Below the pieces are notes generated by a model. That model was not told where the DNA came from. It saw nothing but the letters and a program-made list of their open reading frames with translations, and did no database searches. From positions 63,116 through 127,115 of the forward strand of contig JAIEOU010000004.1 in the NCBI GenBank assembly GCA_019750255.1: a DNA stretch of 64,000 bases, in the 5' to 3' direction. Made by a program: the position numbers and the translations under genes. Shown here in pieces: positions 1 through 64,000 of the stretch (its first letter is position 1; every line of letters begins with the position of its first letter). The DNA is from Patescibacteria group bacterium (GTDB taxonomy: Bacteria; Patescibacteriota; Minisyncoccia; Phycocordibacterales; UBA918).

Positions 1-19
1 TCTACTATTTGCCCGAATC

Positions 20-235
20 ATGCCGTCGGAGTTTCGAGAAACTAAATTTGAAAGTTTTGGTAAGAAATTAGTCCTCGCGGTCGTCGCCACATTACTGGTC
101 ATGGTCTACAGTTTCACCATCTTGCCAGTGGCTGAATTTCTTAACCCTGACACCCCTCTTCAGTCGCTCTTCGGCCAGCAAGATAAGTTTTTCTGGTGGC
201 TCCTCACCCCACTAGTGATTTTGTTCTTTATTTAG
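20..235 (+). CDS. small hypothetical membrane protein (71 aa)
   Basis: ORF with two hydrophobic stretches; no recognisable motif. Confidence 0.3.
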   Translation: MPSEFRETKFESFGKKLVLAVVATLLVMVYSFTILPVAEFLNPDTPLQSLFGQQDKFFWWLLTPLVILFFI

Positions 236-241
236 ACTGTT

Positions 242-925
242 ATGGATATTCCCTTATCCCCACTGCTACTGCTTAGCCTACTTGTTTTTATACTCCATAT
301 CACTGGATACATCGTCTACGCCATAAACACTCTTCGTGAAGACATAAAACCAAACGCCGCGAGCTGGCTTATGTGGATGTTTGGTGGGGTTATTGAATAC
401 GCTACATACGAAGCCATTGATAGCGAAACCTGGTTTAGCTCGAGCCTTCCAATCGCCTGCCTGATTGGCTTAACGATGATTTTCATAGCTACTGTCGTTG
501 TACAGGTTAGACACAGACTTAGTGGAAACGGGAACACCGTAACCTTTCATAAACCACAGACGCTAGATTACGGCCTCATGAGCTTTGACGCTTCAGCAGG
601 GCTTATTTGGTATTTCTTGCATCTACCGACGCTAGCTAATATGCTTGCGGTTAGCTCATCCGTCGTTACGTTTTTCCCTATCTGGAGAACCACCTTGAGA
701 ACCGGACAAGAAAAACCCGCTCCGTGGATTTTTTGGTGCCTCGCCTATCTTGGTATGGCTACAATTGTTTTTTTTGAAGGCGGGCAAGCGATTTTAAATC
801 AGCTATTCTATCCACTTTATTACCTACTACTTCACATTGGAGTTTTAATTTTGTGTTATCCAAGCTGTCGCTCTTGGATTCAAACACAAATTCACAAAAT
901 TTATTTCACTCCCTTACAAACATGA
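242..925 (+). CDS. hypothetical polytopic membrane protein
   Basis: 227-aa ORF with multiple hydrophobic helices; no catalytic motif recognised. Confidence 0.4.
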   Translation: MDIPLSPLLLLSLLVFILHITGYIVYAINTLREDIKPNAASWLMWMFGGVIEYATYEAIDSETWFSSSLPIACLIGLTMIFIATVVVQVRHRLSGNGNTVTFHKPQTLDYGLMSFDASAGLIWYFLHLPTLANMLAVSSSVVTFFPIWRTTLRTGQEKPAPWIFWCLAYLGMATIVFFEGGQAILNQLFYPLYYLLLHIGVLILCYPSCRSWIQTQIHKIYFTPLQT

Positions 926-1509
926 AACCGCTCATAAAAAAAGTTCAGCACTCATATCTACTAGAACTCATACGGGCACTAATTCGTTTTAAGTCTCATG
1001 ATAAAAAGCGCATGCACCTCTACGTTCAAGAACTAGGAATAAAAGGGAAGGGTTTATTCACCAGTGCTGCATTCAAAAAAGGAGAGCTAGTTTTTATAGC
1101 TCCGGGCACCACCCGCGTCGCACATTTTGAGGGGAATGATTGCTACCTCTACCCAGACTGGTACGGTGTTGATGAGCATACTTGGATTGATATAACGTAT
1201 CCTTTTGTAAAAATTAATCACTCCTGCAGCCCCAATACCGGAATTTTTTCTTCTCGATGCTTTGTTGCCCTCCGTGATATTGAAGCAGGCGAAGAGGTAA
1301 CGTTTGACTATTCAACTTCAGACGATGAGAGCGATTGGGTGATGGGGCCGACTGCGTGTGCCTGCGAAGCACAACATTGCCGAGTACATATTGGACCTAT
1401 CCAGACACTACCCCAACCGTACATCGATCAAGTGTACCCATACATACCAAACTATTTTATTAAAAAATACCACTTAAAAGGAAGAGTAGACTCATCTGTA
1501 GACATTTAA
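922..1509 (+). CDS. SET-domain protein (putative protein-lysine methyltransferase)
   Basis: NHSCSPN motif, EEVTFDY motif and post-SET Cys cluster CACEAQHC; start taken at internal ATG 922 (MKPLIKK) to avoid overlap with upstream gene. Confidence 0.7.
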   Translation: MKPLIKKVQHSYLLELIRALIRFKSHDKKRMHLYVQELGIKGKGLFTSAAFKKGELVFIAPGTTRVAHFEGNDCYLYPDWYGVDEHTWIDITYPFVKINHSCSPNTGIFSSRCFVALRDIEAGEEVTFDYSTSDDESDWVMGPTACACEAQHCRVHIGPIQTLPQPYIDQVYPYIPNYFIKKYHLKGRVDSSVDI

Positions 1510-1578
1510 AATTATGCACAAAATAGAGAGACGAACTAAGACTTGTTACCGGGAATGACATATACTCATTACGATACT

Positions 1579-1716
1579 ATGGGCGCAACAATCAGGCTCA
1601 CTCTTGTCGTCCTTTTAATTCTTTCTATAGGGGTGTCCTACTACGTTATGGTAATTAAAAAAGACTATGACATCATCACCAACCCCGACGGACCAATAAC
1701 GAGTGACGAAGCGTAA
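1579..1716 (+). CDS. small single-TM ORF (45 aa)
   Basis: ATG..TAA ORF below the 60-aa track cutoff, hydrophobic core LTLVVLLILSIGVSYYVMV, sits just upstream of the histidine kinase. Confidence 0.25.
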   Translation: MGATIRLTLVVLLILSIGVSYYVMVIKKDYDIITNPDGPITSDEA

Positions 1717-1724
1717 TTTTTTAT

Positions 1725-3407
1725 ATGGATAAAATAATTGATCCATTAATTTGTAATTGGGATACCGCGTCTTACTTAATCTTTTCTGGAAACGTTTTTG
1801 GTGACTTCATTTACTATTCGCACTTATTTCCGGCCATTTCCGTTCTCATACTTGCATCGATTCTTCTTATTCAAAATCCCCGAGAGCTAGCAAATCGTTC
1901 ACTCTTTGTCATTGCCATCATCTTTTCGTGCTGGAGCTTTATAGATCTTGTTCTGTGGGCAACGGAAAGAACTGATTTTACAATGTTCTTTTGGTCAATT
2001 TTGATTTTCTTTGACCTCGGACTGTATATTGCTTCATTTTATTTTATATACACTCTACTCAAAGGCACAATGCCCCCCTGGTTCGTTGACGGTATTTTTT
2101 TTCTTTTATGTCTTCCACTTTTTCTACTCGCCCACACCAAGCTCAATCTAGTTGCATTTGATTTTACCAATTGCTACCGAGAGGCCCTCGAGGGACCGCT
2201 CTGGCAATATTATGTCTACCCAGTAGAAGCCCTTATAGCCATCACTATCTTGATAATGGGGCTTTCCATTGCACTAAAAAAATCTACCACCCGAAGCAGA
2301 ATTGAAGCCACACTTGCCGTATTTGGTACATTTCTCTTCCTCCTCATGTTTTCGGCAGGCAATATTGCTGGCAGTTTAGAAATTGACTGGGAGCTCGGAC
2401 AGTACGGTTTATTTGGTATGCCTATTATGGTGGCGATATTATCCTATCTCGTCGTTAAGTACCAAACATTTCGGGCTAACGTCATGAGCACCGAAGCTTT
2501 AGTAGCGGCAATTGCCGTACTCCTGCTCTCTCTTTTGTTTATCAAGGAGGTTGTAAATATAAGAATCGTTACAGGCCTTACTCTGGTAATGTTCCTGATT
2601 CTAGGAGTCCTGTTGATTCGAAGTGTTCGTAAAGAGATTATTCAGCGTGAAGAAATTCAAAAACTTGCCGCTAATCTTGAGCGTGCCAATCAGCGCCTCA
2701 AGCAGCTCGATACCTTAAAGTCAGAATTCGTCTCTATCGCTTCACATCAGTTGCGGAGTCCTCTCGCAGCAATGATGGGGTACGCGTCTATGCTCCGTGA
2801 TGGTAGTTATGGCAAGCTGCCGGTAAAAGCTCAAGAAGCAGCTACAAGAATTGAGGAGTCGACCCGTTTGATGGCTCAATCAGTTGAAGACTACCTAAAC
2901 GTTTCCCGCATCGAAGCCGGGCACATGAAGTACAACCTCACCGATTTCTCATTAATTGAACAAGCCGAACACATTACTGACGACATGCGCCCGATTGGTC
3001 TCAAGAAGGGCGTTGTGACGCTTTTCCGCACCAGTGTAGCTTCAAAAGGGCTCGTACATGCCGACAAGGGCAAGACTGAGCAGATCATTCATAACCTGAT
3101 TAATAACTCTCTCAAATACACCCCGCAAGGGACCATCACAGTGATAGTGCGCGACGACATACAGAAAAAGCGTGTTTATCTCGATGTGCTCGATACTGGT
3201 ATTGGTATGAATCAACAGACCCTGCACTCTATCTTTACCAAGTTTGAGCGCGGTAGCAATGCGAACACCACGAACATTCACGGCACAGGCCTCGGTCTCT
3301 TTACCGCTTTAAAACTGGCCGAAGCCATGGGCGGCACCATTACTGCCCGATCTGAAGGGGAAGGGAAAGGTTCCTGCTTTTCGTTCGAGCTCCCACTAGT
3401 CGGCTAA
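1725..3407 (+). CDS. sensor histidine kinase with N-terminal multi-TM sensor domain
   Basis: H-box FVSIASHQLRSPL, coiled-coil linker, HATPase G-boxes DTGIGM and GTGLGL. Confidence 0.85.
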   Translation: MDKIIDPLICNWDTASYLIFSGNVFGDFIYYSHLFPAISVLILASILLIQNPRELANRSLFVIAIIFSCWSFIDLVLWATERTDFTMFFWSILIFFDLGLYIASFYFIYTLLKGTMPPWFVDGIFFLLCLPLFLLAHTKLNLVAFDFTNCYREALEGPLWQYYVYPVEALIAITILIMGLSIALKKSTTRSRIEATLAVFGTFLFLLMFSAGNIAGSLEIDWELGQYGLFGMPIMVAILSYLVVKYQTFRANVMSTEALVAAIAVLLLSLLFIKEVVNIRIVTGLTLVMFLILGVLLIRSVRKEIIQREEIQKLAANLERANQRLKQLDTLKSEFVSIASHQLRSPLAAMMGYASMLRDGSYGKLPVKAQEAATRIEESTRLMAQSVEDYLNVSRIEAGHMKYNLTDFSLIEQAEHITDDMRPIGLKKGVVTLFRTSVASKGLVHADKGKTEQIIHNLINNSLKYTPQGTITVIVRDDIQKKRVYLDVLDTGIGMNQQTLHSIFTKFERGSNANTTNIHGTGLGLFTALKLAEAMGGTITARSEGEGKGSCFSFELPLVG

Positions 3408-3463
3408 CCCCCTACTACTCAGCTGAGTAGTAGGGGACCTGATACCAAACGTAATTAATCTTC

Positions 3464-3477
3464 CTATCACATGTGAT
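3464..3477. promoter_or_regulatory. perfect 14-bp palindrome tatcacatgtgata upstream of trpS (candidate operator)
   Basis: seen directly in sequence about 50 bp upstream of the trpS start. Confidence 0.3.
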
Positions 3478-3528
3478 AGCGGGACGATGTAGTCGCACGA
3501 GTAGGCGATATCTGTTAAAATTGCCCAC

Positions 3529-4503
3529 ATGTCAGACTCTACAAAACAGCGCGTTCTCACGGGCCTTCAGCCTTCCGGCACTCTCCATATTGGTAACTAC
3601 TTTGGTGCCTTAGCACCCCTGCTTGCACTCACAAAAGAACATGATGACGTGTTTCTCATGGTCGCCGACTACCATGCCCTTACCACTGTCCGCGATGGCG
3701 TACAACTCCGCGAGCATATTATGAATATCGTACGCGACTACTTGGCAGCCGGCATCGACCCAAACCGTCGTGTCACGCTTTTCCGCCAGAGCGATAATCC
3801 CGACCACATGGAACTCGCGTGGGTACTTAACTGCATGGTGACGGTACCATTTCTGATGCAAGCACATTCATACAAGGACAAGGTAGCCAAGGGCCTTGAA
3901 GCCAACGCCGGACTGTTTACCTACCCGATGCTTATGGCGGCCGATATTGCGCTGTATGATACTGATCTTGTGCCGGTAGGGGAGGACCAGCGACAACACC
4001 TTGAATACACTCGTGAAGCGATAGCAAAATTTAATAATGCCTACGGGGAAGTACTGAAAGAACCGAAGGAGTTAATCCAAAAAACCGTCGGGGTGGTGCC
4101 GGGTACTGACGGTCAAAAGATGAGCAAGAGCTACAAAAATACCATTCCATTATTTGGTACTCGAGAAGAAATTGAAAAAGCGGTCCTCAGTATTGTTACC
4201 GACTCTTCCGGCGAACGCCCCGAACATGTCTACGCGATTCATAAGGTCGTTTACGAACACACCGGGAAAGACCTGTCTTCGCTTGATGCTCTCTACGAAG
4301 AACACAAAGGTAAGTACAAGGCACTTAAAGACGCCCTAACAGAAGACCTCGACGCCTTTGTTGCACCAATGCGCGACAAGCGAGCCAGTATTAGCGACGA
4401 GTACATTCTTGAAGTCTTAGCTACTGGCGCTGCCAAAGCCCGCGCCGCCTCCGCCTCGACCATGTCCCGCGTCAGGACGGCAATTGGTATTTCTTTGCCA
4501 TAG
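3529..4503 (+). CDS. trpS: tryptophanyl-tRNA synthetase
   Basis: class I motifs PSGTLHIGNY (HIGH) and KMSKS; length 324 aa. Confidence 0.9.
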   Translation: MSDSTKQRVLTGLQPSGTLHIGNYFGALAPLLALTKEHDDVFLMVADYHALTTVRDGVQLREHIMNIVRDYLAAGIDPNRRVTLFRQSDNPDHMELAWVLNCMVTVPFLMQAHSYKDKVAKGLEANAGLFTYPMLMAADIALYDTDLVPVGEDQRQHLEYTREAIAKFNNAYGEVLKEPKELIQKTVGVVPGTDGQKMSKSYKNTIPLFGTREEIEKAVLSIVTDSSGERPEHVYAIHKVVYEHTGKDLSSLDALYEEHKGKYKALKDALTEDLDAFVAPMRDKRASISDEYILEVLATGAAKARAASASTMSRVRTAIGISLP

Positions 4504-4509
4504 GTTGCC

Positions 4510-4745
4510 ACTCCTTCTTTATTCCGGTAGAGTGTAGTAACGCCAACGAAGCGGCTGACACCGCTGAGGTGGGGGAGGAACGTTTATCCTAGGACCGGCC
4601 TAGGATTTGCCAGTAGAACCCCCCGGGTGCGCCCGATATTGCGCATAACGAGATTCAAGTAGGGTGGTACCGCGTCTTAGCATCTTTATGATGTAGTCGC
4701 CCCTGCAGCTATATTATTAACGTAATGTAACTGGAGGGGCGTTTT
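4510..4745 (+). promoter_or_regulatory. T-box riboswitch leader of aspS
   Basis: T-box core AGGGTGGTACCGCG at 4661-4674; candidate specifier loop GCGG-CUGACA-CCGC with GAC (Asp) at 4557-4559; followed by terminator hairpin. Confidence 0.6.
4699..4745 (+). terminator. T-box attenuator terminator
   Basis: stem GCCCCTGCAG / CTGGAGGGGC followed by GTTTT; 5-prime arm CCCU complements AGGG of the T-box. Confidence 0.55.
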
Positions 4746-4893
4746 ACGTACTCTCCAAAGCTTGTTTAAAATCGATGAGTTACGAGGCGTTCGAGCGAGG
4801 ACGTACGAGGTGTACTTTTACGTACAGTGAGTGTGTCCGAGCGATGAACAACGAAGTAAATCGCGATTTTTAGCAAGCGCCTCCCAAACAAAT

Positions 4894-6246
4894 ATGGAAA
4901 GAACATTGATTAAAGACCTTGCAGCAAAGGTAGGTGAGACGGTAACTATTAACGGCTGGGTTGATGTTACCCGCGTCCAGGGCAAGGTAGCGTTCTTTGA
5001 CGTCCGCGACCGCACGAGCTTTGTGCAAGGCGTAGTCTTTGGCAAGCCAGAAGTTCTTGAAGTTGCCACAGCGCTGAAGCCCGAGTACGTGGTAGCCGTG
5101 ACTGGTGTGGTACAGAAGCGCCAAGAAAAATCCATCAACGATAAAGTTGAAAATGGCGACATTGAACTCGAGGTAACGAGTATCGAAGTGTTGAATGAAG
5201 CGCAGCCACTCCCGTTTGCGAGCGATGCCGAGATTAACCTCGATACTCTCCTTGATAACCGACCAATTACCCTCCGCCGCAAACACGAGCGCGCTATCTT
5301 TAAAGTGCAGCACGAAATTCTCGTAGCGTACCGCACCCACCTCGTCTCCCAAGGCTTTACCGAATTTCAGGCACCAAAACTGGTCGGTGGTGACGCCGAA
5401 GGTGGGGCAGAGGTGTTTAAGGTAAAGTACTTCAAGGGCGTAGAAGCGAGTCTCGCGACCAGCCCCCAGCTCTATAAGCAAATCATGGCCGGGGTGTTTG
5501 AACGTGTGTTTGCGGTTGGTCCCACCTTCCGTGCTGAAAAGAGCGCTACCTCACGCCACCTCTCCGAGATCTCCATGATGGACCTGGAGATGGCGTTTAT
5601 TAAGGACCACACCGACGTGATTACGCTCGTTACTGGTCTTATTCGCGCCATTGTCGAACACGTTAACACCACCTGCGCCAAGGAACTCGAATATCTTGGT
5701 CAGCCGCTCGCACTAGCGCCAAAAACCTTCCCGGTCATGACCCTGCGTGAGGGACTAGAAATTATTAAAAAGGAGACCGGGGTTGACAAGACCGGCGAAC
5801 CCGACCTCGAACCAGAAGACGAGCGCTTCTTGTGCGAATACGCCAATAAGCACATGGGTTCAGACTTCGTATTTGTCACCCACTACCCAACGAGTAAGCG
5901 ACCGTTTTATACCCACATCGACCCAGAGCAGCCAGAGCTCACTCGCAGCTTTGACCTCCTCTTCCGTGGCCTTGAAATGTGTTCGGGTGGCCAGCGTGTT
6001 CATAAGTACGACGAGCTCGTCAGCCGAATCGAGAAGAAGGGTCTTGATCCAGAACGTTTCCAGTTCTACCTCCAAGCCTTCAAGCATGGCATTCCACCAC
6101 ACGGCGGTATCGGTATGGGACTTGAGCGTCTCACCGCTAAATTCTGTGGGGTAGCGAACGTAAAAGAAGCTACTCTCTTCCCGCGCGACATCAACCGCAT
6201 CGACACACTGACGAGTAAAGAGTCGAGTGACGAGGCGGAGTTATAA
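4894..6246 (+). CDS. aspS: aspartyl-tRNA synthetase (short archaeal/eukaryal-type, probably non-discriminating)
   Basis: class II aaRS motifs (FRAE, GGIGMGLERL), N-terminal OB fold, 450 aa; start at ATG 4894 (MERTLIKDL). Confidence 0.9.
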   Translation: MERTLIKDLAAKVGETVTINGWVDVTRVQGKVAFFDVRDRTSFVQGVVFGKPEVLEVATALKPEYVVAVTGVVQKRQEKSINDKVENGDIELEVTSIEVLNEAQPLPFASDAEINLDTLLDNRPITLRRKHERAIFKVQHEILVAYRTHLVSQGFTEFQAPKLVGGDAEGGAEVFKVKYFKGVEASLATSPQLYKQIMAGVFERVFAVGPTFRAEKSATSRHLSEISMMDLEMAFIKDHTDVITLVTGLIRAIVEHVNTTCAKELEYLGQPLALAPKTFPVMTLREGLEIIKKETGVDKTGEPDLEPEDERFLCEYANKHMGSDFVFVTHYPTSKRPFYTHIDPEQPELTRSFDLLFRGLEMCSGGQRVHKYDELVSRIEKKGLDPERFQFYLQAFKHGIPPHGGIGMGLERLTAKFCGVANVKEATLFPRDINRIDTLTSKESSDEAEL

Positions 6247-6267
6247 ACAGAACCAAACCTTCAGTCT

Positions 6268-6345
6268 TTGCGAGCGTAGCGAAGCAATCCAGAGTACAAT
6301 AACGTTACTCTAGATTGCTTCGGCAAAGCCTCGCAAAGACGGACA
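6268..6345. repeat. REP-like inverted pair of a ~35-bp element (gattgcttcg...cgcaaagac)
   Basis: two inverted imperfect copies here; related copies at 21001-21037 and 26668-26705. Confidence 0.4.
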
Positions 6346-6352
6346 AAGTTTT

Positions 6353-6391
6353 AAACCACAGCGTGGTCCCTTTGGGACCACGCTGTGGTTT
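6353..6391. terminator. strong 18-bp stem hairpin (putative bidirectional terminator)
   Basis: aaaccacagcgtggtccc ttt gggaccacgctgtggttt; weak U-tracts on both strands. Confidence 0.4.
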
Positions 6392-6465
6392 AAAAATAAA
6401 TAAGAATCGCCCGCGAGGAGCGATTCCCAGCGGGCTTTCTTTGTGGATGAAGTAGCGGCAACATT

Positions 6466-6663
6466 TCAGTCCACCACGGATTCTGAACTATTGAAGTAGA
6501 ACTTGTAGTCTTCCTGCTCTCGAGCCAGTCCAGCCCAAATGAACCAGCACGGGGCTTGCCAGAGCCTGACCATGCCGCGCCTTGTCGACATAACCACGCC
6601 CTCGAAAATCGTACCATTCATCTTCCAATACACTCTTGCTCCCACCTTGGGCAGGTGATTCAT
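6466..6663 (-). CDS. small hypothetical protein
   Basis: ORF only; start chosen at MMNHL to avoid overlap with pepA. Confidence 0.25.
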   Translation of the reverse strand: MNHLPKVGARVYWKMNGTIFEGVVMSTRRGMVRLWQAPCWFIWAGLAREQEDYKFYFNSSESVVD

Positions 6664-6789
6664 CATTTCGTCAGCTGATTGTGCGGTCACTTTGAACTCC
6701 TGTGTTTGTTTATGCCTGGCTAATAATGCCACATAAGAGTACGATTCGAAAATAGCGACCACTATACTTTCTGCTATACTGCCCACCAT

Positions 6790-8220
6790 ATGGTAACTAT
6801 CACTGCAAAGAAGCACGGTCTACAGGAAGCGCCCACAGACTACTGCAGGCTTATCCTCACCGAAGAGCCTGCGTCGACCCACCGCTTCGTAGAAACAACC
6901 ACAGGCTCACTCGAGTATCGCCTGGGGGTAGGGAAGTACAGCGATGTAACCATGCGTACCTTCCGCACCCTCATTCGTAATGTGGTACAGATTGCCAAGA
7001 ATCACCAAATAGAAAAACTGGCCGTCGAACTACCACAAGCACAATTCCCACAGCTCGCGAGCGAACCGGCACATTGGTATACTTCTACCATTGCAGAAAA
7101 CGCCCTGCTCGCCGCGTACGAATACAACCGCTATAAAACCAAGAAGGACAAAAAGAAAAAGTTTACCGAGCTCCTTCTCTGTGGCGTGGATACGAAGGAA
7201 GAAATTTCCGGTGCAGCCCGGGGTAAAACGGTTGCGGAATTTACTAACGCCATCCGTGATCTTGCGAACACTCCCGGCAACGACCTTTCCCCAAGCCAGT
7301 TTGGTGAGGCGGCCAAGAAGCTACTTAAAATCAAAGGAGTGACCGTTACCGTCCGCGGGGAGAAAGAACTAAAGAAACTTAAGATGGGACTACATCTCGC
7401 TGTAGGAGCCGGAACCAAAAGCGAGAGTAAACTGATCGTTGCTGAATACTGGGGAGCAGGCAAACCTAGTGGAAAGAAAACCGCTGGGGACAAACAACCG
7501 ATTATTCTGATCGGTAAAGGCATAACCTTTGATAGCGGGGGACTTAATGTAAAGCCAGGCGGCAGCATGCATGACATGCATATGGACATGGCAGGCGGCG
7601 CGTCAGTGCTCGGGGCGCTCGGAGCAGCCGCAACTTTGGGACTGAAGAAAAATATCATCGCGATTGTTCCTGCGGCAGAAAATGCCATCTCGGATGATTC
7701 AATGCGGGCCGGTGATATCGTCACTGCCATGAACGGACTCACGGTTGAAGTAATGCACACCGATGCTGAGGGGCGCATGGTCCTCGCAGATGCCCTGACT
7801 TTTAGCCAGCGCTATTCACCTCGAGCCATCATTGACGTAGCCACACTCACAGGGGCGGCGCTCGTAGCCCTTGGTACCCAAGCCAGTGCCCTCTTAACCA
7901 AAGACAAGAACCTTTCTGACCGCCTCATGGACCTCAGTGAACGGTCTGGTGATCTTATCTGGCCACTCCCGCTATGGGACGAGTATAAACAGTACCTCAA
8001 GAGCTCCCGCGCTGACCTCACGAACGTTGATCCTACCTTTGCGCGTTCTCACGGATGCATCGAAGGCGGTATCTTCTTGTCGTACTTTGCTCCAAAGGGC
8101 GTACCTTTTGCGCACCTCGATATCGCACCACGTATGGAGTCAGTGAGCGCTGACAAACTCGCCAAGGGCGCTACCGGTGAACCAGTGCGCCTCCTTGTCT
8201 CCTTCCTCGAGACGTACTAG
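6790..8220 (+). CDS. pepA: leucyl aminopeptidase (M17)
   Basis: NTDAEGR signature (HTDAEGRMVLADAL), GITFDSGG. Confidence 0.85.
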   Translation: MVTITAKKHGLQEAPTDYCRLILTEEPASTHRFVETTTGSLEYRLGVGKYSDVTMRTFRTLIRNVVQIAKNHQIEKLAVELPQAQFPQLASEPAHWYTSTIAENALLAAYEYNRYKTKKDKKKKFTELLLCGVDTKEEISGAARGKTVAEFTNAIRDLANTPGNDLSPSQFGEAAKKLLKIKGVTVTVRGEKELKKLKMGLHLAVGAGTKSESKLIVAEYWGAGKPSGKKTAGDKQPIILIGKGITFDSGGLNVKPGGSMHDMHMDMAGGASVLGALGAAATLGLKKNIIAIVPAAENAISDDSMRAGDIVTAMNGLTVEVMHTDAEGRMVLADALTFSQRYSPRAIIDVATLTGAALVALGTQASALLTKDKNLSDRLMDLSERSGDLIWPLPLWDEYKQYLKSSRADLTNVDPTFARSHGCIEGGIFLSYFAPKGVPFAHLDIAPRMESVSADKLAKGATGEPVRLLVSFLETY

Positions 8221-8249
8221 GAATGAGCTGCGTGCTATCATAACCGCAT

Positions 8250-8999
8250 ATGCAGCGCGAGCACACGCGACCTCAGCTGGATTTTTCCATCAAAACCGAA
8301 GTCTTTGAAGGGCCTTTAGAGTTGCTCATAGAACTGGTAGAGCGGCGAAAGCTCCTCATTAACGACATAAGCCTCGCCACCGTCACCGATGAGTACTTAA
8401 AGAAGGTAAGTGAAATGCAAGAACGCTCACTTCCGCACACGGCTCTCTTCATCACCTTGGCAGCAACGCTCTTACTTATCAAATCGAAGTCGCTGTTGCC
8501 CGTCCTCGAGCTAAGCGGGGAAGAGGAGGCCATTATTGAAGACCTGGAGGAACGCTTGAAGCGCTACCAAATTTTCCGTGATGTCGCCAAGGATCTGGTA
8601 ACCATATTTGGTAAAACCACCCTCTACGAACCTGAATTTACTCCGCCACGTGAACCGATTTTCCACCCCACGCGCGAGTGCGCACTCTCTGAACTTACCA
8701 CCGCCATAGGTGAAGTACTTACAAACCTTCCAAAGCCCGAAATCAAACATACCGCACACGTTCGCCCCACTATTACGCTGGAAGAAATGATTTCGCGGGT
8801 CCAGTCCCACATCGAGCAAAAAATCCGCACGAGCTTTGCGGCTATTACACAGGGCGAGGTGGAACGAAAGACTTTAATTGTAGGGTTTTTAGCGATACTC
8901 GAACTCTTCAAACAAGGTGGAGTCATCGTTACTCAAAGCGGGCGTTTTGCCGACATTGAGATTGAGCGTGAACACAGCGATACGCCAAAGTACTATTAG
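8250..8999 (+). CDS. scpA: segregation and condensation protein A
   Basis: ScpA N-terminal region LELLIELVERRKLLINDISLATVTDEYL; followed by scpB. Confidence 0.8.
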   Translation: MQREHTRPQLDFSIKTEVFEGPLELLIELVERRKLLINDISLATVTDEYLKKVSEMQERSLPHTALFITLAATLLLIKSKSLLPVLELSGEEEAIIEDLEERLKRYQIFRDVAKDLVTIFGKTTLYEPEFTPPREPIFHPTRECALSELTTAIGEVLTNLPKPEIKHTAHVRPTITLEEMISRVQSHIEQKIRTSFAAITQGEVERKTLIVGFLAILELFKQGGVIVTQSGRFADIEIEREHSDTPKYY

Positions 9000-9058
9000 T
9001 ACCCAGCAAGGCATCTCCCTGGCCTTAATATACGGTCTTTTGTGGTACCATACGTGAG

Positions 9059-9595
9059 ATGTCACCCGATATTCAAATCGAGGGTTTGCTTTTTTATAAG
9101 TCGACCACCCTAAAAAAACAAGCTATTATGGCCACCCTGGGTTTGAGCGGGGAGGTATTTGATGAGGCGTTGACGCGTTTACGTGAACGTCTTTTACTTG
9201 GCGCAACCCGTCTGGTTGAGACCGATACTGAGATTGGACTCATGACCGCACCTGAGCTCGCACCACTAATAGAAACGGTGCGCAGGGAAGAGCTGCGGGG
9301 CGATATCGGCAAGGCCGGTATCGAGACCCTCGCCATTATTCTTTATCGTGAGCCGGTCACGCGTGCAGAAATAGATCGTATCCGCGGCGTCAATTCTTCA
9401 TTTTCCCTACGAGCCCTGCTCATGCGCGGCCTCATCGAGCGTAAACCGGGTAGCGGCGGAGCTCACGTATTTTTCACCACCCCGGCCCTTTTGGCACACC
9501 TTGGGGTCAGCCATAAATACGAACTGCCTAATTTTTCTACCATCATGACCGCCCTTGAACAGTTTGAAGCCACCCCTGAAGTAGCAACATCATAG
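9059..9595 (+). CDS. scpB: segregation and condensation protein B
   Basis: ScpB winged-helix motifs IEGLLFY... and ETLAIILYREPVTRAEIDRIRGV. Confidence 0.8.
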   Translation: MSPDIQIEGLLFYKSTTLKKQAIMATLGLSGEVFDEALTRLRERLLLGATRLVETDTEIGLMTAPELAPLIETVRREELRGDIGKAGIETLAIILYREPVTRAEIDRIRGVNSSFSLRALLMRGLIERKPGSGGAHVFFTTPALLAHLGVSHKYELPNFSTIMTALEQFEATPEVATS

Positions 9596-9599
9596 TAAT

Positions 9600-10631
9600 A
9601 TGAACGAAGATCAGCAAGACACAACACCAGATGCAGCACCAGCGACAGGGAGCGAGGTTCGCGCCGCCCGCTTTCCTGTCACTCTTCAACTTGGTCTCCT
9701 CGGTGTATTTTTGGTGACCCTCTTTACTATTGCTGGAGGGACAGCAACCCAGTTTATGCGGTCATTAAAAGACGAGAGTCTACCGAAGGCATCCGGACAG
9801 GCCTCACCAGCCGTTGCCTTGACCGATATTGAAAGCGGACCGTTTGAAGTACCAAACGACATCGCTCTTACCGCGGACAGTGTCTACGTCTGGGACGTAG
9901 TAGGGAAGCGGGTTTTATATGAAAAAAACGGAAGCGAGGTTCTCCCGCTCGCGTCTATTACAAAACTCATGACTGCGCTCATCGCCTATGAGCTCGTGGA
10001 CGGCAATACACGCGTAACTATCCCAGGCACCGCCGCAGCGCAAGAGAGTGCGTCTGGTCTTGCCAGTGGCGAAGTCTTTAATGTCAGGCGACTAGCGGAC
10101 CTGGCACTGATTGCTTCGGCCAACGATGCAGCCTACTCACTTGCAAGTGCTGTGGGTGCACTCCTTGGCGGAGATGAAGCGACCGCACAGTTTGTCGCCG
10201 CGATGAATATACGCGCAAAGGAGCTTGGACTGTCATCGCTCGACTTTAAAAACACGACCGGGCTTGACCTCACAATGACCGAAGCTGGCGCCTACGGCAC
10301 GGCACGTGACGTCACGTTTCTTATGGAGTACATTCTGACCGAGCACCCCGCTCTCCTTGAGAGCACCACCGAATCAGCCATGCGCGTATACAACGACTCT
10401 GGCGACTTTCATGATGTGGAAAACACTAACGTACTCATAGGACAGGTTCCTAATTTAATTGGCTCAAAGACCGGCTACACCGATCTTGCTGGCGGGAACC
10501 TGACCGTAGCCTTCGACACCGGTTTTAACCGACCAGTAATTATCACCGTTTTGTCTTCATCACAGCAAGGAAGATTTGCTGACGTAGCAGCGATTGTTGA
10601 TGCGGTACAAACAGGCAAAGGTGCTGAATAA
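9600..10631 (+). CDS. D-alanyl-D-alanine carboxypeptidase (S11 family, PBP5-like)
   Basis: SxxK (SITKLMTA), SxN (SAND), KTG (SKTGYT) motifs; N-terminal TM anchor. Confidence 0.8.
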   Translation: MNEDQQDTTPDAAPATGSEVRAARFPVTLQLGLLGVFLVTLFTIAGGTATQFMRSLKDESLPKASGQASPAVALTDIESGPFEVPNDIALTADSVYVWDVVGKRVLYEKNGSEVLPLASITKLMTALIAYELVDGNTRVTIPGTAAAQESASGLASGEVFNVRRLADLALIASANDAAYSLASAVGALLGGDEATAQFVAAMNIRAKELGLSSLDFKNTTGLDLTMTEAGAYGTARDVTFLMEYILTEHPALLESTTESAMRVYNDSGDFHDVENTNVLIGQVPNLIGSKTGYTDLAGGNLTVAFDTGFNRPVIITVLSSSQQGRFADVAAIVDAVQTGKGAE

Positions 10632-10634
10632 TTT

Positions 10635-11702
10635 TTGAGTATGGAAACCGCACTGATTAAGACACTGCTTCCCGCTCTCCTGGCCTTTGCCTTTGGCATC
10701 GCTATCACACCACTGATTACTCACCACCTGTACACTTGTCGCGTCTGGAAGAAGCAGGGAGGGAAGACAACGCTCTACGGGGACACAGCTGAAGAGTTTA
10801 ACCGCCTTAAAGGTGAGGGCGAGGTAAAGACGCCGCGCATGGGCGGCCTAGTGATTGTCGCTAGTGTGGTTATCACACTGGGCACCTTATTTGTCTTGTC
10901 GGCCCTAACGACCGGAGGATTTTTTAACGATGTCTATTTCCTCAGCCGTTCACAAACCTGGATTCCGTTATCCGTCTTTATGCTCGGGGCTTTGGTGGGT
11001 TTTTTAAATGATTTCTATGACGTCACCCATGGCGGAAAAGGTCTTCGCCTGTCAATTCGACTGGCTTTCATCGCAACCCTAGCCTCACTAATTGGCTGGT
11101 GGTTTTATGCGAAGCTTGGGGTCACCAGCATCCAGATCCCCCTTGATGGAACACTGGAACTTGGGATTTTTATCATTCCATTTTTTGTACTGCTGACGTT
11201 TGCACTCTACGCAAGCGGAGTGATTGATGGCATCGACGGTCTGTCAGGCGGCGTCTTTTCTTCAATCTTTACCGCCTACTCCGCCATCGCTTTTATTGGC
11301 GAGCAGTATGATCTTGCTGCGTTTTGCGCAATGATAGCGGGCGGCATTATTGCCTTCTTATGGTTCAACATTCCCCCGGCCCGCTTTTGGATGACGGAAA
11401 CAGGCTCGATGGCACTCACGCTCACTCTGGCGGTGGTCGTAGTGATGACTGATACTCTCGGGGAAGGGAATGGTATTTTTCTGCTCGGCATAATCGGTCT
11501 GCCTCTTATAGCGACCGTCCTTTCAAACATACTCCAGATTGGGTATCGTAAAATGACAGGAAAGAAGTTGTTCCGCATCGCGCCACTCCATCACCACTTT
11601 GAAGCCATTGGCTGGCCTTCGTACAAGGTCACTATGCGGTACTGGCTAATCAGCATGATGTGTGCGCTCCTTGGAGTCGCACTGGCTATAGTACTGCCAT
11701 AA
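10635..11702 (+). CDS. mraY: phospho-N-acetylmuramoyl-pentapeptide transferase
   Basis: MraY motifs TPRMGG and NGVIDGIDGLSGG; polytopic. Confidence 0.8.
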   Translation: MSMETALIKTLLPALLAFAFGIAITPLITHHLYTCRVWKKQGGKTTLYGDTAEEFNRLKGEGEVKTPRMGGLVIVASVVITLGTLFVLSALTTGGFFNDVYFLSRSQTWIPLSVFMLGALVGFLNDFYDVTHGGKGLRLSIRLAFIATLASLIGWWFYAKLGVTSIQIPLDGTLELGIFIIPFFVLLTFALYASGVIDGIDGLSGGVFSSIFTAYSAIAFIGEQYDLAAFCAMIAGGIIAFLWFNIPPARFWMTETGSMALTLTLAVVVVMTDTLGEGNGIFLLGIIGLPLIATVLSNILQIGYRKMTGKKLFRIAPLHHHFEAIGWPSYKVTMRYWLISMMCALLGVALAIVLP

Positions 11703-11704
11703 CT

Positions 11705-12832
11705 ATGTCCATCATTAAAACAGCAACGCCAAAATCTGCTGACTTTGTTCTGATTGCCCTCACGGCAATTCTCGTGCTCTCTGGCTTTCTCATCTTTGCC
11801 TCGGCCTCTCTCGGGCAATTAGCGCGCGGTGGCGCCAGCTACTCCGCCGTAGCAACGAGCCAACTCGTCTTTGGTATCATGGGCGGCAGCATTGCTCTGT
11901 TTATCATGAGCAACATCTACTACCGGAATTGGCGGCAGTATGCTTTTTATATATATTCTGCTGCGATTGTGCTTACCTTGGCAGTATTTATTCCTGGCAT
12001 TGGCATGAGTCACGGTGGCGCTACGCGCTGGCTTGACCTTGGCATAACCACTTTTCAACCCGCGGAATTACTTAAGATTGGATACATCATTTATGTCGCA
12101 ACGTGGCTTTCTGGCACCCATCGACACATAGATTCTTGGCGTTATGGTGTGCTTCCGTTTGTTGGTATTTCTGCTATTGCAGGGGTGGTGCTGCTTCTTC
12201 AACCAGACACCGACACCTTCCTCATCATGGCTGCGGCGGGAGCAGCGATGTTTGTAGTCTCAGGTGGACGCTGGCGAGATATTGCCATCTTAGCCGGGGC
12301 GGCTGTACTGCTCCTTGTCATCGTCGCTTTTATGCGTCCGTACGTGATGGACCGTATCACTACCTTCATGGACAGCGACAAAGATCCACTAGGAAGTGGC
12401 TACCAAATCCAACAGTCTCTTATAGCGGTTGGGTCAGGTGGACTGTGGGGAAGGGGGTACGGCCAAAGTATCCAAAAATTTGAATATTTACCGGAACCAA
12501 TTGGAGACTCCATCTTTGCCGTATTTGCTGAGGAGTTTGGATTTCTGGGGTCAACGATTCTCGTGCTGCTTATCACCGGATTTGTTTTCAGGGGACTCAA
12601 AATAGCAACCCAGGCAGCTGACTTATTTGGGACACTCATTATCGTCGGCCTCATGACCGCCATAGCCTTGCAGGCATTCTTAAACATCGGGGCAATGATA
12701 GGACTTGCTCCCGTCTCTGGTTTACCACTGCCCTTTATTAGTCATGGCGGAACAGCTCTCTTCACCTTACTAGCCGCCCTCGGTATCGTCCTTAATGTGT
12801 CAAAATACCGGCTCCAAAAGGTTAGTGCGTGA
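11705..12832 (+). CDS. ftsW: SEDS-family peptidoglycan glycosyltransferase FtsW/RodA
   Basis: polytopic, SEDS conserved C-terminal region (PLPFISHGG-like PFISHGGT); position between mraY and murG; start at ATG 11705. Confidence 0.8.
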   Translation: MSIIKTATPKSADFVLIALTAILVLSGFLIFASASLGQLARGGASYSAVATSQLVFGIMGGSIALFIMSNIYYRNWRQYAFYIYSAAIVLTLAVFIPGIGMSHGGATRWLDLGITTFQPAELLKIGYIIYVATWLSGTHRHIDSWRYGVLPFVGISAIAGVVLLLQPDTDTFLIMAAAGAAMFVVSGGRWRDIAILAGAAVLLLVIVAFMRPYVMDRITTFMDSDKDPLGSGYQIQQSLIAVGSGGLWGRGYGQSIQKFEYLPEPIGDSIFAVFAEEFGFLGSTILVLLITGFVFRGLKIATQAADLFGTLIIVGLMTAIALQAFLNIGAMIGLAPVSGLPLPFISHGGTALFTLLAALGIVLNVSKYRLQKVSA

Positions 12833-12846
12833 TAGACTCATAAGGC

Positions 12847-13965
12847 ATGCGCATCATGTTCGTCGGGGGAGGTACAGGAGGACACTTTTACCCGCTCTTA
12901 GCGGTTGCGGAGGCTCTGCGCGCCCGAACCGACGGACGGGTTCGGGAGCTCTACTACATTGGTCCAACTCCTTATGAACCAGACGAACTTGCAAGACTCG
13001 ATATTCGCTTTGTTTCTTGCCCGGCAGGAAAACAGCGTCGTTACTTTTCTTTCCAAAATTTTATTGACCCATTCAAAGTAGTGTTTGGTTTTTTTGTAGC
13101 GCTTGTAAAGCTCTACGTTATTTATCCAGACGTAATTTTTAGCAAGGGTAGCTTTACCAGCGTACCGGTCCTCTACGCAGCGCGCATACTCCGCATTCCG
13201 GTGGTAATCCACGAATCAGATGCCATTGCGGGCCGAGCTAATCTGTTGGCAAAAAAATTTGCGCGACACATAGCTATCGCCTATCCCGAAGCAGCTCAAT
13301 ATTTCCCTAAGGATAAAACAGCTCTGGTTGGCATACCAATACGGGCCGCATTACGCACGCCACCAGTAGACGCTCATGCATATTTAGGCATTCCACAGGA
13401 CCTACCACTGCTAGTGGTGACTGGCGGATCACTTGGTGCTGAGTACATCAATAACTTACTGCTGCGCTCACTACCCACTCTACTCCAGGAATACCGTATA
13501 TTCCACCTGGCCGGAACATCGCACTTTGATGAGATTAAGCTTACCGCCAAAACACTCGTAACTGACACGACCCTGCGCAGTCGTTATTACCTACAACCGA
13601 GCGTACCCGCTCCCGTTATGGCCGCACTCCTGTCGGCTGCCACTTTGGTCATCAGTCGTTCGGGGAGCTCTTCAATTCACGAATTAGCCTTCTATGGAAA
13701 ACCCGCCATCTTAATTCCTATTCCCGAAAGCGTGAGCCGCGATCAACGCACCAATGCCTTCGCGTACGCACGCTCTGGAGCAGCGTCGGTACTCGAACAA
13801 GATAACCTGACTGAGCATTTGCTTACCGCTGAAATTAAGACTATTATTGGTGACCCTACGCGCTACGAGTCCATGGCAAAGGCGGCCAAGGGCTTTGCCC
13901 TTCCGGGCGCAGCCGAGCAGGTGGCCAATCTCGTAACGTCTATTGGTGTTGAACATGGCTCCTAA
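12847..13965 (+). CDS. murG: undecaprenyldiphospho-muramoylpentapeptide beta-N-acetylglucosaminyltransferase
   Basis: GGTGGHFYPLLAVAEAL N-terminal G-loop; GT28 architecture. Confidence 0.85.
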   Translation: MRIMFVGGGTGGHFYPLLAVAEALRARTDGRVRELYYIGPTPYEPDELARLDIRFVSCPAGKQRRYFSFQNFIDPFKVVFGFFVALVKLYVIYPDVIFSKGSFTSVPVLYAARILRIPVVIHESDAIAGRANLLAKKFARHIAIAYPEAAQYFPKDKTALVGIPIRAALRTPPVDAHAYLGIPQDLPLLVVTGGSLGAEYINNLLLRSLPTLLQEYRIFHLAGTSHFDEIKLTAKTLVTDTTLRSRYYLQPSVPAPVMAALLSAATLVISRSGSSSIHELAFYGKPAILIPIPESVSRDQRTNAFAYARSGAASVLEQDNLTEHLLTAEIKTIIGDPTRYESMAKAAKGFALPGAAEQVANLVTSIGVEHGS

Positions 13966-15445
13966 TTCTACAGATACCTCACTTCGCCCCGTCGTGACGC
14001 GCTTTGCGCCATCACCCACCGGCTTCATGCATATTGGCGGTGTACGCACCGCACTTTTTGCCTACCTGTATGCCAAGCGCCACAGGGGAACCTTTATTCT
14101 ACGTATCGAAGACACTGACAAGGAACGTGAAGTCCCTGGGTCAATCGCCCACATTCAAGAGTCCCTGGCCTGGCTCGGCATCACTCCTGATTTTGGCCCA
14201 GACACTCCCGGGCCGTGGGGAAGTAACATCCAGTCAGAGCGTCTCTCAATCTATAAGCGCTACGCCGAGGAACTGATTGCCAAGGGTTTGGCGTACCCTG
14301 ACCCTTATACTGCAGCCGAGGTTGAGGCATTTCGGGCACAAGCCACAGCAGAGAAGCGGCCGTTTTTAATCCGAAACCACCGGCCCGCAACTTTTGAAGT
14401 CTGGGATGGGACCAAGCCCCTACGGCTTAAGGTACCCGAGGTAAAGCGCTACACCTGGCACGATGTGGTACGCGGCGAGCTTACGGCTGGGGAAGAGGCA
14501 CTTGATGACGTTGTGCTCATAAAGGCCGACGGCTATCCGACGTACAATTTCGCGCACATTGTGGACGACCATGAAATGGGCGTGACACACATTATGCGAG
14601 CGGACGAATTCATTTCGAGCCTGCCTAAGTTTCTTTCTATTTACGACGCCCTCGGGCTTCCGTATCCAGAGTTCGTAACGATGCCCCCCATCCTTCGTGA
14701 TGACCGCAGTAAAAAGCTCGGCAAGCGTGATGGAGCTAAAGACATCCTCGATTACCGTACTGAGGGGTATTTGCCTGAAGCCATGATGAACTTTCTGGCA
14801 CTGACCGGCTGGAACCCAGGCACCGAGCAAGAACTATTTACCCACGATGAACTTGTGGCAGCGTTTGATGCCACCAAGATCCAGCGCGCTGGGGCAGTGG
14901 TAAATGAGGACAAGCTTCTGTGGATGAACAAGTACCATCTTGGCAAGAAGGATGAGGCATTCAAACATGAGTACGTAAAGAACGCGCTTCCTGAAGCGCT
15001 CCGTAGCCTACCTACCTGCACCGAAGAAATCCTCACAGCACTCACTCCAGTAGTGCTAGAACGTATCCATACCAAGGTAGAGATTTCCGACGCCGCAAGG
15101 GAAGGGGAGTACGATTTTGCCTTTATTACTCCAGAGTACGACACTGCGTTACTACAGTGGAAGAAAGACCCGAGCGTGTTAGAAGCACTTCCGCGCCTCA
15201 AGCGCGTTTTCGAGATACTCAGTGCGGCGAATGTAGATTTCAGTAATGCCGAAGCGCTCAAAGAGTTGCTTATGCCCTACGCAGAAGAAGTAGGGAAGGG
15301 GGAGGTACTCTGGCCCCTACGGGTCGCTCTTTCAGGTCGTGCTCAGTCGCCTGATCCCTTTACAATTATGACTATCATTGGTGGGGGAGAAACCTTGAAA
15401 CGCCTCAGTAATGCCTGTGGTAAAATACAGGGTGATGCATCGTAG
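13943..15445 (+). CDS. gltX: glutamyl-tRNA synthetase
   Basis: PSPTGFMHIGG (HIGH region), KLGKRDG (KMSKS-like); 500 aa; overlaps murG 3-prime end. Confidence 0.85.
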   Translation: MVLNMAPNSTDTSLRPVVTRFAPSPTGFMHIGGVRTALFAYLYAKRHRGTFILRIEDTDKEREVPGSIAHIQESLAWLGITPDFGPDTPGPWGSNIQSERLSIYKRYAEELIAKGLAYPDPYTAAEVEAFRAQATAEKRPFLIRNHRPATFEVWDGTKPLRLKVPEVKRYTWHDVVRGELTAGEEALDDVVLIKADGYPTYNFAHIVDDHEMGVTHIMRADEFISSLPKFLSIYDALGLPYPEFVTMPPILRDDRSKKLGKRDGAKDILDYRTEGYLPEAMMNFLALTGWNPGTEQELFTHDELVAAFDATKIQRAGAVVNEDKLLWMNKYHLGKKDEAFKHEYVKNALPEALRSLPTCTEEILTALTPVVLERIHTKVEISDAAREGEYDFAFITPEYDTALLQWKKDPSVLEALPRLKRVFEILSAANVDFSNAEALKELLMPYAEEVGKGEVLWPLRVALSGRAQSPDPFTIMTIIGGGETLKRLSNACGKIQGDAS

Positions 15446-16748
15446 TAGCCTCGTCGCTTTTTTCATCGGTCTCTGCATTCTTCCTATCATCGGGACCATT
15501 TTTACTGTCACCCCCACCTTTGCACAATCTGAAATTGATAGATTACAAAATCAGATTCAAAACAGCAGTACTCGCCTCATTGAGATTGAAAGAGATATTG
15601 CAAAATTTACCTCGGACCTGCAAGTCGTCGGTGCTGAAAAGAAAACTCTACAATCAGCTATTAATCAACTAGAGCTCGAGCGCAAGAAAGTGACAGCGGA
15701 AATTAATCGTACTGAAAATCTTATTAGCTCAACAGACCTCGAGATTAATAAGCTTATCCTCGAAATTGAGAGGACCAAAAAGGATATCGAGAAAATCACT
15801 GAGGCGATCAGCGAGACTATTCGTTCACAATATCAAGCTGGCGACAATTCGCTGGTAGAGCTGTTATTACACACCTCTAAGCTGTCTGATTTTTGGAGCG
15901 CCCTTGAAGCGCACGAATTGATTGCTAGCAGCATGTCTACGAAAGTAGGGGAGCTAGATAACTTCAAAACTTTACTTGATGAGCAACGAGAAAAAAGTAC
16001 TGAGAAGCGGGGAAGTCTGGTGTCGCTCAAGGACCAGTATACTGACCAAACATTTGCGCTCGTGAGCAATAAGGCTGAGCAAGCAAAGCTTCTCGAGGTA
16101 ACAAAAAATGAAGAGGTTGGTTATCAAAAACTACTAGCTGAGCGACGCGCCGCCCGTGAGCAAATCGTGAAGGAACTGCGCGACTTTGAAGCTAAGCTAC
16201 AATTTATTCTTGACCCAAACACCATTCCGACTGCTGGCTCGCAGGTGTTCGATTGGCCACTGAAGAATATCATCATTACCCAGTACTTTGGTGGGTCAGA
16301 ATTTGCAAGGCGGAATCCCGGCATTTATGGCGGCCGAGCTTATCACCCGGGAGTAGACTTTGGCGCTCCTCGCGGCACCCCTATTCACGCACCCCTCACC
16401 GGTACCGTACGTGCTACCGGCAACACTGACCTCGTACCAGGCTGTTATTCATGGGGGAAGTGGACGCTGGTTGACCACCCAAATGGGCTCTCAACCCTCT
16501 ACGCCCACCAGGACGTCATTAGTGTTACTGCCGGCCAGCAGGTAACCACTGGTGAAATTATCGGCTATACCGGAAATACTGGCTTTTCAACCGGACCACA
16601 CCTGCACTTTACGGTCTACGCCAAGGGCGGTGTAAACGTACGTCAGTTTAATGAGATTAAAACCGTAACGGCGTGTGGACCGGCCACAACACCCGTAGCC
16701 GCAACCGAAGCCTACCTCGACCCGATGCTCTACCTGCCAGCGATATAG
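15411..16748 (+). CDS. M23 family metallopeptidase with N-terminal coiled coil (EnvC-like)
   Basis: HPGVDFGAPRGTPIHAP, LYAHQ, GPHLHF M23 motifs; long coiled-coil N-terminus; start may be the internal ATG near 15435. Confidence 0.8.
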   Translation: MPVVKYRVMHRSSLVAFFIGLCILPIIGTIFTVTPTFAQSEIDRLQNQIQNSSTRLIEIERDIAKFTSDLQVVGAEKKTLQSAINQLELERKKVTAEINRTENLISSTDLEINKLILEIERTKKDIEKITEAISETIRSQYQAGDNSLVELLLHTSKLSDFWSALEAHELIASSMSTKVGELDNFKTLLDEQREKSTEKRGSLVSLKDQYTDQTFALVSNKAEQAKLLEVTKNEEVGYQKLLAERRAAREQIVKELRDFEAKLQFILDPNTIPTAGSQVFDWPLKNIIITQYFGGSEFARRNPGIYGGRAYHPGVDFGAPRGTPIHAPLTGTVRATGNTDLVPGCYSWGKWTLVDHPNGLSTLYAHQDVISVTAGQQVTTGEIIGYTGNTGFSTGPHLHFTVYAKGGVNVRQFNEIKTVTACGPATTPVAATEAYLDPMLYLPAI

Positions 16749-16783
16749 CAAGCAAAGCAACTGCGCTCTCCATAACCAATTTC

Positions 16784-16826
16784 CGCCCGGCGAACACATG
16801 TGTGTTCGCCGGGCGGATGTTTTTTA
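16784..16826 (+). terminator. Rho-independent terminator
   Basis: ccgcccggcgaacaca tg tgtgttcgccgggcgg followed by T8. Confidence 0.7.
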
Positions 16827-16880
16827 GCACCGAGACTGCAGGCGAGCAGAAGTGACTATGAGCATCACCTAAGATTCGCC

Positions 16881-17411
16881 TTATACAGCACAGTGATCGC
16901 TGAGCAGTTCCTCGAGCTCTTCCTTCGTCGACACGGTGATCACCTCAACCCATTCAGCGTTTTGTCCGCCAATGTGACGAGAAAACCAAACAGTGACGGC
17001 TTCTCTGTCTGTAAGAGAGCCGAAGTGGTACCCGCCGTCGCCTGGCACCTGCAGATATCCGCCCCGGCGAAACGAAAAGCGATACGGGAAGTCACGCTTG
17101 GCCAGCAAACCGTTTATGTGCGACAGAACATTCGCGTGAGCAATTTCTGCAACAGCCTGACGCAGCAACTCCGTCTGTTTGCCGATCAGCGTCAAAGCGA
17201 TAGGGTGACCGGTTTTCTGTAATGCTAGATTCGCAATGGTCACCAGCAGCAGATGAACGTGTGCCTCGGTTTCGGGTTTGATGTACTCGCTCACATCCTC
17301 ACTTACGCGACCGACATTATCAGAGCACATAAACACAGGCACCAGAGCCGCCGAGTCACTCATGACCATTCCTCCTTGGGTGAACGGGATGTCCATTAAA
17401 GATTTTATCAC
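16881..17411 (-). CDS. hypothetical protein
   Basis: 176-aa ORF, no motif recognised. Confidence 0.4.
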   Translation of the reverse strand: MIKSLMDIPFTQGGMVMSDSAALVPVFMCSDNVGRVSEDVSEYIKPETEAHVHLLLVTIANLALQKTGHPIALTLIGKQTELLRQAVAEIAHANVLSHINGLLAKRDFPYRFSFRRGGYLQVPGDGGYHFGSLTDREAVTVWFSRHIGGQNAEWVEVITVSTKEELEELLSDHCAV

Positions 17412-17614
17412 CTACGACGCACTTAACAAACTTGCGTCTACCTGTAATGTAAGAAAATTTTACAGATAGGGAAGGCCGAGGTGTTCATGGAGACAGAAGA
17501 AAACCGCCTCAGAAAAAAGCGGACTGGCAGGGAAGCCAGGACGGTTTTCTCAAGGCGGAAAGTTTGGTATCGACGAGCGAAGCTGGTGTGGCCACAGCTG
17601 CCGTACTGGGCCGC

Positions 17615-18076
17615 TTACAGCGGCATAATGAACACCGGCTCAAGCACAATAAGATCTCGCTCATTCAGCCCAAATTCGCGGCGAGAAAGCCAGACGGTAT
17701 ACGTGCCGGAAATTGGCTCAAGCCGCGCTGTACCGTGATAATCTACTCCCTCACGGGCTGAAAGACGCAGCGGACAGGTAACTGGCAATAGCCGGTTAAA
17801 CGGAAGCCGTCCAACATCATCAACCAACAACTCAACAAGGCTCATAATCCGGGAAAGGCGAGCTTGACTAGCCGAGCACTCAGCAGATCGTACAGTGACA
17901 CCTACCGCACGGCAGCCACCACGTGGTACGGACGCGAACCGCATAAGCTGAACTAGTAACGACAGCTCGAAACCATAGTCGTCCGGGAACGAATTCGATA
18001 GCAGCTTGGCCAGCTGACTAAATGACAAACGCCGCAGATCAGACTCCGGAAGAATAATCATCTGAAAACTCCTCAT
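17615..18076 (-). CDS. hypothetical protein
   Basis: 153-aa ORF; weak support. Confidence 0.3.
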   Translation of the reverse strand: MRSFQMIILPESDLRRLSFSQLAKLLSNSFPDDYGFELSLLVQLMRFASVPRGGCRAVGVTVRSAECSASQARLSRIMSLVELLVDDVGRLPFNRLLPVTCPLRLSAREGVDYHGTARLEPISGTYTVWLSRREFGLNERDLIVLEPVFIMPL

Positions 18077-18269
18077 GACTGATGGTTCACAACGAACTTC
18101 AACTCATAGACTACTTAACACGCTGCTTAGATGCAACTGGAAGAGGACACACTGGGGACAACATAATTGAAAGCAGCCTTATTCTTGATATAATACTGAG
18201 TATTAGAGTTATTATACTCAGTTCTTAATTACCTGTTTCCAACTACCCCACGAGGCCCTTACAGCCACC

Positions 18270-19211
18270 ATGAACCACTTACCTCTCATCGACGACTTCT
18301 TGCTACACATCCAAGCGAATAATTATTCGCACGAGACGCTGTACAACTATGAGCGCGACCTCGATACCTTTGCACATTTCTTGCAGACTGAATTGCGCGG
18401 ACTGACCTTCGATAAAATTACTAAAAAAACTATCGAACAGTACAAGGCGTACCTCAACTCCCCCACCCGCAAAACGTCGGCCGGTAGTGAATCATTTGTA
18501 AAATTAAAAAGTGGCTCAATCAATCGGCATCTCACCTCACTACGGCGCTACCTGAACTTTCTGCTCGACATGGATGAGAAGGTTCCGGTGGCCCCCACTG
18601 CCATCAAGCTCCTACGTATGGGCAAGCCGAGTAGTCAGGTCCTTGAGCTTAATGAACTCATTAAACTTATCGAGTCCCCCACCACGCTGGAGCCTGAGCA
18701 CTTTGTCGCTATGCGTAACCGCGCTCTTCTCGAGACTCTCTTTGCTACCGGTATGCGTATATCAGAGCTCATCAGCCTACGTATCAATCAGCTCGACCAT
18801 ACCGGCAAGATCTACATTCAAGGTAAGGGCAAAAAGCAACGCTTCATATATTTAACTGAACGTGCCGAAGGTCACATCCGTGCGTATTTAAAGCTACGTG
18901 ATGATTCGTGTCCTTTTATCTTTATTGCGCAGCGTGGACTCAATGCCAAAAATACCAAAAAGCACATATCTGCAAATTATCTTCAAATGAAAATTAAACG
19001 CTACCGCGAACTGCTTGGCATTAGCATTCCAACCAGTGCCCACAGCTTACGTCACGGCTTTGCTACCTACTTGGCCGAACAAGGCGCCAATCCCGCCGCC
19101 ATTCAAGTGCTTCTCGGTCACGAATCGCTCGAGACCACGACCCGCTACGTGCACGCAAGTGACCGCTACGCTGAAACCACCCACAAGCAATTCCACCCAC
19201 TTAAGAAGTAG
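18270..19211 (+). CDS. tyrosine recombinase XerC/XerD family
   Basis: C-terminal catalytic region HSLRHGFATYLAEQG ... LGHESLETTTRYVH with active-site Tyr. Confidence 0.85.
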   Translation: MNHLPLIDDFLLHIQANNYSHETLYNYERDLDTFAHFLQTELRGLTFDKITKKTIEQYKAYLNSPTRKTSAGSESFVKLKSGSINRHLTSLRRYLNFLLDMDEKVPVAPTAIKLLRMGKPSSQVLELNELIKLIESPTTLEPEHFVAMRNRALLETLFATGMRISELISLRINQLDHTGKIYIQGKGKKQRFIYLTERAEGHIRAYLKLRDDSCPFIFIAQRGLNAKNTKKHISANYLQMKIKRYRELLGISIPTSAHSLRHGFATYLAEQGANPAAIQVLLGHESLETTTRYVHASDRYAETTHKQFHPLKK

Positions 19212-19214
19212 TGG

Positions 19215-20015
19215 TTACTCCTCAGAAACAAAGACTCCACCCAAGAGTTGGGCAATCACACGATCATAGTCTGGGCGATGTTCAGTTAGGTGAATTACTC
19301 GCTTACCGGCAGCAGGCTCCCCCACTTCCAGTTCAGGATGAGCCACGAGGTACGCTGAAAGCTTTCGCGGAATCACTTCGTCTTGAGAAATAAACACAAG
19401 TCTGCCGGCAAAGTGGTTACGTAGTTTTTCTTTTAACTCGGTATAGTGGGTACACCCAAGCACTACCGTCTTGAGGGCCGGATTACGTTCAAGCGCACCA
19501 GTAATAATCTGAGTCGCGAGACCAGCTGCCTCATCCACCTTCCCTACTTCAATGAGCGGCACGAGGCCTGGAGTAGCGATGCTGTGAAGAATGAGTGGAC
19601 TCCCCCGCTTCTCGAGCTCGCGGTCATACTTTTTCGATTCAACCGTTCGAGCAGTGGCCAGAAGAAGCGCTTCGCGTATGTTTCGATCAACCAATTCTTC
19701 AATGGTCGGAATGATCACTCCTAGAATTCGCCGATCTGGATAACGAGCGGGTACATATTCATCTTGCAATTTCCGCAGCGTTTCAGCCGAAGCGGTATTA
19801 CAGGCAATAATAATAAGCGAGCACCCGTGGTCAAATAGATAATCCATTGCTACTACCGAAAAAGCATAAATCTCGGCTTCGGTCTTATCACCATAGGGCA
19901 AATTAGCCGTATCACCGTAATAGAAAAAATCATGCGCTGGCAGCTCCTTGGCAACCGCCCGCAGGATCGTAAGTCCACCCAGTCCAGAATCAAATAAACC
20001 AATTTTCATAAGCAT
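19215..20015 (-). CDS. murI: glutamate racemase
   Basis: LFDSGLGGLTIL and IIACNTASA motifs. Confidence 0.85.
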   Translation of the reverse strand: MLMKIGLFDSGLGGLTILRAVAKELPAHDFFYYGDTANLPYGDKTEAEIYAFSVVAMDYLFDHGCSLIIIACNTASAETLRKLQDEYVPARYPDRRILGVIIPTIEELVDRNIREALLLATARTVESKKYDRELEKRGSPLILHSIATPGLVPLIEVGKVDEAAGLATQIITGALERNPALKTVVLGCTHYTELKEKLRNHFAGRLVFISQDEVIPRKLSAYLVAHPELEVGEPAAGKRVIHLTEHRPDYDRVIAQLLGGVFVSEE

Positions 20016-20507
20016 TTATTTCTCCACACCACCAATTTGTACTATTCGCTCGTATTCCCTTTCGCTCACCCGGGTAATCGAAAGACGATTCCCTCTTTCT
20101 AAAATACGCATACCGTTTAGTACTGGATCACCACGCAGTTCAGCGAGGCTAACCAACCGCGAAAAGGTCCGCACATACTCCACTTTCACCGCCACCCAAC
20201 GTGGAGCCGCTTTCGTGCTGCCTGTATCGAAATATTCACTACTTGAGTCAAACTGCAGCGGATCGGGAAATGCCCCGCCGACCACTTCCATTTCCCCCAC
20301 CACTCCAACGTCCTTAGTACTGCTGTGATAAAAAAGCGCCCGGTCCCCCACCCTAACTTCATCACGCAAAAGATTCCGTACCTGATAATTACGAACACCA
20401 TCCCATGTGGCAATTTTTTTCTGTTTTAGGTGGTCAATACCGAAAACCTCAGGTTCGCTTTTAAAAAGCCAATACCCCCGCTTTACTGTTTTTTCTCCCA
20501 TAATCAC
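20016..20507 (-). CDS. EVE (PUA-like) domain protein
   Basis: YWLFKSEPEVFGIDHL...WDGVRNYQVRNLLRDEVRVGDRALFYHS typical of EVE/thymocyte nuclear protein 1 family. Confidence 0.65.
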   Translation of the reverse strand: MIMGEKTVKRGYWLFKSEPEVFGIDHLKQKKIATWDGVRNYQVRNLLRDEVRVGDRALFYHSSTKDVGVVGEMEVVGGAFPDPLQFDSSSEYFDTGSTKAAPRWVAVKVEYVRTFSRLVSLAELRGDPVLNGMRILERGNRLSITRVSEREYERIVQIGGVEK

Positions 20508-20598
20508 AGAGTATACTAGATGGGTGGGCGGTTTGGGACTTCCCTCCCCTCACCTTATCTTTCACTCTCATTTTATGTTACAGGAATCACACCGTACA

Positions 20599-21000
20599 AT
20601 GCTTCGCAGTTACGGCATCGTACTCGCTCGCGTTTTACTTGGAGCATTATTCTTCCTCTCAGGGCTACAGACCCTACTCAGCGGATCTGTCGGCTTGGCT
20701 GGTGTCGCTGGCATGATTTCTAGTACCGGTATTCCGCTTGCTATGCTTGCTGCGTATATCGTGATTGCAATCAAAATACTTGGCGGTAGCGCGCTCATCC
20801 TCGGCTACCGTACCGGTATGGCAGCAGGTGCGCTCTTCCTCTTTACTGGTGCTGCTACCCTCGCCTTCCATATGGCTCCCGTTGAATCAATGGGGCTCTT
20901 TGGCTGGGACATGGGCCTCTTTAAGAACCTCTCGATCATGGGCGGCCTTCTCTATGCCATGACCTATGGGCCAGGCAACGGGTGGAAAGTTGGACAATAA
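20599..21000 (+). CDS. DoxX family membrane protein
   Basis: four-helix DoxX-like profile starting MLRSYGIVLARVLLGALFFLSG; start at internal ATG 20599. Confidence 0.7.
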   Translation: MLRSYGIVLARVLLGALFFLSGLQTLLSGSVGLAGVAGMISSTGIPLAMLAAYIVIAIKILGGSALILGYRTGMAAGALFLFTGAATLAFHMAPVESMGLFGWDMGLFKNLSIMGGLLYAMTYGPGNGWKVGQ

Positions 21001-21037
21001 CTGGATTGCTTCGCTTTCGCTCGCAAAGACGAACCCT
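21001..21037. repeat. REP-like element copy (ctggattgcttcg...cgcaaagacg)
   Basis: matches 6268-6345 and 26668-26705. Confidence 0.4.
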
Positions 21038-21044
21038 TACACTA

Positions 21045-21072
21045 AAAAACACCCCTACTAGGGTGTTTTTTA
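21045..21072. terminator. bidirectional terminator hairpin aaaaaacacccctactagggtgtttttt
   Basis: A-tract, perfect stem, T-tract; identical copy at 22160-22187. Confidence 0.6.
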
Positions 21073-21103
21073 GTCTTTAGATATTTGCCGCAAGCGTGAT
21101 GTT

Positions 21104-22138
21104 CTATTCAGTTGTTTTGCTTTTGATGTCTCCTAACTCAATAGAAATTTCTCTAAATGAACCTTTACCTAAAGCTTCTTCTACCAGTCTCGCGAGTGGT
21201 AGGTAGTTCCCAGAAAAATGCGCTTTAGCAAATTCATCAAAGACCACTTCTTTGGTTACCCTCGGCGAATTCGCCGCGACGACTACCCTCTCAATCACAG
21301 CCCCTAGAGCCTCTCGCTCATTTCGACGCTCGCGCACGACAGTGCGATCTTCCTTCAATTGATCAGCAATAGATTCTAAGACCTGTTCAAACTTTTGATC
21401 ATCCGAAACAGTATCGCTCTGTAGTGTTTTAAGCATTTCATGTGCACCTCTAAGCGCCACCACTTCATCTACACTCTTAAGATCTGAAGCGAGCTGCTCG
21501 ACTGAAACTGTTGCGTATTTCTGCATAAACGTCTTTAGCCACACCTTAACGGACTCAGTGTCACTTAATTCTTGCTTATACTCCGGGCTTTTGGCTAAAA
21601 CTTCAGTGACTAGACGGTAGGAAAGTTCCGCTATGACTGCCTCCTGGGCTTTGACAAAATACGCATCATCATTCTCACGGTCATACAAAGCAAGACCGCT
21701 ACGATAATTCTTATCTGTATCATCACTTCGGATTTGAGCGGCGTGATAGGCATTATTGTGAAAACACTCATGAGCAATACTCTGAGCAAATGCAACAAGT
21801 GATTGTGTTCGCCTCACTACCACCATATCTACTAAAGAGCTGCTTTTCGCTACACCATATCCCCCACTTCTCTCGCGTAAAAAATCGACATCCTCGTCTA
21901 CCACGAATACTCTTGCCTTATCAAATAATCTCGGCGAGCCGTATAGTTGAGCAATTCCGTTTGCATAGTCAACAGCCCTCACTATGAGCGACGCCTCTTC
22001 AGGAGTCGGCTCAACCGCCTTTCCCTTAAGTAAATCCTCCGCGGTGCGCCCCGCCTGTCTTTCTGTCCACGAAAGAAAGGTGCGTTTGTCTTCGGTTGTT
22101 CCGCCAACCACCTTTCTAAACACAGGCTCTTTTTCCAT
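21104..22138 (-). CDS. hypothetical protein with HExxH motif (possible metallopeptidase-like)
   Basis: AHECFH motif; no other family signature recognised. Confidence 0.45.
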   Translation of the reverse strand: MEKEPVFRKVVGGTTEDKRTFLSWTERQAGRTAEDLLKGKAVEPTPEEASLIVRAVDYANGIAQLYGSPRLFDKARVFVVDEDVDFLRERSGGYGVAKSSSLVDMVVVRRTQSLVAFAQSIAHECFHNNAYHAAQIRSDDTDKNYRSGLALYDRENDDAYFVKAQEAVIAELSYRLVTEVLAKSPEYKQELSDTESVKVWLKTFMQKYATVSVEQLASDLKSVDEVVALRGAHEMLKTLQSDTVSDDQKFEQVLESIADQLKEDRTVVRERRNEREALGAVIERVVVAANSPRVTKEVVFDEFAKAHFSGNYLPLARLVEEALGKGSFREISIELGDIKSKTTE

Positions 22139-22159
22139 GTAGTAAGTCTAGCACAACTA

Positions 22160-22187
22160 AAAAACACCCCTACTAGGGTGTTTTTTA
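22160..22187. terminator. bidirectional terminator hairpin, identical to 21045-21072
   Basis: exact duplicate of aaaaaacacccctactagggtgtttttt. Confidence 0.6.
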
Positions 22188-22295
22188 GTCTTTTCGCCGA
22201 TCGCTACCATTACTTTCTTCGCTTTGATGCTCGAAAGTAATGGAGCGCCTGCATAAGGAAAATATGGTCGGCACTTTGTGCCTCCCTATTTCTCC

Positions 22296-22733
22296 TTAGA
22301 TATTTGCAGCAATCGTGATGTTCTTATTCCAACACGGTGCTGATGCACTCCATGGCTGAGTGCCCTGTGTCTCATAGAGATACCGAGCGTACGCCATATT
22401 GTGATAAATATCGTTAAGATCGAGTTCGAGCTGTGCAGCCTTCACGCCGTGGTAACGACGATTGATCTGCATTATGCCCGTATCGTCGGAGTCAACCTTC
22501 CCTCGGAGTACCTCACCGTTAGGTAAGGTCTGGCGGAATGTTGACTCACAGCGCGCGATTTCGGCCATCACTGGAATGTCGCGGAAGTAGGAACGAACAA
22601 TGTCTTCCTGGGTAGTCACCTCCACAGTGGCTACCGCAACTTCTGCAACACTAGTATCAGCAATGGTACCGTACGCGGTTTCCGGCGGGGTGATGGTGGT
22701 CACGGAAGTAGCCATCAGGACCGCTAGAATCAC
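22296..22733 (-). CDS. small secreted lytic transglycosylase-like protein
   Basis: signal peptide; CES...GIMQIN...AYARYLY resembling SLT/transglycosylase catalytic core (Glu in CES). Confidence 0.5.
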   Translation of the reverse strand: MILAVLMATSVTTITPPETAYGTIADTSVAEVAVATVEVTTQEDIVRSYFRDIPVMAEIARCESTFRQTLPNGEVLRGKVDSDDTGIMQINRRYHGVKAAQLELDLNDIYHNMAYARYLYETQGTQPWSASAPCWNKNITIAANI

Positions 22734-23043
22734 TGTCGATAAAATAAGCCAACTGTCTTATCAAGTAAACATCGGGGTACGAGGAGCAATGCCGCCCGCC
22801 CACCGATGACCGCATTATCGTATCACAAACTGCGCGATAATATTATAATAGCATGATTTCTACTTTATGTCAATATTATGTGTCTCTCATGCTGCATAAG
22901 TATCTATATTTAGAGCCATGAAAATAACGGGCGCATCCCTCATTGAGATTAGACTAATGCCTAAATGTGTTGCCTAAAAAACAGTGACCTCAAGCAGCCA
23001 CTGTACGCACCAGCCGATTCCCTACCGTAAAAATGAGCATTAT

Positions 23044-23898
23044 TTATGCCTCCTCGTACTGCCGCGCCAGCACAAGCGCCCCCCAGAGACCGGCCCCGTC
23101 ACCAAGAGCGGCGGTAGTAATAAGCGGTGAGTCCACGAAGCCATTTAACGCTTCGACGGTTTGTTTCCGAATATCAACAATCTGAATGCGCGGATTGCCA
23201 AGTATCATAGACCCGCCGAGCACAATAACATCAGGTGACCAATACAAAATCGTATTACGGAGCCCCTGAGCCAGATAACCCGCCAAATCGTGCCACACTA
23301 CATCTTCTTGCGGTATTTCTTTCGGAGCGACGCCCACACGTGAAGCTAAACCCGAACCTGAAACTAAGTTCTCGAGCGTTGGTGATATGTCTTCGCCTAA
23401 AATCGTTCTGTCTATATCTAACACCTGGTGGCCGGGTTCAAACCCAACACTGGCCGCCTCGACTTTTCCCTCAACAATTTTAACTCCACCAACTCCAGTG
23501 GAAATCGTATGGTATGCCACAATCGGCATTTCTTTTCCAGCACCATATACCGCTTCGCCAAGTCCCGCTACTGCCGTATCATTTTCTAGAATAAACGGAG
23601 CTTCATAACCGGCATTTTTAAAAGCCTTAGCAATCGACTTTCCGGCCCACTCGTTCAAAACCCCATCGTTTTGAATACCACTACGGTCCTCAGCCAACAG
23701 TCCTCTGATTCCGCCGGCGATGAGGAGGATTTCTTCTGGATGAACACCAAACGCCGCTGCTTCAGCCAAGAGCGCCTTCATACCCATATCAAAACCCTTT
23801 GGTGTCCTGAACGTTGCAGTGTCGGTAATACTGTCGTGATTACGCGAAAGCGCTACCCGGGTGTTGGTTCCTCCGATATCAAACAAAAGATAGGTCAT
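23044..23898 (-). CDS. ASKHA-fold sugar kinase (glucokinase/BadF-ROK-like)
   Basis: N-terminal LLFDIGGTNTRVAL phosphate-1 motif; 4-bp overlap with pgi suggests operon. Confidence 0.6.
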   Translation of the reverse strand: MTYLLFDIGGTNTRVALSRNHDSITDTATFRTPKGFDMGMKALLAEAAAFGVHPEEILLIAGGIRGLLAEDRSGIQNDGVLNEWAGKSIAKAFKNAGYEAPFILENDTAVAGLGEAVYGAGKEMPIVAYHTISTGVGGVKIVEGKVEAASVGFEPGHQVLDIDRTILGEDISPTLENLVSGSGLASRVGVAPKEIPQEDVVWHDLAGYLAQGLRNTILYWSPDVIVLGGSMILGNPRIQIVDIRKQTVEALNGFVDSPLITTAALGDGAGLWGALVLARQYEEA

Positions 23899-25145
23899 AG
23901 GCCAAGAAGTTCACGGGTTTTAATTTTATATAACTCTACATGTGGCTGATCAAACGCCGAGACATTCATGAGGTGTGCTAGGTACATTGTCTCTCTCATA
24001 GCACTGGCCATGTAGTACCCAAGGCTATAGGGGAGATTTTCCGAAAGTACGGTGGCACGGTACGGCAGACTGCGTTCTTGATATGCCCCCACTACCCCAC
24101 CATACAGAGCCGCACCCACTTGCTCAAGAGTGAACTTAGCCAGCTGTGGAGCTAGCTTGGTTGGTCCAATTTTGTAGTCAACACTATTATCATCAATAGA
24201 GACAAACTCGGTATACACACCAGGAAAATTTGAAAGATAGAGCTGACCAACCGAGTGAAGCTCGACCGGAGTAGAGATGGTTGGTAGAAATCCGAGCTTC
24301 ACCGGCTTCCCGGCCTTGTCGGTTTCCTTCCCAAGACTTTCAGCAGCCAGCTGCCGATACCAACACCCGAGCTTATAAAGACGCGCTTCAAATGCAAAAA
24401 AATTATAGTGTCGATATCCCGCTTTAACATAGGAAAATAGGTGTACAGCGGAAGCTGCCGTTCCCTCTTCCGTCCCCGGCTCGCTGGCGGATACAAAACC
24501 CTGCGCAAATGCTTCAATATCATGACCAAGGAGCGCGAGCGGAATCAGTCCCACCTCCGTACCCACACTGTAGCGTCCGCCAATCACTGTAGGCATAGAG
24601 ATATACTCTGCACCAAGCTTCTTAGCGACTTTAGCGAGCGGGGTACCCGGATCACCAACATAGAGCACCTGCTCGTGCACCGCTGCTCCAAAACGACCTT
24701 CGAGCATGCGCAACAGTACACTAGCGTTCGCAAGAGTTTCAGTAGTGGTGCCCGACTTACTCATGACACACACCGCGAGCTGCTTCACTTTTTTAATACT
24801 GAGGAGCGTTTCCTCAAGCGCGGTAAGGGCTGATGGAGTGATCATATCGAGCACCGTGAGCACCGGCGCCGTAGCGCTATTTTTAAGCGCGCTGTGGACA
24901 GCCTCCACCCCCAAGCTAGAACCCCCAATCCCAAGCACAATCACGTGACGCACACCCGCAAATCGCTTCGTCACGGTTCGTACCGCGCGTAGCACATCAT
25001 CATGCACATACGCGAGGGAGAACTCGGGCTTCGCTGCGTCTCTCTCGCGAATCACGCGGGCCACCTCTACGCGGTACGCGGCGAGTCTTTTTTCATCTTT
25101 CAGCGTCGTCGGTCGTGCTTTCGCGTCAAATCGTGTCTGAAACAT
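23895..25145 (-). CDS. pgi: glucose-6-phosphate isomerase
   Basis: SIS-domain signature SKSGTTTET and GGRYS. Confidence 0.85.
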   Translation of the reverse strand: MFQTRFDAKARPTTLKDEKRLAAYRVEVARVIRERDAAKPEFSLAYVHDDVLRAVRTVTKRFAGVRHVIVLGIGGSSLGVEAVHSALKNSATAPVLTVLDMITPSALTALEETLLSIKKVKQLAVCVMSKSGTTTETLANASVLLRMLEGRFGAAVHEQVLYVGDPGTPLAKVAKKLGAEYISMPTVIGGRYSVGTEVGLIPLALLGHDIEAFAQGFVSASEPGTEEGTAASAVHLFSYVKAGYRHYNFFAFEARLYKLGCWYRQLAAESLGKETDKAGKPVKLGFLPTISTPVELHSVGQLYLSNFPGVYTEFVSIDDNSVDYKIGPTKLAPQLAKFTLEQVGAALYGGVVGAYQERSLPYRATVLSENLPYSLGYYMASAMRETMYLAHLMNVSAFDQPHVELYKIKTRELLGL

Positions 25146-25175
25146 AGTGGAATTAGCGATAAGCGACTCTACGCA

Positions 25176-25964
25176 CTAAAGCTGGCGTATGTTATCGCAA
25201 GAAACGTTTTTAAGAATATATTTATAGGCGTCTTCTACGCTATCGACCACTTGGAAGAGTTCCAGGTCTTCTTTACTGATGGTTTTGTACTTCTTAAGCA
25301 AATCCTTCTCAAACCAGCGAACGAGTGGTTCCCAGTACTCTTTTCCGTAGAGCAACACCGGGAGCCGCTCAATCTTCTTTGTTTGTATAAGTGTAATGAT
25401 CTCAAATAATTCATCGAGCGTACCAAAACCACCAGGGAAATAAACATACACTTCAGAGGCAAAGGTGAGCATCACCTTGCGCGAGAAAAAGAAATCAAAA
25501 TTGAGTGACTCAGTGGTGTATGGATTGAGTTTTTGTTCAAACGGTAGCTGGATATTAAGCCCAATCGACTTCCCTCCGACTTTAAATGCACCCACATTTG
25601 AGGCCTCCATGATACCTCCACCCCCTCCAGAAATTATCGCAAAACCTTTTTTCGCCAGCTTAGCAGCTAGCTCTTCAGCGGCTTTGTAATATGGGTCTTC
25701 GGGTGATAGCCGTGCACTGCCCCAAAACGTTGCAGCCAGTCCATAGTTACGCAACATCTCAAAACCCTGCACAAATTCCGACATAATGCGGAACACGCGC
25801 CATGACTGCACCGCGTCACCATCACTACCCTTAGCTTTAGGATCAAGCAGTTCCGTTACCACTCGGCAGTGCGGCGCTACCGCTACGACCTTGGGTTTCT
25901 TTTTACCCGGTTCTTTTTTACCAAAGAGAAAATCTCGTACCATATCCAGTAGTGTACCAGGCAC
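25176..25964 (-). CDS. LOG family protein (cytokinin riboside 5-prime-monophosphate phosphoribohydrolase-like)
   Basis: PGGFGTLDELFE (PGGxGTxxE) motif, GGGxG-like ISGGGGGIM. Confidence 0.8.
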   Translation of the reverse strand: MPGTLLDMVRDFLFGKKEPGKKKPKVVAVAPHCRVVTELLDPKAKGSDGDAVQSWRVFRIMSEFVQGFEMLRNYGLAATFWGSARLSPEDPYYKAAEELAAKLAKKGFAIISGGGGGIMEASNVGAFKVGGKSIGLNIQLPFEQKLNPYTTESLNFDFFFSRKVMLTFASEVYVYFPGGFGTLDELFEIITLIQTKKIERLPVLLYGKEYWEPLVRWFEKDLLKKYKTISKEDLELFQVVDSVEDAYKYILKNVSCDNIRQL

Positions 25965-26560
25965 TAGGCCGCAAACGGCACTGGTAGGTGAGCAAACTCG
26001 GGGAGAAGTGGCCGGTCGTAGAGGAGGCGATGAGCCACCTCAGCGTGGCAGAGGGCGCCAGTCAGAGCGTTGTGTGGCTCTGGCTCATCAGGGATACCAC
26101 AGTAATTTAATACCGCATCGAGATTGAGGCTACTACGGCGATGCTGCTCGTCAATTGGTGCTGCAAGCCCCCTCCGCACCATGTGCATCCAACACATAGT
26201 ATGCGTGTCGAGCGTGCGGTGCGCTAGGTCCCACGCTAAATCCGCCCGATCAGCGGCAGCGCGCAGCATATCCCGGTCGTACGATACATTTTGCCCAGTG
26301 AGCGTCCGGTCCGAAAGATGCTGTGACCATTCTAGGAATTGCTGCACGAGCTCCCCTTCTGACATTTTGTGTGGATCGGTAATTTCGGCCTCGGTAAAAC
26401 CGTTTACGCCAAGCGCCTCTTCCATGATGTGCGCCCCGTCCCACACTCGACATTCGCCGTAAAAACGGTTTTCGGGATTACTAAAATCCACCGCCCCAAT
26501 TGAAACAATTGAGTGCTTCCGGTAATCAGTCCCTGATCCTTCAATATCGATAATGAGCAT
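25964..26560 (-). CDS. DEDD-family 3-prime to 5-prime exonuclease
   Basis: Exo I motif LIIDIEGSG, later H..D motif. Confidence 0.65.
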   Translation of the reverse strand: MLIIDIEGSGTDYRKHSIVSIGAVDFSNPENRFYGECRVWDGAHIMEEALGVNGFTEAEITDPHKMSEGELVQQFLEWSQHLSDRTLTGQNVSYDRDMLRAAADRADLAWDLAHRTLDTHTMCWMHMVRRGLAAPIDEQHRRSSLNLDAVLNYCGIPDEPEPHNALTGALCHAEVAHRLLYDRPLLPEFAHLPVPFAA

Positions 26561-26667
26561 AGTGAAAGTATAAATTACAAATGAATAATAAAGAAGTTTT
26601 ACCGGTACTCATGTGCTAATTCCCGTCTTCGCGAGACATGCCAAATCAATCCGGGTTTTTTGCAACT

Positions 26668-26705
26668 AACTCTAGATTGCTTCGCTGCGGCTCGAAATGA
26701 CGAAA
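26668..26705. repeat. REP-like element copy (ctctagattgcttcg...)
   Basis: matches 6311-6345 and 21001-21037. Confidence 0.35.
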
Positions 26706-26836
26706 TGTATTGGAATTACGCTAATCAAGCATCGAGATAGGCGCTCATATCCGCGAAGCAGCAGAGATGGCGCGCGAGACGTATGTGGGTATACGGTGAG
26801 CGCGCCGTCGACCGCTGCGACAATGGAGATGAGTGT

Positions 26837-27625
26837 CTAGCTCGGTGCGTTGTCGTATTCGTGGACAACCGCCGCCCCAAAATAAACAATCGACGCCGCT
26901 GCATAAATCCAGATGAGAAGCGCGACAATCAGGCCCGCCGCGTCGTAGAGTTTTGGCACGGCCGCCGTGTCGACATAGAGTGCAATCATGCTTTTAGCCA
27001 GACCGAGCAGCACGCTCGCAACGAGCGCTCCCATCAAACTAGCCTTACGCGTATGTGGAGAAACGGTCAAGAACCGGTACATTAGATAAAACAACCAGGT
27101 CGTGGCAATAAATGCTATTGCGGCGGTAATAAGCGGTTGAATGGCGAGTGTATCTACTCCCAAAAAGAACCCATCAATACCCATAATCAAAATGAGATAG
27201 GCCTGGAGAACAAACACGAACACCACCGAACGCCAACTCTTCTCTAGCCAGCCCCTTACCCCCCTTTTGGGAATTTCCCAAATTGTATGGAAGCCGCTTG
27301 TCAGGGTATTAAAGGCAATAATAATCATGGAAAAGAAGAACACTGAACCAATGACCGGAATTTCAAAGGTGGTGTTGGTACTGCGCAAATTAGCGATAGC
27401 GTCACTTAAAGAGGACAACATATCGGGCCCGAGCACATTTCCCCATATCATCATCATCTCAACCGCAAAATCCGAGCCGTAGACATATGACAAGACAGTG
27501 ACAGAGACGAAGATGAGCGGGGTTAGGGCAAATGGCGTGTAATACGACAGAGCGGCCGCCAGGTGGTCCGCATCGTGGTTGTACCACCGTCCGGCGGCAG
27601 TCTTTAAAATACGGAAAAAATTCAT
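26837..27625 (-). CDS. YihY/BrkB family inner membrane protein
   Basis: six-TM profile with YihY-like N-terminal region (RWYNHDADHLAAALSYYT). Confidence 0.75.
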   Translation of the reverse strand: MNFFRILKTAAGRWYNHDADHLAAALSYYTPFALTPLIFVSVTVLSYVYGSDFAVEMMMIWGNVLGPDMLSSLSDAIANLRSTNTTFEIPVIGSVFFFSMIIIAFNTLTSGFHTIWEIPKRGVRGWLEKSWRSVVFVFVLQAYLILIMGIDGFFLGVDTLAIQPLITAAIAFIATTWLFYLMYRFLTVSPHTRKASLMGALVASVLLGLAKSMIALYVDTAAVPKLYDAAGLIVALLIWIYAAASIVYFGAAVVHEYDNAPS

Positions 27626-27628
27626 GAA

Positions 27629-28066
27629 TTAAGGGGTGAGGATTTTGCAATTAGCGGCCGGGCCGTAGCCAGCTGCCCGTGCGGCAGCTTCGGTCGTAAA
27701 GTATAGCTTGTTTTCAGGTTTGATTTGTTTGGCTCCCCCACAGCTTTCGTGATGATACTTCTTTCCCGACCGGGAGGCGACGTAAGGCCCGGTGCCTGGA
27801 ACGGATTCAGGGCTATTCGGCCCAGTAGTACTGGCCAGCGAACCGCCAGGTAACTCATTAGTCTCCCCCATCTCTCTGGGTGCCGTATCAGTATACGCCA
27901 TGGAAACAGCAGCCGAGCCGCCCGAACCACCTCCATTGCCCCACAAGGCCCCCACAGGCGCGTTTGAGTGTCGACCCAGCGCGAAGCTCGCAAGCGCCAC
28001 GAGCACAACTAAACAAGCCATATATAACCGGTCGTCCGCGAGGATTAACTTGAATTTTTCTCTCAT
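27629..28066 (-). CDS. hypothetical secreted protein with C-terminal Ada-like metal-binding motif
   Basis: N-terminal TM/signal; C-terminal YHHESCGG...[20 protein letters not shown] resembles the Ada Zn-binding pattern. Confidence 0.4.
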
Positions 28067-28130
28067 ATACCGTATAGTACCGCGGTTAGATCGACACGAA
28101 GATTATTACTTTCCACATCCATCACATACT

Positions 28131-28412
28131 ATGGCAACTAAAAAAGCAGGCGGTACCGCGAAAAACCTGCGCGATTCACAACCAAAATACCTCGGCGTCA
28201 AAAAAGCGGCTGGTTCTAAGGTGAAAACCGGTCAGATTATCGTGCGTCAGCGCGGCACCAAGATCGAGGCTGGTGCTGGTGTCCTCGTTGGAAAGGACCA
28301 CACACTCTTTGCTAAGAACGATGGCGTGGTGGCCTTCCGTGACATCCGCAAGAAGCGTTTTGACGGCAAGCTTGTAGTTAAGAAAGAGGCGTCGGTATCG
28401 GCGACTGCATAG
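28131..28412 (+). CDS. rpmA: 50S ribosomal protein L27
   Basis: MATKKAGG...IIVRQRGT...DHTLFA signature; start at ATG 28131. Confidence 0.85.
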
Positions 28413-28430
28413 ATTGAAGCAATAACGCCT

Positions 28431-28469
28431 GAAAATGCCCTGCCTCATGTGTGAAGCAGGGCATTTTCT
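28431..28469 (+). terminator. Rho-independent terminator after rpmA
   Basis: gaaaatgccctgc ... gcagggcattttc. Confidence 0.6.
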
Positions 28470-28497
28470 ATGCATTTCTGAAAGGTATTTACATTAC

Positions 28498-28526
28498 TAT
28501 TTATTCGTGCTATAATATAAATAGCA
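28498..28526 (+). promoter_or_regulatory. sigma70-like promoter (TTTACA - 17 bp - TATAAT)
   Basis: seen in sequence upstream of the 28545 ORF, followed by AAAGGAG RBS. Confidence 0.45.
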
Positions 28527-28544
28527 TTATAAAGGAGAGTTAGT

Positions 28545-28814
28545 ATGTCGAAGCGCCGTTCTTCGCCACCACTCGAAGCAGGTTCACTTGTAACCATTAC
28601 GGGTGGCAAAAATTACCGCACCATCCCCCGGTCAGTAATGGCACGCCCGGGTGATACCTATCCACTTACCGTAAAGCCGACCACCCAAGTGATCGGGCTC
28701 GTGGTACAGCGCATTGATTGGCAACGCGGATATTATGAGATTGCGGCTGAGCTGCAGCCAGGAGCGCCGCTCGTTACCCTCGAAGTCAACCGGGCTGATA
28801 TTATCGAACGGTGA
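28545..28814 (+). CDS. hypothetical protein (89 aa)
   Basis: good promoter and RBS (aaaggagag), terminated by hairpin at 28881. Confidence 0.5.
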   Translation: MSKRRSSPPLEAGSLVTITGGKNYRTIPRSVMARPGDTYPLTVKPTTQVIGLVVQRIDWQRGYYEIAAELQPGAPLVTLEVNRADIIER

Positions 28815-28880
28815 GTCTGATGCAATCTTCGGCGCGGACAGGTATCCCCTGCTCCGCGCCGTTCACATTTTTTTTAATTC

Positions 28881-28918
28881 AAAAAAGCGGCGGGCCCTTT
28901 GGGGCCCGCCGCTTTTTC
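28881..28918. terminator. bidirectional Rho-independent terminator
   Basis: aaaaaagcggcgggccc tttg gggcccgccgcttttt. Confidence 0.7.
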
Positions 28919-28949
28919 ATTTACTCATGTATTCAGTCGCTCAAGTTTA

Positions 28950-29717
28950 CTAGCTACGTACAATCTCCACCTTCTCCACCACAATCGCCTCGAGCGGGAG
29001 ATTATTTCCCGGATTCACCTCTACCTGTCCAATTGCATCAACAATGTCCATACCTCCAACTACCCGACCAAATACTGGATGCTTTGATGACAAAGGTTCC
29101 TTATCGAAGTCGAGGAAAGTATTATCAACAAGGTTAATGAAGAATTGACTACCGCCACTTTGTGGACCACTGTTAGCCATCGCGATGGTGCCGCGGAGGT
29201 TCGTGAGGAACTCACCCTTTATGTGCTCGTCAGCAATTGCGTAGCCAGGCCCCCCACTACCGTAACTTATTACGTTATCAGTTTTAGTATTTGGATCACC
29301 TCCCTGCACCATAAAACCCTCAATTACACGATGAAACTTGGTACCACTATAAAATCCTTCCTCAGCCAACTTCATGAAGTTTTCGGTAGTGATAGGCATG
29401 GTATCGGCAAATAACTCAAGTTCAATCACTCCTTTGTTCGTGGTAATTTTTGCTACTGGATTCATAGGATTAGTTTTATCTGTATCATAAGCGGCGAGTT
29501 CTTCGACAGTAAGTGGTGCAGGCAAGTTCTCCTCAAGTGCAATTTGGTCAGTACTACCCTGACCAAACTGACTCAAACTCCCTCCTCCACCCAACCAGTA
29601 AGAGATACCGCCAATCAAAAGCGCGCATATACCAATCACCGCAAGCACTGTCACCGATCCTTTGGGAAGTTGATCCATAATTGTGTGAACAAATACTAAA
29701 TAAACGCTACGCCGCAA
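28950..29717 (-). CDS. cyclophilin-type peptidyl-prolyl cis-trans isomerase, membrane anchored
   Basis: HRVIEGFMVQGGDP signature; N-terminal TM. Confidence 0.85.
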   Translation of the reverse strand: MRRSVYLVFVHTIMDQLPKGSVTVLAVIGICALLIGGISYWLGGGGSLSQFGQGSTDQIALEENLPAPLTVEELAAYDTDKTNPMNPVAKITTNKGVIELELFADTMPITTENFMKLAEEGFYSGTKFHRVIEGFMVQGGDPNTKTDNVISYGSGGPGYAIADEHIKGEFLTNLRGTIAMANSGPQSGGSQFFINLVDNTFLDFDKEPLSSKHPVFGRVVGGMDIVDAIGQVEVNPGNNLPLEAIVVEKVEIVRS

Positions 29718-30147
29718 CTACCGTTACTGTAAACTCCCCCTTCACGTCCCCCTGCTTCACGGCGATTGTGTGCTCACCCAATTCCTTCACCGGCACATCG
29801 ATAACCATCGCTCCAGCTGCAATCGGGGCGCCGGCAGCCACCGTCGCCGCTGCAATCATTTCTTTACTCACCTGCTTAAACAAGTGCCCCTTTTCGTTGG
29901 CTTCAGCCGTGACTGTGACCGTAGTCTGTTCGAGCGTCTTTAGGCTTTCACTCAGCGATGCCGCCTGCAGCTTCTTTTCATTTTCAACGTAATCACGCTG
30001 CGCTTTGTAGCGTCCCATCATGTCTTTAGTAGCCGGAACTGCGAGCTTTGATGGTATTAAACGATTGCGCGCAAAACCGTCCGGTACTTCAACCACGGTG
30101 TGCCTTCTTCCAATCTTTGCAACATCTTGTAGGAGAATTACTTTCAT
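29707..30147 (-). CDS. rplI: 50S ribosomal protein L9
   Basis: MKVILLQDVAKIGRRHTVVEVPDGFARNRLIP. Confidence 0.85.
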   Translation of the reverse strand: MKVILLQDVAKIGRRHTVVEVPDGFARNRLIPSKLAVPATKDMMGRYKAQRDYVENEKKLQAASLSESLKTLEQTTVTVTAEANEKGHLFKQVSKEMIAAATVAAGAPIAAGAMVIDVPVKELGEHTIAVKQGDVKGEFTVTVVAA

Positions 30148-30272
30148 ACTTTAAAACCACACTAACGACTAATGCGGGCACTAGTATACCCCGCTTAAAG
30201 CACTTTAATCAAAGTGTACCGGCAAAACATAACGCACATACACCAAACCTCAGAGCTTCTAACGGGGCGAGC

Positions 30273-31709
30273 TTACTGCGAAACTGGTGTCGAGGACGCC
30301 ACCTCACTCACCACCTCCTCGCCCTTAAGGAAGCGGAGCGCAGCATCAAGTTGCGGGTCCTGGCCATCGATAAATTGCTGTGGTGTGCGGTTAATTTTGA
30401 TGTCTGGAGTGAGACCACCTTGCGAGATTGAGACACCATCTGGAGTGAGCCAGCGAGCCACCGTCACCTTCACTGACGCGCCCGATGGAAGATCTACGAG
30501 TTCTTGTACTGAGCCTTTTCCAAAAGTGGCTGAACCGATGACTGTAGCAACACCATGATCCTGGAGAGCGCCAGCTAGAATTTCGGAAGCCGAGGCTGAA
30601 CCGCCATCAACCAGGACGACGAGCTGCTTGGGCGCAAAGTCACGCAACGTACGACCCTGACTACGAAACACTGTCTCTTCCTCGTCATCACCGTAGTTTT
30701 CACGGACGACAATTTTGCCCGTCGGCAGGAAGAAGCCAGCAATCGCAACGGCACTTTGGAGGAGGCCGCCAGGGTTTCCTCGCAAATCGAGTACCATCGT
30801 GGTGGCGTCACTGCGCACGTATTCACGCAGAGCGTCCTGCATTTTAGCTTCAGAAATAGCATTAAAGCTGTAGAGTTTGATGACAAAGGTGTCGTCCTTG
30901 CGCTCGGTCACTACAGTTGGAACATTAATATTATCGCGCACTACCTCAATGGTGCGGAACTCTGTCTCACCCTTGCGGAAAATTTCAAACGTAACGGACG
31001 TGCCCTTTTCACCACGAATCAGACGCACTGCCTCATCTACCCGCATCGATTCGGTCGTTACCCCGTCAATTTTTACGATCACGTCCCCAGCTACAATACC
31101 CGCCCGTTCGGCCGGTGTTTCAGGAAGTGGAGCGATAACGGTAATGACCTCATCGCGAATACCCACCTCCATACCGACTCCGCTAAAATTGCCAGAAATG
31201 TCTTCGGTAAGTGCTTGTGTATCAGCCGGCGGCAGGAAAACCGTATAGGGATCACCATATGCATCAACCAAACCATCGATAGCACCTTGAATTTTTTCTT
31301 CCGTAGAAACGGTGGTGGTTCCAGAGGTCGTAAATTTGTTGTCCAAAATCTCCCACACACGCCAAAACTCATCAAGATTTACACCACTTTGACTCACGCC
31401 CGGGGTCGAGGCAAAAAGTGAAAAGGAATTCGCTTCGTTATTGCCGGCGGCGCTCAGTATACCGAGCTCACCGAGCCGGAGCCCGGTCATAAACGTTCCA
31501 ATCGCAAACAGGAGGGCTAGCGTGATACCTAAGTAACGACCACGCTTGGGAGTCGTCCCTTCACTTCGATCTACCTTTGCCCGAACCGACGCGGGAGTAA
31601 TTTCATTCACCATGTCACTAGTATCGCACAAGTGATGGTGCTCTCCAAAATTATGCCTGTGAGTGCAGCATGAACGGTGCCGAGCGCAGCAGTTTTCTGC
31701 TATACTCAT
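30273..31709 (-). CDS. ctpA: carboxyl-terminal processing protease (S41) with PDZ domain
   Basis: GNPGGLL, SASASEILAGALQD (catalytic Ser), PDZ region. Confidence 0.85.
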   Translation of the reverse strand: MSIAENCCARHRSCCTHRHNFGEHHHLCDTSDMVNEITPASVRAKVDRSEGTTPKRGRYLGITLALLFAIGTFMTGLRLGELGILSAAGNNEANSFSLFASTPGVSQSGVNLDEFWRVWEILDNKFTTSGTTTVSTEEKIQGAIDGLVDAYGDPYTVFLPPADTQALTEDISGNFSGVGMEVGIRDEVITVIAPLPETPAERAGIVAGDVIVKIDGVTTESMRVDEAVRLIRGEKGTSVTFEIFRKGETEFRTIEVVRDNINVPTVVTERKDDTFVIKLYSFNAISEAKMQDALREYVRSDATTMVLDLRGNPGGLLQSAVAIAGFFLPTGKIVVRENYGDDEEETVFRSQGRTLRDFAPKQLVVLVDGGSASASEILAGALQDHGVATVIGSATFGKGSVQELVDLPSGASVKVTVARWLTPDGVSISQGGLTPDIKINRTPQQFIDGQDPQLDAALRFLKGEEVVSEVASSTPVSQ

Positions 31710-31720
31710 ACTGTTTTAGT

Positions 31721-33181
31721 ATGTTTGGTTCACTCTTTAAGGCCGCTACCGCACCAGCACCGGCTCCCCATGTGCGTTTTTATAACACCCTGTCCGGAAA
31801 AATTGAGGACTTTGTTCCACTCACTCCTCCTACAGTGACGATGTATAGCTGCGGACCCACTGTCTACGGACACGCACACATTGGCAATCTTCGGTCTTAT
31901 GTCTTCGCGGACATTCTCCGCCGCACCTTAATCAACGCAGGGTACGACGTTAAGCACACGATTAACCTCACCGACTTCGGCCACCTTACTGATGACGCTG
32001 ATGCGGGTGAGGACAAAATGATGAAGGGACTCAAGCGCGAGGGTCTACCTATCACCCTGACGGCTATGCGCGAACTATCAGACCGCTACATTATCGCCTT
32101 TAAAGATGATGTCGACGCCCTGCGCATCTTACCGCCCACCACCTGGGCCAGAGCTAGTGACTATGTGGATGTGCAAATTCGACTCATTGAAACTCTTGAC
32201 GGAAAGGGCTATACGTACGAAACCAGTGACGGTGTCTACTTCGATATCAGTAAGTTTCCAACATACGGCCGACTTGGCAATATCAACCTTGATCGCCTCC
32301 GCAGTGGTGCGCGTGTTGAAATCAACAGTGAAAAGCGTCATCCGGCCGACTTTGCCGTCTGGAAAAAAGGTCTCCTCGGCTGGGACAGTCGCTGGGGCAA
32401 GGGGTTCCCTGGTTGGCACATTGAATGCTCGGCCATGGCCATTGCAACCCTCGGGAAACAGATTGATATCCATACCGGTGGCATTGACCATGTCCACACC
32501 CATCACAATGCGGAACGTGCCCAAAGCGAGGCTGCCACCGGCAAAGAGTTTGCCCACTTTTGGATGCACAACGAATTTATCACTATTGATAACACCAAGA
32601 TATCCAAGTCGCTCGGCAACGACCTCACCTTGCGTCACTTGGTTGAAAACGGCTTTTCTGCAGACGACTACCGCTACTGGCTACTGACGGCTCATTACCG
32701 CTCACCGGTAAACTTTTCTTTCGAAGCTCTCAAGGGCGCAAAACAAGCCCTGTACCGACTCAAGCGGCACATGTATGAAGAATACCGCGGAGTTAAGCCA
32801 ACTCTTAATGACACGCTTCTTAATCGCTTTACCGCCCACCTCGCGAACGACCTCGACACACCTGGCGCCCTTGCCCTTGCCTGGGAGGTAGTGAAAGATT
32901 CTTCCCTTTCGCTCGGCAGTAAATATGGAACCCTCCTTGCCATGGACAGCCTGCTTGACCTTGGTCTTGGCGACGATCCAGATAAGGGCGCTCGTTCGCT
33001 CGGCATTATTGCCAAAGACGAGCTTCCCGAAGATGTTCAGCTGTTAGTCGACAACCGAGAAATCGCTCGCATTGCGCGCAACTGGCCCCAGGCCGATTAT
33101 CTGCGCGAGGCTCTTAACCTTAAAGGCTACACTGTCGAGGACACACCGCACGGTCCGAAAGTGACAAAGGCAGTATCCTAG
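31721..33181 (+). CDS. cysS: cysteinyl-tRNA synthetase
   Basis: CGPTVYGHAHIGN (HIGH) and KISKSLGN (KMSKS); start at ATG 31721. Confidence 0.9.
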   Translation: MFGSLFKAATAPAPAPHVRFYNTLSGKIEDFVPLTPPTVTMYSCGPTVYGHAHIGNLRSYVFADILRRTLINAGYDVKHTINLTDFGHLTDDADAGEDKMMKGLKREGLPITLTAMRELSDRYIIAFKDDVDALRILPPTTWARASDYVDVQIRLIETLDGKGYTYETSDGVYFDISKFPTYGRLGNINLDRLRSGARVEINSEKRHPADFAVWKKGLLGWDSRWGKGFPGWHIECSAMAIATLGKQIDIHTGGIDHVHTHHNAERAQSEAATGKEFAHFWMHNEFITIDNTKISKSLGNDLTLRHLVENGFSADDYRYWLLTAHYRSPVNFSFEALKGAKQALYRLKRHMYEEYRGVKPTLNDTLLNRFTAHLANDLDTPGALALAWEVVKDSSLSLGSKYGTLLAMDSLLDLGLGDDPDKGARSLGIIAKDELPEDVQLLVDNREIARIARNWPQADYLREALNLKGYTVEDTPHGPKVTKAVS

Positions 33182-33286
33182 AGGTAGACTCACTCCAGTG
33201 ATTAATTGACAAAGGTCAATTTATAATACACTGTTTGTAACAGTTCTTTTTTCCCTCCCACCAATCAAAACACAAGGAGACGTTTA

Positions 33287-33715
33287 ATGCCTTATGACAG
33301 CGACCTACCAATTCACGATCAAATCCTGTCGATCCTACCCGGGGCAGAGCTCTGGTTTGTAAAGCAAGCTCTACAGAAGAGCCATCCACCGCGAGCGCAC
33401 TTTGCCTCTTTCGAAGCGGCGCTCTCAGCGTATCGAGCAATTCCTAAGGAAAGAATCGACCGCGAATACCGCGATAGCCTGAGGCGAGCACTGATCGAAC
33501 TTGCCTCCACCTTCGACGAAGCGTGGACAGCACACCAGCTGACCGACCGCGATTCCATCACGAGAGGACTCGCCTTCAGCAAAGCCGCTGAGGTAGCAAA
33601 TGATGTAGGTCAGCTACAAATACTGTTCTACAACTGCGACCGGAGCAGTATACTGGAAGCAGACGTCATTCTACGCCTCGCGACCTTACTCACGAACCCC
33701 GGGAGTGATTCCTAA
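33287..33715 (+). CDS. hypothetical protein (142 aa)
   Basis: RBS aaggagacg; own terminator; no family recognised. Confidence 0.5.
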   Translation: MPYDSDLPIHDQILSILPGAELWFVKQALQKSHPPRAHFASFEAALSAYRAIPKERIDREYRDSLRRALIELASTFDEAWTAHQLTDRDSITRGLAFSKAAEVANDVGQLQILFYNCDRSSILEADVILRLATLLTNPGSDS

Positions 33716-33730
33716 CCTCCCCACCCCCAG

Positions 33731-33772
33731 CCCGGGCCGTGCGCACAAGCGCACGGCCCGGTATTTGCGTTT
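33731..33772 (+). terminator. Rho-independent terminator
   Basis: ccgggccgtgcgc acaa gcgcacggcccgg + tatttgcgtttt. Confidence 0.55.
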
Positions 33773-33851
33773 TGAGGACCATCCGCGTACGCTTGTAGAT
33801 AGATTTTGTTCCCACCCCACCAGCACAACTGGCAACTAAAGGAGACGGATA

Positions 33852-34334
33852 GTGAACGCATCTTCGACCAAGCACCGCGGGGGAATTGCCCTTCGGTTTG
33901 ATGGTGAATACTACCTGCTACGCAGCGCAGGCGGCAGCATCATTCCCTATCACAGCCTTAGTCACCTGCAGGTGCTTCTGCAGTCAACCATGGCCCTGCA
34001 GCCGAAACAGCGTGCGCAAGCAGTTGCGGGAGACGCCCAGGCGTACCGTACCGACGAGGTACAAACATGTCTGGAAAGGCGATTCGGTGACGCACAAGAA
34101 GTCACCTCTCCCCTTCACTGTTTTGCCTTGCTTGCGGACGGGACGCGCAGAATCAAGATCGGTGAAGAGATACATGTCACGCCAGGACCAGACTTTATTC
34201 ATGCCATACTGAATGCGTCCTGTCTTTGGCATATGACCGATACTTCATGGGTGAATGCGGTCATTGAGATGCTACAGAATCAGCCCTCGGACGTGCTCGC
34301 TCGATTTTACGACATGCGGGCTGCTACCGCATAA
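33852..34334 (+). CDS. hypothetical protein (160 aa, GTG start)
   Basis: RBS aaaggagacgg similar to preceding gene; own terminator. Confidence 0.5.
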   Translation: MNASSTKHRGGIALRFDGEYYLLRSAGGSIIPYHSLSHLQVLLQSTMALQPKQRAQAVAGDAQAYRTDEVQTCLERRFGDAQEVTSPLHCFALLADGTRRIKIGEEIHVTPGPDFIHAILNASCLWHMTDTSWVNAVIEMLQNQPSDVLARFYDMRAATA

Positions 34335-34346
34335 ATACCATCATCG

Positions 34347-34380
34347 TTGCGGCGGCCTCATCCGAGGCCGCCGCTTATGT
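34347..34380 (+). terminator. Rho-independent terminator
   Basis: gcggcggcctc atcc gaggccgccgc + ttatgttt. Confidence 0.5.
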
Positions 34381-34452
34381 TTATAAGAACCTTTTTACTT
34401 TACCCATCCACTGGCTGCTGACAAAAAGTCATCTCTATGGTATAAATTACAG

Positions 34453-35085
34453 TTGAATACCCTAGTACCCGCTGCCGTGCGGTCCCGCGGCATTCTCCCT
34501 TCAAGGCCAACCGCCATGGGAACACTTCTGATTGAACCTCACATACTCGCGTCACAATGTGCCGGACTGAGACAATTTGTTGACTACCAAGACACTCCGC
34601 AGTCACATGTACCAAACCGTTTATGGAAAGCCGTACAGTCGCGCTGTGCTGTCGCAATAGCAGGTCCTGCCCGGTGCACCAACCTGGCCGCCCTTCAGCT
34701 CGCGCACATCATGCCGGGCATCGAAGACGAGCAGGAATACACGAACTACCCGTTTGCAACGCGCGAGCGCTGCGGAAAGGGCTGGATAGGCCTGAGATCA
34801 ACCTCAAACATGGCCGTAGTAGCGAACATGACCATGTCCGAGCAGCTCCGCGGTACAAAGGCAGCGCTGCCAAACGCGGTTACCCTCATCTGGGCCATGC
34901 AAGCGTACCAAGCGTGCAACCGAGAACGGTTGATGGGGAAATATTTTGCACGCACTAGTTCGGTGATTCCTGATGTCGGAAGAATCGTCGTCGGACAATC
35001 GTACAATGCTGGGCCAATTACCGTCACGGTCAAGCGCGACGACGAACGCTCACCCAAACTCAGTCTTCTTAAATTATTTAGCTAA
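34453..35085 (+). CDS. hypothetical protein (210 aa)
   Basis: ORF only; followed by GC hairpin at ~35090-35135. Confidence 0.45.
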   Translation: MNTLVPAAVRSRGILPSRPTAMGTLLIEPHILASQCAGLRQFVDYQDTPQSHVPNRLWKAVQSRCAVAIAGPARCTNLAALQLAHIMPGIEDEQEYTNYPFATRERCGKGWIGLRSTSNMAVVANMTMSEQLRGTKAALPNAVTLIWAMQAYQACNRERLMGKYFARTSSVIPDVGRIVVGQSYNAGPITVTVKRDDERSPKLSLLKLFS

Positions 35086-35239
35086 ACCTCAGGGACCCTG
35101 GCACAATCGTGCCGGGGTCCTTGGACCACAAAAGCTTCGCCTGCGCGAGGTTTTTCTTTTATCCCCAGCTAGTACCCTGCATCCACAGATGAGGAGTTCG
35201 TGCACGAGCGACCACCCCGGGGTACAATAGCCCGTACGT

Positions 35240-36622
35240 ATGGCTACTGATCGTCCCGCTACTAGCCGTTCACTGCGGACTCCTCCCCACAACGTGGATG
35301 TAGAAAAAGCTCTGCTTGGTGCCCTCATTCTCAAACCCGATGTAATGCACGATGTATCAGTGACTGTCTTTCCAGAGAGTTTCTACGCTGACAAGCACCG
35401 CATTATTTTTGGAGCTATCGCTTCCCTGTTCTCGCACGGGAACCCAATCGACCTCGTGAGTGTGGTATCTAAACTTAAAGACGCCAGCAATCTCGACCGG
35501 GTTGGTGGCGCCACCTACATCACTGAACTCATTGAAACGGTACCAGCCGCCGGTAATGCTCTCTATTACGCGGAAATTGTGCAAGGTAAAGCTGCCCTAC
35601 GCGGTCTTATTCACGCAGCTGACGATATCGCCGAGATTGGCTACAGCGACCCCGACAGCGTCGACGAAGCACTCGATCAAGCGGAAAAGAAAATTTTCCA
35701 CGCAACACAATCTCCCTCTGCCCAAAAATTTAAAACGATTGGGAGCTCACTCACCGAAGCATGGGAGCGCTTCGAGCATTTGGCAGCGAACCCCGACGAA
35801 AAGCGTGGCGTACAATCTGGCTTTACCGCCCTCGATAATCTACTTGCTGGCTTTCAGAAGTCAGACCTGATTATTCTCGCCGCTCGCCCCTCCATGGGAA
35901 AGACCACATTTGCGCTCGACGTAGCGCGTAATGCGGCACTAAAGTACGGTGCGTCGGTTGGTATCTTTTCGCTTGAAATGAGTGATCAGCAGCTCGTAGA
36001 CCGTATGCTCGCGGCCGAAGCCGGTGTGGACTCCTGGAAACTGCGGACCGGAAAGCTCAGCAACGACCACGAGTTTGAAGCCGTGCAAAAAGCTATGGCA
36101 AAACTGTCTGAGGCGCAAATTCATATTGATGACCAGGCCGGCAACAACATTCTGCGCATGCGCTCGGCCGCCCGCCGCCTTAAAAACGAGCACGGGCTTG
36201 ACCTAATTATTGTCGACTACCTGCAGCTCATGTCTCCCACCTCGACCAAGGCGAGCGACAACATGGTGCAGCAAGTGACCGAAATCTCGCGCTCGCTTAA
36301 AATCCTCGCGCGCGAGCTTGAGGTGCCGGTCATCGCCCTCTCACAGCTCTCTCGTGCCGTTGAGCAACGCGGAGGAAAGCCGCGCCTGTCCGACCTGCGT
36401 GACTCGGGTTCGATTGAGCAGGATGCTGACGTAGTGATGTTCATTCACCGTGAAGATAAGATCAATAAGGAATCGGATCGCCCTAACATTGCTGAGATCA
36501 TGGTCGAGAAGCATCGTAACGGCGCCGTCGGATCGGCGGAACTCTACTTTGATGGCAAGCATGTCCGCTTTCTCAATCTCGACACACACCACGCAACTGC
36601 ACCAGGTGCTGACGACTTTTAA
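35240..36622 (+). CDS. dnaB: replicative DNA helicase
   Basis: DnaB N-terminal domain plus RecA-like core ARPSMGKTTFALDVA, later H-motifs; 460 aa. Confidence 0.9.
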   Translation: MATDRPATSRSLRTPPHNVDVEKALLGALILKPDVMHDVSVTVFPESFYADKHRIIFGAIASLFSHGNPIDLVSVVSKLKDASNLDRVGGATYITELIETVPAAGNALYYAEIVQGKAALRGLIHAADDIAEIGYSDPDSVDEALDQAEKKIFHATQSPSAQKFKTIGSSLTEAWERFEHLAANPDEKRGVQSGFTALDNLLAGFQKSDLIILAARPSMGKTTFALDVARNAALKYGASVGIFSLEMSDQQLVDRMLAAEAGVDSWKLRTGKLSNDHEFEAVQKAMAKLSEAQIHIDDQAGNNILRMRSAARRLKNEHGLDLIIVDYLQLMSPTSTKASDNMVQQVTEISRSLKILARELEVPVIALSQLSRAVEQRGGKPRLSDLRDSGSIEQDADVVMFIHREDKINKESDRPNIAEIMVEKHRNGAVGSAELYFDGKHVRFLNLDTHHATAPGADDF

Positions 36623-36780
36623 GAAAAAGGTGAAGGGAGAGCCCTTTTGTTTTTCTACCGCGATCGCTTGAGCCGTTTTACGCGTAAGGTGACTATTCAA
36701 CCGTACCTAAAAGGTAGGATGTGATGACAAAATTTGAGGTGTGGTACAGTTGCTAAGGTACTCCTGAGGAGCACATCGCG

Positions 36781-37155
36781 ATGGTACGCACCTTACAGTT
36801 ACTGGTTGTAGAGGACGATCTGACATGGTGGATCTTCCTCCAACATGAGCTGGGTAAAAAGTTCGATATTCAGCTAGCCTCGACCATACACACTGCCAGA
36901 GCGCGCCTTGCGAATTCCGGTCCCTATGACGGGATTGTTATGGACGGATATCTCGTACGAGAGAATACGCTTGCACTAATTGTAGACATAAGAAATGACG
37001 GGTACGCGGGACCACTGTTTGCATTCTCGAGCGACCGAGAGATGCGCAAGAAACAAATGGAATCGGGCTGCAGCCACGAACTCCCGAAAGAAGAACCTGG
37101 GAAGTGGTTAAGCATCATTGAAACAGCCAACGCAGCTTTCTCAAGCAGTAACTAA
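36781..37155 (+). CDS. stand-alone CheY-like receiver domain protein
   Basis: LLVVEDD ... GIVMDG (phospho-acceptor Asp) ... receiver fold length. Confidence 0.55.
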   Translation: MVRTLQLLVVEDDLTWWIFLQHELGKKFDIQLASTIHTARARLANSGPYDGIVMDGYLVRENTLALIVDIRNDGYAGPLFAFSSDREMRKKQMESGCSHELPKEEPGKWLSIIETANAAFSSSN

Positions 37156-37159
37156 ATAG

Positions 37160-37210
37160 CCCGCAGAGGCGGAGAATCATCCAATTCTCCGCCTTACGGG
37201 CTCTTTTTTA
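37160..37210 (+). terminator. Rho-independent terminator
   Basis: ggcggagaat...attctccgcc nested in cccg...cggg then ctctttttt. Confidence 0.65.
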
Positions 37211-37251
37211 TATTTCCCCTTTTGTCGTTCTTCCTTTATCATTGACCATTC

Positions 37252-37863
37252 ATGACCACACTCGATAAACTTATTGCGCACTTCGAACGATTTCCGGGCA
37301 TCGGGAGTCGTCAGGCAAAACGCTTTGCCTTTCATTTACTACGACAAGACGCAGCCCAGATTGCCGAGCTTTCTTCCCTAATTGCCGAACTCCCCTCAGT
37401 TATGGCCGAGTGCGAAGGCTGTGCCCGCTACTTTTCCCGCAATGGCCAGGGTGGACTTTGTCCCATTTGTGCAAGCACAGGGCGCGACCGTAGCCAACTC
37501 CTCATCATTGAGCAAGACAGTGACATTCAACCGGTTGAACGAAGTGGGTATGAAGGACTCTATTTTGTACTCGGCGGGACGGTCCCTCTCCTTCATCAGG
37601 AAGAAGGCCGCCGGATTCGCGGACCCCGGCTTAAGGAACTCGTTAACGGACGAGTAAAAGACGGCCTGACTGAGATTATCCTCGGCTTTGCTGTGAATCC
37701 CGATGGTGAAAATACCGCTCGGTACGTTGAAGCGCTTCTTGCTCCGGTTCTTAGTGGCACTACCGTAAAACTCTCGCACCTGGGTCGCGGCCTTTCTACC
37801 GGGAGCGAACTTGAATATGCCGACCCGGAAACTATCAAGAGCGCTTTAAAAAACCGGGACTAG
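37252..37863 (+). CDS. recR: recombination protein RecR
   Basis: HhH RFPGIGSRQAKRFAFHLL, C4 zinc finger CEGCARYF...CPIC, Toprim. Confidence 0.9.
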   Translation: MTTLDKLIAHFERFPGIGSRQAKRFAFHLLRQDAAQIAELSSLIAELPSVMAECEGCARYFSRNGQGGLCPICASTGRDRSQLLIIEQDSDIQPVERSGYEGLYFVLGGTVPLLHQEEGRRIRGPRLKELVNGRVKDGLTEIILGFAVNPDGENTARYVEALLAPVLSGTTVKLSHLGRGLSTGSELEYADPETIKSALKNRD

Positions 37864-37928
37864 CGACCTAACGAAATTTTATATTTCATCGAGCAAAGTC
37901 TTACCAGTAATGCACCGTTTCAGTCATT

Positions 37929-37961
37929 CAAAAAACCACGGCGGCGGGCCGTGGTTTTTTT
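37929..37961 (+). terminator. Rho-independent terminator
   Basis: aaaaaccacggc ggcg ggccgtggttttttt. Confidence 0.65.
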
Positions 37962-37969
37962 AGTACGTT

Positions 37970-38344
37970 CTAGAGAGACTCAATTTTCACTTCTGCGTAG
38001 TGCTGGCGGTGGCCAATGCGTCGGTCACGGTTACTCTTGGCTTTATAGCGCACAATGGTGAGCTTTGGGCCCTTCTTCTCGCCGAGGTAGGTGGCTTTTA
38101 CCTTGGTACCCGTCGTTGGAGAACCGACTTTGGCTACCTTTCCGTCGTCAGTCATAAGCACCTGGTCGAACTCAATTGCGTCACCCTCCTTATGATCACC
38201 AAGAAGTTCAACCTTAAGTACGTCACCAACTGATACCACATACTGCTTACCACCCGTCATAATGACGGCGAAGCTCTCGCTTTTGGCCTTAGCCTTCTTA
38301 ACCACTATCTTAGCTGTTGTTTGAGTTGCCATAATGCGGGCCAT
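37970..38344 (-). CDS. rplU: 50S ribosomal protein L21
   Basis: FAVIMTGGKQYVVSVGD...IEFDQVLM...GHRQHYAEVKI; start uncertain (ORF extends to 38404). Confidence 0.8.
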   Translation of the reverse strand: MARIMATQTTAKIVVKKAKAKSESFAVIMTGGKQYVVSVGDVLKVELLGDHKEGDAIEFDQVLMTDDGKVAKVGSPTTGTKVKATYLGEKKGPKLTIVRYKAKSNRDRRIGHRQHYAEVKIESL

Positions 38345-38679
38345 TGTAACAGAATAAGGAGAAATAACAAGGGGCAAAGCCCCGAGTCTGTTTTGCTTAG
38401 GCAAACACTTCGCTGGATTCGACCCTAAAGGGATAAACAGAAATGATGAGGCTGTAAGCCGACTATATTTTGTTTACTCAAACACTTCACCAGTTACGAC
38501 CTCTGGAGGAGTAACTGGTGGTAGTGTTGTAGAATCCAGCGTTTATGTTTGTAAAAAACCAGTAGTAGCGACTTGCTCTGGCTAAATTGCAAGCATGTAA
38601 GCCGCCATATGTGTGTACACATTACCCTCACTACTTGACACTTCCACTTAAGTATGCTAAACTAAAAAAGTCTGGCGGC

Positions 38680-39130
38680 TTGGGGTACGGCATGCGCCCG
38701 CCCACCGCGTCGGAGCTACGCTCGCAACCGCTTTTTGGAAGCGACCAGCGCCACGCAGAGCCGCCAGACACCCTGTCCTCCCGACGACGAAAAGTTGGAA
38801 GGATTTCACCGCAAAGAGGAGACTGCACGCATGCGTGACTTCACCGAGAAGATCCAGGGCAACACCCCGGGGAATTATGAAACGAGCAACACCAATCTCG
38901 ATCTCGGCGCCGGCGCGGGCGCGATGCTGCTGGGCGCGACGACGGCCACGGCTCGCTGACCTGCACGCGGAGACTGACCTAGCGGAGGTCGTCACCTACA
39001 CCGCTTAGCACCACCGGATGTTCCGCCATCCCGCCGAGGTGTCTCGGTCAACCACAACTACCCGGCGAGATAGGGGGACACCACCCTTCTCGCCACCTCG
39101 TTCTTTCAATAGTTTTCCGAAGTGAGCTGG
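38680..39130. other. anomalous GC-rich intergenic segment with small SD-led ORF (38829-38957, 42 aa)
   Basis: local GC far above flanks; ORF MRDFTEKIQGNTPGNYETSNTNLDLGAGAGAMLLGATTATAR preceded by AAGAGGAG; strongly GC3-rich codons. Confidence 0.3.
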
Positions 39131-39244
39131 GATACCTGGCACATGTCTTTCATTGCCGCACATCCCACCATTACTTCGAAGAGCCGCCATCAGCCGCAAA
39201 ATGAATGTACTTACATTTATTTTGCACCAGCTGGGCGGTTTTTG

Positions 39245-40372
39245 TTATTCATCTTCGCTCTTTACCGGTTTCTCAATTGCTAGCATTTCAATACCCACAG
39301 CCGCTCCGGTAATTTTTGTAACGTCCTTATCAATCTTTCCAAGCTCCTTCTGAGCACTATTGTAGTGGTTAACTGTAGTGGAGAGGCTGTTGCCTACCTT
39401 CTTGAAGTACTCATCGTAGGCCGAGAGGTGGCGCGAGAGCTGCTCAACCTGCTTCCCTATCTGCTTGGCACTCTCTTCAATTTTAAACGCCCGAAATCCA
39501 TACAGCACTGACTGGAGGTACGCAGAAAAAGTAGTTGGAGAAACAATAATCACATTCTTGTCCTTATAGGCGTAATCGATGAGCGATCGAGTATTTACCT
39601 TTACGGAACCCACCTCATTGATGAGCAGGTCGTAGTAAATTGCTTCCGCCGGGATGTACATAAAGGCAAACGGTAACGTGCCGTCGCTTGGACGGATGTA
39701 CTTGGCCGTTTCATCTATGCGCTTTTTTAGGTCATTCTTAAACTCTTTTTCAAGGAATTCCCGCTCATCATCGGTGGTAGCGTCAACCAGGCGACGGTAG
39801 TTGTCAAGCGAAAACTTGGCATCAACCGGAATCATGCCATCCTTGCTCTCAATCACCGCATCCACCGTCTCACCACCTGGAAACTGATACTGCATCTTGT
39901 ACGAACCAGCCGGCAACATATTTTCTAGAGCGAGCTGCAAAGAAGCCTCGCCCAAATTTCCCCGCTGCTTTTGGTGCTTGAGCACCTTCTCAAGATTCTG
40001 CAGCTGCTCGGCCACGGTAAACACCTGCTTACTTGATTCGCTCACCTCACTTACGCCGCGCTGCACATGCAGCAGTTTTTCACCGACACTTTCCTGGATG
40101 TATTTAATCTGTTCGTTTACCTCTTTAGCGATGCCTTGCATCAGCTTCTGACTTTCAGAAAATTGCGAGCGACTGCCCTCCTGCATCGTCCGGTTAGTTT
40201 CCGAAAGACGATTATCCATTGTCCTCGTAAGTTCTTGGAGCTGCTGCTGCATGAGGAGCATGCTTGCGCTAGCACCCTCTGGACTCGTCGACTGCGGCCG
40301 GAGCAAAAAATAGAGCAGAACACCGTTCCCCACTACCAGCGCCGTAAACACAACAATCAGAAGCAATTCCAT
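39245..40372 (-). CDS. rmuC: DNA recombination protein RmuC
   Basis: N-terminal TM, long coiled coil, C-terminal RmuC nuclease-like domain (FAFMYIPAEAIYYDLL). Confidence 0.8.
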   Translation of the reverse strand: MELLLIVVFTALVVGNGVLLYFLLRPQSTSPEGASASMLLMQQQLQELTRTMDNRLSETNRTMQEGSRSQFSESQKLMQGIAKEVNEQIKYIQESVGEKLLHVQRGVSEVSESSKQVFTVAEQLQNLEKVLKHQKQRGNLGEASLQLALENMLPAGSYKMQYQFPGGETVDAVIESKDGMIPVDAKFSLDNYRRLVDATTDDEREFLEKEFKNDLKKRIDETAKYIRPSDGTLPFAFMYIPAEAIYYDLLINEVGSVKVNTRSLIDYAYKDKNVIIVSPTTFSAYLQSVLYGFRAFKIEESAKQIGKQVEQLSRHLSAYDEYFKKVGNSLSTTVNHYNSAQKELGKIDKDVTKITGAAVGIEMLAIEKPVKSEDE

Positions 40373-41063
40373 AATGCCTCCAGAATATCACAGACAGCCG
40401 CCGCTACTTTAGCAAATCATAGAAGGACTTGCGCCCTTATTGATTCTGCTTACACGCTGGTTAGCTTGAATGTAGTGAGGCGCCTGTATCAGAATGATTT
40501 TGGTCTACCATCTTCTCTGGGTAACCCATATCGAAAGAATGCCTCGGTGCGACTTAGAGCTCCATTCTGCCGACCGCTTCAGTGAATGAGTAGTCGACCT
40601 CTGGCCGCACAATATGTTTCTCCCCTCGCGCACTGCATGCGCTTGCACATCATGAGGAGAGGTTTATACTGCCGAAAGGTGCAGTCGTGCACCACTAGAC
40701 AAGGATTCATACGATGCTCAAAGCGTTTGTTCAAGACATGAAAGATCTGCTCCAGATACCACGGGCACTCATCGCTCCTCTCTTCTCCAAAGAGATTCGC
40801 GGCGACTGATTCTGCCCGAACAGCCCCAGGACGACCCAAGTAGGTGCTAGCTTCACCTTCTCGCGTCGTTCTGGGGCTCTCCTTTTTTATACGCGCAATA
40901 CCAAAAACCAAGACTTTATAGTATGTCTACCTATCATTCATGATGGTGACGCTGTAGTTTTTATTGCCCGGCTACCCTGAGCTCTGCACCTTCGGTTACC
41001 AATCCCTCATCACGGCAACCTCCCGATTTTGCCATTCTGCCATTAATGCTAGAATGAACCCAT

Positions 41064-41516
41064 ATGACACTCCACGAAACACTACGCGAGACCTTAAAAG
41101 AGGCCATGAAAGCCAAGGACGAAGTGCGGCTGCGCACCGTTCGCAGCATGCTCACTGCGATGACTAACGAACTAGTCGCCACCGGCAAAAAGCCGCAAGA
41201 CATGATTGAGGATGCTGGTTTTCTCGCCGTTGTTAAGCGCCTCGCCAAGCAGCGGAAGGAATCAATTGTACAGTTTGACGCCGCCGGTCGAGCCGACCTT
41301 TCCGAACCCGAAAAGGCGGAGCTTATGATTCTTGAAGCCTACCTCCCTACCCTCATGACCCAAGAAGCCATCCGCCCAATAGCGGAAGCAAAAAAGGCTG
41401 AGCTCGGGGTGAGCGACAAATCAGGCGTCGGCAAACTCATTGGGGCAGTCAATAGAGAACTCGCTGGCAAAGCCGATGGTGGCGATATAAAGACAGTCGT
41501 GGAGTCACTCTTTTAA
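41064..41516 (+). CDS. GatB/YqeY domain protein
   Basis: MTLHETLRETLKEAMKAKDEVRLRTVRSMLTA typical YqeY N-terminus. Confidence 0.75.
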   Translation: MTLHETLRETLKEAMKAKDEVRLRTVRSMLTAMTNELVATGKKPQDMIEDAGFLAVVKRLAKQRKESIVQFDAAGRADLSEPEKAELMILEAYLPTLMTQEAIRPIAEAKKAELGVSDKSGVGKLIGAVNRELAGKADGGDIKTVVESLF

Positions 41517-41610
41517 GGAAGGGCGGCAGTATCCCCAGAAACTATGTGGCTTATTTGACAGATTGGTATTTTTTGTCATAATTTTGATGTAACCTTTTTG
41601 GGAGGCCACA

Positions 41611-41829
41611 GTGAGGTACGACATCACTTCCCTCGCCACCAAAGCAGCGGGGTTAATAGATTCAGGCCTGAGTGCTCCAGCCGCGGTCGACAGACTCTAC
41701 CAGAGTCTCCGCTGCTTTAACTGGGCTGAGTGGAGAAAATTACGGGCAGATATCCTTTCTGAGCTTGGAAGGCGGGGCGCACGCGCAAGAGACTCGGCCA
41801 AGCGGCAGACTCTGGCACCTCCGCAATGA
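41611..41829 (+). CDS. small hypothetical protein (GTG start)
   Basis: GGGAGG RBS 6 nt upstream of GTG. Confidence 0.35.
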   Translation: MRYDITSLATKAAGLIDSGLSAPAAVDRLYQSLRCFNWAEWRKLRADILSELGRRGARARDSAKRQTLAPPQ

Positions 41830-42018
41830 CAGGCCCAACACACACGAGTCCGCCCGACACCCCGGAATAGACATCCGGGGTGTCCTTATATTCTCTCTAC
41901 AGACCAATTCTCATTGGTATCATTATTTATTGACCACTTCACAATACCAGCGTATAACGTACAGGTCTTTACCCGTGGGGGGTAGGGATAAAAACAAGTG
42001 TCCAAGGGGGACAGAACA

Positions 42019-42462
42019 ATGGGAAAGAAAGTGACCAAGACCAAAGCGAACGCGGAGCCGGCCGCACTCAAGTTTGAAGCGGTGGAGTTCATCGTTGTGT
42101 CGGGCGAGCCGGATTTTCTCGCGGCGCTTAAAAGCGCCCCGTTTATCAAGCAGTTGCTCATCGCGGCCCTCGCACGAGGCAACTGCTCCTGCTCTCCAAC
42201 CCTCGAAACCGGAACCGACAATGGCCAACCGGTCCTCGAGATCTACTGCGACGGCGCAGTTCTGACCGATACAGCTCGGAAAGAGGTGGCTGCCTGGCAC
42301 AAGGCCGCGGTAGCATGGTACGGTGAGAACTTCACCAAAAAGAACATCACCTTCAGCCAGGCGCGAGTCGCGCCTACGGCCAACCAAACCGCTCAGTGGG
42401 CAGTCTGCAAAGCCGAGGTTCTGAGGGAGCAGACCCTGTTCCTCAATCAACGTATGGCCTAG
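42019..42462 (+). CDS. hypothetical protein
   Basis: RBS AAGGGGGA 7 nt upstream of ATG 42019 (MGKKVTKTK). Confidence 0.45.
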   Translation: MGKKVTKTKANAEPAALKFEAVEFIVVSGEPDFLAALKSAPFIKQLLIAALARGNCSCSPTLETGTDNGQPVLEIYCDGAVLTDTARKEVAAWHKAAVAWYGENFTKKNITFSQARVAPTANQTAQWAVCKAEVLREQTLFLNQRMA

Positions 42463-42543
42463 CTGGCCTTAACCGTCATTGCGTATACGCAGCGACACCG
42501 GTTCCGGGATGCGCAAGCAGCCCGGGACTTTTTTATACTCGAC

Positions 42544-43806
42544 TTACCACACAAGCAACTCTGGGTTGAACGCCAAAATACTACCCAGCGCAAGCATCAG
42601 TAACCCACCAATCAGCAGTGACAGGTTGGCGTACTTTCCACCCAGCGCCTGCAGCTTTCCATAACCCCAAATCGCGAGACCAAACACAATAACATCGTCT
42701 ACCATGTACCCAGCGGTATACACGAGCAGGTACCACTGCCGCTCCATAAACGTAAGCATGTTCATTTCCAGAATCTTGGTATACGCCTGCGGAATACCAA
42801 TTGAGCAGGCGAACTCAATTACATTGACCGAGAAGGCAATACCGATAATTGAAATGATCGACAACGCGGTAATTGGTTGGTTGGCAATTGCCTTGAACCG
42901 GGCAATCACTTTCCCCTGCGTTTCAAGGTCTGTCACATCGCACACGAGCGCCGCCTCCCGGTTTTTGTACCACCGCCACAAAAAGTAGGCACCGCCACCC
43001 AGAGCGAGAAAGCCGACGAGGGGGGTCACAATTTGATCAAGCGCAACAAAGTCCCAGGTTTTGTACCACACATTAAGAATAAGGTTGTACATGATGCCCT
43101 CGGCCAACATAAAGAGCCCTGCCAGGAACACCATTTTGCGGCGACTACCGGCCTGTGACAGAAGCACACAGAATGTCACAAGCACCCACATCGCACACGG
43201 GTTGAAACCATCGATTGTGCCTAAGACTAAAGAGAGGGTGAAGAGCGAAAACGACTGGAGATCTACAATTCCAAGAAGGGGTAAATCGAAAACAAACGAA
43301 GAATTTGAACCTTGATCACACGAGATATCAGAACACCCACCACCTCCTGAAGTTACGCTTTGCTTGGGAGCTTCGGAAAGATGTTCTTCAATTGTACGGA
43401 TAGTGCCCGTAAGAGCGACGCTGTATGCTTCTTTTATGGCCAGACCGGTCGTTTCGGGAGCATTAAAGCCAACAATCACTCTTTCCCCCACCACTGTGAT
43501 GGGAGTCACTTGAGAGATTTCATGCTTGGCAGTCAGCTGATCAAAAAGTGCCTTTGCCTCTGGATCTGTCTTTATATTTAAGTATTCATACGGCAGGTCG
43601 GTGGTTTCCAGCCACGCAAACTGCTTTTTACAAAAGCCACAATCATCGCGTCCAAAAATGAGCAGCTTCACTTCCCCATCACTACTCGCTGTAGCAGCGA
43701 CTACTGGCGCTGGTGCCGGCTGTACACCAACCATAGCTGGTCCATACCACCAGGCGAACAATGCAACCCCCAGCACCACCCAGCTACCCCACAAAAATTT
43801 CTTCAT
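42544..43806 (-). CDS. glutaredoxin/thioredoxin-like domain fused to CcdA/DsbD-like thiol:disulfide transporter membrane domain
   Basis: N-terminal TM + CGFC redox motif (LLIFGRDDCGFCKKQ); C-terminal polytopic domain with conserved TM cysteines (FNPCAMW, EFACSIG). Confidence 0.6.
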   Translation of the reverse strand: MKKFLWGSWVVLGVALFAWWYGPAMVGVQPAPAPVVAATASSDGEVKLLIFGRDDCGFCKKQFAWLETTDLPYEYLNIKTDPEAKALFDQLTAKHEISQVTPITVVGERVIVGFNAPETTGLAIKEAYSVALTGTIRTIEEHLSEAPKQSVTSGGGGCSDISCDQGSNSSFVFDLPLLGIVDLQSFSLFTLSLVLGTIDGFNPCAMWVLVTFCVLLSQAGSRRKMVFLAGLFMLAEGIMYNLILNVWYKTWDFVALDQIVTPLVGFLALGGGAYFLWRWYKNREAALVCDVTDLETQGKVIARFKAIANQPITALSIISIIGIAFSVNVIEFACSIGIPQAYTKILEMNMLTFMERQWYLLVYTAGYMVDDVIVFGLAIWGYGKLQALGGKYANLSLLIGGLLMLALGSILAFNPELLVW

Positions 43807-43844
43807 AAGTACGCCACTATAACAGAATAAAAAGCCGGGAGGGA

Positions 43845-44291
43845 CTACACTTGGTTGATGTAATCAGCGTATCCGGACACCTCCATCTCGGCCTTTGGAA
43901 TAAACTGTAATGCGACTCCGTTCATGCAGTACCGCATGCCGCCACGGTCACGCGGACCGTCAGGAAACACGTGGCCTAAGTGGTTATCACCTATAATGGA
44001 ACGAACCTCAGTACGTGAACTAAAAAAGGTATTATCTTCTACTTCACGCACTGCCGAGACCGAAATTGGTTTTACAAACGATGGCCACCCGGTGCCCGAG
44101 TCAAATTTATCCCCCGATGAAAAGAGCGGCTCGCCCGAGAGCACATCAACATAAATACCCGGCTCATAATTCTTATCGAGCGGACTCGTGCCCGCCCGTT
44201 CAGTACCATCTTCTTGGGTAACGTTGTACGTAACTGGCTCGAGCACGTGCTTGAGTTCATCTAGAGTTGGTTTTTTGTAGGCATTCCACAT
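43845..44291 (-). CDS. msrB: peptide methionine sulfoxide reductase MsrB (zinc-less form)
   Basis: GTGWPSF, HLGHVFPDGP, catalytic RYCMN; no CxxC zinc pairs. Confidence 0.85.
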   Translation of the reverse strand: MWNAYKKPTLDELKHVLEPVTYNVTQEDGTERAGTSPLDKNYEPGIYVDVLSGEPLFSSGDKFDSGTGWPSFVKPISVSAVREVEDNTFFSSRTEVRSIIGDNHLGHVFPDGPRDRGGMRYCMNGVALQFIPKAEMEVSGYADYINQV

Positions 44292-44466
44292 GGAGTGTGT
44301 GTTACTTTGACTAACAGTGCTTATTGTGCGGATCGTCGCGGACGTCGTAGGGGTGGCGATGGTGGCGGTATCTTAACTGGCTGTGGTACCCAAAACCACC
44401 ACCGCCCTAAGAGCCGGTACCATTGCCGCGAGGAAAACCGTATGGTAGATATAACTGAATTAAACA

Positions 44467-45138
44467 ATGACATTCCCTATTGATACGCAAGCGGCACTTA
44501 AACATTTCATTGTAGTGGACCCTACGATGGCCGCTCTCGTCAGTACAGCTCTGACGGCCCCCGCCCCAATTGCACTTCCAGAGGCAAAATCACAGAGTGA
44601 CTATTTCGGCAGCATCGTTCGCTCGATTGTCAGCCAGCAGATCAGTGTCAAAGCTGCCGATGCAGTTTTCGTTAGAGTGCTTGCGCGCGTCAGTGGAGTT
44701 GAGGTTGTGCGCACACAGCGCCGCGACACACCCGGCATTACCCCAGAGCGGGTACTCGCTGTGCCAGAAGACGAGCTCCGTGCCTGTGGCCTCTCTTTGC
44801 AAAAAACTAAATACATTCGGCACAACGCCCTTGTGTGGGACAGTATCGATACCAAGCACTTCGCCACCCGACCCGACAATGAAATTATCGAGGAGTTGGT
44901 TAAGCTCTATGGAATCGGGCGCTGGACGGCAGAAATGTTTTTAATGTTCACCCTTGCCCGCCCTGATGTCTTCTCCTTTGGCGACCTAGGGCTCATGCAA
45001 AGCATTTATGAGCACTACCCAGTGAAACCCCACCACGTCCGTAAAATCAATACTCTCGTAGAAAGTTGGGCACCGCACCGAACACTTGCATCACTCGCGC
45101 TCTGGTGGCACAAGGACGGCGGACCAGTCTTACTGTAG
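44467..45138 (+). CDS. DNA-3-methyladenine glycosylase II (AlkA-like, HhH-GPD)
   Basis: HhH-GPD motif LYGIGRWTAEMFLMFTLARPDVFSFGDLGL with catalytic Asp. Confidence 0.8.
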   Translation: MTFPIDTQAALKHFIVVDPTMAALVSTALTAPAPIALPEAKSQSDYFGSIVRSIVSQQISVKAADAVFVRVLARVSGVEVVRTQRRDTPGITPERVLAVPEDELRACGLSLQKTKYIRHNALVWDSIDTKHFATRPDNEIIEELVKLYGIGRWTAEMFLMFTLARPDVFSFGDLGLMQSIYEHYPVKPHHVRKINTLVESWAPHRTLASLALWWHKDGGPVLL

Positions 45139-45143
45139 ACTTG

Positions 45144-45617
45144 TCACTCGATCAGAAGACACTGTGAACACTCGGCGTGTGCCTCTGTGAGCTTGGTGAG
45201 CGCAGACACACTCGTGCCAGAGGTGCGCTCGAATTGTCGTAGCGCCACCGCTCGCGCCTTCGCGTCAGGCATGAGCGATTCCACCTCACGCCAAAAATCA
45301 ACGCTGTGATTCAGGACGCGCAGGTGACACAACTCGTGGATAATTATGTACTCCCGCAGACACGGCGGCAAAAAGAGCAGCTTGTAATTGAAATTGAGAT
45401 TACCCTTCGATGAGCAACTCCCCCACGAGCGACGCGTATCGCGAATAGCTATTCGCCCAAAGGTAAAGGTGTGTAACTCTGCATGATGTCGAGTCCGCTC
45501 ACTGATGAGCGCTCGTGCGCTTTCCTTGTGCGCCACATATGAGGCGGCGGGTGCACGTTTCCTTGTCCGCACGCGACGACGGCGACGAACGGTGAAAAAT
45601 TGAGGCCAGACTGGCAT
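45144..45617 (-). CDS. YgjP/DUF45-like (SprT/WLM-type) metal-dependent hydrolase
   Basis: IIIHELCHLRVLNHSVDFW (HExxH...H) zinc motif. Confidence 0.65.
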   Translation of the reverse strand: MPVWPQFFTVRRRRRVRTRKRAPAASYVAHKESARALISERTRHHAELHTFTFGRIAIRDTRRSWGSCSSKGNLNFNYKLLFLPPCLREYIIIHELCHLRVLNHSVDFWREVESLMPDAKARAVALRQFERTSGTSVSALTKLTEAHAECSQCLLIE

Positions 45618-45630
45618 ATATGGCTATTGT

Positions 45631-45674
45631 AACGCAAAACACAAACGACCACCCCTGGAGAGGGGTGGTCGTTT
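45631..45674 (-). terminator. Rho-independent terminator of the 45690-46721 gene
   Basis: aaacgaccacccct ggag aggggtggtcgttt followed on the minus strand by gtgttttgcgtt. Confidence 0.5.
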
Positions 45675-45689
45675 GTTATAGTTCTCTAC

Positions 45690-46721
45690 CTAGCGATCAT
45701 CCTCATCCTCATCCTCGTCTTCGTCCTCGTCTTCGTCCTCGTCTTCGTCCTCATCTTCGTCCTCATCAAGCTTCTCTCCAGCTTCCTCTACCATTTCTCG
45801 AACCTCCTTTGCTAGCTCGTAGGCTTCCTCAAAATCACTCTGGTTAAGGGCGCGGCGGGCCTCCATCAATTTCTTTACCGCCTCGTCAGTTGCGTCCTCT
45901 GCTTCCTCAATCATGTCATCCGTGTAATCACCATCATCTTCGCCTTCACGGATATCCATACGGAATCGCTGGATTTCTCGCTCGGCAGCAGCAATCTCCT
46001 TTCGAGCATCTTCCCGGCCAACGTCTTTACTTGATGATGCTGTATCGTCGTCTTCACTTTCATCTTCGTCTTCATTAGCACCACTCCCCTTGTCACCACG
46101 ATGTTTCTTTACCTTGTCACAGAACTTTTGGTTGCCCGGGAGTGTGTAGTCACAATTCGTCCACTTGTCGCCCAGACGATCCCACACCCGTGTTCGCACC
46201 TCAAGTGACTTTAGAAGTCCTGGAGGTACTGAACCCTCTACCCGCTCCTTGCGTAATTCACGCATCAGCTCGCGAGTTGGCGCATCGGGGCGACCCGTCA
46301 CTTCAAGCTCATAGCGAGCCTGGAAGCGCTTGATGGCTTCACGGGTCATTGGACCAAAGTAGCCAGTCACCCGACCCTCTGGATAGAGCTCCTTGTCACT
46401 CGCGAGTAACTCCTGAACCTTTATAATATCATCATTTTCTGTCCCTTCTTCAATATCCTTCACCAGTTCCTGTACGTCACCCTGCAAGGTAGCGAGGAGT
46501 GCCCGCAACTCGGTAATTCGCTTCAAGAGTGCCTCCAGCGCCTTCATGTTCGACGTCACTGGTGCGCTAGTGGTAGCAGTAGTGGTTGCAGTTGTTGTAA
46601 CAGAGGTCGTGGCGGTGGTGGTCGATGTTTGTGCACTGGCGACCATAGCTCCAGCACCCATCGTAAGTACGAGCACTGCTGCACACGCAGCAATACTGTA
46701 CGAGATTGTATGAGTTCTCAT
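45690..46721 (-). CDS. secreted peptidoglycan-binding-domain protein with T/A-rich linker and long (DE)n acidic C-terminal tail
   Basis: signal peptide, low-complexity TTATTSVTTTATTTATTS, PG_binding_1-like motif GRVTGYFGPMTREAIKRFQ...LEVTGRPD, C-terminal DEDEDED x ~15. Confidence 0.6.
   Translation of the reverse strand: MRTHTISYSIAACAAVLVLTMGAGAMVASAQTSTTTATTSVTTTATTTATTSAPVTSNMKALEALLKRITELRALLATLQGDVQELVKDIEEGTENDDIIKVQELLASDKELYPEGRVTGYFGPMTREAIKRFQARYELEVTGRPDAPTRELMRELRKERVEGSVPPGLLKSLEVRTRVWDRLGDKWTNCDYTLPGNQKFCDKVKKHRGDKGSGANEDEDESEDDDTASSSKDVGREDARKEIAAAEREIQRFRMDIREGEDDGDYTDDMIEEAEDATDEAVKKLMEARRALNQSDFEEAYELAKEVREMVEEAGEKLDEDEDEDEDEDEDEDEDEDEDEDDR
45697..45775. repeat. tandem trinucleotide repeat (GAN/CTC)n encoding the (DE)n tail
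   Basis: catcctcatcctcgtcttcgtcctcgtcttcgtcc... seen directly. Confidence 0.5.
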
Positions 46722-46790
46722 AATCTAAACATTAAAAGTAATAAACATCAGCACGCGACTGACTGGTGTTTAGTATAGCACCGGTACTTT

Positions 46791-48536
46791 TTAGAAAACG
46801 ACTTCGTCCGTTCGTTTAACCACACTCTTACGATGCAGTGCCCTTAAAACTCGTAAAATATTGTAGTCATAGCGCTCTTCGAGCGCTTCGTATAGAGGTT
46901 TGAGGGCTGAATCCCCGTGAATGCCAATCATAGCCTCTACTTCACGAAGGGCTTCATCCAATGAAAATTGTTCCCCCATGACGATACGAAGCTGCTCTAT
47001 ACCTACTGCCTCTTCATCAATCAATTCTTCCAAATGGCTGAAGATTGTAGATTCGGCGAGTCCTCGCAGGGCGGCAATGTCCGCCACATACTTTCCTTCC
47101 ATTGCGAGTTGTCGGGTTCGTTCTTGAGTACGTTCTTTTTTAACACGCTCCACGACACTACGCTTACCACCAGCAGGCGCCACGGCGCCGGCCACAGGCA
47201 CCCTGCCACCGCGAGTCGTAACAAACAACGCCTGAAGTTTCGCCACCTCTTCTTCACCCTGTTCGGCCAATAAGTCTTCAAGCATGCTGGACTCGGTGCG
47301 AAAGCGCTCATCTTGCGCCACCACGCGCGGGTCGACCGAAAGCGCCGCAGCACCCACCCCAAGCACCTTCAGACCTTTAAGTGTACGCACACGCGAAAGC
47401 GCTACATAGCCCTGACCATACACAAAAGCTCGTGAGAGGTCCATCTCAGCAGCATCAAGCGACATTCCCTGACTTTTGTGTACGGTAATTGCCCATGCGA
47501 GGCGGAGCGGCACCTGCGTTATCTGCGCGAGCACCTTTCCTTCATCGGTTACTTCCCACGACGTGGGACGAACCACCACCCTACGCCCATCAGCCATTTC
47601 AATTTCGGGGAAGCCATCGTCAGCATCGAAGCCCACCACGCGACCGAGGGTGCCATTTACATACCCCGCCTCGAAATTATTTTTAGTACACATAACCATC
47701 GCGTCCTCTTTAAGGACGAGTGCCTGCGGAGACAGGCAGGTGCGGACCAGCCCCTCGACGAGCGGCTTCCCTCCCTTAGTAGCCATACTAAACGTGCGTC
47801 CATATCCCGGCAGTGCCTTCAGCTGCTCTAGATTCACTGCGTCTACGTCCGCATTGTGGGTATAGAGTCGGGTCGGAACAATACCTTCAAACCCAATTTC
47901 AGTTTGCTCCGAAAGTAACGTGTAGTGCTCTTCCTCAACGGCGGCGCGGCGAATAGCAGACAGCAGTCCGGCAAGCATCTCATCTTCATGTCGCCACTGC
48001 TCGGAGAGATAGCACACGAGGGGCCGCGCCGCCTCCCACGCCCGACTCGCAAACGCATACCGCATCGAATTGCCCGGCTTTGTAATCGGTGGTAATTGGA
48101 AAAAGTCACCAACAAATACCACCTGCACACCACCAAACGCTTCGTTCTTGCCTCTCGCCGTCTTTAATACCAAATCAACCATATCAAGGACTGTTCCATC
48201 GAGCATGGAGATCTCATCAATCACGAGCACCTGCGCTCGCTCAAACCGCTTTACCAATTTTTCTTTTGTCGCTATCTGATCCAGATCGTAGCGCGTGAGC
48301 GTGTCTCGCACCCCAATTCCGCTCCACGAGTGAATCGTCATGCCACCAATGTGCGTGGCGGCGATTCCTGTCGAGGCCGTCACCGCCACCGTAAGTCCCG
48401 CCGCCTCGAGGTAAGAAATGTATTCATTGAGCACGTAGGTCTTCCCTGCTCCTGGCTCACCGGTAAGAAAAACATTGGCTCCAGTTTTGAGGGCTGTCAG
48501 CGCTTGTGCTTGTGTCATTGGGAATAAGCCTACCAT
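46791..48536 (-). CDS. PIF1/RecD-like SF1B DNA helicase with C-terminal HTH region
   Basis: Walker A GEPGAGKT, Walker B LVIDEISM, motif III VFVGDFFQLPPI, motif VHKSQG; start at one of two ATGs (48536 or 48518). Confidence 0.8.
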   Translation of the reverse strand: MVGLFPMTQAQALTALKTGANVFLTGEPGAGKTYVLNEYISYLEAAGLTVAVTASTGIAATHIGGMTIHSWSGIGVRDTLTRYDLDQIATKEKLVKRFERAQVLVIDEISMLDGTVLDMVDLVLKTARGKNEAFGGVQVVFVGDFFQLPPITKPGNSMRYAFASRAWEAARPLVCYLSEQWRHEDEMLAGLLSAIRRAAVEEEHYTLLSEQTEIGFEGIVPTRLYTHNADVDAVNLEQLKALPGYGRTFSMATKGGKPLVEGLVRTCLSPQALVLKEDAMVMCTKNNFEAGYVNGTLGRVVGFDADDGFPEIEMADGRRVVVRPTSWEVTDEGKVLAQITQVPLRLAWAITVHKSQGMSLDAAEMDLSRAFVYGQGYVALSRVRTLKGLKVLGVGAAALSVDPRVVAQDERFRTESSMLEDLLAEQGEEEVAKLQALFVTTRGGRVPVAGAVAPAGGKRSVVERVKKERTQERTRQLAMEGKYVADIAALRGLAESTIFSHLEELIDEEAVGIEQLRIVMGEQFSLDEALREVEAMIGIHGDSALKPLYEALEERYDYNILRVLRALHRKSVVKRTDEVVF

Positions 48537-48558
48537 AGTGACAGGGACATGCGGTAGA

Positions 48559-50592
48559 ATGAGCGTAATGAGTGAACGTTCTTCGGTGATCATTCCTATC
48601 AAAAATGGAACGAAGCTGGTAAAAAAATTAGCTACTCCTAAGGCTGTGGTTAAGAAACCGGCCGCGCCAAAAGCGGCGCCCATTCTTTCCGCCACGCCTT
48701 CCGCCGAAACCCGTCAGGTTACGATTACGTCTCCATCTATTCCAAAAGGAGCTGCAAAAAAGCTCGCAGCAAAAAGCGATGCTAAAAGTGCCCCTAAAAA
48801 AGTGACAGCTACATCAGCTCACCACGGTCACAACCACGGTAACGCTGTTCATCCCCCCATCATGCGCCAGTTGCTCCCTGGCGAGCGCATCAACCTGAAG
48901 CGCGATCCGCTCGGTCACTTACTCGTTGAAAAAATGCTTCGTGAAGCTGGCTTCCGCGGCCTGATTTCTAGTGACAAAGACCTACTCCAAAAATACAGCA
49001 CGGACGAAAGTATTTTTGCGATTACCCCGCAAGTAGTCCTGCAGCCTAAAAATCGACGCGATGTTGAAATCGCTGTTGGAGTAATAGCACGAGAGACCAA
49101 GCGGTTCACCTCCCTGTCGCTTACCCCGCGCGCAGCCGGCACCGGCCTGTCCGGAGGATCTCTTACCGACTCGATTACCATCGACGTGTGCGCGCACCTC
49201 CATCACATTGGTGAGGTCGTAGTAAAGAAAGATAAAATTACCTTTACCTGCGAACCGGGCGCCATGTGGCGTGACGTTGAGAAAAAGCTCAAGCGGTACG
49301 ATGCCTACCTACCGCCATACACCTCCTCAAAAGATATTTGTTCAATTGGAGGCTCGATTAGCAACAACGCGGCCGGACCTGACTCCCTACGCTACGGTCA
49401 CTGTGCTGATTGGCTTGAGTCGCTCGACGTTATCCTGGCCGATGGTCACACCTACACTATCAGGCCCCTGACCTACCGCGAATATAAACTGCTCGCCAAG
49501 GAAAAGCACGAGCATGCTCGTATCGCGCGCGCTGTATTTTCTCTTATCGAAGATAATGAAAAAGATATTCTGGCCGGCAAGCCACCAACGCCAAAAAATA
49601 CTGCCGGCTATGCCCTCTGGCGGGTATTTTCAGAGGGCGTAGAAGCCTTTAAGAAAGGCAACGGCACTTTTGACCTCACCCGGGTTATTTCTGGTAGCCA
49701 GGGCACCATTGGTGTCATTACCGAAATCACTATGCGTGCGCTACCGATTCAACACGATACCACCATGCTCACCATCCCCGTCTTTGACCTCCAAGATGCT
49801 GCTGAAGTGGTTCAAAAAGCCATCGGCTTTAATCCCATCAACGTTGAAATCTATGACGCACTGACCTTTGATATGGCGCTCAAGAACCCTTCGTTCTTTA
49901 AGTCCCGCCTCACCGGCCTCGCCTACTACCGCACCATGCTCGCGATGTACAAGACCTACCACGTACGCTACAGCCGTAAAGTACCTGAATTCACCATACT
50001 TGTGACACTTGATAAAGAGACGAGTGCACGGTATACCCAGGCGGAGCTTGCGAGCGCGATGAGCGGTGGTGGCACCCGCGCACGCGTGGTCACAAGCAAG
50101 ACCGAGGTCGAAATGTTTCTACAAATCCGCCGCGCTAGTTACCTGCTTTCTAAGCTTATCGATCCAGCGAAGCGCCCCGCCGCCTTCCTAGAAGACATGA
50201 CAGTTCCACCAGAATCGATGGGTAAGTTCTTTATGGAGATTAAAGCCCTCCTTAAAGAGTTCAATGTCGTATCTGCTGTTCATGGCCACGGCGCGAATGG
50301 CCACTTCCATTTCTATCCTCTCCTCGATTTTACGAATGCGACTACCCCCCTCCTTGTTGAACGCATGGCCGAACGCTTCTACAGCACCGCTATTAAATAC
50401 AAGGGGAATATCTGTGGCGAGCATAATGACGGCATCATCCGTACCCCGTACCTCAACAAGCTGTTTACCCCAAAAATGCTCCAGCTCTTCAAGGACCTCG
50501 AGCACATCTTTGACCCTGATGACATATTCAACCCTGGTAAAAAAGTAAACCCTCGCTTCGACATCAAAAGCTCAATGAGGAAGGTGAACTAA
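48559..50592 (+). CDS. FAD-linked oxidase (GlcD/D-lactate dehydrogenase-like) with lysine/alanine/proline-rich histone-H1-like N-terminal extension
   Basis: FAD-binding PCMH domain RAAGTGLSGGS; N-terminal 110 aa KKPAAPKAAP...AAKKLAAKSDAKSAPKK plus HHGHNHGN. Confidence 0.8.
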   Translation: MSVMSERSSVIIPIKNGTKLVKKLATPKAVVKKPAAPKAAPILSATPSAETRQVTITSPSIPKGAAKKLAAKSDAKSAPKKVTATSAHHGHNHGNAVHPPIMRQLLPGERINLKRDPLGHLLVEKMLREAGFRGLISSDKDLLQKYSTDESIFAITPQVVLQPKNRRDVEIAVGVIARETKRFTSLSLTPRAAGTGLSGGSLTDSITIDVCAHLHHIGEVVVKKDKITFTCEPGAMWRDVEKKLKRYDAYLPPYTSSKDICSIGGSISNNAAGPDSLRYGHCADWLESLDVILADGHTYTIRPLTYREYKLLAKEKHEHARIARAVFSLIEDNEKDILAGKPPTPKNTAGYALWRVFSEGVEAFKKGNGTFDLTRVISGSQGTIGVITEITMRALPIQHDTTMLTIPVFDLQDAAEVVQKAIGFNPINVEIYDALTFDMALKNPSFFKSRLTGLAYYRTMLAMYKTYHVRYSRKVPEFTILVTLDKETSARYTQAELASAMSGGGTRARVVTSKTEVEMFLQIRRASYLLSKLIDPAKRPAAFLEDMTVPPESMGKFFMEIKALLKEFNVVSAVHGHGANGHFHFYPLLDFTNATTPLLVERMAERFYSTAIKYKGNICGEHNDGIIRTPYLNKLFTPKMLQLFKDLEHIFDPDDIFNPGKKVNPRFDIKSSMRKVN

Positions 50593-50703
50593 CGTTCTGA
50601 ATTTCTCCTTCAGAAAGTGCTGATTATATGGATTTCGGTTAGTTTTACAGTCCATTTGTTTTATGACATAGTACACCTTAGGATCAACAACGGAGACATA
50701 GCA

Positions 50704-51324
50704 ATGTCAGCAGCGACCGCTTCGACCCTTCGGATATCCTCATATGGTTCCGGTAGGTTCGAGCTCAGAGACCTCTCAAGTACCGACATCCAAATCCTTG
50801 ATGGTTCATTTCGAGGTGGCTTTCATTGGGTACGCCGGGGCGACGACGGTCGCTTAGAGCACGTCCCTTTCTACAAGGCCCTACCCGCAGCCGCGGAAGA
50901 CGCTTCTATGCATCCGTTTTGGCAGGCGCCAGTCAGTTCTGTCGGAGTACAGATGGAAATGTTTCCACTATATGAGTGTGGGGACACGGGTCACCGCTTT
51001 ACAGATTCATCTATTATCATTCAGAGTCTGTGTGGGTACGAGTACACTGAAGATCGCTACCGCTCAAACGCTACCATTCTCGAAGAGTGCGGTTTCGTCT
51101 GCCTGAGGTCTCGTCGAGACCCTCAGCAAGGACAATTTTGGGAACTGTGGTTTCTTCCCGGTACCTGGGCGGCGGCAGGTAAGCTTAGGGCAGCGATTAA
51201 GGCAAGCGGAGCCAACACACCAAACGAAAAGACCAAGGCCGCTGTCGAATTTCTCCAAACACACGTTCGGTTCGGAACTCTCGATGTGTCGGTTCAGCGA
51301 CTAGCGCTGACGATTTCCGATTAA
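50704..51324 (+). CDS. hypothetical protein
   Basis: ORF only; start at MSAATAST chosen. Confidence 0.4.
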   Translation: MSAATASTLRISSYGSGRFELRDLSSTDIQILDGSFRGGFHWVRRGDDGRLEHVPFYKALPAAAEDASMHPFWQAPVSSVGVQMEMFPLYECGDTGHRFTDSSIIIQSLCGYEYTEDRYRSNATILEECGFVCLRSRRDPQQGQFWELWFLPGTWAAAGKLRAAIKASGANTPNEKTKAAVEFLQTHVRFGTLDVSVQRLALTISD

Positions 51325-51404
51325 TTACTGACTCGTCCAATCAGATAACAAAGACAACCCCGGCGCGACTCATCCCTTGGGCCGCGCCGAAAATTTTCAT
51401 ACAC

Positions 51405-52268
51405 TCACGGATTACACCACTGACACTCCCCCGGCTCGGCTGTAGATGTCTGTTCAATAGGTAATGTCACGGTGTGCTGACATTTTTTACAAGACCGTAC
51501 CGTCGCCTTCGCGAGATCTGTCGCGAGGCCACAGCTGCAACACGGCAATCCCTTTATGACTTCGGTAACCACAAATCCCGGAATATGACACCTTGGGCAA
51601 AGGCTTTTACAATTTCGTATCAAATCAGCGGTTGCCTGCCCGATGTTTTCCCTCCTCGCCGGACAACGATGGGCGCGCATGTCGGTTTCAATAAAGATGC
51701 TTGTACAGAACCATTTTGATAAGAGCTCTTCCGCTGCAGCACGCACCGCTTCAGTCGTTCTTAGTTCTTTATACATGGATGCACTGCTCTTCTCTTTCCC
51801 CCTCACTATAATTCCCTGTTCAGGAAACCCCCACGCTACCGCGAGCGCCACCGCCTCGTCAGGTGTACGCACTGCTTCCCCTCTTACCAGCACGCTACTA
51901 CTTCGATAATGACCGACAACCTCTATATCGTTTTTTACATCTACCAAAACTACTATTTCAAGACTACTCGGCACAAACGGAAGGGACGGGTGGCTTCCAA
52001 AGCTACCTTCACTCGCGATGCCCACATCCATTCCGGTACACTCCACAGCTGCTCGCGCCTTCTTTCGTGCGGCTTCTAACTGATCCCCGGCGCGCTCTAC
52101 CTCTCGGGTAAAGGTACCGAACTGGTCGGTGTTAAAGTTTGCCGGAACCATCACATCAATACCAAGCCCCTCCTTTATAAGTGGCGAAATCACGACCTCT
52201 TTACTATGCATGGTGGCAAGTACCGCAGTCCTACCTCTCCATTCACTGAGAATGTCTTTATGTTCCAT
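51405..52268 (-). CDS. hypothetical protein with C-terminal 4x CxxC zinc-ribbon region
   Basis: CPRCH...CCSCG...CKKCQH...CQWC at C-terminus. Confidence 0.45.
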   Translation of the reverse strand: MEHKDILSEWRGRTAVLATMHSKEVVISPLIKEGLGIDVMVPANFNTDQFGTFTREVERAGDQLEAARKKARAAVECTGMDVGIASEGSFGSHPSLPFVPSSLEIVVLVDVKNDIEVVGHYRSSSVLVRGEAVRTPDEAVALAVAWGFPEQGIIVRGKEKSSASMYKELRTTEAVRAAAEELLSKWFCTSIFIETDMRAHRCPARRENIGQATADLIRNCKSLCPRCHIPGFVVTEVIKGLPCCSCGLATDLAKATVRSCKKCQHTVTLPIEQTSTAEPGECQWCNP

Positions 52269-52452
52269 TGGTAGAAATTATAAGGTATGGAGCGGTTAGT
52301 GACACCGCCTATCCAAGCCGTTCATGGTCGCAGCCATTGCGGGCAAGCTTTTTCAGTACTATATACCAAACAGTGCGGTTATAGCGAAGCCTTTAATGTA
52401 CGAGTTTCCGCCATGTCTTCCGAGAGTGCTATCATGGCGGCACTTATTTACC

Positions 52453-53991
52453 ATGAAAGACATCAGCAATACTACGAACTGGACGGCCTGCAACAACTGC
52501 TTCGGACTGGGAACGGTCCTCCGCGAACATTCTCTAAAAAAGCGTCAGCACCAAGAGTGGCAACTGGCCACCTTTTTAAGCAACCTGGCCGGCACGAACG
52601 CTCCTAAACCGCTTAGAGAGCACCGCGACACCTGTGACGCCTGTGCCGGCTCGGGACTAATCGCTACCGCTAGCGTGAGGAAGATTATTCCCGACCACTT
52701 CCCCACCGTAGCCATTATTGGCGCTGGTATCGGAGGAGTAGCTCTAGCGGTAGCCTGTCTCCACCGCCGTATTCCTTTTACACTGTATGAGCGTGACGAA
52801 AGTTTTAGCGCTCGCTCCCAGGGCTACGGCCTCACCCTACAACAAGCCAACAAGGCTATACGTGGTTTAGGTATACAGTATCTAGCTGGAGGCATTAACA
52901 CAACGAGACACGTCGTACACAACGCGGCCGGAACAGTGCTCGGTGAATGGGGTCTCCGCAAGTGGAATAAGCCGCAAGCTGAAAACAGCACGAAACGCCG
53001 CAACGTGCACGTTGCGCGGCAGACACTACGCTCTGAACTGCTCCTCCAGCTGGGTGAGCATCCACCGGTCAGCTGGGGTTACACCCTGACCGGCATCAGG
53101 AAGAATGGAAATAGCGGCACCGATCTCCACTTCACAGTTGGCGACAAGACACACATTGCAACAGCGGATCTAGTTGTCGGAGCTGATGGTATTCGTAGTT
53201 CCGTACGGAATTTTCTGATTGGTGAAGAGGCATCGCCGCTCCACTATCTTGGCTGCGTTGTCATATTAGGCATCTGTCCACTGCAATCTCTCAAACACGT
53301 CATGACTCCACTGCTCGATTCAGCAACTGTCTTCCAAACAGTCAATGGCATAGAGCGATTATATGTCATGCCGTATGACGCGGACTCCATCATGTGGCAG
53401 TTTAGTTTCCCGCTATCTGAAATCGCCGCGAAAGCATTGAGCGCACGTGGTCCTGAAGCCCTAAAAGCAGAAGCGTTGACCCGACTGCGATGGCATGACC
53501 CAATACCGCACATTATAGAGAACACCTTAGCGGCAGACATCACCGGGTATCCCGTTTACGACCGGCCAGTGCTTGACCCGCACCTACTACACGGAGCAGA
53601 AAATGCCACTCTAATGGGCGACGCTGCCCATCCAATGAGTCCATTTAAAGGTCAGGGGGCTAATCAAGCCTTACTTGATTCCCTGTTACTCGCTCGCATG
53701 ATTTCTCTCGAGTGTGGGCCCGATTCGAAGTGGCGGCAAACGGGCCTGCGCGACGCTGTACTTGCCAAGTTCGAAAAAGAAATGATCGAGCGGTCGAAGG
53801 GTAAGGTTGAGGAATCAAGGGAAGCCGCCTACTTTCTACACTCTGAGGCAGTCCTCCACGTCAGTGACGAACCAAGAGGTTATCGGACACAGACAGCAGA
53901 GACTGCCAAGCAAAGCTACCATGAGAAACAAGTCAGACTCAGTCGGACTCAGAACGCCGGAGAAGTTATTCTAAAATCGCACTCGTTTTAG
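52453..53991 (+). CDS. FAD-dependent monooxygenase (flavoprotein hydroxylase family) with N-terminal Cys-rich extension
   Basis: GxGxx[51 protein letters not shown]-terminal CNNCFGLG...CDACAGSG; start uncertain (ORF opens at 52324). Confidence 0.75.
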
Positions 53992-55219
53992 GTAATTCTT
54001 CAAACTTAGCCTTCATTGTTGGATTACCTCGGGTCAATTTTTTAATGGTGAGGTCTTGAGCTTTATCATTTGCTAGGCGTAGGTTATTTTCAGAAGACAG
54101 CAGAGCGGCTTTCGTTTTTTCTAGTTGCGTAATGGTCTTGTCGATTCCTTCGATTGCTTCACCAAATCTCCGACCCCAGAGTTCATAATTTTTTGCAAAA
54201 CCCTCCTTAAAGAGCTGTACATTATTTTCAAAGTTGGTGATATCAATATTTTGATTCTTTACCAATGCCAGTTCAGCCTTATATTTCAGTGAATTTAATG
54301 CCGCGTTTCTAAGAAGAGTGATAATTGGAATAAAGAATTGAGGACGGACGACATACATTTTGGGATACTTGTGTGACACATCAAGTATTCCCGTATTATA
54401 TAAGTCACTTTCTGGCTCTAACATAGACACAAGTACAGCAAATTCGCACCCCTTCTCAGTGCGATCTCTATCAAGCTCTCTCAGGAAGTCCTCGTTCTTC
54501 TTCTTAGTCGCAGTTTCATCTCCTTCGTTTTTCATCTCAAACATGATTGAGATAATTTCATTTCTCGACTCATCACTCTCACGATAAATATAGTCACCTT
54601 TACTCCCCGTTTTAGAATCATTATCCTTCTCAAAATACGCGCTCTGAAAGCCGGTTGCGCGCAGCTTATTAAATTCAATCTCGCAGTGCTGCTCAAGCGT
54701 CTCCCCTACCATCTTGGTTGAAAGTTTTAGCTTTAAATCTTTTCGAAGCGTTATTTCTTCGTCTTTCAACTTAATAATTTCATCTTTTGCTTTAAGTTCA
54801 GTGGTAAATTTTTCTTTTAGGTTTGTTTCGAGTAATTGCTTCTCAATGTTTTTACTTTTGAGTTCATTTGCGAGCTCGTCCCGTTCACGCTTAATCGCGT
54901 CTAACGCTTCATTGACCGCCAGTTTTTTCTCGGTTTCAGACGCTTCAATTTTGGCTTGTAGTTTAGTGACCTCTGCATCCTTATCTGCTTTTAACTTGGC
55001 AATTTCAGTATCTTTCTTTGCAATATCTACCTGCACGGCATTCTTGGTAGTAGCCTCTGCTAATTTGACGGCATTATCTTTCTCTCTTTCCAGCGAGGCA
55101 AGACGATCATGTAATTCCTTTTCAAATTCCTTATTCCTAACTTGGGCTAAGATATCAGCAAAGCCGGCGTCATCGATTTTGAACGCTTTTTTGCAGTGCG
55201 GACAAATAATTTCATTCAT
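53966..55219 (-). CDS. DUF2130-like coiled-coil protein with N-terminal zinc ribbon
   Basis: N-terminal [13 protein letters not shown] then ~250 aa of K/E-rich coiled coil and a C-terminal globular part. Confidence 0.55.
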
Positions 55220-55773
55220 AAGCAGGCATTTAGTATGGTCAATTCTCGGTGGTGTACATATTTTCCCGAAAGGTTTCTAATACCCGTACTTTCGAGCTTC
55301 ATGACTGCTTCGGAGAGAGGCATCCACTCTACTACTGCACCAGCCTTATGTTCGTCCTCTGTCATTACGGTCTCCATTTTCTCTCCCGCCACAGTTGCCC
55401 TATAGCACTGCGATATTTGCTTTTTATGCTGTTCTTTTTTGATTTCAGTTACCGTACCGATATAGGTAATATTTTCAATGTATACTCCGGCTTCTTCAAG
55501 ACATTCTCTCTTAAGTGCCACAAGTACTGACTCCCCGTCTTCGACACCTCCGCCGGGAACTTTATAGAAATTGTGTACGGAAAAATGTACTAGCGCAACA
55601 TTGCCATCCGTATCATAGATCACACACCGTGCGGCACGACGAAGTTCCATCGTCTCCGCTTCAGTAGCTGAAGCAGCTTCAAAGTTAAAAGTAATATCGA
55701 ATGTATTCATGTTCAAATTATACAGTAGATACAGTGGTTGGCAGCAATGTTCAAAACCCAGTGGATGTACCAT
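55216..55773 (-). CDS. NUDIX hydrolase
   Basis: Nudix box [24 protein letters not shown]. Confidence 0.8.
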
Positions 55774-55872
55774 TGAACCTACCGCTCAAAACCCGTCTTG
55801 CCCGACACTAACTCACAACCCACATAGAGAAAACCATGTTTTCATAAGCTACTAACCATAACTATTGATAAC

Positions 55873-56025
55873 GGGCGAGCGCTTGGCGAGCAGCGCGGCG
55901 CACCACCACTCGCGGCGAGCGTACGGAGAGGAACAATGCCTCCACGCGCTCGGCGCGTGCGAAGCACGCGATTACACGCTTTGCGAGGTGAAATGGGTTC
56001 GCGCAAAGGTAAGTATTTCATCACA
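55873..56025 (+). repeat. GC-rich repeat family, copy A (core only, ~150 bp)
   Basis: last ~100 nt identical to copy C (gagcgtacggagaggaacaatgcctccacgcgctcggcgcgtgcgaagcacgcg...ggtaagtatttcatcaca). Confidence 0.7.
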
Positions 56026-56034
56026 AAAAGCAAA

Positions 56035-56071
56035 AAAAGCACCTCCACATGGAATGTGCTTTTTGTATTTT
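56035..56071 (+). terminator. putative hairpin + U-tract immediately after repeat copy A
   Basis: aaagcac ...13 nt... gtgcttt then ttgtatttt. Confidence 0.35.
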
Positions 56072-56156
56072 GTGACCCACTAGCGTGGCTTTCAGAACTT
56101 TACAAAAATAGAAGTTATATCCAAAAAGCGGTAAGTGAATTGTCTATGGTAATGAA

Positions 56157-56741
56157 TTAGCTCTTTGCAGAAGTCAAAAAGTCCCGTAACTCGTCAATTG
56201 TTTTTGTATCACCTCGTAGTACACCATCATACACATCAACTGATATAAACTCTTTTCCAACCCCATATAGGTTCTTCCCAATAAGTTCTTCTTTCAGCAA
56301 AAGTATAGCGGTGCGGTGTTCATCACTTATGGTTAAAAGCTCTTCTGCATAGCGGTTTGTATCTCCTGTATACCACTCTGGTTTTTGTAGCCAAATGTCT
56401 AGTTTCCAAACATTGTCACCGAAATTGATGTCGGGAGACACCCAGTAACCAAAAGGTCTTTTTTCTGAATGTGTATGTGGGTAATTTACTCTATCTGCAG
56501 ATTTGAACTTTGAGGTATAGTCCAATCTTATGAGTTCACCAGAAAGCTTGGCAAAAAAATCTTTAGATACGTCATCGCTAACAACATCAATGTCCAAATC
56601 AGGATAGTTTAGAAGTTTATAGGAATAGCTTCCACCAACTGATACCTTTCCGTATTGTTCAAGAATTGGTAATAGCGTTTTTTCCAGTAGTAAGGATGCT
56701 TCGTCGTGAAGTGCGTTTTGTTTTTGTAAAAGTGGGTGCAT
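56157..56741 (-). CDS. nucleotidyltransferase (Pol beta superfamily) domain protein
   Basis: GGSYSYKLLNYPDLDIDVV = GS...D.D NTase motif; 194 aa. Confidence 0.6.
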   Translation of the reverse strand: MHPLLQKQNALHDEASLLLEKTLLPILEQYGKVSVGGSYSYKLLNYPDLDIDVVSDDVSKDFFAKLSGELIRLDYTSKFKSADRVNYPHTHSEKRPFGYWVSPDINFGDNVWKLDIWLQKPEWYTGDTNRYAEELLTISDEHRTAILLLKEELIGKNLYGVGKEFISVDVYDGVLRGDTKTIDELRDFLTSAKS

Positions 56742-56816
56742 ATACGAAAGTATATCAAAGTTCTGAACTCCCTTTAGGGTGCACTGAAATACGTTGATAA
56801 ATATAGCTCCTTATTT

Positions 56817-57070
56817 TGTGATGAAATACTTACCTTTGCGCGAACCCATTTCACCTCGCAAAGCGAGTGATTGCGTGCCTCGCACGCGCCGAGCGCGTGG
56901 TGGTTTTGTACCTCTCCGTACGCTCGACGCGGGTGGTGGCGCGCCCCGCCGCTCGCTAACCGCTCGCCCCCAACCAATGAAATATCCTTACTTTTTGATT
57001 TTTCGGTGGAGGGGTCTGGGGAGGAGCCGACAAAAAATTGAAAGGATATTTCATTGGTTGGGGGTCGCCG
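56817..57070 (-). repeat. GC-rich repeat family, copy B (full, ~255 bp, inverted relative to A and C)
   Basis: reverse complement matches copy C almost base for base; contains perfect 21-bp inverted repeat arms 56967-56987 / 57044-57064. Confidence 0.75.
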
Positions 57071-57274
57071 CTTCGTCCTCCAAAAAGCTCCGTTTTAGTC
57101 TCCATCTACTTGAGAGCCTACCACTTCGCTTTTTTACGTCCTCGCGTCGAGCGTGGCACGCTTCCCGTATACAGCGCGCGTGGTATATCGAGAGTCCGCT
57201 CACACTACGCAACCACCTCGCATAGGCACGCTCGCATCCGCTCGCGCCGCCTGCTCGTCGCTAACGCTAATGTG

Positions 57275-58579
57275 CTATTTAAACTTCGAGAATAAATTAA
57301 CTATTGATTTTAAAGTTTCATTATCAGGCACTATTTCTTTAAGTTCTTTGGCTTTAGTAATAATGTCGTCAATGTCGAGACCTTCACTTTTTTCTTGTAC
57401 GTCATTTTGACTTGATGAATTACGCTGAGGAGAATAGCCTTCAAAGGGCTCAGAGTATAAGCTGGCCATCGACTCTCGTATAAATTGACCTGTTGGAACG
57501 TCCGTTCGCTTGATTTCTTCAATCAAAAAGTTTGTATGCTCTCTCATAACCACAGCACGAGCTGCTTTAAAAGCATATTTCTCGTTTAGCCTTCTTTCTA
57601 TCCCATACTGTCTAATTGAAAAGCCTATAAGTAGCAGGAGTGGTGATGTGAGAGTGAGTCTGTAAATTAACACTCGCAACTCTGGAACCGAATCCAGACC
57701 ATTAAAAACGTACAAAAGTACAAAAGATAAACCTATGACACTGAGTACGAAAACTGCTAACCAGACAACCGCTGTAACTCGTAGCATCCTTTCACGTTGC
57801 TGAAACGCATTAGCGAAGCCGGTGTCAGTGATAAGATTGGTGATTTTTTCAACCTCATCTCGTCTACTCTTTGCAATTTCCAGATTATCCTGAATTTCGA
57901 TACGGAGTGTATCAGAAATTGTCTTATTAGCTTTAATTTCTTCTAAGTATTTCAGGCTCTCATCTCGAAAAGACTGAATTTCAATAAAAAGCGCACCGGA
58001 TTTCTTCTGTAAGTTTGTTGAGTTGGCAAGTATTGCTTCTAGGCCGGTTTTCTCATCAGAAATTTTTCCATAAACAACCAAAAAGCCCTCATAGGCTTTT
58101 TGCATCTGATCAATCTTGCTTTGAACTTGAGCTAGTAGGTCTTCTATACTCAGCAGTCTTTGCTGTGCTGCTTTCTTGAGTGTATCGATATCGTTATGAA
58201 GGCTTGTGGCGGCTGTAAGCAGTGTGCTAATCTCTCCGCTCTTTCCTTTAACTTCACCTTGTAGTGTTGCAAATTCATTAAGACCATTTTCAATACTCGC
58301 TAGCACTGATTCAGCTCTTTCGAGATCACCTTTAATGGCTGTTATATGGGTTGTTGAGTTGTTTTTAGCATTCTCAATTGAAGCTAAATAACCGCGCGCA
58401 TCTGCACTTAATTTTTCAACGTTTCCTACACTATTTTTTAGCCCTGCTTCAGCCGACTCGTACTGGGTTTGTAAGGCAGTAACCTTCTCAATCAGTTCAC
58501 TCGCCTTACTAAATTTAGCGCGTAGCTGTTTCAGTTCTTCCGTACTTATAGGTTCTGAAGTCTGATTTTCGTCGTCCAT
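57275..58579 (-). CDS. coiled-coil protein with C-terminal two-TM hairpin
   Basis: ~250 aa heptad-rich region then hydrophobic segments VVWLAVFVLSVIGLSFVLLYV and LLLLIGFSI. Confidence 0.5.
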   Translation of the reverse strand: MDDENQTSEPISTEELKQLRAKFSKASELIEKVTALQTQYESAEAGLKNSVGNVEKLSADARGYLASIENAKNNSTTHITAIKGDLERAESVLASIENGLNEFATLQGEVKGKSGEISTLLTAATSLHNDIDTLKKAAQQRLLSIEDLLAQVQSKIDQMQKAYEGFLVVYGKISDEKTGLEAILANSTNLQKKSGALFIEIQSFRDESLKYLEEIKANKTISDTLRIEIQDNLEIAKSRRDEVEKITNLITDTGFANAFQQRERMLRVTAVVWLAVFVLSVIGLSFVLLYVFNGLDSVPELRVLIYRLTLTSPLLLLIGFSIRQYGIERRLNEKYAFKAARAVVMREHTNFLIEEIKRTDVPTGQFIRESMASLYSEPFEGYSPQRNSSSQNDVQEKSEGLDIDDIITKAKELKEIVPDNETLKSIVNLFSKFK

Positions 58580-58662
58580 GGTTTATAAAATACACCAAAT
58601 ATTGACGAAGCACAAAGTTCACGTTCTGGTTATTTAGTGTTTTAATTTGTTATACTTTAGCA

Positions 58663-59343
58663 ATGATTCAGTGGATGAAAGCCACCTGGTACTATCAAGT
58701 TCTTGCTGTCGTTTTGGGTGTAGTAATTTTCTATATTGGATTTAGCGTTGGTGAGCGTACTACTGTACAAGTAACTACGGAAGTACTAACGCAAGCAACT
58801 GCTACTACCTCCGAAGCAACTACACCCACAGAGACCGGGCTAATAACTTTCAAGGGTCTTGAAATGACTGAAAAAGCGCTCCCGCCACTACCAACCCAAG
58901 AAGAATGGGACGAGGTTTTACGCGGGAGTGGTGTTTTTGAGAATAGATATAAAGAAGACGCGGTCAAATTCGGTGATATTGCAAAGCGATACCACAGTAT
59001 TAGCGACGATAACAATCCTTACATAAACGTTGAAGTTGCCGATGTTACAGGAGACGGGCAACCTGAGCAGATTGTCTCACTAAGTGGTGGCGGTTCATAC
59101 GGTGTTGACACATATGAGATTGTGCAAGGAGAAAGCATAATTGCAACCATTGATGCCTACTCAGTTGGTCGCGGTGCCTCGCTCAAACCCAATGAGTCCA
59201 AGGATGGATTTGAGATGGTGTGGTTCCGTGACGATATGTACCCAGGTGGTTATTGCTGCCCAAGTGCCCAAATGGTCACTAAATTTAAATACCACAAGGG
59301 TGAGTATATGGCAGTTAGTGAGACAGTAGAGCTATTGAACTAA
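58663..59343 (+). CDS. hypothetical membrane-anchored/secreted protein
   Basis: N-terminal TM YYQVLAVVLGVVIFYIGF, T/A-rich linker, globular C-terminus. Confidence 0.45.
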   Translation: MIQWMKATWYYQVLAVVLGVVIFYIGFSVGERTTVQVTTEVLTQATATTSEATTPTETGLITFKGLEMTEKALPPLPTQEEWDEVLRGSGVFENRYKEDAVKFGDIAKRYHSISDDNNPYINVEVADVTGDGQPEQIVSLSGGGSYGVDTYEIVQGESIIATIDAYSVGRGASLKPNESKDGFEMVWFRDDMYPGGYCCPSAQMVTKFKYHKGEYMAVSETVELLN

Positions 59344-59444
59344 CTTCAAAATTTTTTAGGTAGTGAACTATCCCTATTCAGAGCACGTGCGGTAGTGTAT
59401 GTGTAAATGAAGTGGGCTAAGGATGAGTATAGGGTGCAAATATT

Positions 59445-59807
59445 TTAAGCAGCACCACGCGAATCTGAAATAATTTTCTCCGCATCAGTAAGAACTTCTT
59501 TAATCGCATCAAAGTTCTCACATTCTTCAATTTCATCCGCAAGTACGTTTAGCCAGTGGCGCTTATCATCTGAACGCGAAACAGGTGGTGGGGTGAACCA
59601 TCCTTGAACAACCTTCGCATCATCACCATATACAGCCCAGACTAGGTTATTTGAATTGAACATACTCCAGAAACTTCCTCCAGGGGGTAACTTCCATATT
59701 CTCACTTCAGAACAATATCCATCTTTATACTTTGCAAAAACTCGGATGCAGAAATCCGAAAATTCAATCACTGCATGCTTTTCATTTATCGTTCTTATAT
59801 TTGCCAT
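59445..59807 (-). CDS. hypothetical protein (120 aa)
   Basis: ORF only. Confidence 0.4.
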   Translation of the reverse strand: MANIRTINEKHAVIEFSDFCIRVFAKYKDGYCSEVRIWKLPPGGSFWSMFNSNNLVWAVYGDDAKVVQGWFTPPPVSRSDDKRHWLNVLADEIEECENFDAIKEVLTDAEKIISDSRGAA

Positions 59808-59968
59808 TTTGTTTTAAAAATAAGTAATATCATCATTCGTTCTGACAGACTTAATCACAATACTACTATCGCCTAGGTCTATATTCAACATCATTGGTTT
59901 TACACTAACATACGGTCACAAGCCCATCAGTACCTCGCATGGGAATGCTCACACCACTCGCTCAGTAG

Positions 59969-60946
59969 TTATTTTTTTATATAGTACTTGTCGAACTCTT
60001 TAAATATCTCAGTGGAGTAGTACTTTTTAGATGTACCAGTCTGCTTAATAAAATCCAGAAATCTTTCGTCGGAATATTTTTTATCACTCTCCAGTCGCTT
60101 CTTATGTGCGTAAAATCCATTATTAGTTACAAAATCCATATATCGCTCTTGCATTTTTTTAACTAGTTCTTGATAGTCCATCGGATACTTATTTTTGAAC
60201 TGCTCTTCTACGTCAACTCTTATCTTCAATGTGGCGCTTGGGTCGTATTGCACCCTCAATGCATCCGGAGTGGAGCTTTTAGAAAACTTCGTCTCAATTT
60301 TTAAAGAAATATTATGATCCATTTTCTCATCAGACGGATACTGGCTTTCTTTTTGTAGAACCTGAGCTAGTAAATTTTTAACCTGTGTAGATTGTTTATT
60401 GACTGAAAAACTTTCCATTTCAAAGGAGTGAAAAAAAGAAATTGGCATCAAGTAAAAATTATATTGGCTTAAGTCGTTGTCAAACCACTCATTAAACATC
60501 CTCACGTAACTTTTCAAGTTTGCAGTCCCTACTTCTAAGACCTTCTTTTGAAAAAATGGGTCTTTATTTAAAAAATGAATTGCATTATCTCGTATCTCAA
60601 TTAAGAGATTAAGGTTTTCCTTTAAAATATCTGGCAATCCCAATTTTTCCATTGCTCCTCTAATTTCTATTGTCATCGGATTGAGAGAGCGGTTGAGTTT
60701 AGGATAAAAACGTTTGGACGGTGTGCCGTTTTTATTTACACTTCGCTCTTGTACATAAATTGATCGCAAATCATTAGCACTATCCTTCAAAATTTTTGAT
60801 TTTAGAAGTAATTCCCATGCGTTAATCATCAATATTGAAAATGTCTCCTCGCGATACTTGAAATCTGGTTTGTTATAAACCTCTATCGCTGAAATGGCTG
60901 AGGCAATTGATTTTTCTAGCAGTGCTTTGTTTCTCTCTTTTGCCAT
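59969..60946 (-). CDS. hypothetical protein, last gene of the C-M-R operon
   Basis: 20 bp downstream of the DUF262-HNH gene on the same strand; no secure family assignment. Confidence 0.5.
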   Translation of the reverse strand: MAKERNKALLEKSIASAISAIEVYNKPDFKYREETFSILMINAWELLLKSKILKDSANDLRSIYVQERSVNKNGTPSKRFYPKLNRSLNPMTIEIRGAMEKLGLPDILKENLNLLIEIRDNAIHFLNKDPFFQKKVLEVGTANLKSYVRMFNEWFDNDLSQYNFYLMPISFFHSFEMESFSVNKQSTQVKNLLAQVLQKESQYPSDEKMDHNISLKIETKFSKSSTPDALRVQYDPSATLKIRVDVEEQFKNKYPMDYQELVKKMQERYMDFVTNNGFYAHKKRLESDKKYSDERFLDFIKQTGTSKKYYSTEIFKEFDKYYIKK

Positions 60947-60965
60947 ATCTCTAAATTACAGCTAT

Positions 60966-62069
60966 CTACTTACCAGACTTTCGGCGGTTGCAGTCCTTGC
61001 ACAACATTTGGCAATTTTCTGCGGTAGTTTTCCCGCCCTCGTGCCATGGGGTAATGTGGTCGGCTTCCATTTCTCCAATTTCAAACTGACTACCGCATTT
61101 CGGGCAGATACCTTTCTGGCGCTCGTAGGCTTCACGTTTCATTTTGTCGTTGAAAGCGCGGATTGAAAGGTGACGCTCTTGGCGGGTAAGAACGTACGGA
61201 TAAATACCAGACTTTTTAGTAACGTCCTCGTCTTGCATCAGAGTCGAGATTTCTTCCTCTAGTTTTACAGCGTTGAGTTTCTTGCCATTGTACTCGTTGT
61301 GTAGCTCGCCCCAATTTACGCTCGCCATTTCTCGGCGGTAATTTGGAAACGTCTGGCGCACCCACGCTATAACGCTTTGAAAATACTCCCACAACTCATT
61401 GGCATTTTTGTCGTGCTGGTGTTTTGCCATGTAGCCGGCAACTTCATCGTTATTGATCCAAGAAAGTGCTGTTTCGAGGTATTCTTGGCGGATTGGTGAG
61501 CCAGTGAGTAGTGCACCACCATCGTTAGCAAGCAAGTATGCCGCACAACCAGACTTACTAAATTTGAGTTTTGCATCTGAGAGCCACTCGCCAGTGTATA
61601 CAGCGTTTTTCAGTTCTTGCGGGGTAAGTTTTTCTCCTGCAATGTTGATTATTTCAAACCAGTCCAATTTTTCTTTATCCGTTCCTTCGCAGTGGTAAAT
61701 CATTAGTTCGTAGTCTAAAATCTGCTCCTGTTCCTCTTTGGTGAGGTTATGGAACATGGCGGTACGCCCATTAAAATCTACTGAGAAGTCATTATTTACA
61801 AACTGACCGATACTGATAGTTCGCTGCTGTCCGTCGAGTACTTCAAAACTTCCTTCACTTGTCTTGACCCAATACATCACGTTGAGGGGAAAGCCTTTCT
61901 TGACAGTATCAATTACCGCATTACGTTGCTTTTCTTTGTAGACAAACTCTCGTTGGTATTTTGGGCGCACATCGAGCTTGCCACCATAGGCAACTACACC
62001 TTCCTCGTTGTTGTCTGCATAGCCAGCGACAACGTCTCGTATCTTAATTCTGTATAGTTCGATTTTCAT
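60966..62069 (-). CDS. DUF262 (ParB/GmrS-like) + HNH endonuclease fusion, GmrSD-family-like nuclease
   Basis: N-terminal DUF262 signature RPKYQREFVW...LDGQQRT; C-terminal HNH CPKCG...DHITPWHEGG...NCQMLCKDCN; ATGA overlap with upstream MTase stop. Confidence 0.8.
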   Translation of the reverse strand: MKIELYRIKIRDVVAGYADNNEEGVVAYGGKLDVRPKYQREFVYKEKQRNAVIDTVKKGFPLNVMYWVKTSEGSFEVLDGQQRTISIGQFVNNDFSVDFNGRTAMFHNLTKEEQEQILDYELMIYHCEGTDKEKLDWFEIINIAGEKLTPQELKNAVYTGEWLSDAKLKFSKSGCAAYLLANDGGALLTGSPIRQEYLETALSWINNDEVAGYMAKHQHDKNANELWEYFQSVIAWVRQTFPNYRREMASVNWGELHNEYNGKKLNAVKLEEEISTLMQDEDVTKKSGIYPYVLTRQERHLSIRAFNDKMKREAYERQKGICPKCGSQFEIGEMEADHITPWHEGGKTTAENCQMLCKDCNRRKSGK

Positions 62070-63190
62070 ACTATTTTTTTTACTTTAAGATTTTTGATAA
62101 CGATACGGTCGTACAAGCGTTGGTACGTTCCATCTTTATTTCTAATGTAAAACCGTGGGCCACCAGGAGAGTATGTTCCTTTTTGAGCAAGTTTAGTCAT
62201 GGGTTCACCAAGTGTCTTGCTAGAACCAATAATTTCAAACTGCATTGGATTGTACTTGTCTATAAAGGTGATAGGTACGCCGATGTGACCTTCATAATCC
62301 ATCGGTATGTCAGAAACTTTCGAGACTTCAATTGCATTGTAATTAAAGTATGTTGGGTATTCAGAAGGTGTATATTTTTTATAAAGTACTTGCTCTTGAA
62401 ATCTTTTAGTAGTGTCCAAATTTGTAAACCAGTAAATCCTTCCCATACTAAAATACTTAATACCGTTCTCAATCTTTTTTCTTGATTCCGTTGGTATATC
62501 GTAGTCCATTGGTACCTGAAACCATTTAGTTCCACCATTATCATAACCAAGCCACAATTTGTTATCTTTGATGTAGTTGAAGGTTTCTTTATATGTTATA
62601 GCGTTTTGATCACCAAGAATTAAAAACTTTTTGTTGTATTCCATTAATTGAGCCACGTATTCACGAAATAGTGAGAAGGGTGGATTTGTAACAACAATAT
62701 CTGCCTGCTTAAGCAGCTCAATACTTTCTTCGCTCCTGAAGTCACCCTCACTCTCCATCGGAGACCATTCGTTATTTTTGTTTGCTTTAAGTTGTTCAGC
62801 AATATCGCGTAGGTCATAAGCGCAATCACCATCCAAATCGTGAACTTCGTTAATTATAAACTTGTTTGCTGTAGCTTTTGGGCGACCTTTCGGAGTCTCA
62901 AGTACTTGAACACCACCAAACAAGTCAATTTGTGTATTCGCAATGGGTGATGGCTTATAACTCGTTGCGATGAGACGCTTAAGTCCTAATGCATTAAAAT
63001 TACCTGCAAAGTACTTAAAAAAGTTGCTCTCAAACGGGTCGTCACAATTACAGTAGACGACCTTTCCTCGAAACTGCTCTTTGTAATGTTTGAGTTCCTT
63101 TTCAATATCAATGAGTTGAGTATAAAACTCATCTTTCTTTGCTTGTCCGGCCTTATTAAGACCCATATTTAAAGTTGGCTTTGTGCTCAT
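62066..63190 (-). CDS. N6-adenine DNA methyltransferase (EcoRI-methylase-like family)
   Basis: DIVVTNPPFS (motif IV NPPF); N-terminal KDEFYTQ...VVYCNCDDP resembling EcoRI-MTase family N-terminus (recollection, not searched). Confidence 0.75.
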   Translation of the reverse strand: MSTKPTLNMGLNKAGQAKKDEFYTQLIDIEKELKHYKEQFRGKVVYCNCDDPFESNFFKYFAGNFNALGLKRLIATSYKPSPIANTQIDLFGGVQVLETPKGRPKATANKFIINEVHDLDGDCAYDLRDIAEQLKANKNNEWSPMESEGDFRSEESIELLKQADIVVTNPPFSLFREYVAQLMEYNKKFLILGDQNAITYKETFNYIKDNKLWLGYDNGGTKWFQVPMDYDIPTESRKKIENGIKYFSMGRIYWFTNLDTTKRFQEQVLYKKYTPSEYPTYFNYNAIEVSKVSDIPMDYEGHIGVPITFIDKYNPMQFEIIGSSKTLGEPMTKLAQKGTYSPGGPRFYIRNKDGTYQRLYDRIVIKNLKVKKIV

Positions 63191-63191
63191 G

Positions 63192-63389
63192 TTACTTTTT
63201 CAAAAGGTCGTCTACCTTAACTTCGAGCGCGGTGGCAATTTTGGAAAGAGAGTTAATGGTGGGGTTTTGATTCGTGCCGTCCTCAATCTTCACAACGGTG
63301 CTAAGTGACACATCAGCAAGCCTGGCAACCCTTTCGAGTGAGTAACCTTTTTCGGCACGAATCTTTTTTATGTTACTCGCTATGCTCAT
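63192..63389 (-). CDS. XRE-family HTH transcriptional regulator (controller C-protein-like, 65 aa)
   Basis: IKKIRAEKGYSLERVARLADVSLSTVVKIEDG helix-turn-helix; stop 1 nt before MTase ATG. Confidence 0.8.
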   Translation of the reverse strand: MSIASNIKKIRAEKGYSLERVARLADVSLSTVVKIEDGTNQNPTINSLSKIATALEVKVDDLLKK

Positions 63390-63414
63390 AATCAGTATTG
63401 TGTAATTTGATACT

Positions 63415-63424
63415 AGTATTATAA
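63415..63424. promoter_or_regulatory. palindrome ATACTAGTAT overlapping a TATAAT-like -10, candidate C-box/operator for the XRE-MTase operon
   Basis: seen in sequence 26-35 bp upstream of the XRE start codon (minus strand). Confidence 0.35.
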
Positions 63425-63491
63425 TACAAAGTATGTACTCCTTATATCTTAATCATACGGGACTTTGGAGCATTTGCAATTTTACGGACTC

Positions 63492-63749
63492 ATTGCGGCG
63501 ACCCCCAACCAATGAAATATCCTTTCAATTTTTTGTCGGCTCCTCCCCAGACCCCTCCACCGAAAAATCAAAAAGTAAGGATATTTCATTGGTTGGGGGC
63601 GAGCGGTTAGCGAGCGGCGGGGCGCGCCACCACCCGCGTCGAGCGTACGGAGAGGAACAATGCCTCCACGCGCTCGGCGCGTGCGAAGCACGCGATTACA
63701 CGCTTTGCGAGGTGAAATGGGTTCGCGCAAAGGTAAGTATTTCATCACA
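63492..63749 (+). repeat. GC-rich repeat family, copy C (full, ~255 bp)
   Basis: perfect 21-bp inverted repeat arms 63502-63522 / 63579-63599 with 56-nt spacer, then core identical to copy A. Confidence 0.75.
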
Positions 63750-63911
63750 CATCGCTACTTCCTCGGAAGATAGCACCGAAGCAGGGCGCGGCGTAGCCGC
63801 GCCCACCGAGCAGAAACCGCCCCGCGCCATGCTGGCGCTCACGAAAACGGAGGGTGGGCGCTGCGCTAAATGAGTCCTCAATAGTTTTGTCGCTTTTGAA
63901 TCTAAAATTGT

Positions 63912-64000
63912 ATGTCCAAACCAAAATATTTTCTCTACGCCCGCAAAAGTACCGAAGACGATGACAAACAGGTTATGTCTATCGAGGCACAGCTCTTTGA
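63912..64000 (+). CDS. serine recombinase (resolvase/invertase or large serine recombinase), N-terminal fragment, truncated by window end
   Basis: MSKPKYFLYARKSTEDDDKQVMSIEAQL matches the catalytic N-terminus pattern YARVST..Q...S[IL]EAQ with nucleophile Ser. Confidence 0.55.
   Translation, partial: MSKPKYFLYARKSTEDDDKQVMSIEAQLF

What the first reader, a model, noticed from the sequence alone, without database searches (positions are those of the whole stretch)
59969..63460. C-protein / N6A-MTase / DUF262-HNH / unknown operon: noncanonical restriction-defence module
Four minus-strand genes are translationally coupled. A 65-aa XRE HTH ends with a stop 1 nt before the MTase ATG. The MTase stop overlaps the next ATG as ATGA. 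A 20-bp gap precedes the last gene. The order (small HTH, NPPF adenine methyltransferase, nuclease) mimics a C-protein-controlled R-M system. The nuclease, however, is a DUF262 (ParB/GmrS-like NTP-binding) + HNH fusion. That architecture is normally seen in modification-dependent Type IV enzymes (GmrSD, BrxU, SspE) and is not usually partnered with a protecting methyltransferase. Either this is a Type II-like system with a GmrSD-type restriction component, or a new combination in which methylation state gates a GmrSD-like effector. The trailing 325-aa protein has no secure family and may be an accessory component. The whole block is AT-rich relative to the genome, consistent with horizontal acquisition.
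Basis: partly seen in the sequence, partly recalled or inferred. Interest (0 to 1): 0.8.

Follow-up and report, generated by a model that had tools for sequence, protein, structure and literature searches.

The report
Restriction-modification operon plus separate HEPN gene
This is a restriction-modification operon of a very widespread but unstudied family, with an unrelated HEPN defence gene attached. The instance is ordinary, but across the family one part of the methylase is swapped while the nuclease stays the same, which does not fit a classical Type II system.

Summary
Four tightly packed minus-strand genes encode a 65-aa XRE-type HTH, an intact EcoRI-family N6-adenine methyltransferase (M), a DUF262 + HNH nuclease (R) and a 325-aa protein. 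The block is AT-rich (GC 0.39 against 0.51).

The claim of a new combination does not hold. R matches a PADLOC 'Type II restriction enzyme' profile over its full length (E 2e-139). It belongs to a very large family. The EcoRI-family methylase lies upstream on the same strand in 77 of 80 related loci, and the other three are cut by a contig end. The pair also occurs on plasmids and in a phage.

The 325-aa protein is a DUF3644/HEPN protein with an Rx4H motif. It matches PADLOC candidate PDC-S19 and follows R in 0 of 80 related loci, so it is an independent gene. The HTH is present in only 13 of 77 loci.

One family-level pattern was unexpected. M carries a hypervariable C-terminal cassette, with 24 classes in 65 loci, and one class matches genuine M.EcoRI. 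R is more conserved than M and does not covary with the cassette. This suggests that M supplies target specificity, as in Type III systems, but that is an inference.

Verdict: a new member of a catalogued but uncharacterised restriction-modification family.

The parts
63452..63479 (-). Candidate sigma-70-type promoter of the operon (TTGCAA, 16 nt, TATGAT)
   Evidence: Found by the consensus scan. The same hexamers are conserved upstream of the 75%-identical HTH genes in L034 and L048. Its function is inferred. The scan found no more sites than expected by chance in the region as a whole.
63410..63434 (-). Candidate operator: ATAC-TTT-GTAT / TATA / ATAC-TA-GTAT, two short palindromes separated by 4 bp, between the promoter and the HTH start codon
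   Evidence: Palindrome I10, the sequence, and the coordinates. It is only partly conserved in L034 and L048. It is inferred to be the binding site of the HTH and this was not tested.
63192..63389 (-). 65-aa XRE-family HTH regulator, the putative controller of the operon
   Evidence: Pfam HTH_3 at 2.7e-12. PADLOC capH and HTH_VI at 2.6e-11 and Control_protein at 7.4e-8. In the PDB, SinR at 4.7e-8 and C.BclI at 4e-4. An HTH gene is present upstream of M in 13 of 77 related loci.
62066..63190 (-). EcoRI-family N6-adenine DNA methyltransferase (374 aa), about 46% identical to genuine M.EcoRI in the core
   Evidence: Pfam EcoRI_methylase at 1e-132, profile positions 2-344 of 345. PADLOC MTase_II at 1e-113. 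The motifs DEFYT, CNCDDP, GDFRS, TNPPFSLF and GVPITF are conserved. A 100%-identical NCBI protein comes from a Patescibacteria group bacterium. Alignment with M.EcoRI is.
62114..62224 (-). Hypervariable C-terminal cassette of M (aa 323-359), the putative target-recognition element
   Evidence: There are 24 cassette classes in 65 loci, lying between the conserved flanks QFEIIG and Y.RILIKNKK. There are 13 classes among the 116 closest M proteins. One class is 86% identical to the M.EcoRI cassette while the cores are 46% identical. The role in specificity is inferred. The AF2 model is of low confidence here.
60966..62069 (-). Restriction nuclease R (367 aa): DUF262/ParB-Srx-like NTP-binding domain, helical middle region and zinc-finger HNH
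61596..61970 (-). DUF262 (GmrSD_N) domain of R, with DGQQR at 61821-61835
60975..61106 (-). HNH nuclease domain of R (CxxC ... DH ... N ... CxxC)
59969..60946 (-). Independent DUF3644/HEPN defence-candidate gene (325 aa) docked 19 nt behind R. The Rx4H motif runs from R119 to H124.
   Evidence: Pfam DUF3644 at 1.1e-48. PADLOC PDC-S19 at 1.7e-118 over its full length. DUF3644 is a HEPN domain that occurs in restriction-modification operons (PMC3710099). It follows R in 0 of 80 related loci. Homologues lie behind an AlwI-type restriction-modification system and a DUF559 protein.

Best explanation
The block is a horizontally acquired restriction-modification operon in a Patescibacteria genome, with a second, independent defence gene attached to its 3' end.

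The EcoRI-family enzyme methylates adenine (m6A) at its target sites on host DNA. The downstream DUF262 + HNH protein cuts DNA that lacks this mark. Tight M-to-R coupling (ATGA overlap) keeps the methylase made first and the two proteins in a fixed ratio. The small XRE-type HTH upstream most likely autoregulates the whole operon from the palindromes between the promoter and its start codon. The 325-aa DUF3644/HEPN protein is a separate predicted RNase, probably acting by abortive infection or plasmid clearance. It uses the same transcript but is not part of the restriction-modification machinery.

Shown: gene content, intact catalytic motifs, near-universal M-R linkage across the family, and the independence of the HEPN gene.

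Inferred: R is blocked by M's methylation. R's DUF262 domain works as an NTP-dependent switch, as in GmrSD, BrxU and SspE. The swappable C-terminal cassette of M sets the target sequence. The nuclease does not change when that cassette changes, so R probably gets its target from M, as in the Type III division of labour, and does not read the sequence itself.
For: Domains and motifs are intact. R matches the PADLOC 'Type II restriction enzyme' profile PDLC03418 over its full length at 2.2e-139, and M matches MTase_II at 1e-113.

The family is very large. One search returned 8000 or more hits. One search confirmed 585 loci among GTDB species genomes. One search returned 11564 hits, 510 of them at E <= 1e-30.

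M lies upstream on the same strand in 77 of 80 loci. The three exceptions have a RhuM- or Bro-like insert, or nothing, before the contig end. In 72 loci measured, the M stop to R start spacing is +1 nt in 36 and an ATGA overlap in 8. The same pair occurs on plasmids of cultured Bacillota, Actinomycetota and Pseudomonadota, and in a Flavobacterium phage.

A natural in-frame M-R fusion exists.

Evidence that M supplies specificity:
- Mean pairwise identity is 78.7% for R and 62.9% for M, and R exceeds M in 98.5% of pairs.
- The M C-terminal cassette falls into 24 classes in 65 loci and assorts independently of three variants of the M middle region.
- R identity is 0.790 within a cassette class and 0.785 between classes. 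The strongest of 244 variable R columns reaches only z = 4.3, and the mean z is 0.26.
- Genuine M.EcoRI shares its cassette with one class, at 86% identity against 46% in the core.

HEPN independence is shown.
Against: No member of this R family was found to be characterised in the searched literature. Restriction activity, its block by m6A and any NTP requirement are therefore all unproven.

K-mer avoidance tests gave no class-specific target signal. GAATTC was seen 9 times against 15 expected in the EcoRI-cassette class, which is not significant.

The HTH precedes M rather than R, unlike the usual C-protein arrangement. The promoter scan is no better than chance for the region as a whole.

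The single M-R fusion has degenerate methylase motifs (NPPF changed to FPSF) and may be a decaying copy.
Confidence: 0.6

Rival explanations
1. Classical Type II system. R recognises one fixed DNA sequence by itself, independently of M. All M proteins of the family methylate that same sequence. The hypervariable cassette is a surface loop unrelated to specificity, for example one that diversifies to escape phage inhibitors.
For: PADLOC files R under Type II REases. M.EcoRI itself works with an independent nuclease, R.EcoRI. The uniformly high conservation of R fits a single conserved specificity. The shortest cassettes, at 22 aa, are small for a recognition element.
Against: The cassette has discrete classes between sharply conserved flanks and recombines independently of the rest of M. 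The EcoRI-type cassette is 86% conserved between proteins whose cores are 46% identical, which points to a constrained functional module. A nuclease evolving more slowly than its methylase in 98.5% of pairs is, to my knowledge, atypical for Type II.
Confidence: 0.25
2. Methylation-sensing effector, as with SspE or DndI. R reads m6A on host DNA generically as a 'self' signal that sets its NTPase and nuclease state. It does not recognise a sequence, and it attacks DNA that lacks the mark.
Against: If any m6A counted as self, diversifying M specificity would bring no benefit, yet 24 cassette classes exist. R lacks the DUF1524 domain and the extra domains of SspE and is about 200 aa shorter.
Confidence: 0.1
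3. All four genes form one integrated defence system in which the 325-aa protein is an obligatory accessory subunit.
For: It lies on the same strand with a 19-nt gap and no predicted terminator between R and the HEPN gene.
Against: The HEPN gene is absent behind R in 80 of 80 related loci. What follows R there is highly variable. Close HEPN homologues sit behind unrelated operons. PADLOC lists it as a single-gene candidate.
Confidence: 0.04
4. R is a modification-dependent Type IV enzyme like GmrSD or BrxU, and the methylase is an unrelated orphan neighbour. Alternatively, the block is a degraded island.
For: R has the DUF262 domain, and BrxU is its best structural match.
Against: M-R linkage with translational coupling is obligate across phyla. 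There is no DUF1524 domain. All catalytic motifs are intact in both proteins. An enzyme that depended on its own partner's m6A would kill the host.
Confidence: 0.02

Closest known systems
EcoRI restriction-modification system (M.EcoRI with R.EcoRI)
   Same: M is a full-length homologue of M.EcoRI (Pfam 1e-132, about 46% core identity). One cassette class of the family is 86% identical to the M.EcoRI cassette. Both are two-gene mobile modules carried on plasmids.
   Different: The nuclease is unrelated. R.EcoRI is a 277-aa PD-(D/E)xK enzyme encoded upstream of M. Here R is a DUF262 + HNH protein encoded downstream of M. The window's M has a different cassette class, so its target is probably not GAATTC.
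GmrSD / BrxU / SspE family (DUF262 + DUF1524; Type IV or modification-sensing nucleases)
   Different: R is 367 aa, against about 560-590 aa. The nuclease is a zinc-finger HNH (PF01844), not DUF1524. R is always encoded behind a methyltransferase, which implies that modification blocks it and that it does not depend on modification. Sequence similarity to BrxU is marginal (E 0.005 over 36 residues).
Type III restriction-modification (Mod + Res)
   Same: This is a works-like comparison only. The methylase carries a swappable recognition element, a conserved nuclease partner does not covary with it, the gene order is mod then res with tight coupling, and the nuclease subunit has a nucleotide-binding domain.
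   Different: R has no SF2 helicase/ATPase domain and no PD-(D/E)xK domain. M is an EcoRI-type monomeric-class enzyme and not a Type III Mod. No M-R complex has been shown. This is not a member of Type III.
C-protein-controlled Type II restriction-modification systems (for example PvuII, AhdI, Esp1396I)
   Same: A small HTH_3 protein is encoded at the head of the operon, with paired short palindromes separated by a 4-bp TATA upstream.
   Different: The HTH precedes M, not R. Its sequence is closer to SinR and CapH than to C.BclI or C.AhdI. It is present in only 13 of 77 family loci.
DUF3644-type HEPN defence proteins (EC042_2821 family; PADLOC PDC-S19; HEC-08; Ishtar)
   Same: The N-terminal DUF3644 HEPN domain carries an Rx4H motif. 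It is a single-gene module found next to restriction-modification operons.
   Different: Its C-terminal region of about 125 aa was not compared with the HEC-08 zinc ribbons or the Ishtar beta-rich domain. No function has been tested for this subfamily.

Membership tests
Type II restriction-modification system | A DNA methyltransferase with intact catalytic and AdoMet-binding motifs | tested here: met
   EcoRI_methylase at 1e-132 over its full length. NPPF is at aa 169-172, and the CNCDDP, DEFYT and GVPITF motifs are conserved.
Type II restriction-modification system | A separate nuclease gene genetically linked to the methylase across genomes | tested here: met
   Linked in 77 of 80 loci, and the other three are cut by a contig end. 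Also linked on plasmids and in a phage.
Type II restriction-modification system | The nuclease matches a catalogued Type II REase family | tested here: met
   PADLOC REase_II PDLC03418 at 2.2e-139, aa 1-367 against profile 1-372 of 372. I could not establish whether that profile contains any biochemically characterised enzyme.
Type II restriction-modification system | The nuclease recognises a defined sequence on its own and cuts at or near it without NTP | not testable with these tools
   Indirect evidence leans against independent recognition. R does not covary with 24 M cassette classes, and it carries a conserved NTP-binding-type DGQQR motif.
GmrSD / BrxU / SspE (Type IV, DUF262 + DUF1524) | An N-terminal DUF262 domain with the DGQQR motif | tested here: met
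GmrSD / BrxU / SspE (Type IV, DUF262 + DUF1524) | A C-terminal DUF1524 nuclease domain | tested here: not met
   No DUF1524 hit. The C-terminus is PF01844 HNH with two CxxC pairs.
GmrSD / BrxU / SspE (Type IV, DUF262 + DUF1524) | Modification-dependent cleavage, with no cognate protecting methylase | tested here: not met
   Activity is not testable here. The genetic criterion fails, because a translationally coupled methylase is present in essentially every locus.
C-protein (controller) regulated restriction-modification | A small HTH protein encoded within the restriction-modification unit | tested here: met
   A 65-aa HTH_3 protein ending 1 nt before M.
C-protein (controller) regulated restriction-modification | Sequence membership in the controller-protein families | tested here: inconclusive
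   PADLOC Control_protein at 7.4e-8, but capH and HTH_VI score better at 2.6e-11. In the PDB, SinR at 4.7e-8, C.BclI at 4e-4 and C.AhdI at 6e-3.
C-protein (controller) regulated restriction-modification | C-box operators upstream, with the C gene co-transcribed with R so that R expression is delayed | tested here: inconclusive
   A candidate pair of palindromes lies at 63410-63434 and is partly conserved in L034 and L048. The gene order is C-M-R, so any control acts on M and R together. The HTH is present in only 13 of 77 loci.
DUF3644 HEPN / PADLOC PDC-S19 | A DUF3644 domain with the HEPN Rx4-6H motif | tested here: met
   Pfam at 1.1e-48. The motif RDNAIH is at aa 119-124. PDC-S19 at 1.7e-118 over its full length. 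The assignment of DUF3644 to HEPN is from PMC3710099.
DUF3644 HEPN / PADLOC PDC-S19 | Acts as a stand-alone module and is not a subunit of the neighbouring system | tested here: met
   It follows R in 0 of 80 related M-R loci. Homologues at 61-70% identity lie behind an AlwI-type restriction-modification system, a DUF559 protein or other genes.
Type III restriction-modification | A Res subunit with an SF2 helicase-like ATPase plus a nuclease | tested here: not met

The most novel reading that the evidence does not exclude
The EcoRI-methylase + DUF262-HNH pairs may form a distinct class of restriction-modification system. It would be widespread, especially in Patescibacteria, and currently filed as 'Type II'. 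In this reading the methylase is the sole sequence reader, with specificity set by a small C-terminal cassette exchanged by recombination. The invariant nuclease would be a ParB/Srx-fold NTP-switch protein that takes its target from M or communicates along DNA. That would be a Type III-like logic built from entirely different parts.
Probability: 0.3. Interest if true: 0.75.

Novelty: new member of a known kind. Interest (0 to 1): 0.45.

Why it matters
For this window the result is mostly corrective. The block is an ordinary horizontally acquired defence island: a restriction-modification operon of a catalogued family plus a known HEPN candidate. It is not a new combination.

The family itself deserves attention. 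It is one of the commonest restriction-modification modules in the candidate phyla radiation, and RefSeq annotates the nuclease only as 'DUF262 domain-containing protein'. I found no published biochemistry for it.

Its evolutionary pattern is a constant nuclease beside a methylase whose cassette is shuffled, and one cassette class matches M.EcoRI. This gives a directly testable prediction that specificity resides in M. If confirmed, it would add a compact, reprogrammable two-protein restriction system. It would also show a ParB/Srx-type NTPase working in modification-blocked rather than modification-dependent restriction.

Tried and rejected
1. Rfam and tRNA scans of the region found nothing.

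2. A search for the window's DNA in E. coli genomes found no match. The organism was later identified as a Patescibacteria group bacterium through 100%-identical proteins.

3. Literature searches for a characterised DUF262-HNH restriction enzyme, or for this M-R pairing, found none. I could not establish from the PADLOC papers where the REase_II profile came from. PDC-S19 is not mentioned in any searchable paper.

4. Palindrome avoidance was tested in the window, in the 80 loci pooled, and per cassette class, including GAATTC for the EcoRI-type class. No convincing target signal emerged, and the test is underpowered.

5. Sequence searches of the PDB gave only domain-level hits for R and none for M.

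7. A look-up of the window's own contig beyond the window end returned only a 1.4-kb read-assembly contig.

8. Rejected explanations: a Type IV enzyme with an orphan methylase, a degraded island, and a four-gene integrated system. See the rival explanations.


Full report
**Observation**

The junctions are as described, apart from a 19-nt rather than 20-nt last gap. They read TAA-C-ATG, ATGA, and TAG + 19 nt + ATG.

Pfam confirms HTH_3 (2.7e-12), EcoRI_methylase (1e-132, full length), GmrSD_N/DUF262 (4.6e-19) with HNH (1.3e-14), and DUF3644 (1.1e-48) for the fourth protein. The block has GC 0.391 against 0.506 for the first 54 kb. The drop begins near 54 kb.

Proteins 100% identical to M and to the fourth protein are in NCBI under 'Patescibacteria group bacterium', on a 129.5-kb contig.

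**What the nuclease and methylase are**

PADLOC's library matches R end to end with a profile labelled 'Type II restriction enzyme' (PDLC03418, 2.2e-139, aa 1-367 against 1-372 of 372). It matches M with 'Type II methyltransferase' (1e-113).

The family is very large:
- The word-indexed search saturated at 8000 hits, and the top 120 clusters were all 77-94% identical to R.
- The scan of one genome per GTDB species confirmed 585 loci.
- The exhaustive search of 50%-identity representatives gave 11564 hits, 510 of them at E <= 1e-30, including more than 100 full-length clusters at 36-60% identity.

Hosts are mostly Patescibacteria. They also include MAGs labelled Bdellovibrionales, Gammaproteobacteria, Poribacteria and Atribacterota. 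The pair also occurs on plasmids of cultured Macrococcoides, Mammaliicoccus, Aeromonas, Variovorax, Gordonia and lactobacilli, and in a Flavobacterium phage. RefSeq names the pair 'adenine-specific methyltransferase EcoRI family protein' and 'DUF262 domain-containing protein'.

**Linkage**

In the 80 best loci the EcoRI-type methylase lies upstream on the same strand in 77. The other three have either no upstream sequence or a RhuM- or Bro-like gene followed by the contig end.

In 72 loci where it could be measured, the M stop to R start spacing is +1 nt in 36 and an ATGA overlap in 8. In 22 loci, 0.35-1.9 kb is inserted between M and R. The inserts encode RhuM, DUF2130, Fic/DOC, T5orf172 and trypsin-like proteins. 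To my knowledge these are the kinds of genes found embedded in Type I restriction-modification operons.

An HTH gene precedes M in only 13 of 77 loci.

The DUF3644 gene follows R in 0 of 80 loci. What follows R is highly variable and rich in defence-type ATPases such as AAA_21, AAA_15, AAA_13 and OLD-TOPRIM, plus Zeta toxin.

**The fourth gene**

DUF3644 is a HEPN domain. The EC042_2821 family is noted to occur in restriction-modification operons (PMC3710099). The window protein has the Rx4H motif at R119-H124 and matches PADLOC's single-gene candidate PDC-S19 over its full length (1.7e-118).

DUF3644-type HEPN proteins have been reported to defend against phage (HEC-08, bioRxiv 10.1101/2024.01.29.577857). 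They have also been reported to clear a conjugative plasmid (Ishtar, bioRxiv 10.64898/2026.07.06.735840).

Homologues at 61-70% identity sit behind an AlwI-type restriction-modification system with two methylases, behind a 1065-aa DUF559 protein, or in another context. The gene is therefore an independent module that tends to dock at the 3' end of nuclease operons. It is not an accessory subunit.

**The nuclease in detail**

Across 62 diverse family members the invariant residues are Q39 R40, D79 G80 R83 (in DGQQR), N142, Q151 E152 N155, W236, C322, G346 and N352. H338 of the HNH motif is nearly invariant. Both active sites are therefore maintained.

R is thus GmrSD-like in its N-terminal half. 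It differs in being about 200 aa shorter and in ending with a classical zinc-finger HNH instead of DUF1524. [quoted passage not shown]

**The regulator**

The HTH is a generic XRE-family protein:
- PADLOC: capH and HTH_VI at 2.6e-11, Control_protein at 7.4e-8.
- PDB: SinR at 4.7e-8, C.BclI at 4e-4, C.AhdI at 6e-3.

Upstream lie a promoter-like TTGCAA-16-TATGAT (63479..63452) and the palindromes ATAC-TTT-GTAT/TATA/ATAC-TA-GTAT (63434..63410). These are partly conserved in the two loci whose HTH is 75% identical (L034 and L048). Autoregulation of the whole C-M-R operon is plausible but inferred. The arrangement differs from the usual C-R operon with a separately transcribed M.

**An unexpected family-level pattern**

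R is more conserved than M. Mean pairwise identity is 78.7% against 62.9%, R exceeds M in 98.5% of pairs, and the two sets of distances correlate at only 0.26.

The divergence of M is mosaic. A middle segment (aa 78-160) exists in three discrete variants. A C-terminal cassette (window aa 323-359) lies between the sharply conserved flanks 'YNPxQFEIIG' and 'Y.RILIKNKK'. The cassette falls into 24 classes among 65 loci and 13 classes among the 116 closest M proteins. The two variable segments assort independently.

R shows no association with the cassette class:
- R identity is 0.790 within a class and 0.785 between classes.
- The strongest of 244 variable R columns has z = 4.3, and the mean z is 0.26.
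- The M core does track the cassette, at 0.773 within a class against 0.691 between classes.

Genuine M.EcoRI, from an E. coli ColE1-type plasmid where it sits next to R.EcoRI, shares its cassette with one of these classes. Identity is 86% in the cassette against 46% in the core.

A discrete, recombining and strongly constrained module of this kind is what a target-recognition element looks like. If it is one, a nuclease that stays the same while its partner's specificity changes cannot be reading the site independently. Either it takes its target from M, as in Type III and Type I systems, or it senses methylation generically, as SspE does. The conserved DGQQR NTP-binding motif would fit a nucleotide-gated switch in either case.

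One natural in-frame M-R fusion exists, in an organism that reads TGA as Trp. Its methylase motifs are degenerate, so I give it little weight.

**Limits**

**Verdict**

The window instance is a new member of a known kind. The most novel reading not excluded is that this whole family is a distinct, M-directed and NTP-gated type of restriction-modification system. I put that at about 0.3.

Noticed in passing
window 63495-63749, 56817-57071 (inverted) and 55864-56028 (partial): A 255-nt GC-rich repeat occurs in three copies, all within the last 8 kb of the window. Two copies, 97% identical and in inverted orientation, bracket a 6.4-kb segment that contains the operon. Each copy has a 30-nt internal inverted repeat and folds far better than shuffled sequence (z -6.8). 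There is no Rfam match. Short matches to it lie next to the same restriction-modification module in L034 and L048.
   Followed up: partly
window 53966-55219 (-) and 55216-55773 (-): A DUF2130 gene (8e-85) and an overlapping NUDIX gene sit exactly where GC drops at about 54 kb. DUF2130 genes are also found inserted between M and R in three related loci and downstream of R in one. DUF2130 therefore looks like a defence-island or restriction-modification-embedded gene.
   Followed up: partly
L007, L014, L020, L067, L078 and others, in the gap between M and R: In 22 of 72 related loci, 0.35-1.9 kb is inserted between the methylase and the nuclease. The inserts encode RhuM, DUF2130, Fic/DOC, T5orf172 or trypsin-like proteins. 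This is the same embedded-gene habit known from Type I restriction-modification operons.
   Followed up: partly
L093:2504-3481 (E. coli plasmid pU90-3, M.EcoRI) compared with L024, L046, L051, L056, L057 and L073: The C-terminal cassette of genuine M.EcoRI (KFRKGVDEKDLSINGKCPYFRILIKNK) is 86% identical to one cassette class of the DUF262-partnered methylases. The protein cores are only 46% identical.
   Followed up: partly
L090:6001-8067 (protein P0134): This is a natural in-frame fusion of an EcoRI-like methylase to the DUF262-HNH nuclease, in an organism that reads TGA as Trp (genetic code 4). In the methylase part NPPF has become FPSF and CNCDDP has become CNAGDG. The nuclease motifs are intact.
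   Followed up: partly
L091 (Flavobacterium phage vB_FspS_laban6-1, record 10219-12581): A cultured phage genome carries the same methylase-nuclease pair, with a 4-nt overlap between the two genes. It lies next to the tape-measure gene.
   Followed up: no
window 57275-58579 (-), 58663-59343 (+), 59445-59807 (-) and 56157-56741 (-): Four further island ORFs have no family assignment. One is a 434-aa coiled-coil protein with C-terminal hydrophobic segments and weak hits to the coiled coils of SMC, LmuB and JetC.
   Followed up: no
window 46791-48695 (-), 39245-40372 (-) and 51405-52268 (-): Outside the island there are a PIF1-like helicase with a C-terminal HTH_40 domain, an RmuC family protein and a DUF6671 protein.
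   Followed up: no

Follow-up and report, generated by a model that had tools for sequence, protein, structure and literature searches.

Long hairpin-rich inverted repeats beside a serine recombinase gene as probable boundaries of mobile defence cassettes in Patescibacteria

The repeat unit found in three copies (A, B and C) within a 64,000-nt window, as we call the whole stretch of DNA analyzed here, is probably a module that acts at the DNA level and bounds mobile gene cassettes, with the adjacent large serine recombinase (LSR) serving these cassettes. Copies B and C would represent the 255-bp terminal inverted repeats of cassette Y, a 6.9-kb recombinase-less cargo cassette with restriction-modification and PDC-S19 genes (56817-63749). 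Copy A would be the surviving end of an older neighboring cassette, and the NTase-like ORF would be flanked by two cassette ends that face outward. In each copy, the ~30 bp at the outer tip (GTTCGCGCAAAGGTAAGTA-TTTCAT-CACA) are the putative LSR half-site. At copy C it would meet a mirror half-site (CACA-CATCGC-TACTTCC) that starts a second type of long repeat, and a recombinase module with its own repeats of this second type would adjoin C at the common CACA. Throughout, the sequence left of this junction is named P and the sequence right of it P-prime. In the proposed mechanism, LSR dimers would bind the half-sites as pairs, with strand exchange at the AC in the middle of CACA leading to insertion, excision or inversion of whole cassettes beside the recombinase module. 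Recombination of a circular cassette, closed by a P-CACA-P(inverted) joint, with a P-prime-CACA-Z site would give the junctions seen at copies C (P-CACA-P-prime) and B (P-CACA-Z). The anatomy, its conservation and the tRNA junctions are observations, whereas binding by the recombinase, the place of crossover and the mobility of cassettes are deduced here from sequence.

Patescibacteria have tiny genomes, and gene exchange among them is poorly understood. If the repeats are the ends of LSR cassettes, they would provide a concrete and testable rule for the packaging and movement of defence genes in these bacteria, made up of the terminal motif, crossover at CACA and a tRNA target. They would also supply a new set of serine-integrase sites with possible use in genome engineering. 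The 130-340 bp length of the hairpin-rich repeats is not explained by the known serine-integrase sites of 40-50 bp, and, if the proposed role is true, such repeats go beyond the current models of these sites.

Copies B and C are 97% complementary over 255 nt each and bracket 6.4 kb between them. Both contain a long hairpin whose perfectly complementary 21-bp arms, CCCCCAACCAATGAAATATCC (63502-63522) and GGATATTTCATTGGTTGGGGG (63579-63599) in copy C, are separated by a 56-nt spacer. Within the window these arms are present only in B and C, at a chance expectation of 0 matches. The inner stem of the long hairpin encloses the loop TCCTCCCCAGACCCCTCC (63541-63558), in which the core CCCCAGAC at 63545-63552 is conserved. 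This 98-nt palindrome is absent from copy A. All three copies lie inside an island of low G+C content (~41% versus ~51% in the remaining window), in which the repeat core reaches 63%. The preliminary description of this DNA, made from the letters alone, had reported the perfect arms and equal spacers of B and C, three stem-loops in the downstream core and a high-GC repeat in an AT-rich island, and all of these are confirmed; its claim that the core is completely identical in A and C applies to the last 110 nt of the unit (63640-63749). It had also read a hairpin and U-tract directly after copy A as the end of a small RNA. The hairpin is real, but it is bidirectional with the longer and better T-run on the minus strand, and it can equally well be the terminator of the convergent NTase-like gene.

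Copy C differs from A at 11 positions, confined to 63592-63639, and from B at 8 positions, confined to 63656-63700. Since the two sets of differences fall in separate blocks, copy C is a mosaic with a B-like 5' part and an A-like 3' part, and the repeat copies have therefore recombined with one another. The near-identity within repeat pairs could result from gene conversion after inverted duplication.

Table 1. Coordinates of repeats, genes and hairpin stems in the window and in related metagenome loci (L numbers)
Feature	Position	Strand	Description
Copy A	55864-56025	+	162 nt, truncated P-type unit without the long hairpin
Hairpin after copy A	56022-56075	.	Bidirectional, terminator-like; folding of both strands
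NTase-like ORF	56157-56741	-	194 aa, between the outer ends of A and B
Copy B	56817-57071	-	255 nt; putative distal terminal inverted repeat of cassette Y, outer end towards the NTase-like ORF
U element	57072-57265	-	G+C-rich, non-coding; adjoins copy B on its inner side, 3' end of the cargo operon
Cassette Y cargo	57275-63389	.	HTH controller, type II methyltransferase, GmrSD_N/HNH restriction enzyme, PDC-S19 (DUF3644), three ORFs
Copy C	63495-63749	+	255 nt; P-type unit, putative recombinase-proximal terminal inverted repeat of cassette Y
Long hairpin/palindrome	63502-63599	.	Perfect 21-bp arms, extending to 30 nt at 90%
Terminal arm GTTCGCGCAAAGGTAAGTATTTCATCACA	63721-63749	+	Putative recombinase half-site (P)
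CACA	63746-63749	.	Point where similarity of all copies stops; putative crossover
P-prime region	63750-63911	+	Between copy C and the recombinase ATG; starts the second repeat type
LSR gene start	63912-64000	+	First 29 codons, then window end
L074 P-prime repeats	39-169 and 1607-1737		131 bp, 100%; around recombinase gene
L100 P-prime repeats	4823-4977 and 6385-6523		76%; around recombinase gene
L101 P-prime repeats	7898-8000 and 8342-8444		93%; around recombinase gene
L102 P-prime repeats	7669-7827 and 9360-9518		96%; around recombinase gene
L089 cargo repeats	1558-1749 and 5652-5843		192 bp, 99.5%; OLD-family gene and 523-aa protein
L102 IR1 cargo repeats	383-721 and 7337-7675		339 bp, 99%; HTH, methyltransferase, ResIII (restriction-modification)
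L102 IR2 cargo repeats	10234-10404 and 15145-15315		171 bp, 100%; AbiEii ... HTH
CCCCAGAC-loop stem, window			TCGG/CCGA, inside the 21-bp arms
CCCCAGAC-loop stem, L089			GCGCGCA/TGCGCGC
CCCCAGAC-loop stem, L112			TGCGGC/GCCGCA
CCCCAGAC-loop stem, L102			GGCGGGCAAAAA/TTTTTGCCCGCC
CCCCAGAC-loop stem, L079			CCCCGC/GCGGGG

The 29 codons of the LSR gene that fall within the window translate to MSKPKYFLYARKSTEDDDKQVMSIEAQLF, a fragment 100% identical to the N-terminus of the L074 recombinase. The full-length L074 enzyme has Resolvase, Recombinase and Zn_ribbon_recom domains, and it is through this relative of the window fragment that the recombinase adjacent to the repeat is assigned the domain set of an integrase-type LSR of ~520 aa. 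Its best named families are CcrB and XisF, with scores far below the cut-offs (89 bits for the Ccr models at a cut-off of 900 bits), and among solved relatives SPbeta SprA ranks best. Relatives from phages and plasmids share less than 30% identity. At least 6320 relatives belong to the family at E <= 1e-30; among the best 120 listed, identities range from 68% to 100%, and those with a named source come almost entirely from Patescibacteria lineages. Homologous loci were found by means of the recombinase N-terminus padded with X to the minimum query length. This query returned 65 near-identical N-terminal fragments, of which only two were labeled with a taxon, both Patescibacteria. All its matches were short proteins of 29-71 aa, and the full-length query gave homologues of ~520 aa; we put the shortness down to candidate selection by the search, not to biology. 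A tblastn search with the 29-aa fragment gave no match. The window itself is chromosomal, with aminoacyl-tRNA synthetases and DnaB present, and the 83-97% identity of this DnaB to proteins of Kaiserbacteria, Paceibacteria and other Patescibacteria places the host in the latter group.

Nine informative Patescibacteria metagenome loci served as the comparison set, and they share a recurring layout in which long near-perfect inverted repeats (170-340 bp) surround defence cargo. For instance, the cargo repeats of L089 and L102 are laid out in the same way as B and C of the window, with P as the outer tip. L111 combines the same HTH-plus-RM cargo with a hairpin of 22-nt arms and two direct P arms. 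Recombinase-less cargo cassettes bounded by sites of the module type were found in the window (cassette Y), L089, L102 (two cassettes), L111 and L112. Three ORFs in the cargo of cassette Y have no confident family match, and none of its genes encodes a transposase. The U element is 71% identical over 133 nt to positions 4455-4582 of L112, where it holds the equal relative position. On the other side of copy B, the 194-aa ORF that had previously been called an NTase matches no family. Copy A probably marks the right end of an older cassette in which DUF2130 and NUDIX genes lie.

Homology upstream of the recombinase also spans the loci, from the last ~45 nt of the window repeat through the start codon. 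Beyond the recombinase gene, P-prime is repeated in inverted orientation in L074, L100, L101 and L102; in L078 no inverted P-prime copy was detected. The far P-prime copy meets the 3' end of an intact tRNA gene in L074 (Arg-TCT) and L100 (Glu-TTC), the near copy meets a tRNA gene in L101 (Ser) and L076 (Arg), and a tRNA gene follows the 3' end of the recombinase in L078 (Glu) and L112 (Ser-CGA). These junctions lie at the discriminator base, with the last tRNA bases supplied by the element, and hybrid sites composed of an element arm and a host target are present in L074/L076, L100 and L101. Within the window ARAGORN found no tRNA or tmRNA, and together with Rfam it rules out that the repeat is a remnant of either.

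The recombinase segment occurs in opposite orientations at one and the same tRNA locus, in L074/L075 on the one hand and L076 on the other, between 131-bp perfect repeats. Such a pair raises the alternative that the segment between B and C can be inverted by crossover at these two repeats, as a phase-variation switch of the Hin/Gin/Cin type in which the recombinase flips the 6.4-kb cargo and, in relatives, its own gene. The position of the recombinase gene directly outside a segment flanked by inverted repeats is compatible with a switch, and the mosaic copy C shows that the copies do recombine. However, two orientations were seen for the recombinase module only, and that of L076 may be an assembly ambiguity since the k-mer of 119 is shorter than the 131-bp repeat. 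Flipping a cassette between identical repeats alters no junction and makes no obvious promoter-gene link. The enzymes differ as well: the invertases of such switches have ~190 aa and a C-terminal HTH, whereas the LSR described above is an integrase-type protein and no small invertase. We regard a dedicated inversion switch as very unlikely.

The cassette boundary reading draws on the structure of the junction at CACA. The similarity of A, B and C is lost directly after CATCACA, as it is in the repeat pairs of L089 and L102 and in the direct pair of L111, and the flanks beyond CACA differ between copies (AAATAAGG versus CATCGCTA). When aligned on the junction, the outer repeat ends carry GTTCGNGCAAAGGTTAGTA-N6-CACA. 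After copy C the sequence continues as CACA-N6-TACTTCC, placing the mirror half-site TACTTCC at 63756-63762, and the complete window junction (GGTAAGTA-TTTCAT-CACA-CATCGC-TACTTCC, 63732-63762) is an imperfect dyad centered on CA/CA. The same pattern, GGTAAGTA-N6-CACA-N6-TACTTCC, recurs in L074, L089, L100, L102 and L111, and the alignment of six loci reads GTTCGNGCAAAGGTTAGTA-N6-CACA on the left and N6-WACTYSS on the right. A site of ~40-50 bp with an imperfect dyad around a central dinucleotide is expected of an LSR attachment site, and junction C agrees with this layout. We infer crossover at CACA and, by symmetry, AC as the central dinucleotide. No recognizable mirror half-site follows CACA at copies A and B, and half-site-like matches elsewhere in the window occur at chance frequency. 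Homologues of the P-prime region were found in L074, L089, L100, L101, L102 and L111; in the window this region includes a G+C hairpin, GGGCGCGGC-GTA-GCCGCGCCC, at 63784-63804. Altogether, the sharp CATCACA ends, the att-like dyad at C, the tRNA junctions and the recurrence beside the same LSR family support the possibility, already named in the preliminary description, that the unit is a recombination site or terminal inverted repeat.

The distance from the GTTCG motif to the junction is 29 nt in six repeat arms and 23 nt in three tRNA arms. In serine integrases, the motif for the zinc-ribbon domain lies 5 bp further inward in attB than in attP half-sites (PMC3783163). The inward shift of GTTCG resembles this arrangement but is only suggestive, because it amounts to 6 bp rather than 5 and the match is short (5-6 nt); the motif also lies further out than in the A118 model.

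Both the sequence of the terminal arm and its distance to the repeat end (29-30 nt) are kept in the window, L074, L089, L100, L102 and L111. The arm was also found in L079, L112 and, weakly, L102 IR2, always at outer repeat ends. A census with R1, a sequence-only model of the terminal arm, recovered every known copy, including the outer arm of copy B (47.3 bits) and copy A (46.1 bits). New copies were located in L079 (2535-2585, adjoining tsaD) and L112 (4234-4276 and 3499-3537), and both arms of L102 IR2 gave weak matches (14.5 and 11.8 bits). Every R1 match is located at an outer end and points outward. Across six loci the sequence of the terminal 58 nt is conserved, and RNAalifold found no conserved base pair in this stretch; conservation of this kind without conserved pairing is the pattern of a protein-binding site.

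This result also bears on an RNA explanation, according to which the unit is a shared 5' leader or small RNA that is transcribed outward and regulates the NTase-like gene and the recombinase in cis or in trans. As the preliminary description had stated, the ends of both full copies do lie close upstream of outward-reading genes, ~75 nt from the NTase-like ORF and 162 nt from the recombinase ATG. Nevertheless, neither a leader nor a small structured RNA is well supported. In the whole window no Rfam 15 family reached the gathering score, and at E <= 10 the hits within 55.5-64 kb were no better than chance, so that no family was matched even at this permissive threshold; on the homologous loci Rfam returned only tRNAs and one unrelated LOOT RNA. 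The whole 255-nt unit folds well beyond shuffled sequences (z = -5.4, or about -5), and this exceptional value is due to the long palindrome alone. Compared with dinucleotide shuffles, the 150-nt core is not exceptionally stable, at z = -0.56 for the plus and -1.74 for the minus strand. No promoter-like site was found in or just before the unit on its sense strand, and two of the eight positions at which B and C differ disrupt predicted pairs and have no compensating change.

The preliminary description had proposed to look for compensatory changes. No pairs are kept in the terminal 58 nt; the inner hairpins keep their pairing with different stems. The CCCCAGAC loop is closed by a different perfect stem at each locus (Table 1). 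The P-prime hairpin consists of G+C only, usually with a GAA or GTA triloop, and its pairing survives changes on both sides. In both cases pairing is maintained while the stems change between loci, and stems that change around fixed loops would also suit an RNA. Some pairs of a minus-strand helix at 63610-63640 are G-T, and its pairing can accommodate two of the A/C differences. The equivalent hairpin of L078 has a deviant loop.

However, the conserved loop occurs in either orientation, and no fixed transcribed strand can be assigned to it: the CCCCAGAC loop is C-rich on the arm-sense strand in four units (window, L089, L079 and L102 IR2) and G-rich there, and hence antisense, in two (L102 IR1 and L112). 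The stems are all Watson-Crick palindromes and thus fit DNA equally well as RNA. Taken together with the variable orientation of the loop, this means that a role as folded DNA or as duplex fits better than a transcript of fixed polarity. An RNA function for the unit appears unlikely to us. The inner G+C-rich hairpins are probably DNA structures, protein-binding accessories or insulators rather than trans-acting RNA; given their changing stems, a single-strand structure of either DNA or RNA is possible.

The repeats might also be selfish or neutral, either palindromic MITE-like sequences or the residue of an inverted segmental duplication, with no role for the recombinase. A 47-nt hairpin module that is 96% identical between two otherwise unalignable repeat pairs of L102 would fit such an origin, as would the lack of the 98-nt palindrome in copy A and of target-site duplications around B and C. 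A selfish or neutral nature is nonetheless very unlikely, for the motif of the terminal arm and its spacing from the boundary are kept across loci whose repeat interiors cannot be aligned, and the association of the repeats with one LSR family and its mirror half-site recurs in at least six loci.

Several further candidates were considered. A DDE-type transposon or MITE would account for inverted repeats, but target-site duplications and a DDE transposase would then be expected, whereas the flanks after CACA differ and the cargo lacks a transposase. A coding repeat is unlikely, as the ORFs across the unit lack conservation and appear to be spurious. The absence of matching enzymes nearby also makes a retron, bridge RNA or omega RNA unlikely. 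BLAST of the 255-nt unit against plasmids and phages returned nothing, and the exact 20-mer of the core was not found in genome, metagenome or viral contigs. A search for the hairpin-arm pattern gave 73 loci, none with the 21-bp arms or the core, which we take as unrelated hairpins. In viral contigs, neither the recombinase protein nor the terminal-arm pattern nor the loop 18-mer matched anything but unrelated phage coding sequence of high G+C content.

A more far-reaching form of the cassette reading is offered tentatively, and we consider it doubtful. It would make the repeats part of an undescribed serine-recombinase cassette system of Patescibacteria, a counterpart of attC-like systems in which folded-DNA CCCCAGAC hairpins are obligatory and cassettes dock at tRNA genes next to a recombinase module. 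Its hairpins would be cruciform or single-strand recognition elements, or replication elements, and defence cassettes would be capped at both ends by the long, self-identical and hairpin-rich inverted repeats.

Among known systems, the boundary modules and their cassettes would work most like the composite SCC islands, the ssrA islands of Dehalococcoides and cargo elements that target tRNA genes such as tycheposons. SCCmec and related SCC islands (CcrAB/CcrC) also rely on large serine recombinases, and CcrB, CcrA and CcrC are the nearest named families here. They likewise lie at the 3' end of a conserved housekeeping gene and form arrays in which a module that carries the recombinase is combined with cargo cassettes that lack one, and recombinase sites bound each of them. 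In contrast, the target here is a tRNA gene instead of rlmH, a single recombinase is present that falls far short of the Ccr cut-off, and the boundaries are near-perfect hairpin-rich inverted repeats of 130-340 bp rather than short direct repeats with short terminal inverted repeats. The Dehalococcoides islands (PMC3146451) resemble the present loci in that a serine integrase (DsiB, CcrB-like) lies beside its target gene and tandem cargo islands, some without an integrase of their own, are found at a tRNA-like gene (tmRNA); they include cis-mobilizable members. However, direct repeats of 20 bp from the ssrA 3' end mark their limits, and insertion takes place within the T-loop, whereas the junction here lies at the tRNA discriminator base and the boundaries are long inverted repeats. 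Direct repeats of the target 3' end do not delimit the cassettes studied here; A and C do stand in direct orientation, but their sequence does not come from a tRNA end.

The attachment sites of phage serine integrases (A118/LI, Bxb1 and phiC31; PMC3783163) share the imperfect dyad about a central dinucleotide, a half-site of ~25-30 bp and perhaps an outer motif that lies nearer the center in the host arm, which here is the tRNA arm, than in the element arm. Those sites are 40-50 bp long and need no flanking structure, whereas here the half-sites are the tips of repeats of up to 340 bp and both cassette ends carry the same arm. Integron attC sites are comparable as structured, imperfectly palindromic cassette boundaries with variable sequence and a preserved fold, and in their arrays of promoter-less or self-contained cassettes beside one recombinase. 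They differ in using a tyrosine recombinase on single-stranded attC, and in having one site of 60-140 bp per cassette instead of an inverted pair.

The tycheposons of Prochlorococcus (10.1101/2020.12.28.424599) are described, in the part of that report considered here, as cargo elements at tRNA genes that form variable islands in streamlined genomes, a minority of which use large serine recombinases. According to the same part, most use tyrosine recombinases and carry replication genes, unlike the present cassettes, and long hairpin-rich inverted repeats do not figure in it. The literature searched contained no description of this layout in Patescibacteria, which is not proof of absence, and the cassette layout does not seem to have been described earlier. 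What sets it apart from SCC, ssrA islands and tycheposons is the combination of long, self-identical, hairpin-rich inverted repeats with a recombinase gene that is bracketed by repeats of its own.

A G+C-rich, non-coding element, designated 'U' and without a match in Rfam, lies immediately interior to the distal copy of the 255-bp inverted repeats, where the cargo operon has its 3' end. Over 133 aligned nt, this element is 71% identical to a segment of L112, one of the related metagenome contigs recovered through the N-terminus of the serine recombinase, and the cargo of the two cassettes differs. L112 also carries a degenerate terminal arm beside a tRNA-Ala gene, from which its island extends to a tRNA-Ser.

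In the 98-nt palindrome of the repeat, the arm of the hairpin, AAAAGTAAGGATATTTCAT, is similar to AAAGGTAAGTATTTCAT, the terminal arm (the putative recombinase half-site at the outer end of the repeat), save for a 2-nt insertion; two inverted cassette tips may thus have given rise to the palindrome as a miniature derivative. No such likeness was seen in the other loci. Elsewhere in the window, the low-G+C island has its left boundary at the overlapping ends of a 555-aa plus-strand ORF (52% G+C region) and a DUF2130 gene (39% G+C region), with neither a repeat copy nor a tRNA at that point. A tandem repeat at the 3' end of a minus-strand ORF has an acidic low-complexity tract as its predicted product.

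Coordinates of features in the window and in related contigs
Feature	Sequence	Positions	Strand	Details
Hairpin arm	window	63579-63599
Terminal arm	window	63732-63749
'U' element	window	57072-57265	minus
Segment aligned to 'U'	L112	4455-4582
Degenerate terminal arm	L112	3416-3548		2 nt from tRNA-Ala gene 5' end
Island left edge	window	53966-53991		26-nt overlap
Tandem 12-nt repeat	window	45685-45789		TCATCC/TCGTCT units; ORF 45690-46721
Recombinase gene	L074	221-1795
Recombinase segment	L074	39-1737
Recombinase segment	L076	140-1792
LOOT RNA (RF03000)	L074	3876-4007	minus	77.6 bits
Second recombinase gene	L074	6767-8563

Codon 45 of the recombinase gene in contig L074 is an in-frame TAG, where L078 has Glu at the matching codon. 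The same stop occurs in L075, L076 and L077, the four contigs carrying it come from four different samples, and the other 462 codons are intact; it represents either a shared pseudogene or a read-through or recoded stop. At a common tRNA-Arg locus, the recombinase segments of L074 and L076, each bracketed by 131-bp perfect inverted repeats, stand in opposite orientations; the segment may truly have inverted, or the assembly (k = 119) may have left its orientation ambiguous. L074 further contains a LOOT RNA with an 817-aa gene downstream, and a second recombinase gene whose end likewise abuts a tRNA.

Chromosomes (L079-L088, L090-L099 and L101) retain short remnants, 53-68 codons in length, from the N-terminal part of the recombinase gene. 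Many contigs, moreover, stop about 200 nt into the gene, suggesting that its 5' end is a repeat, common to several genomes or present within one genome.
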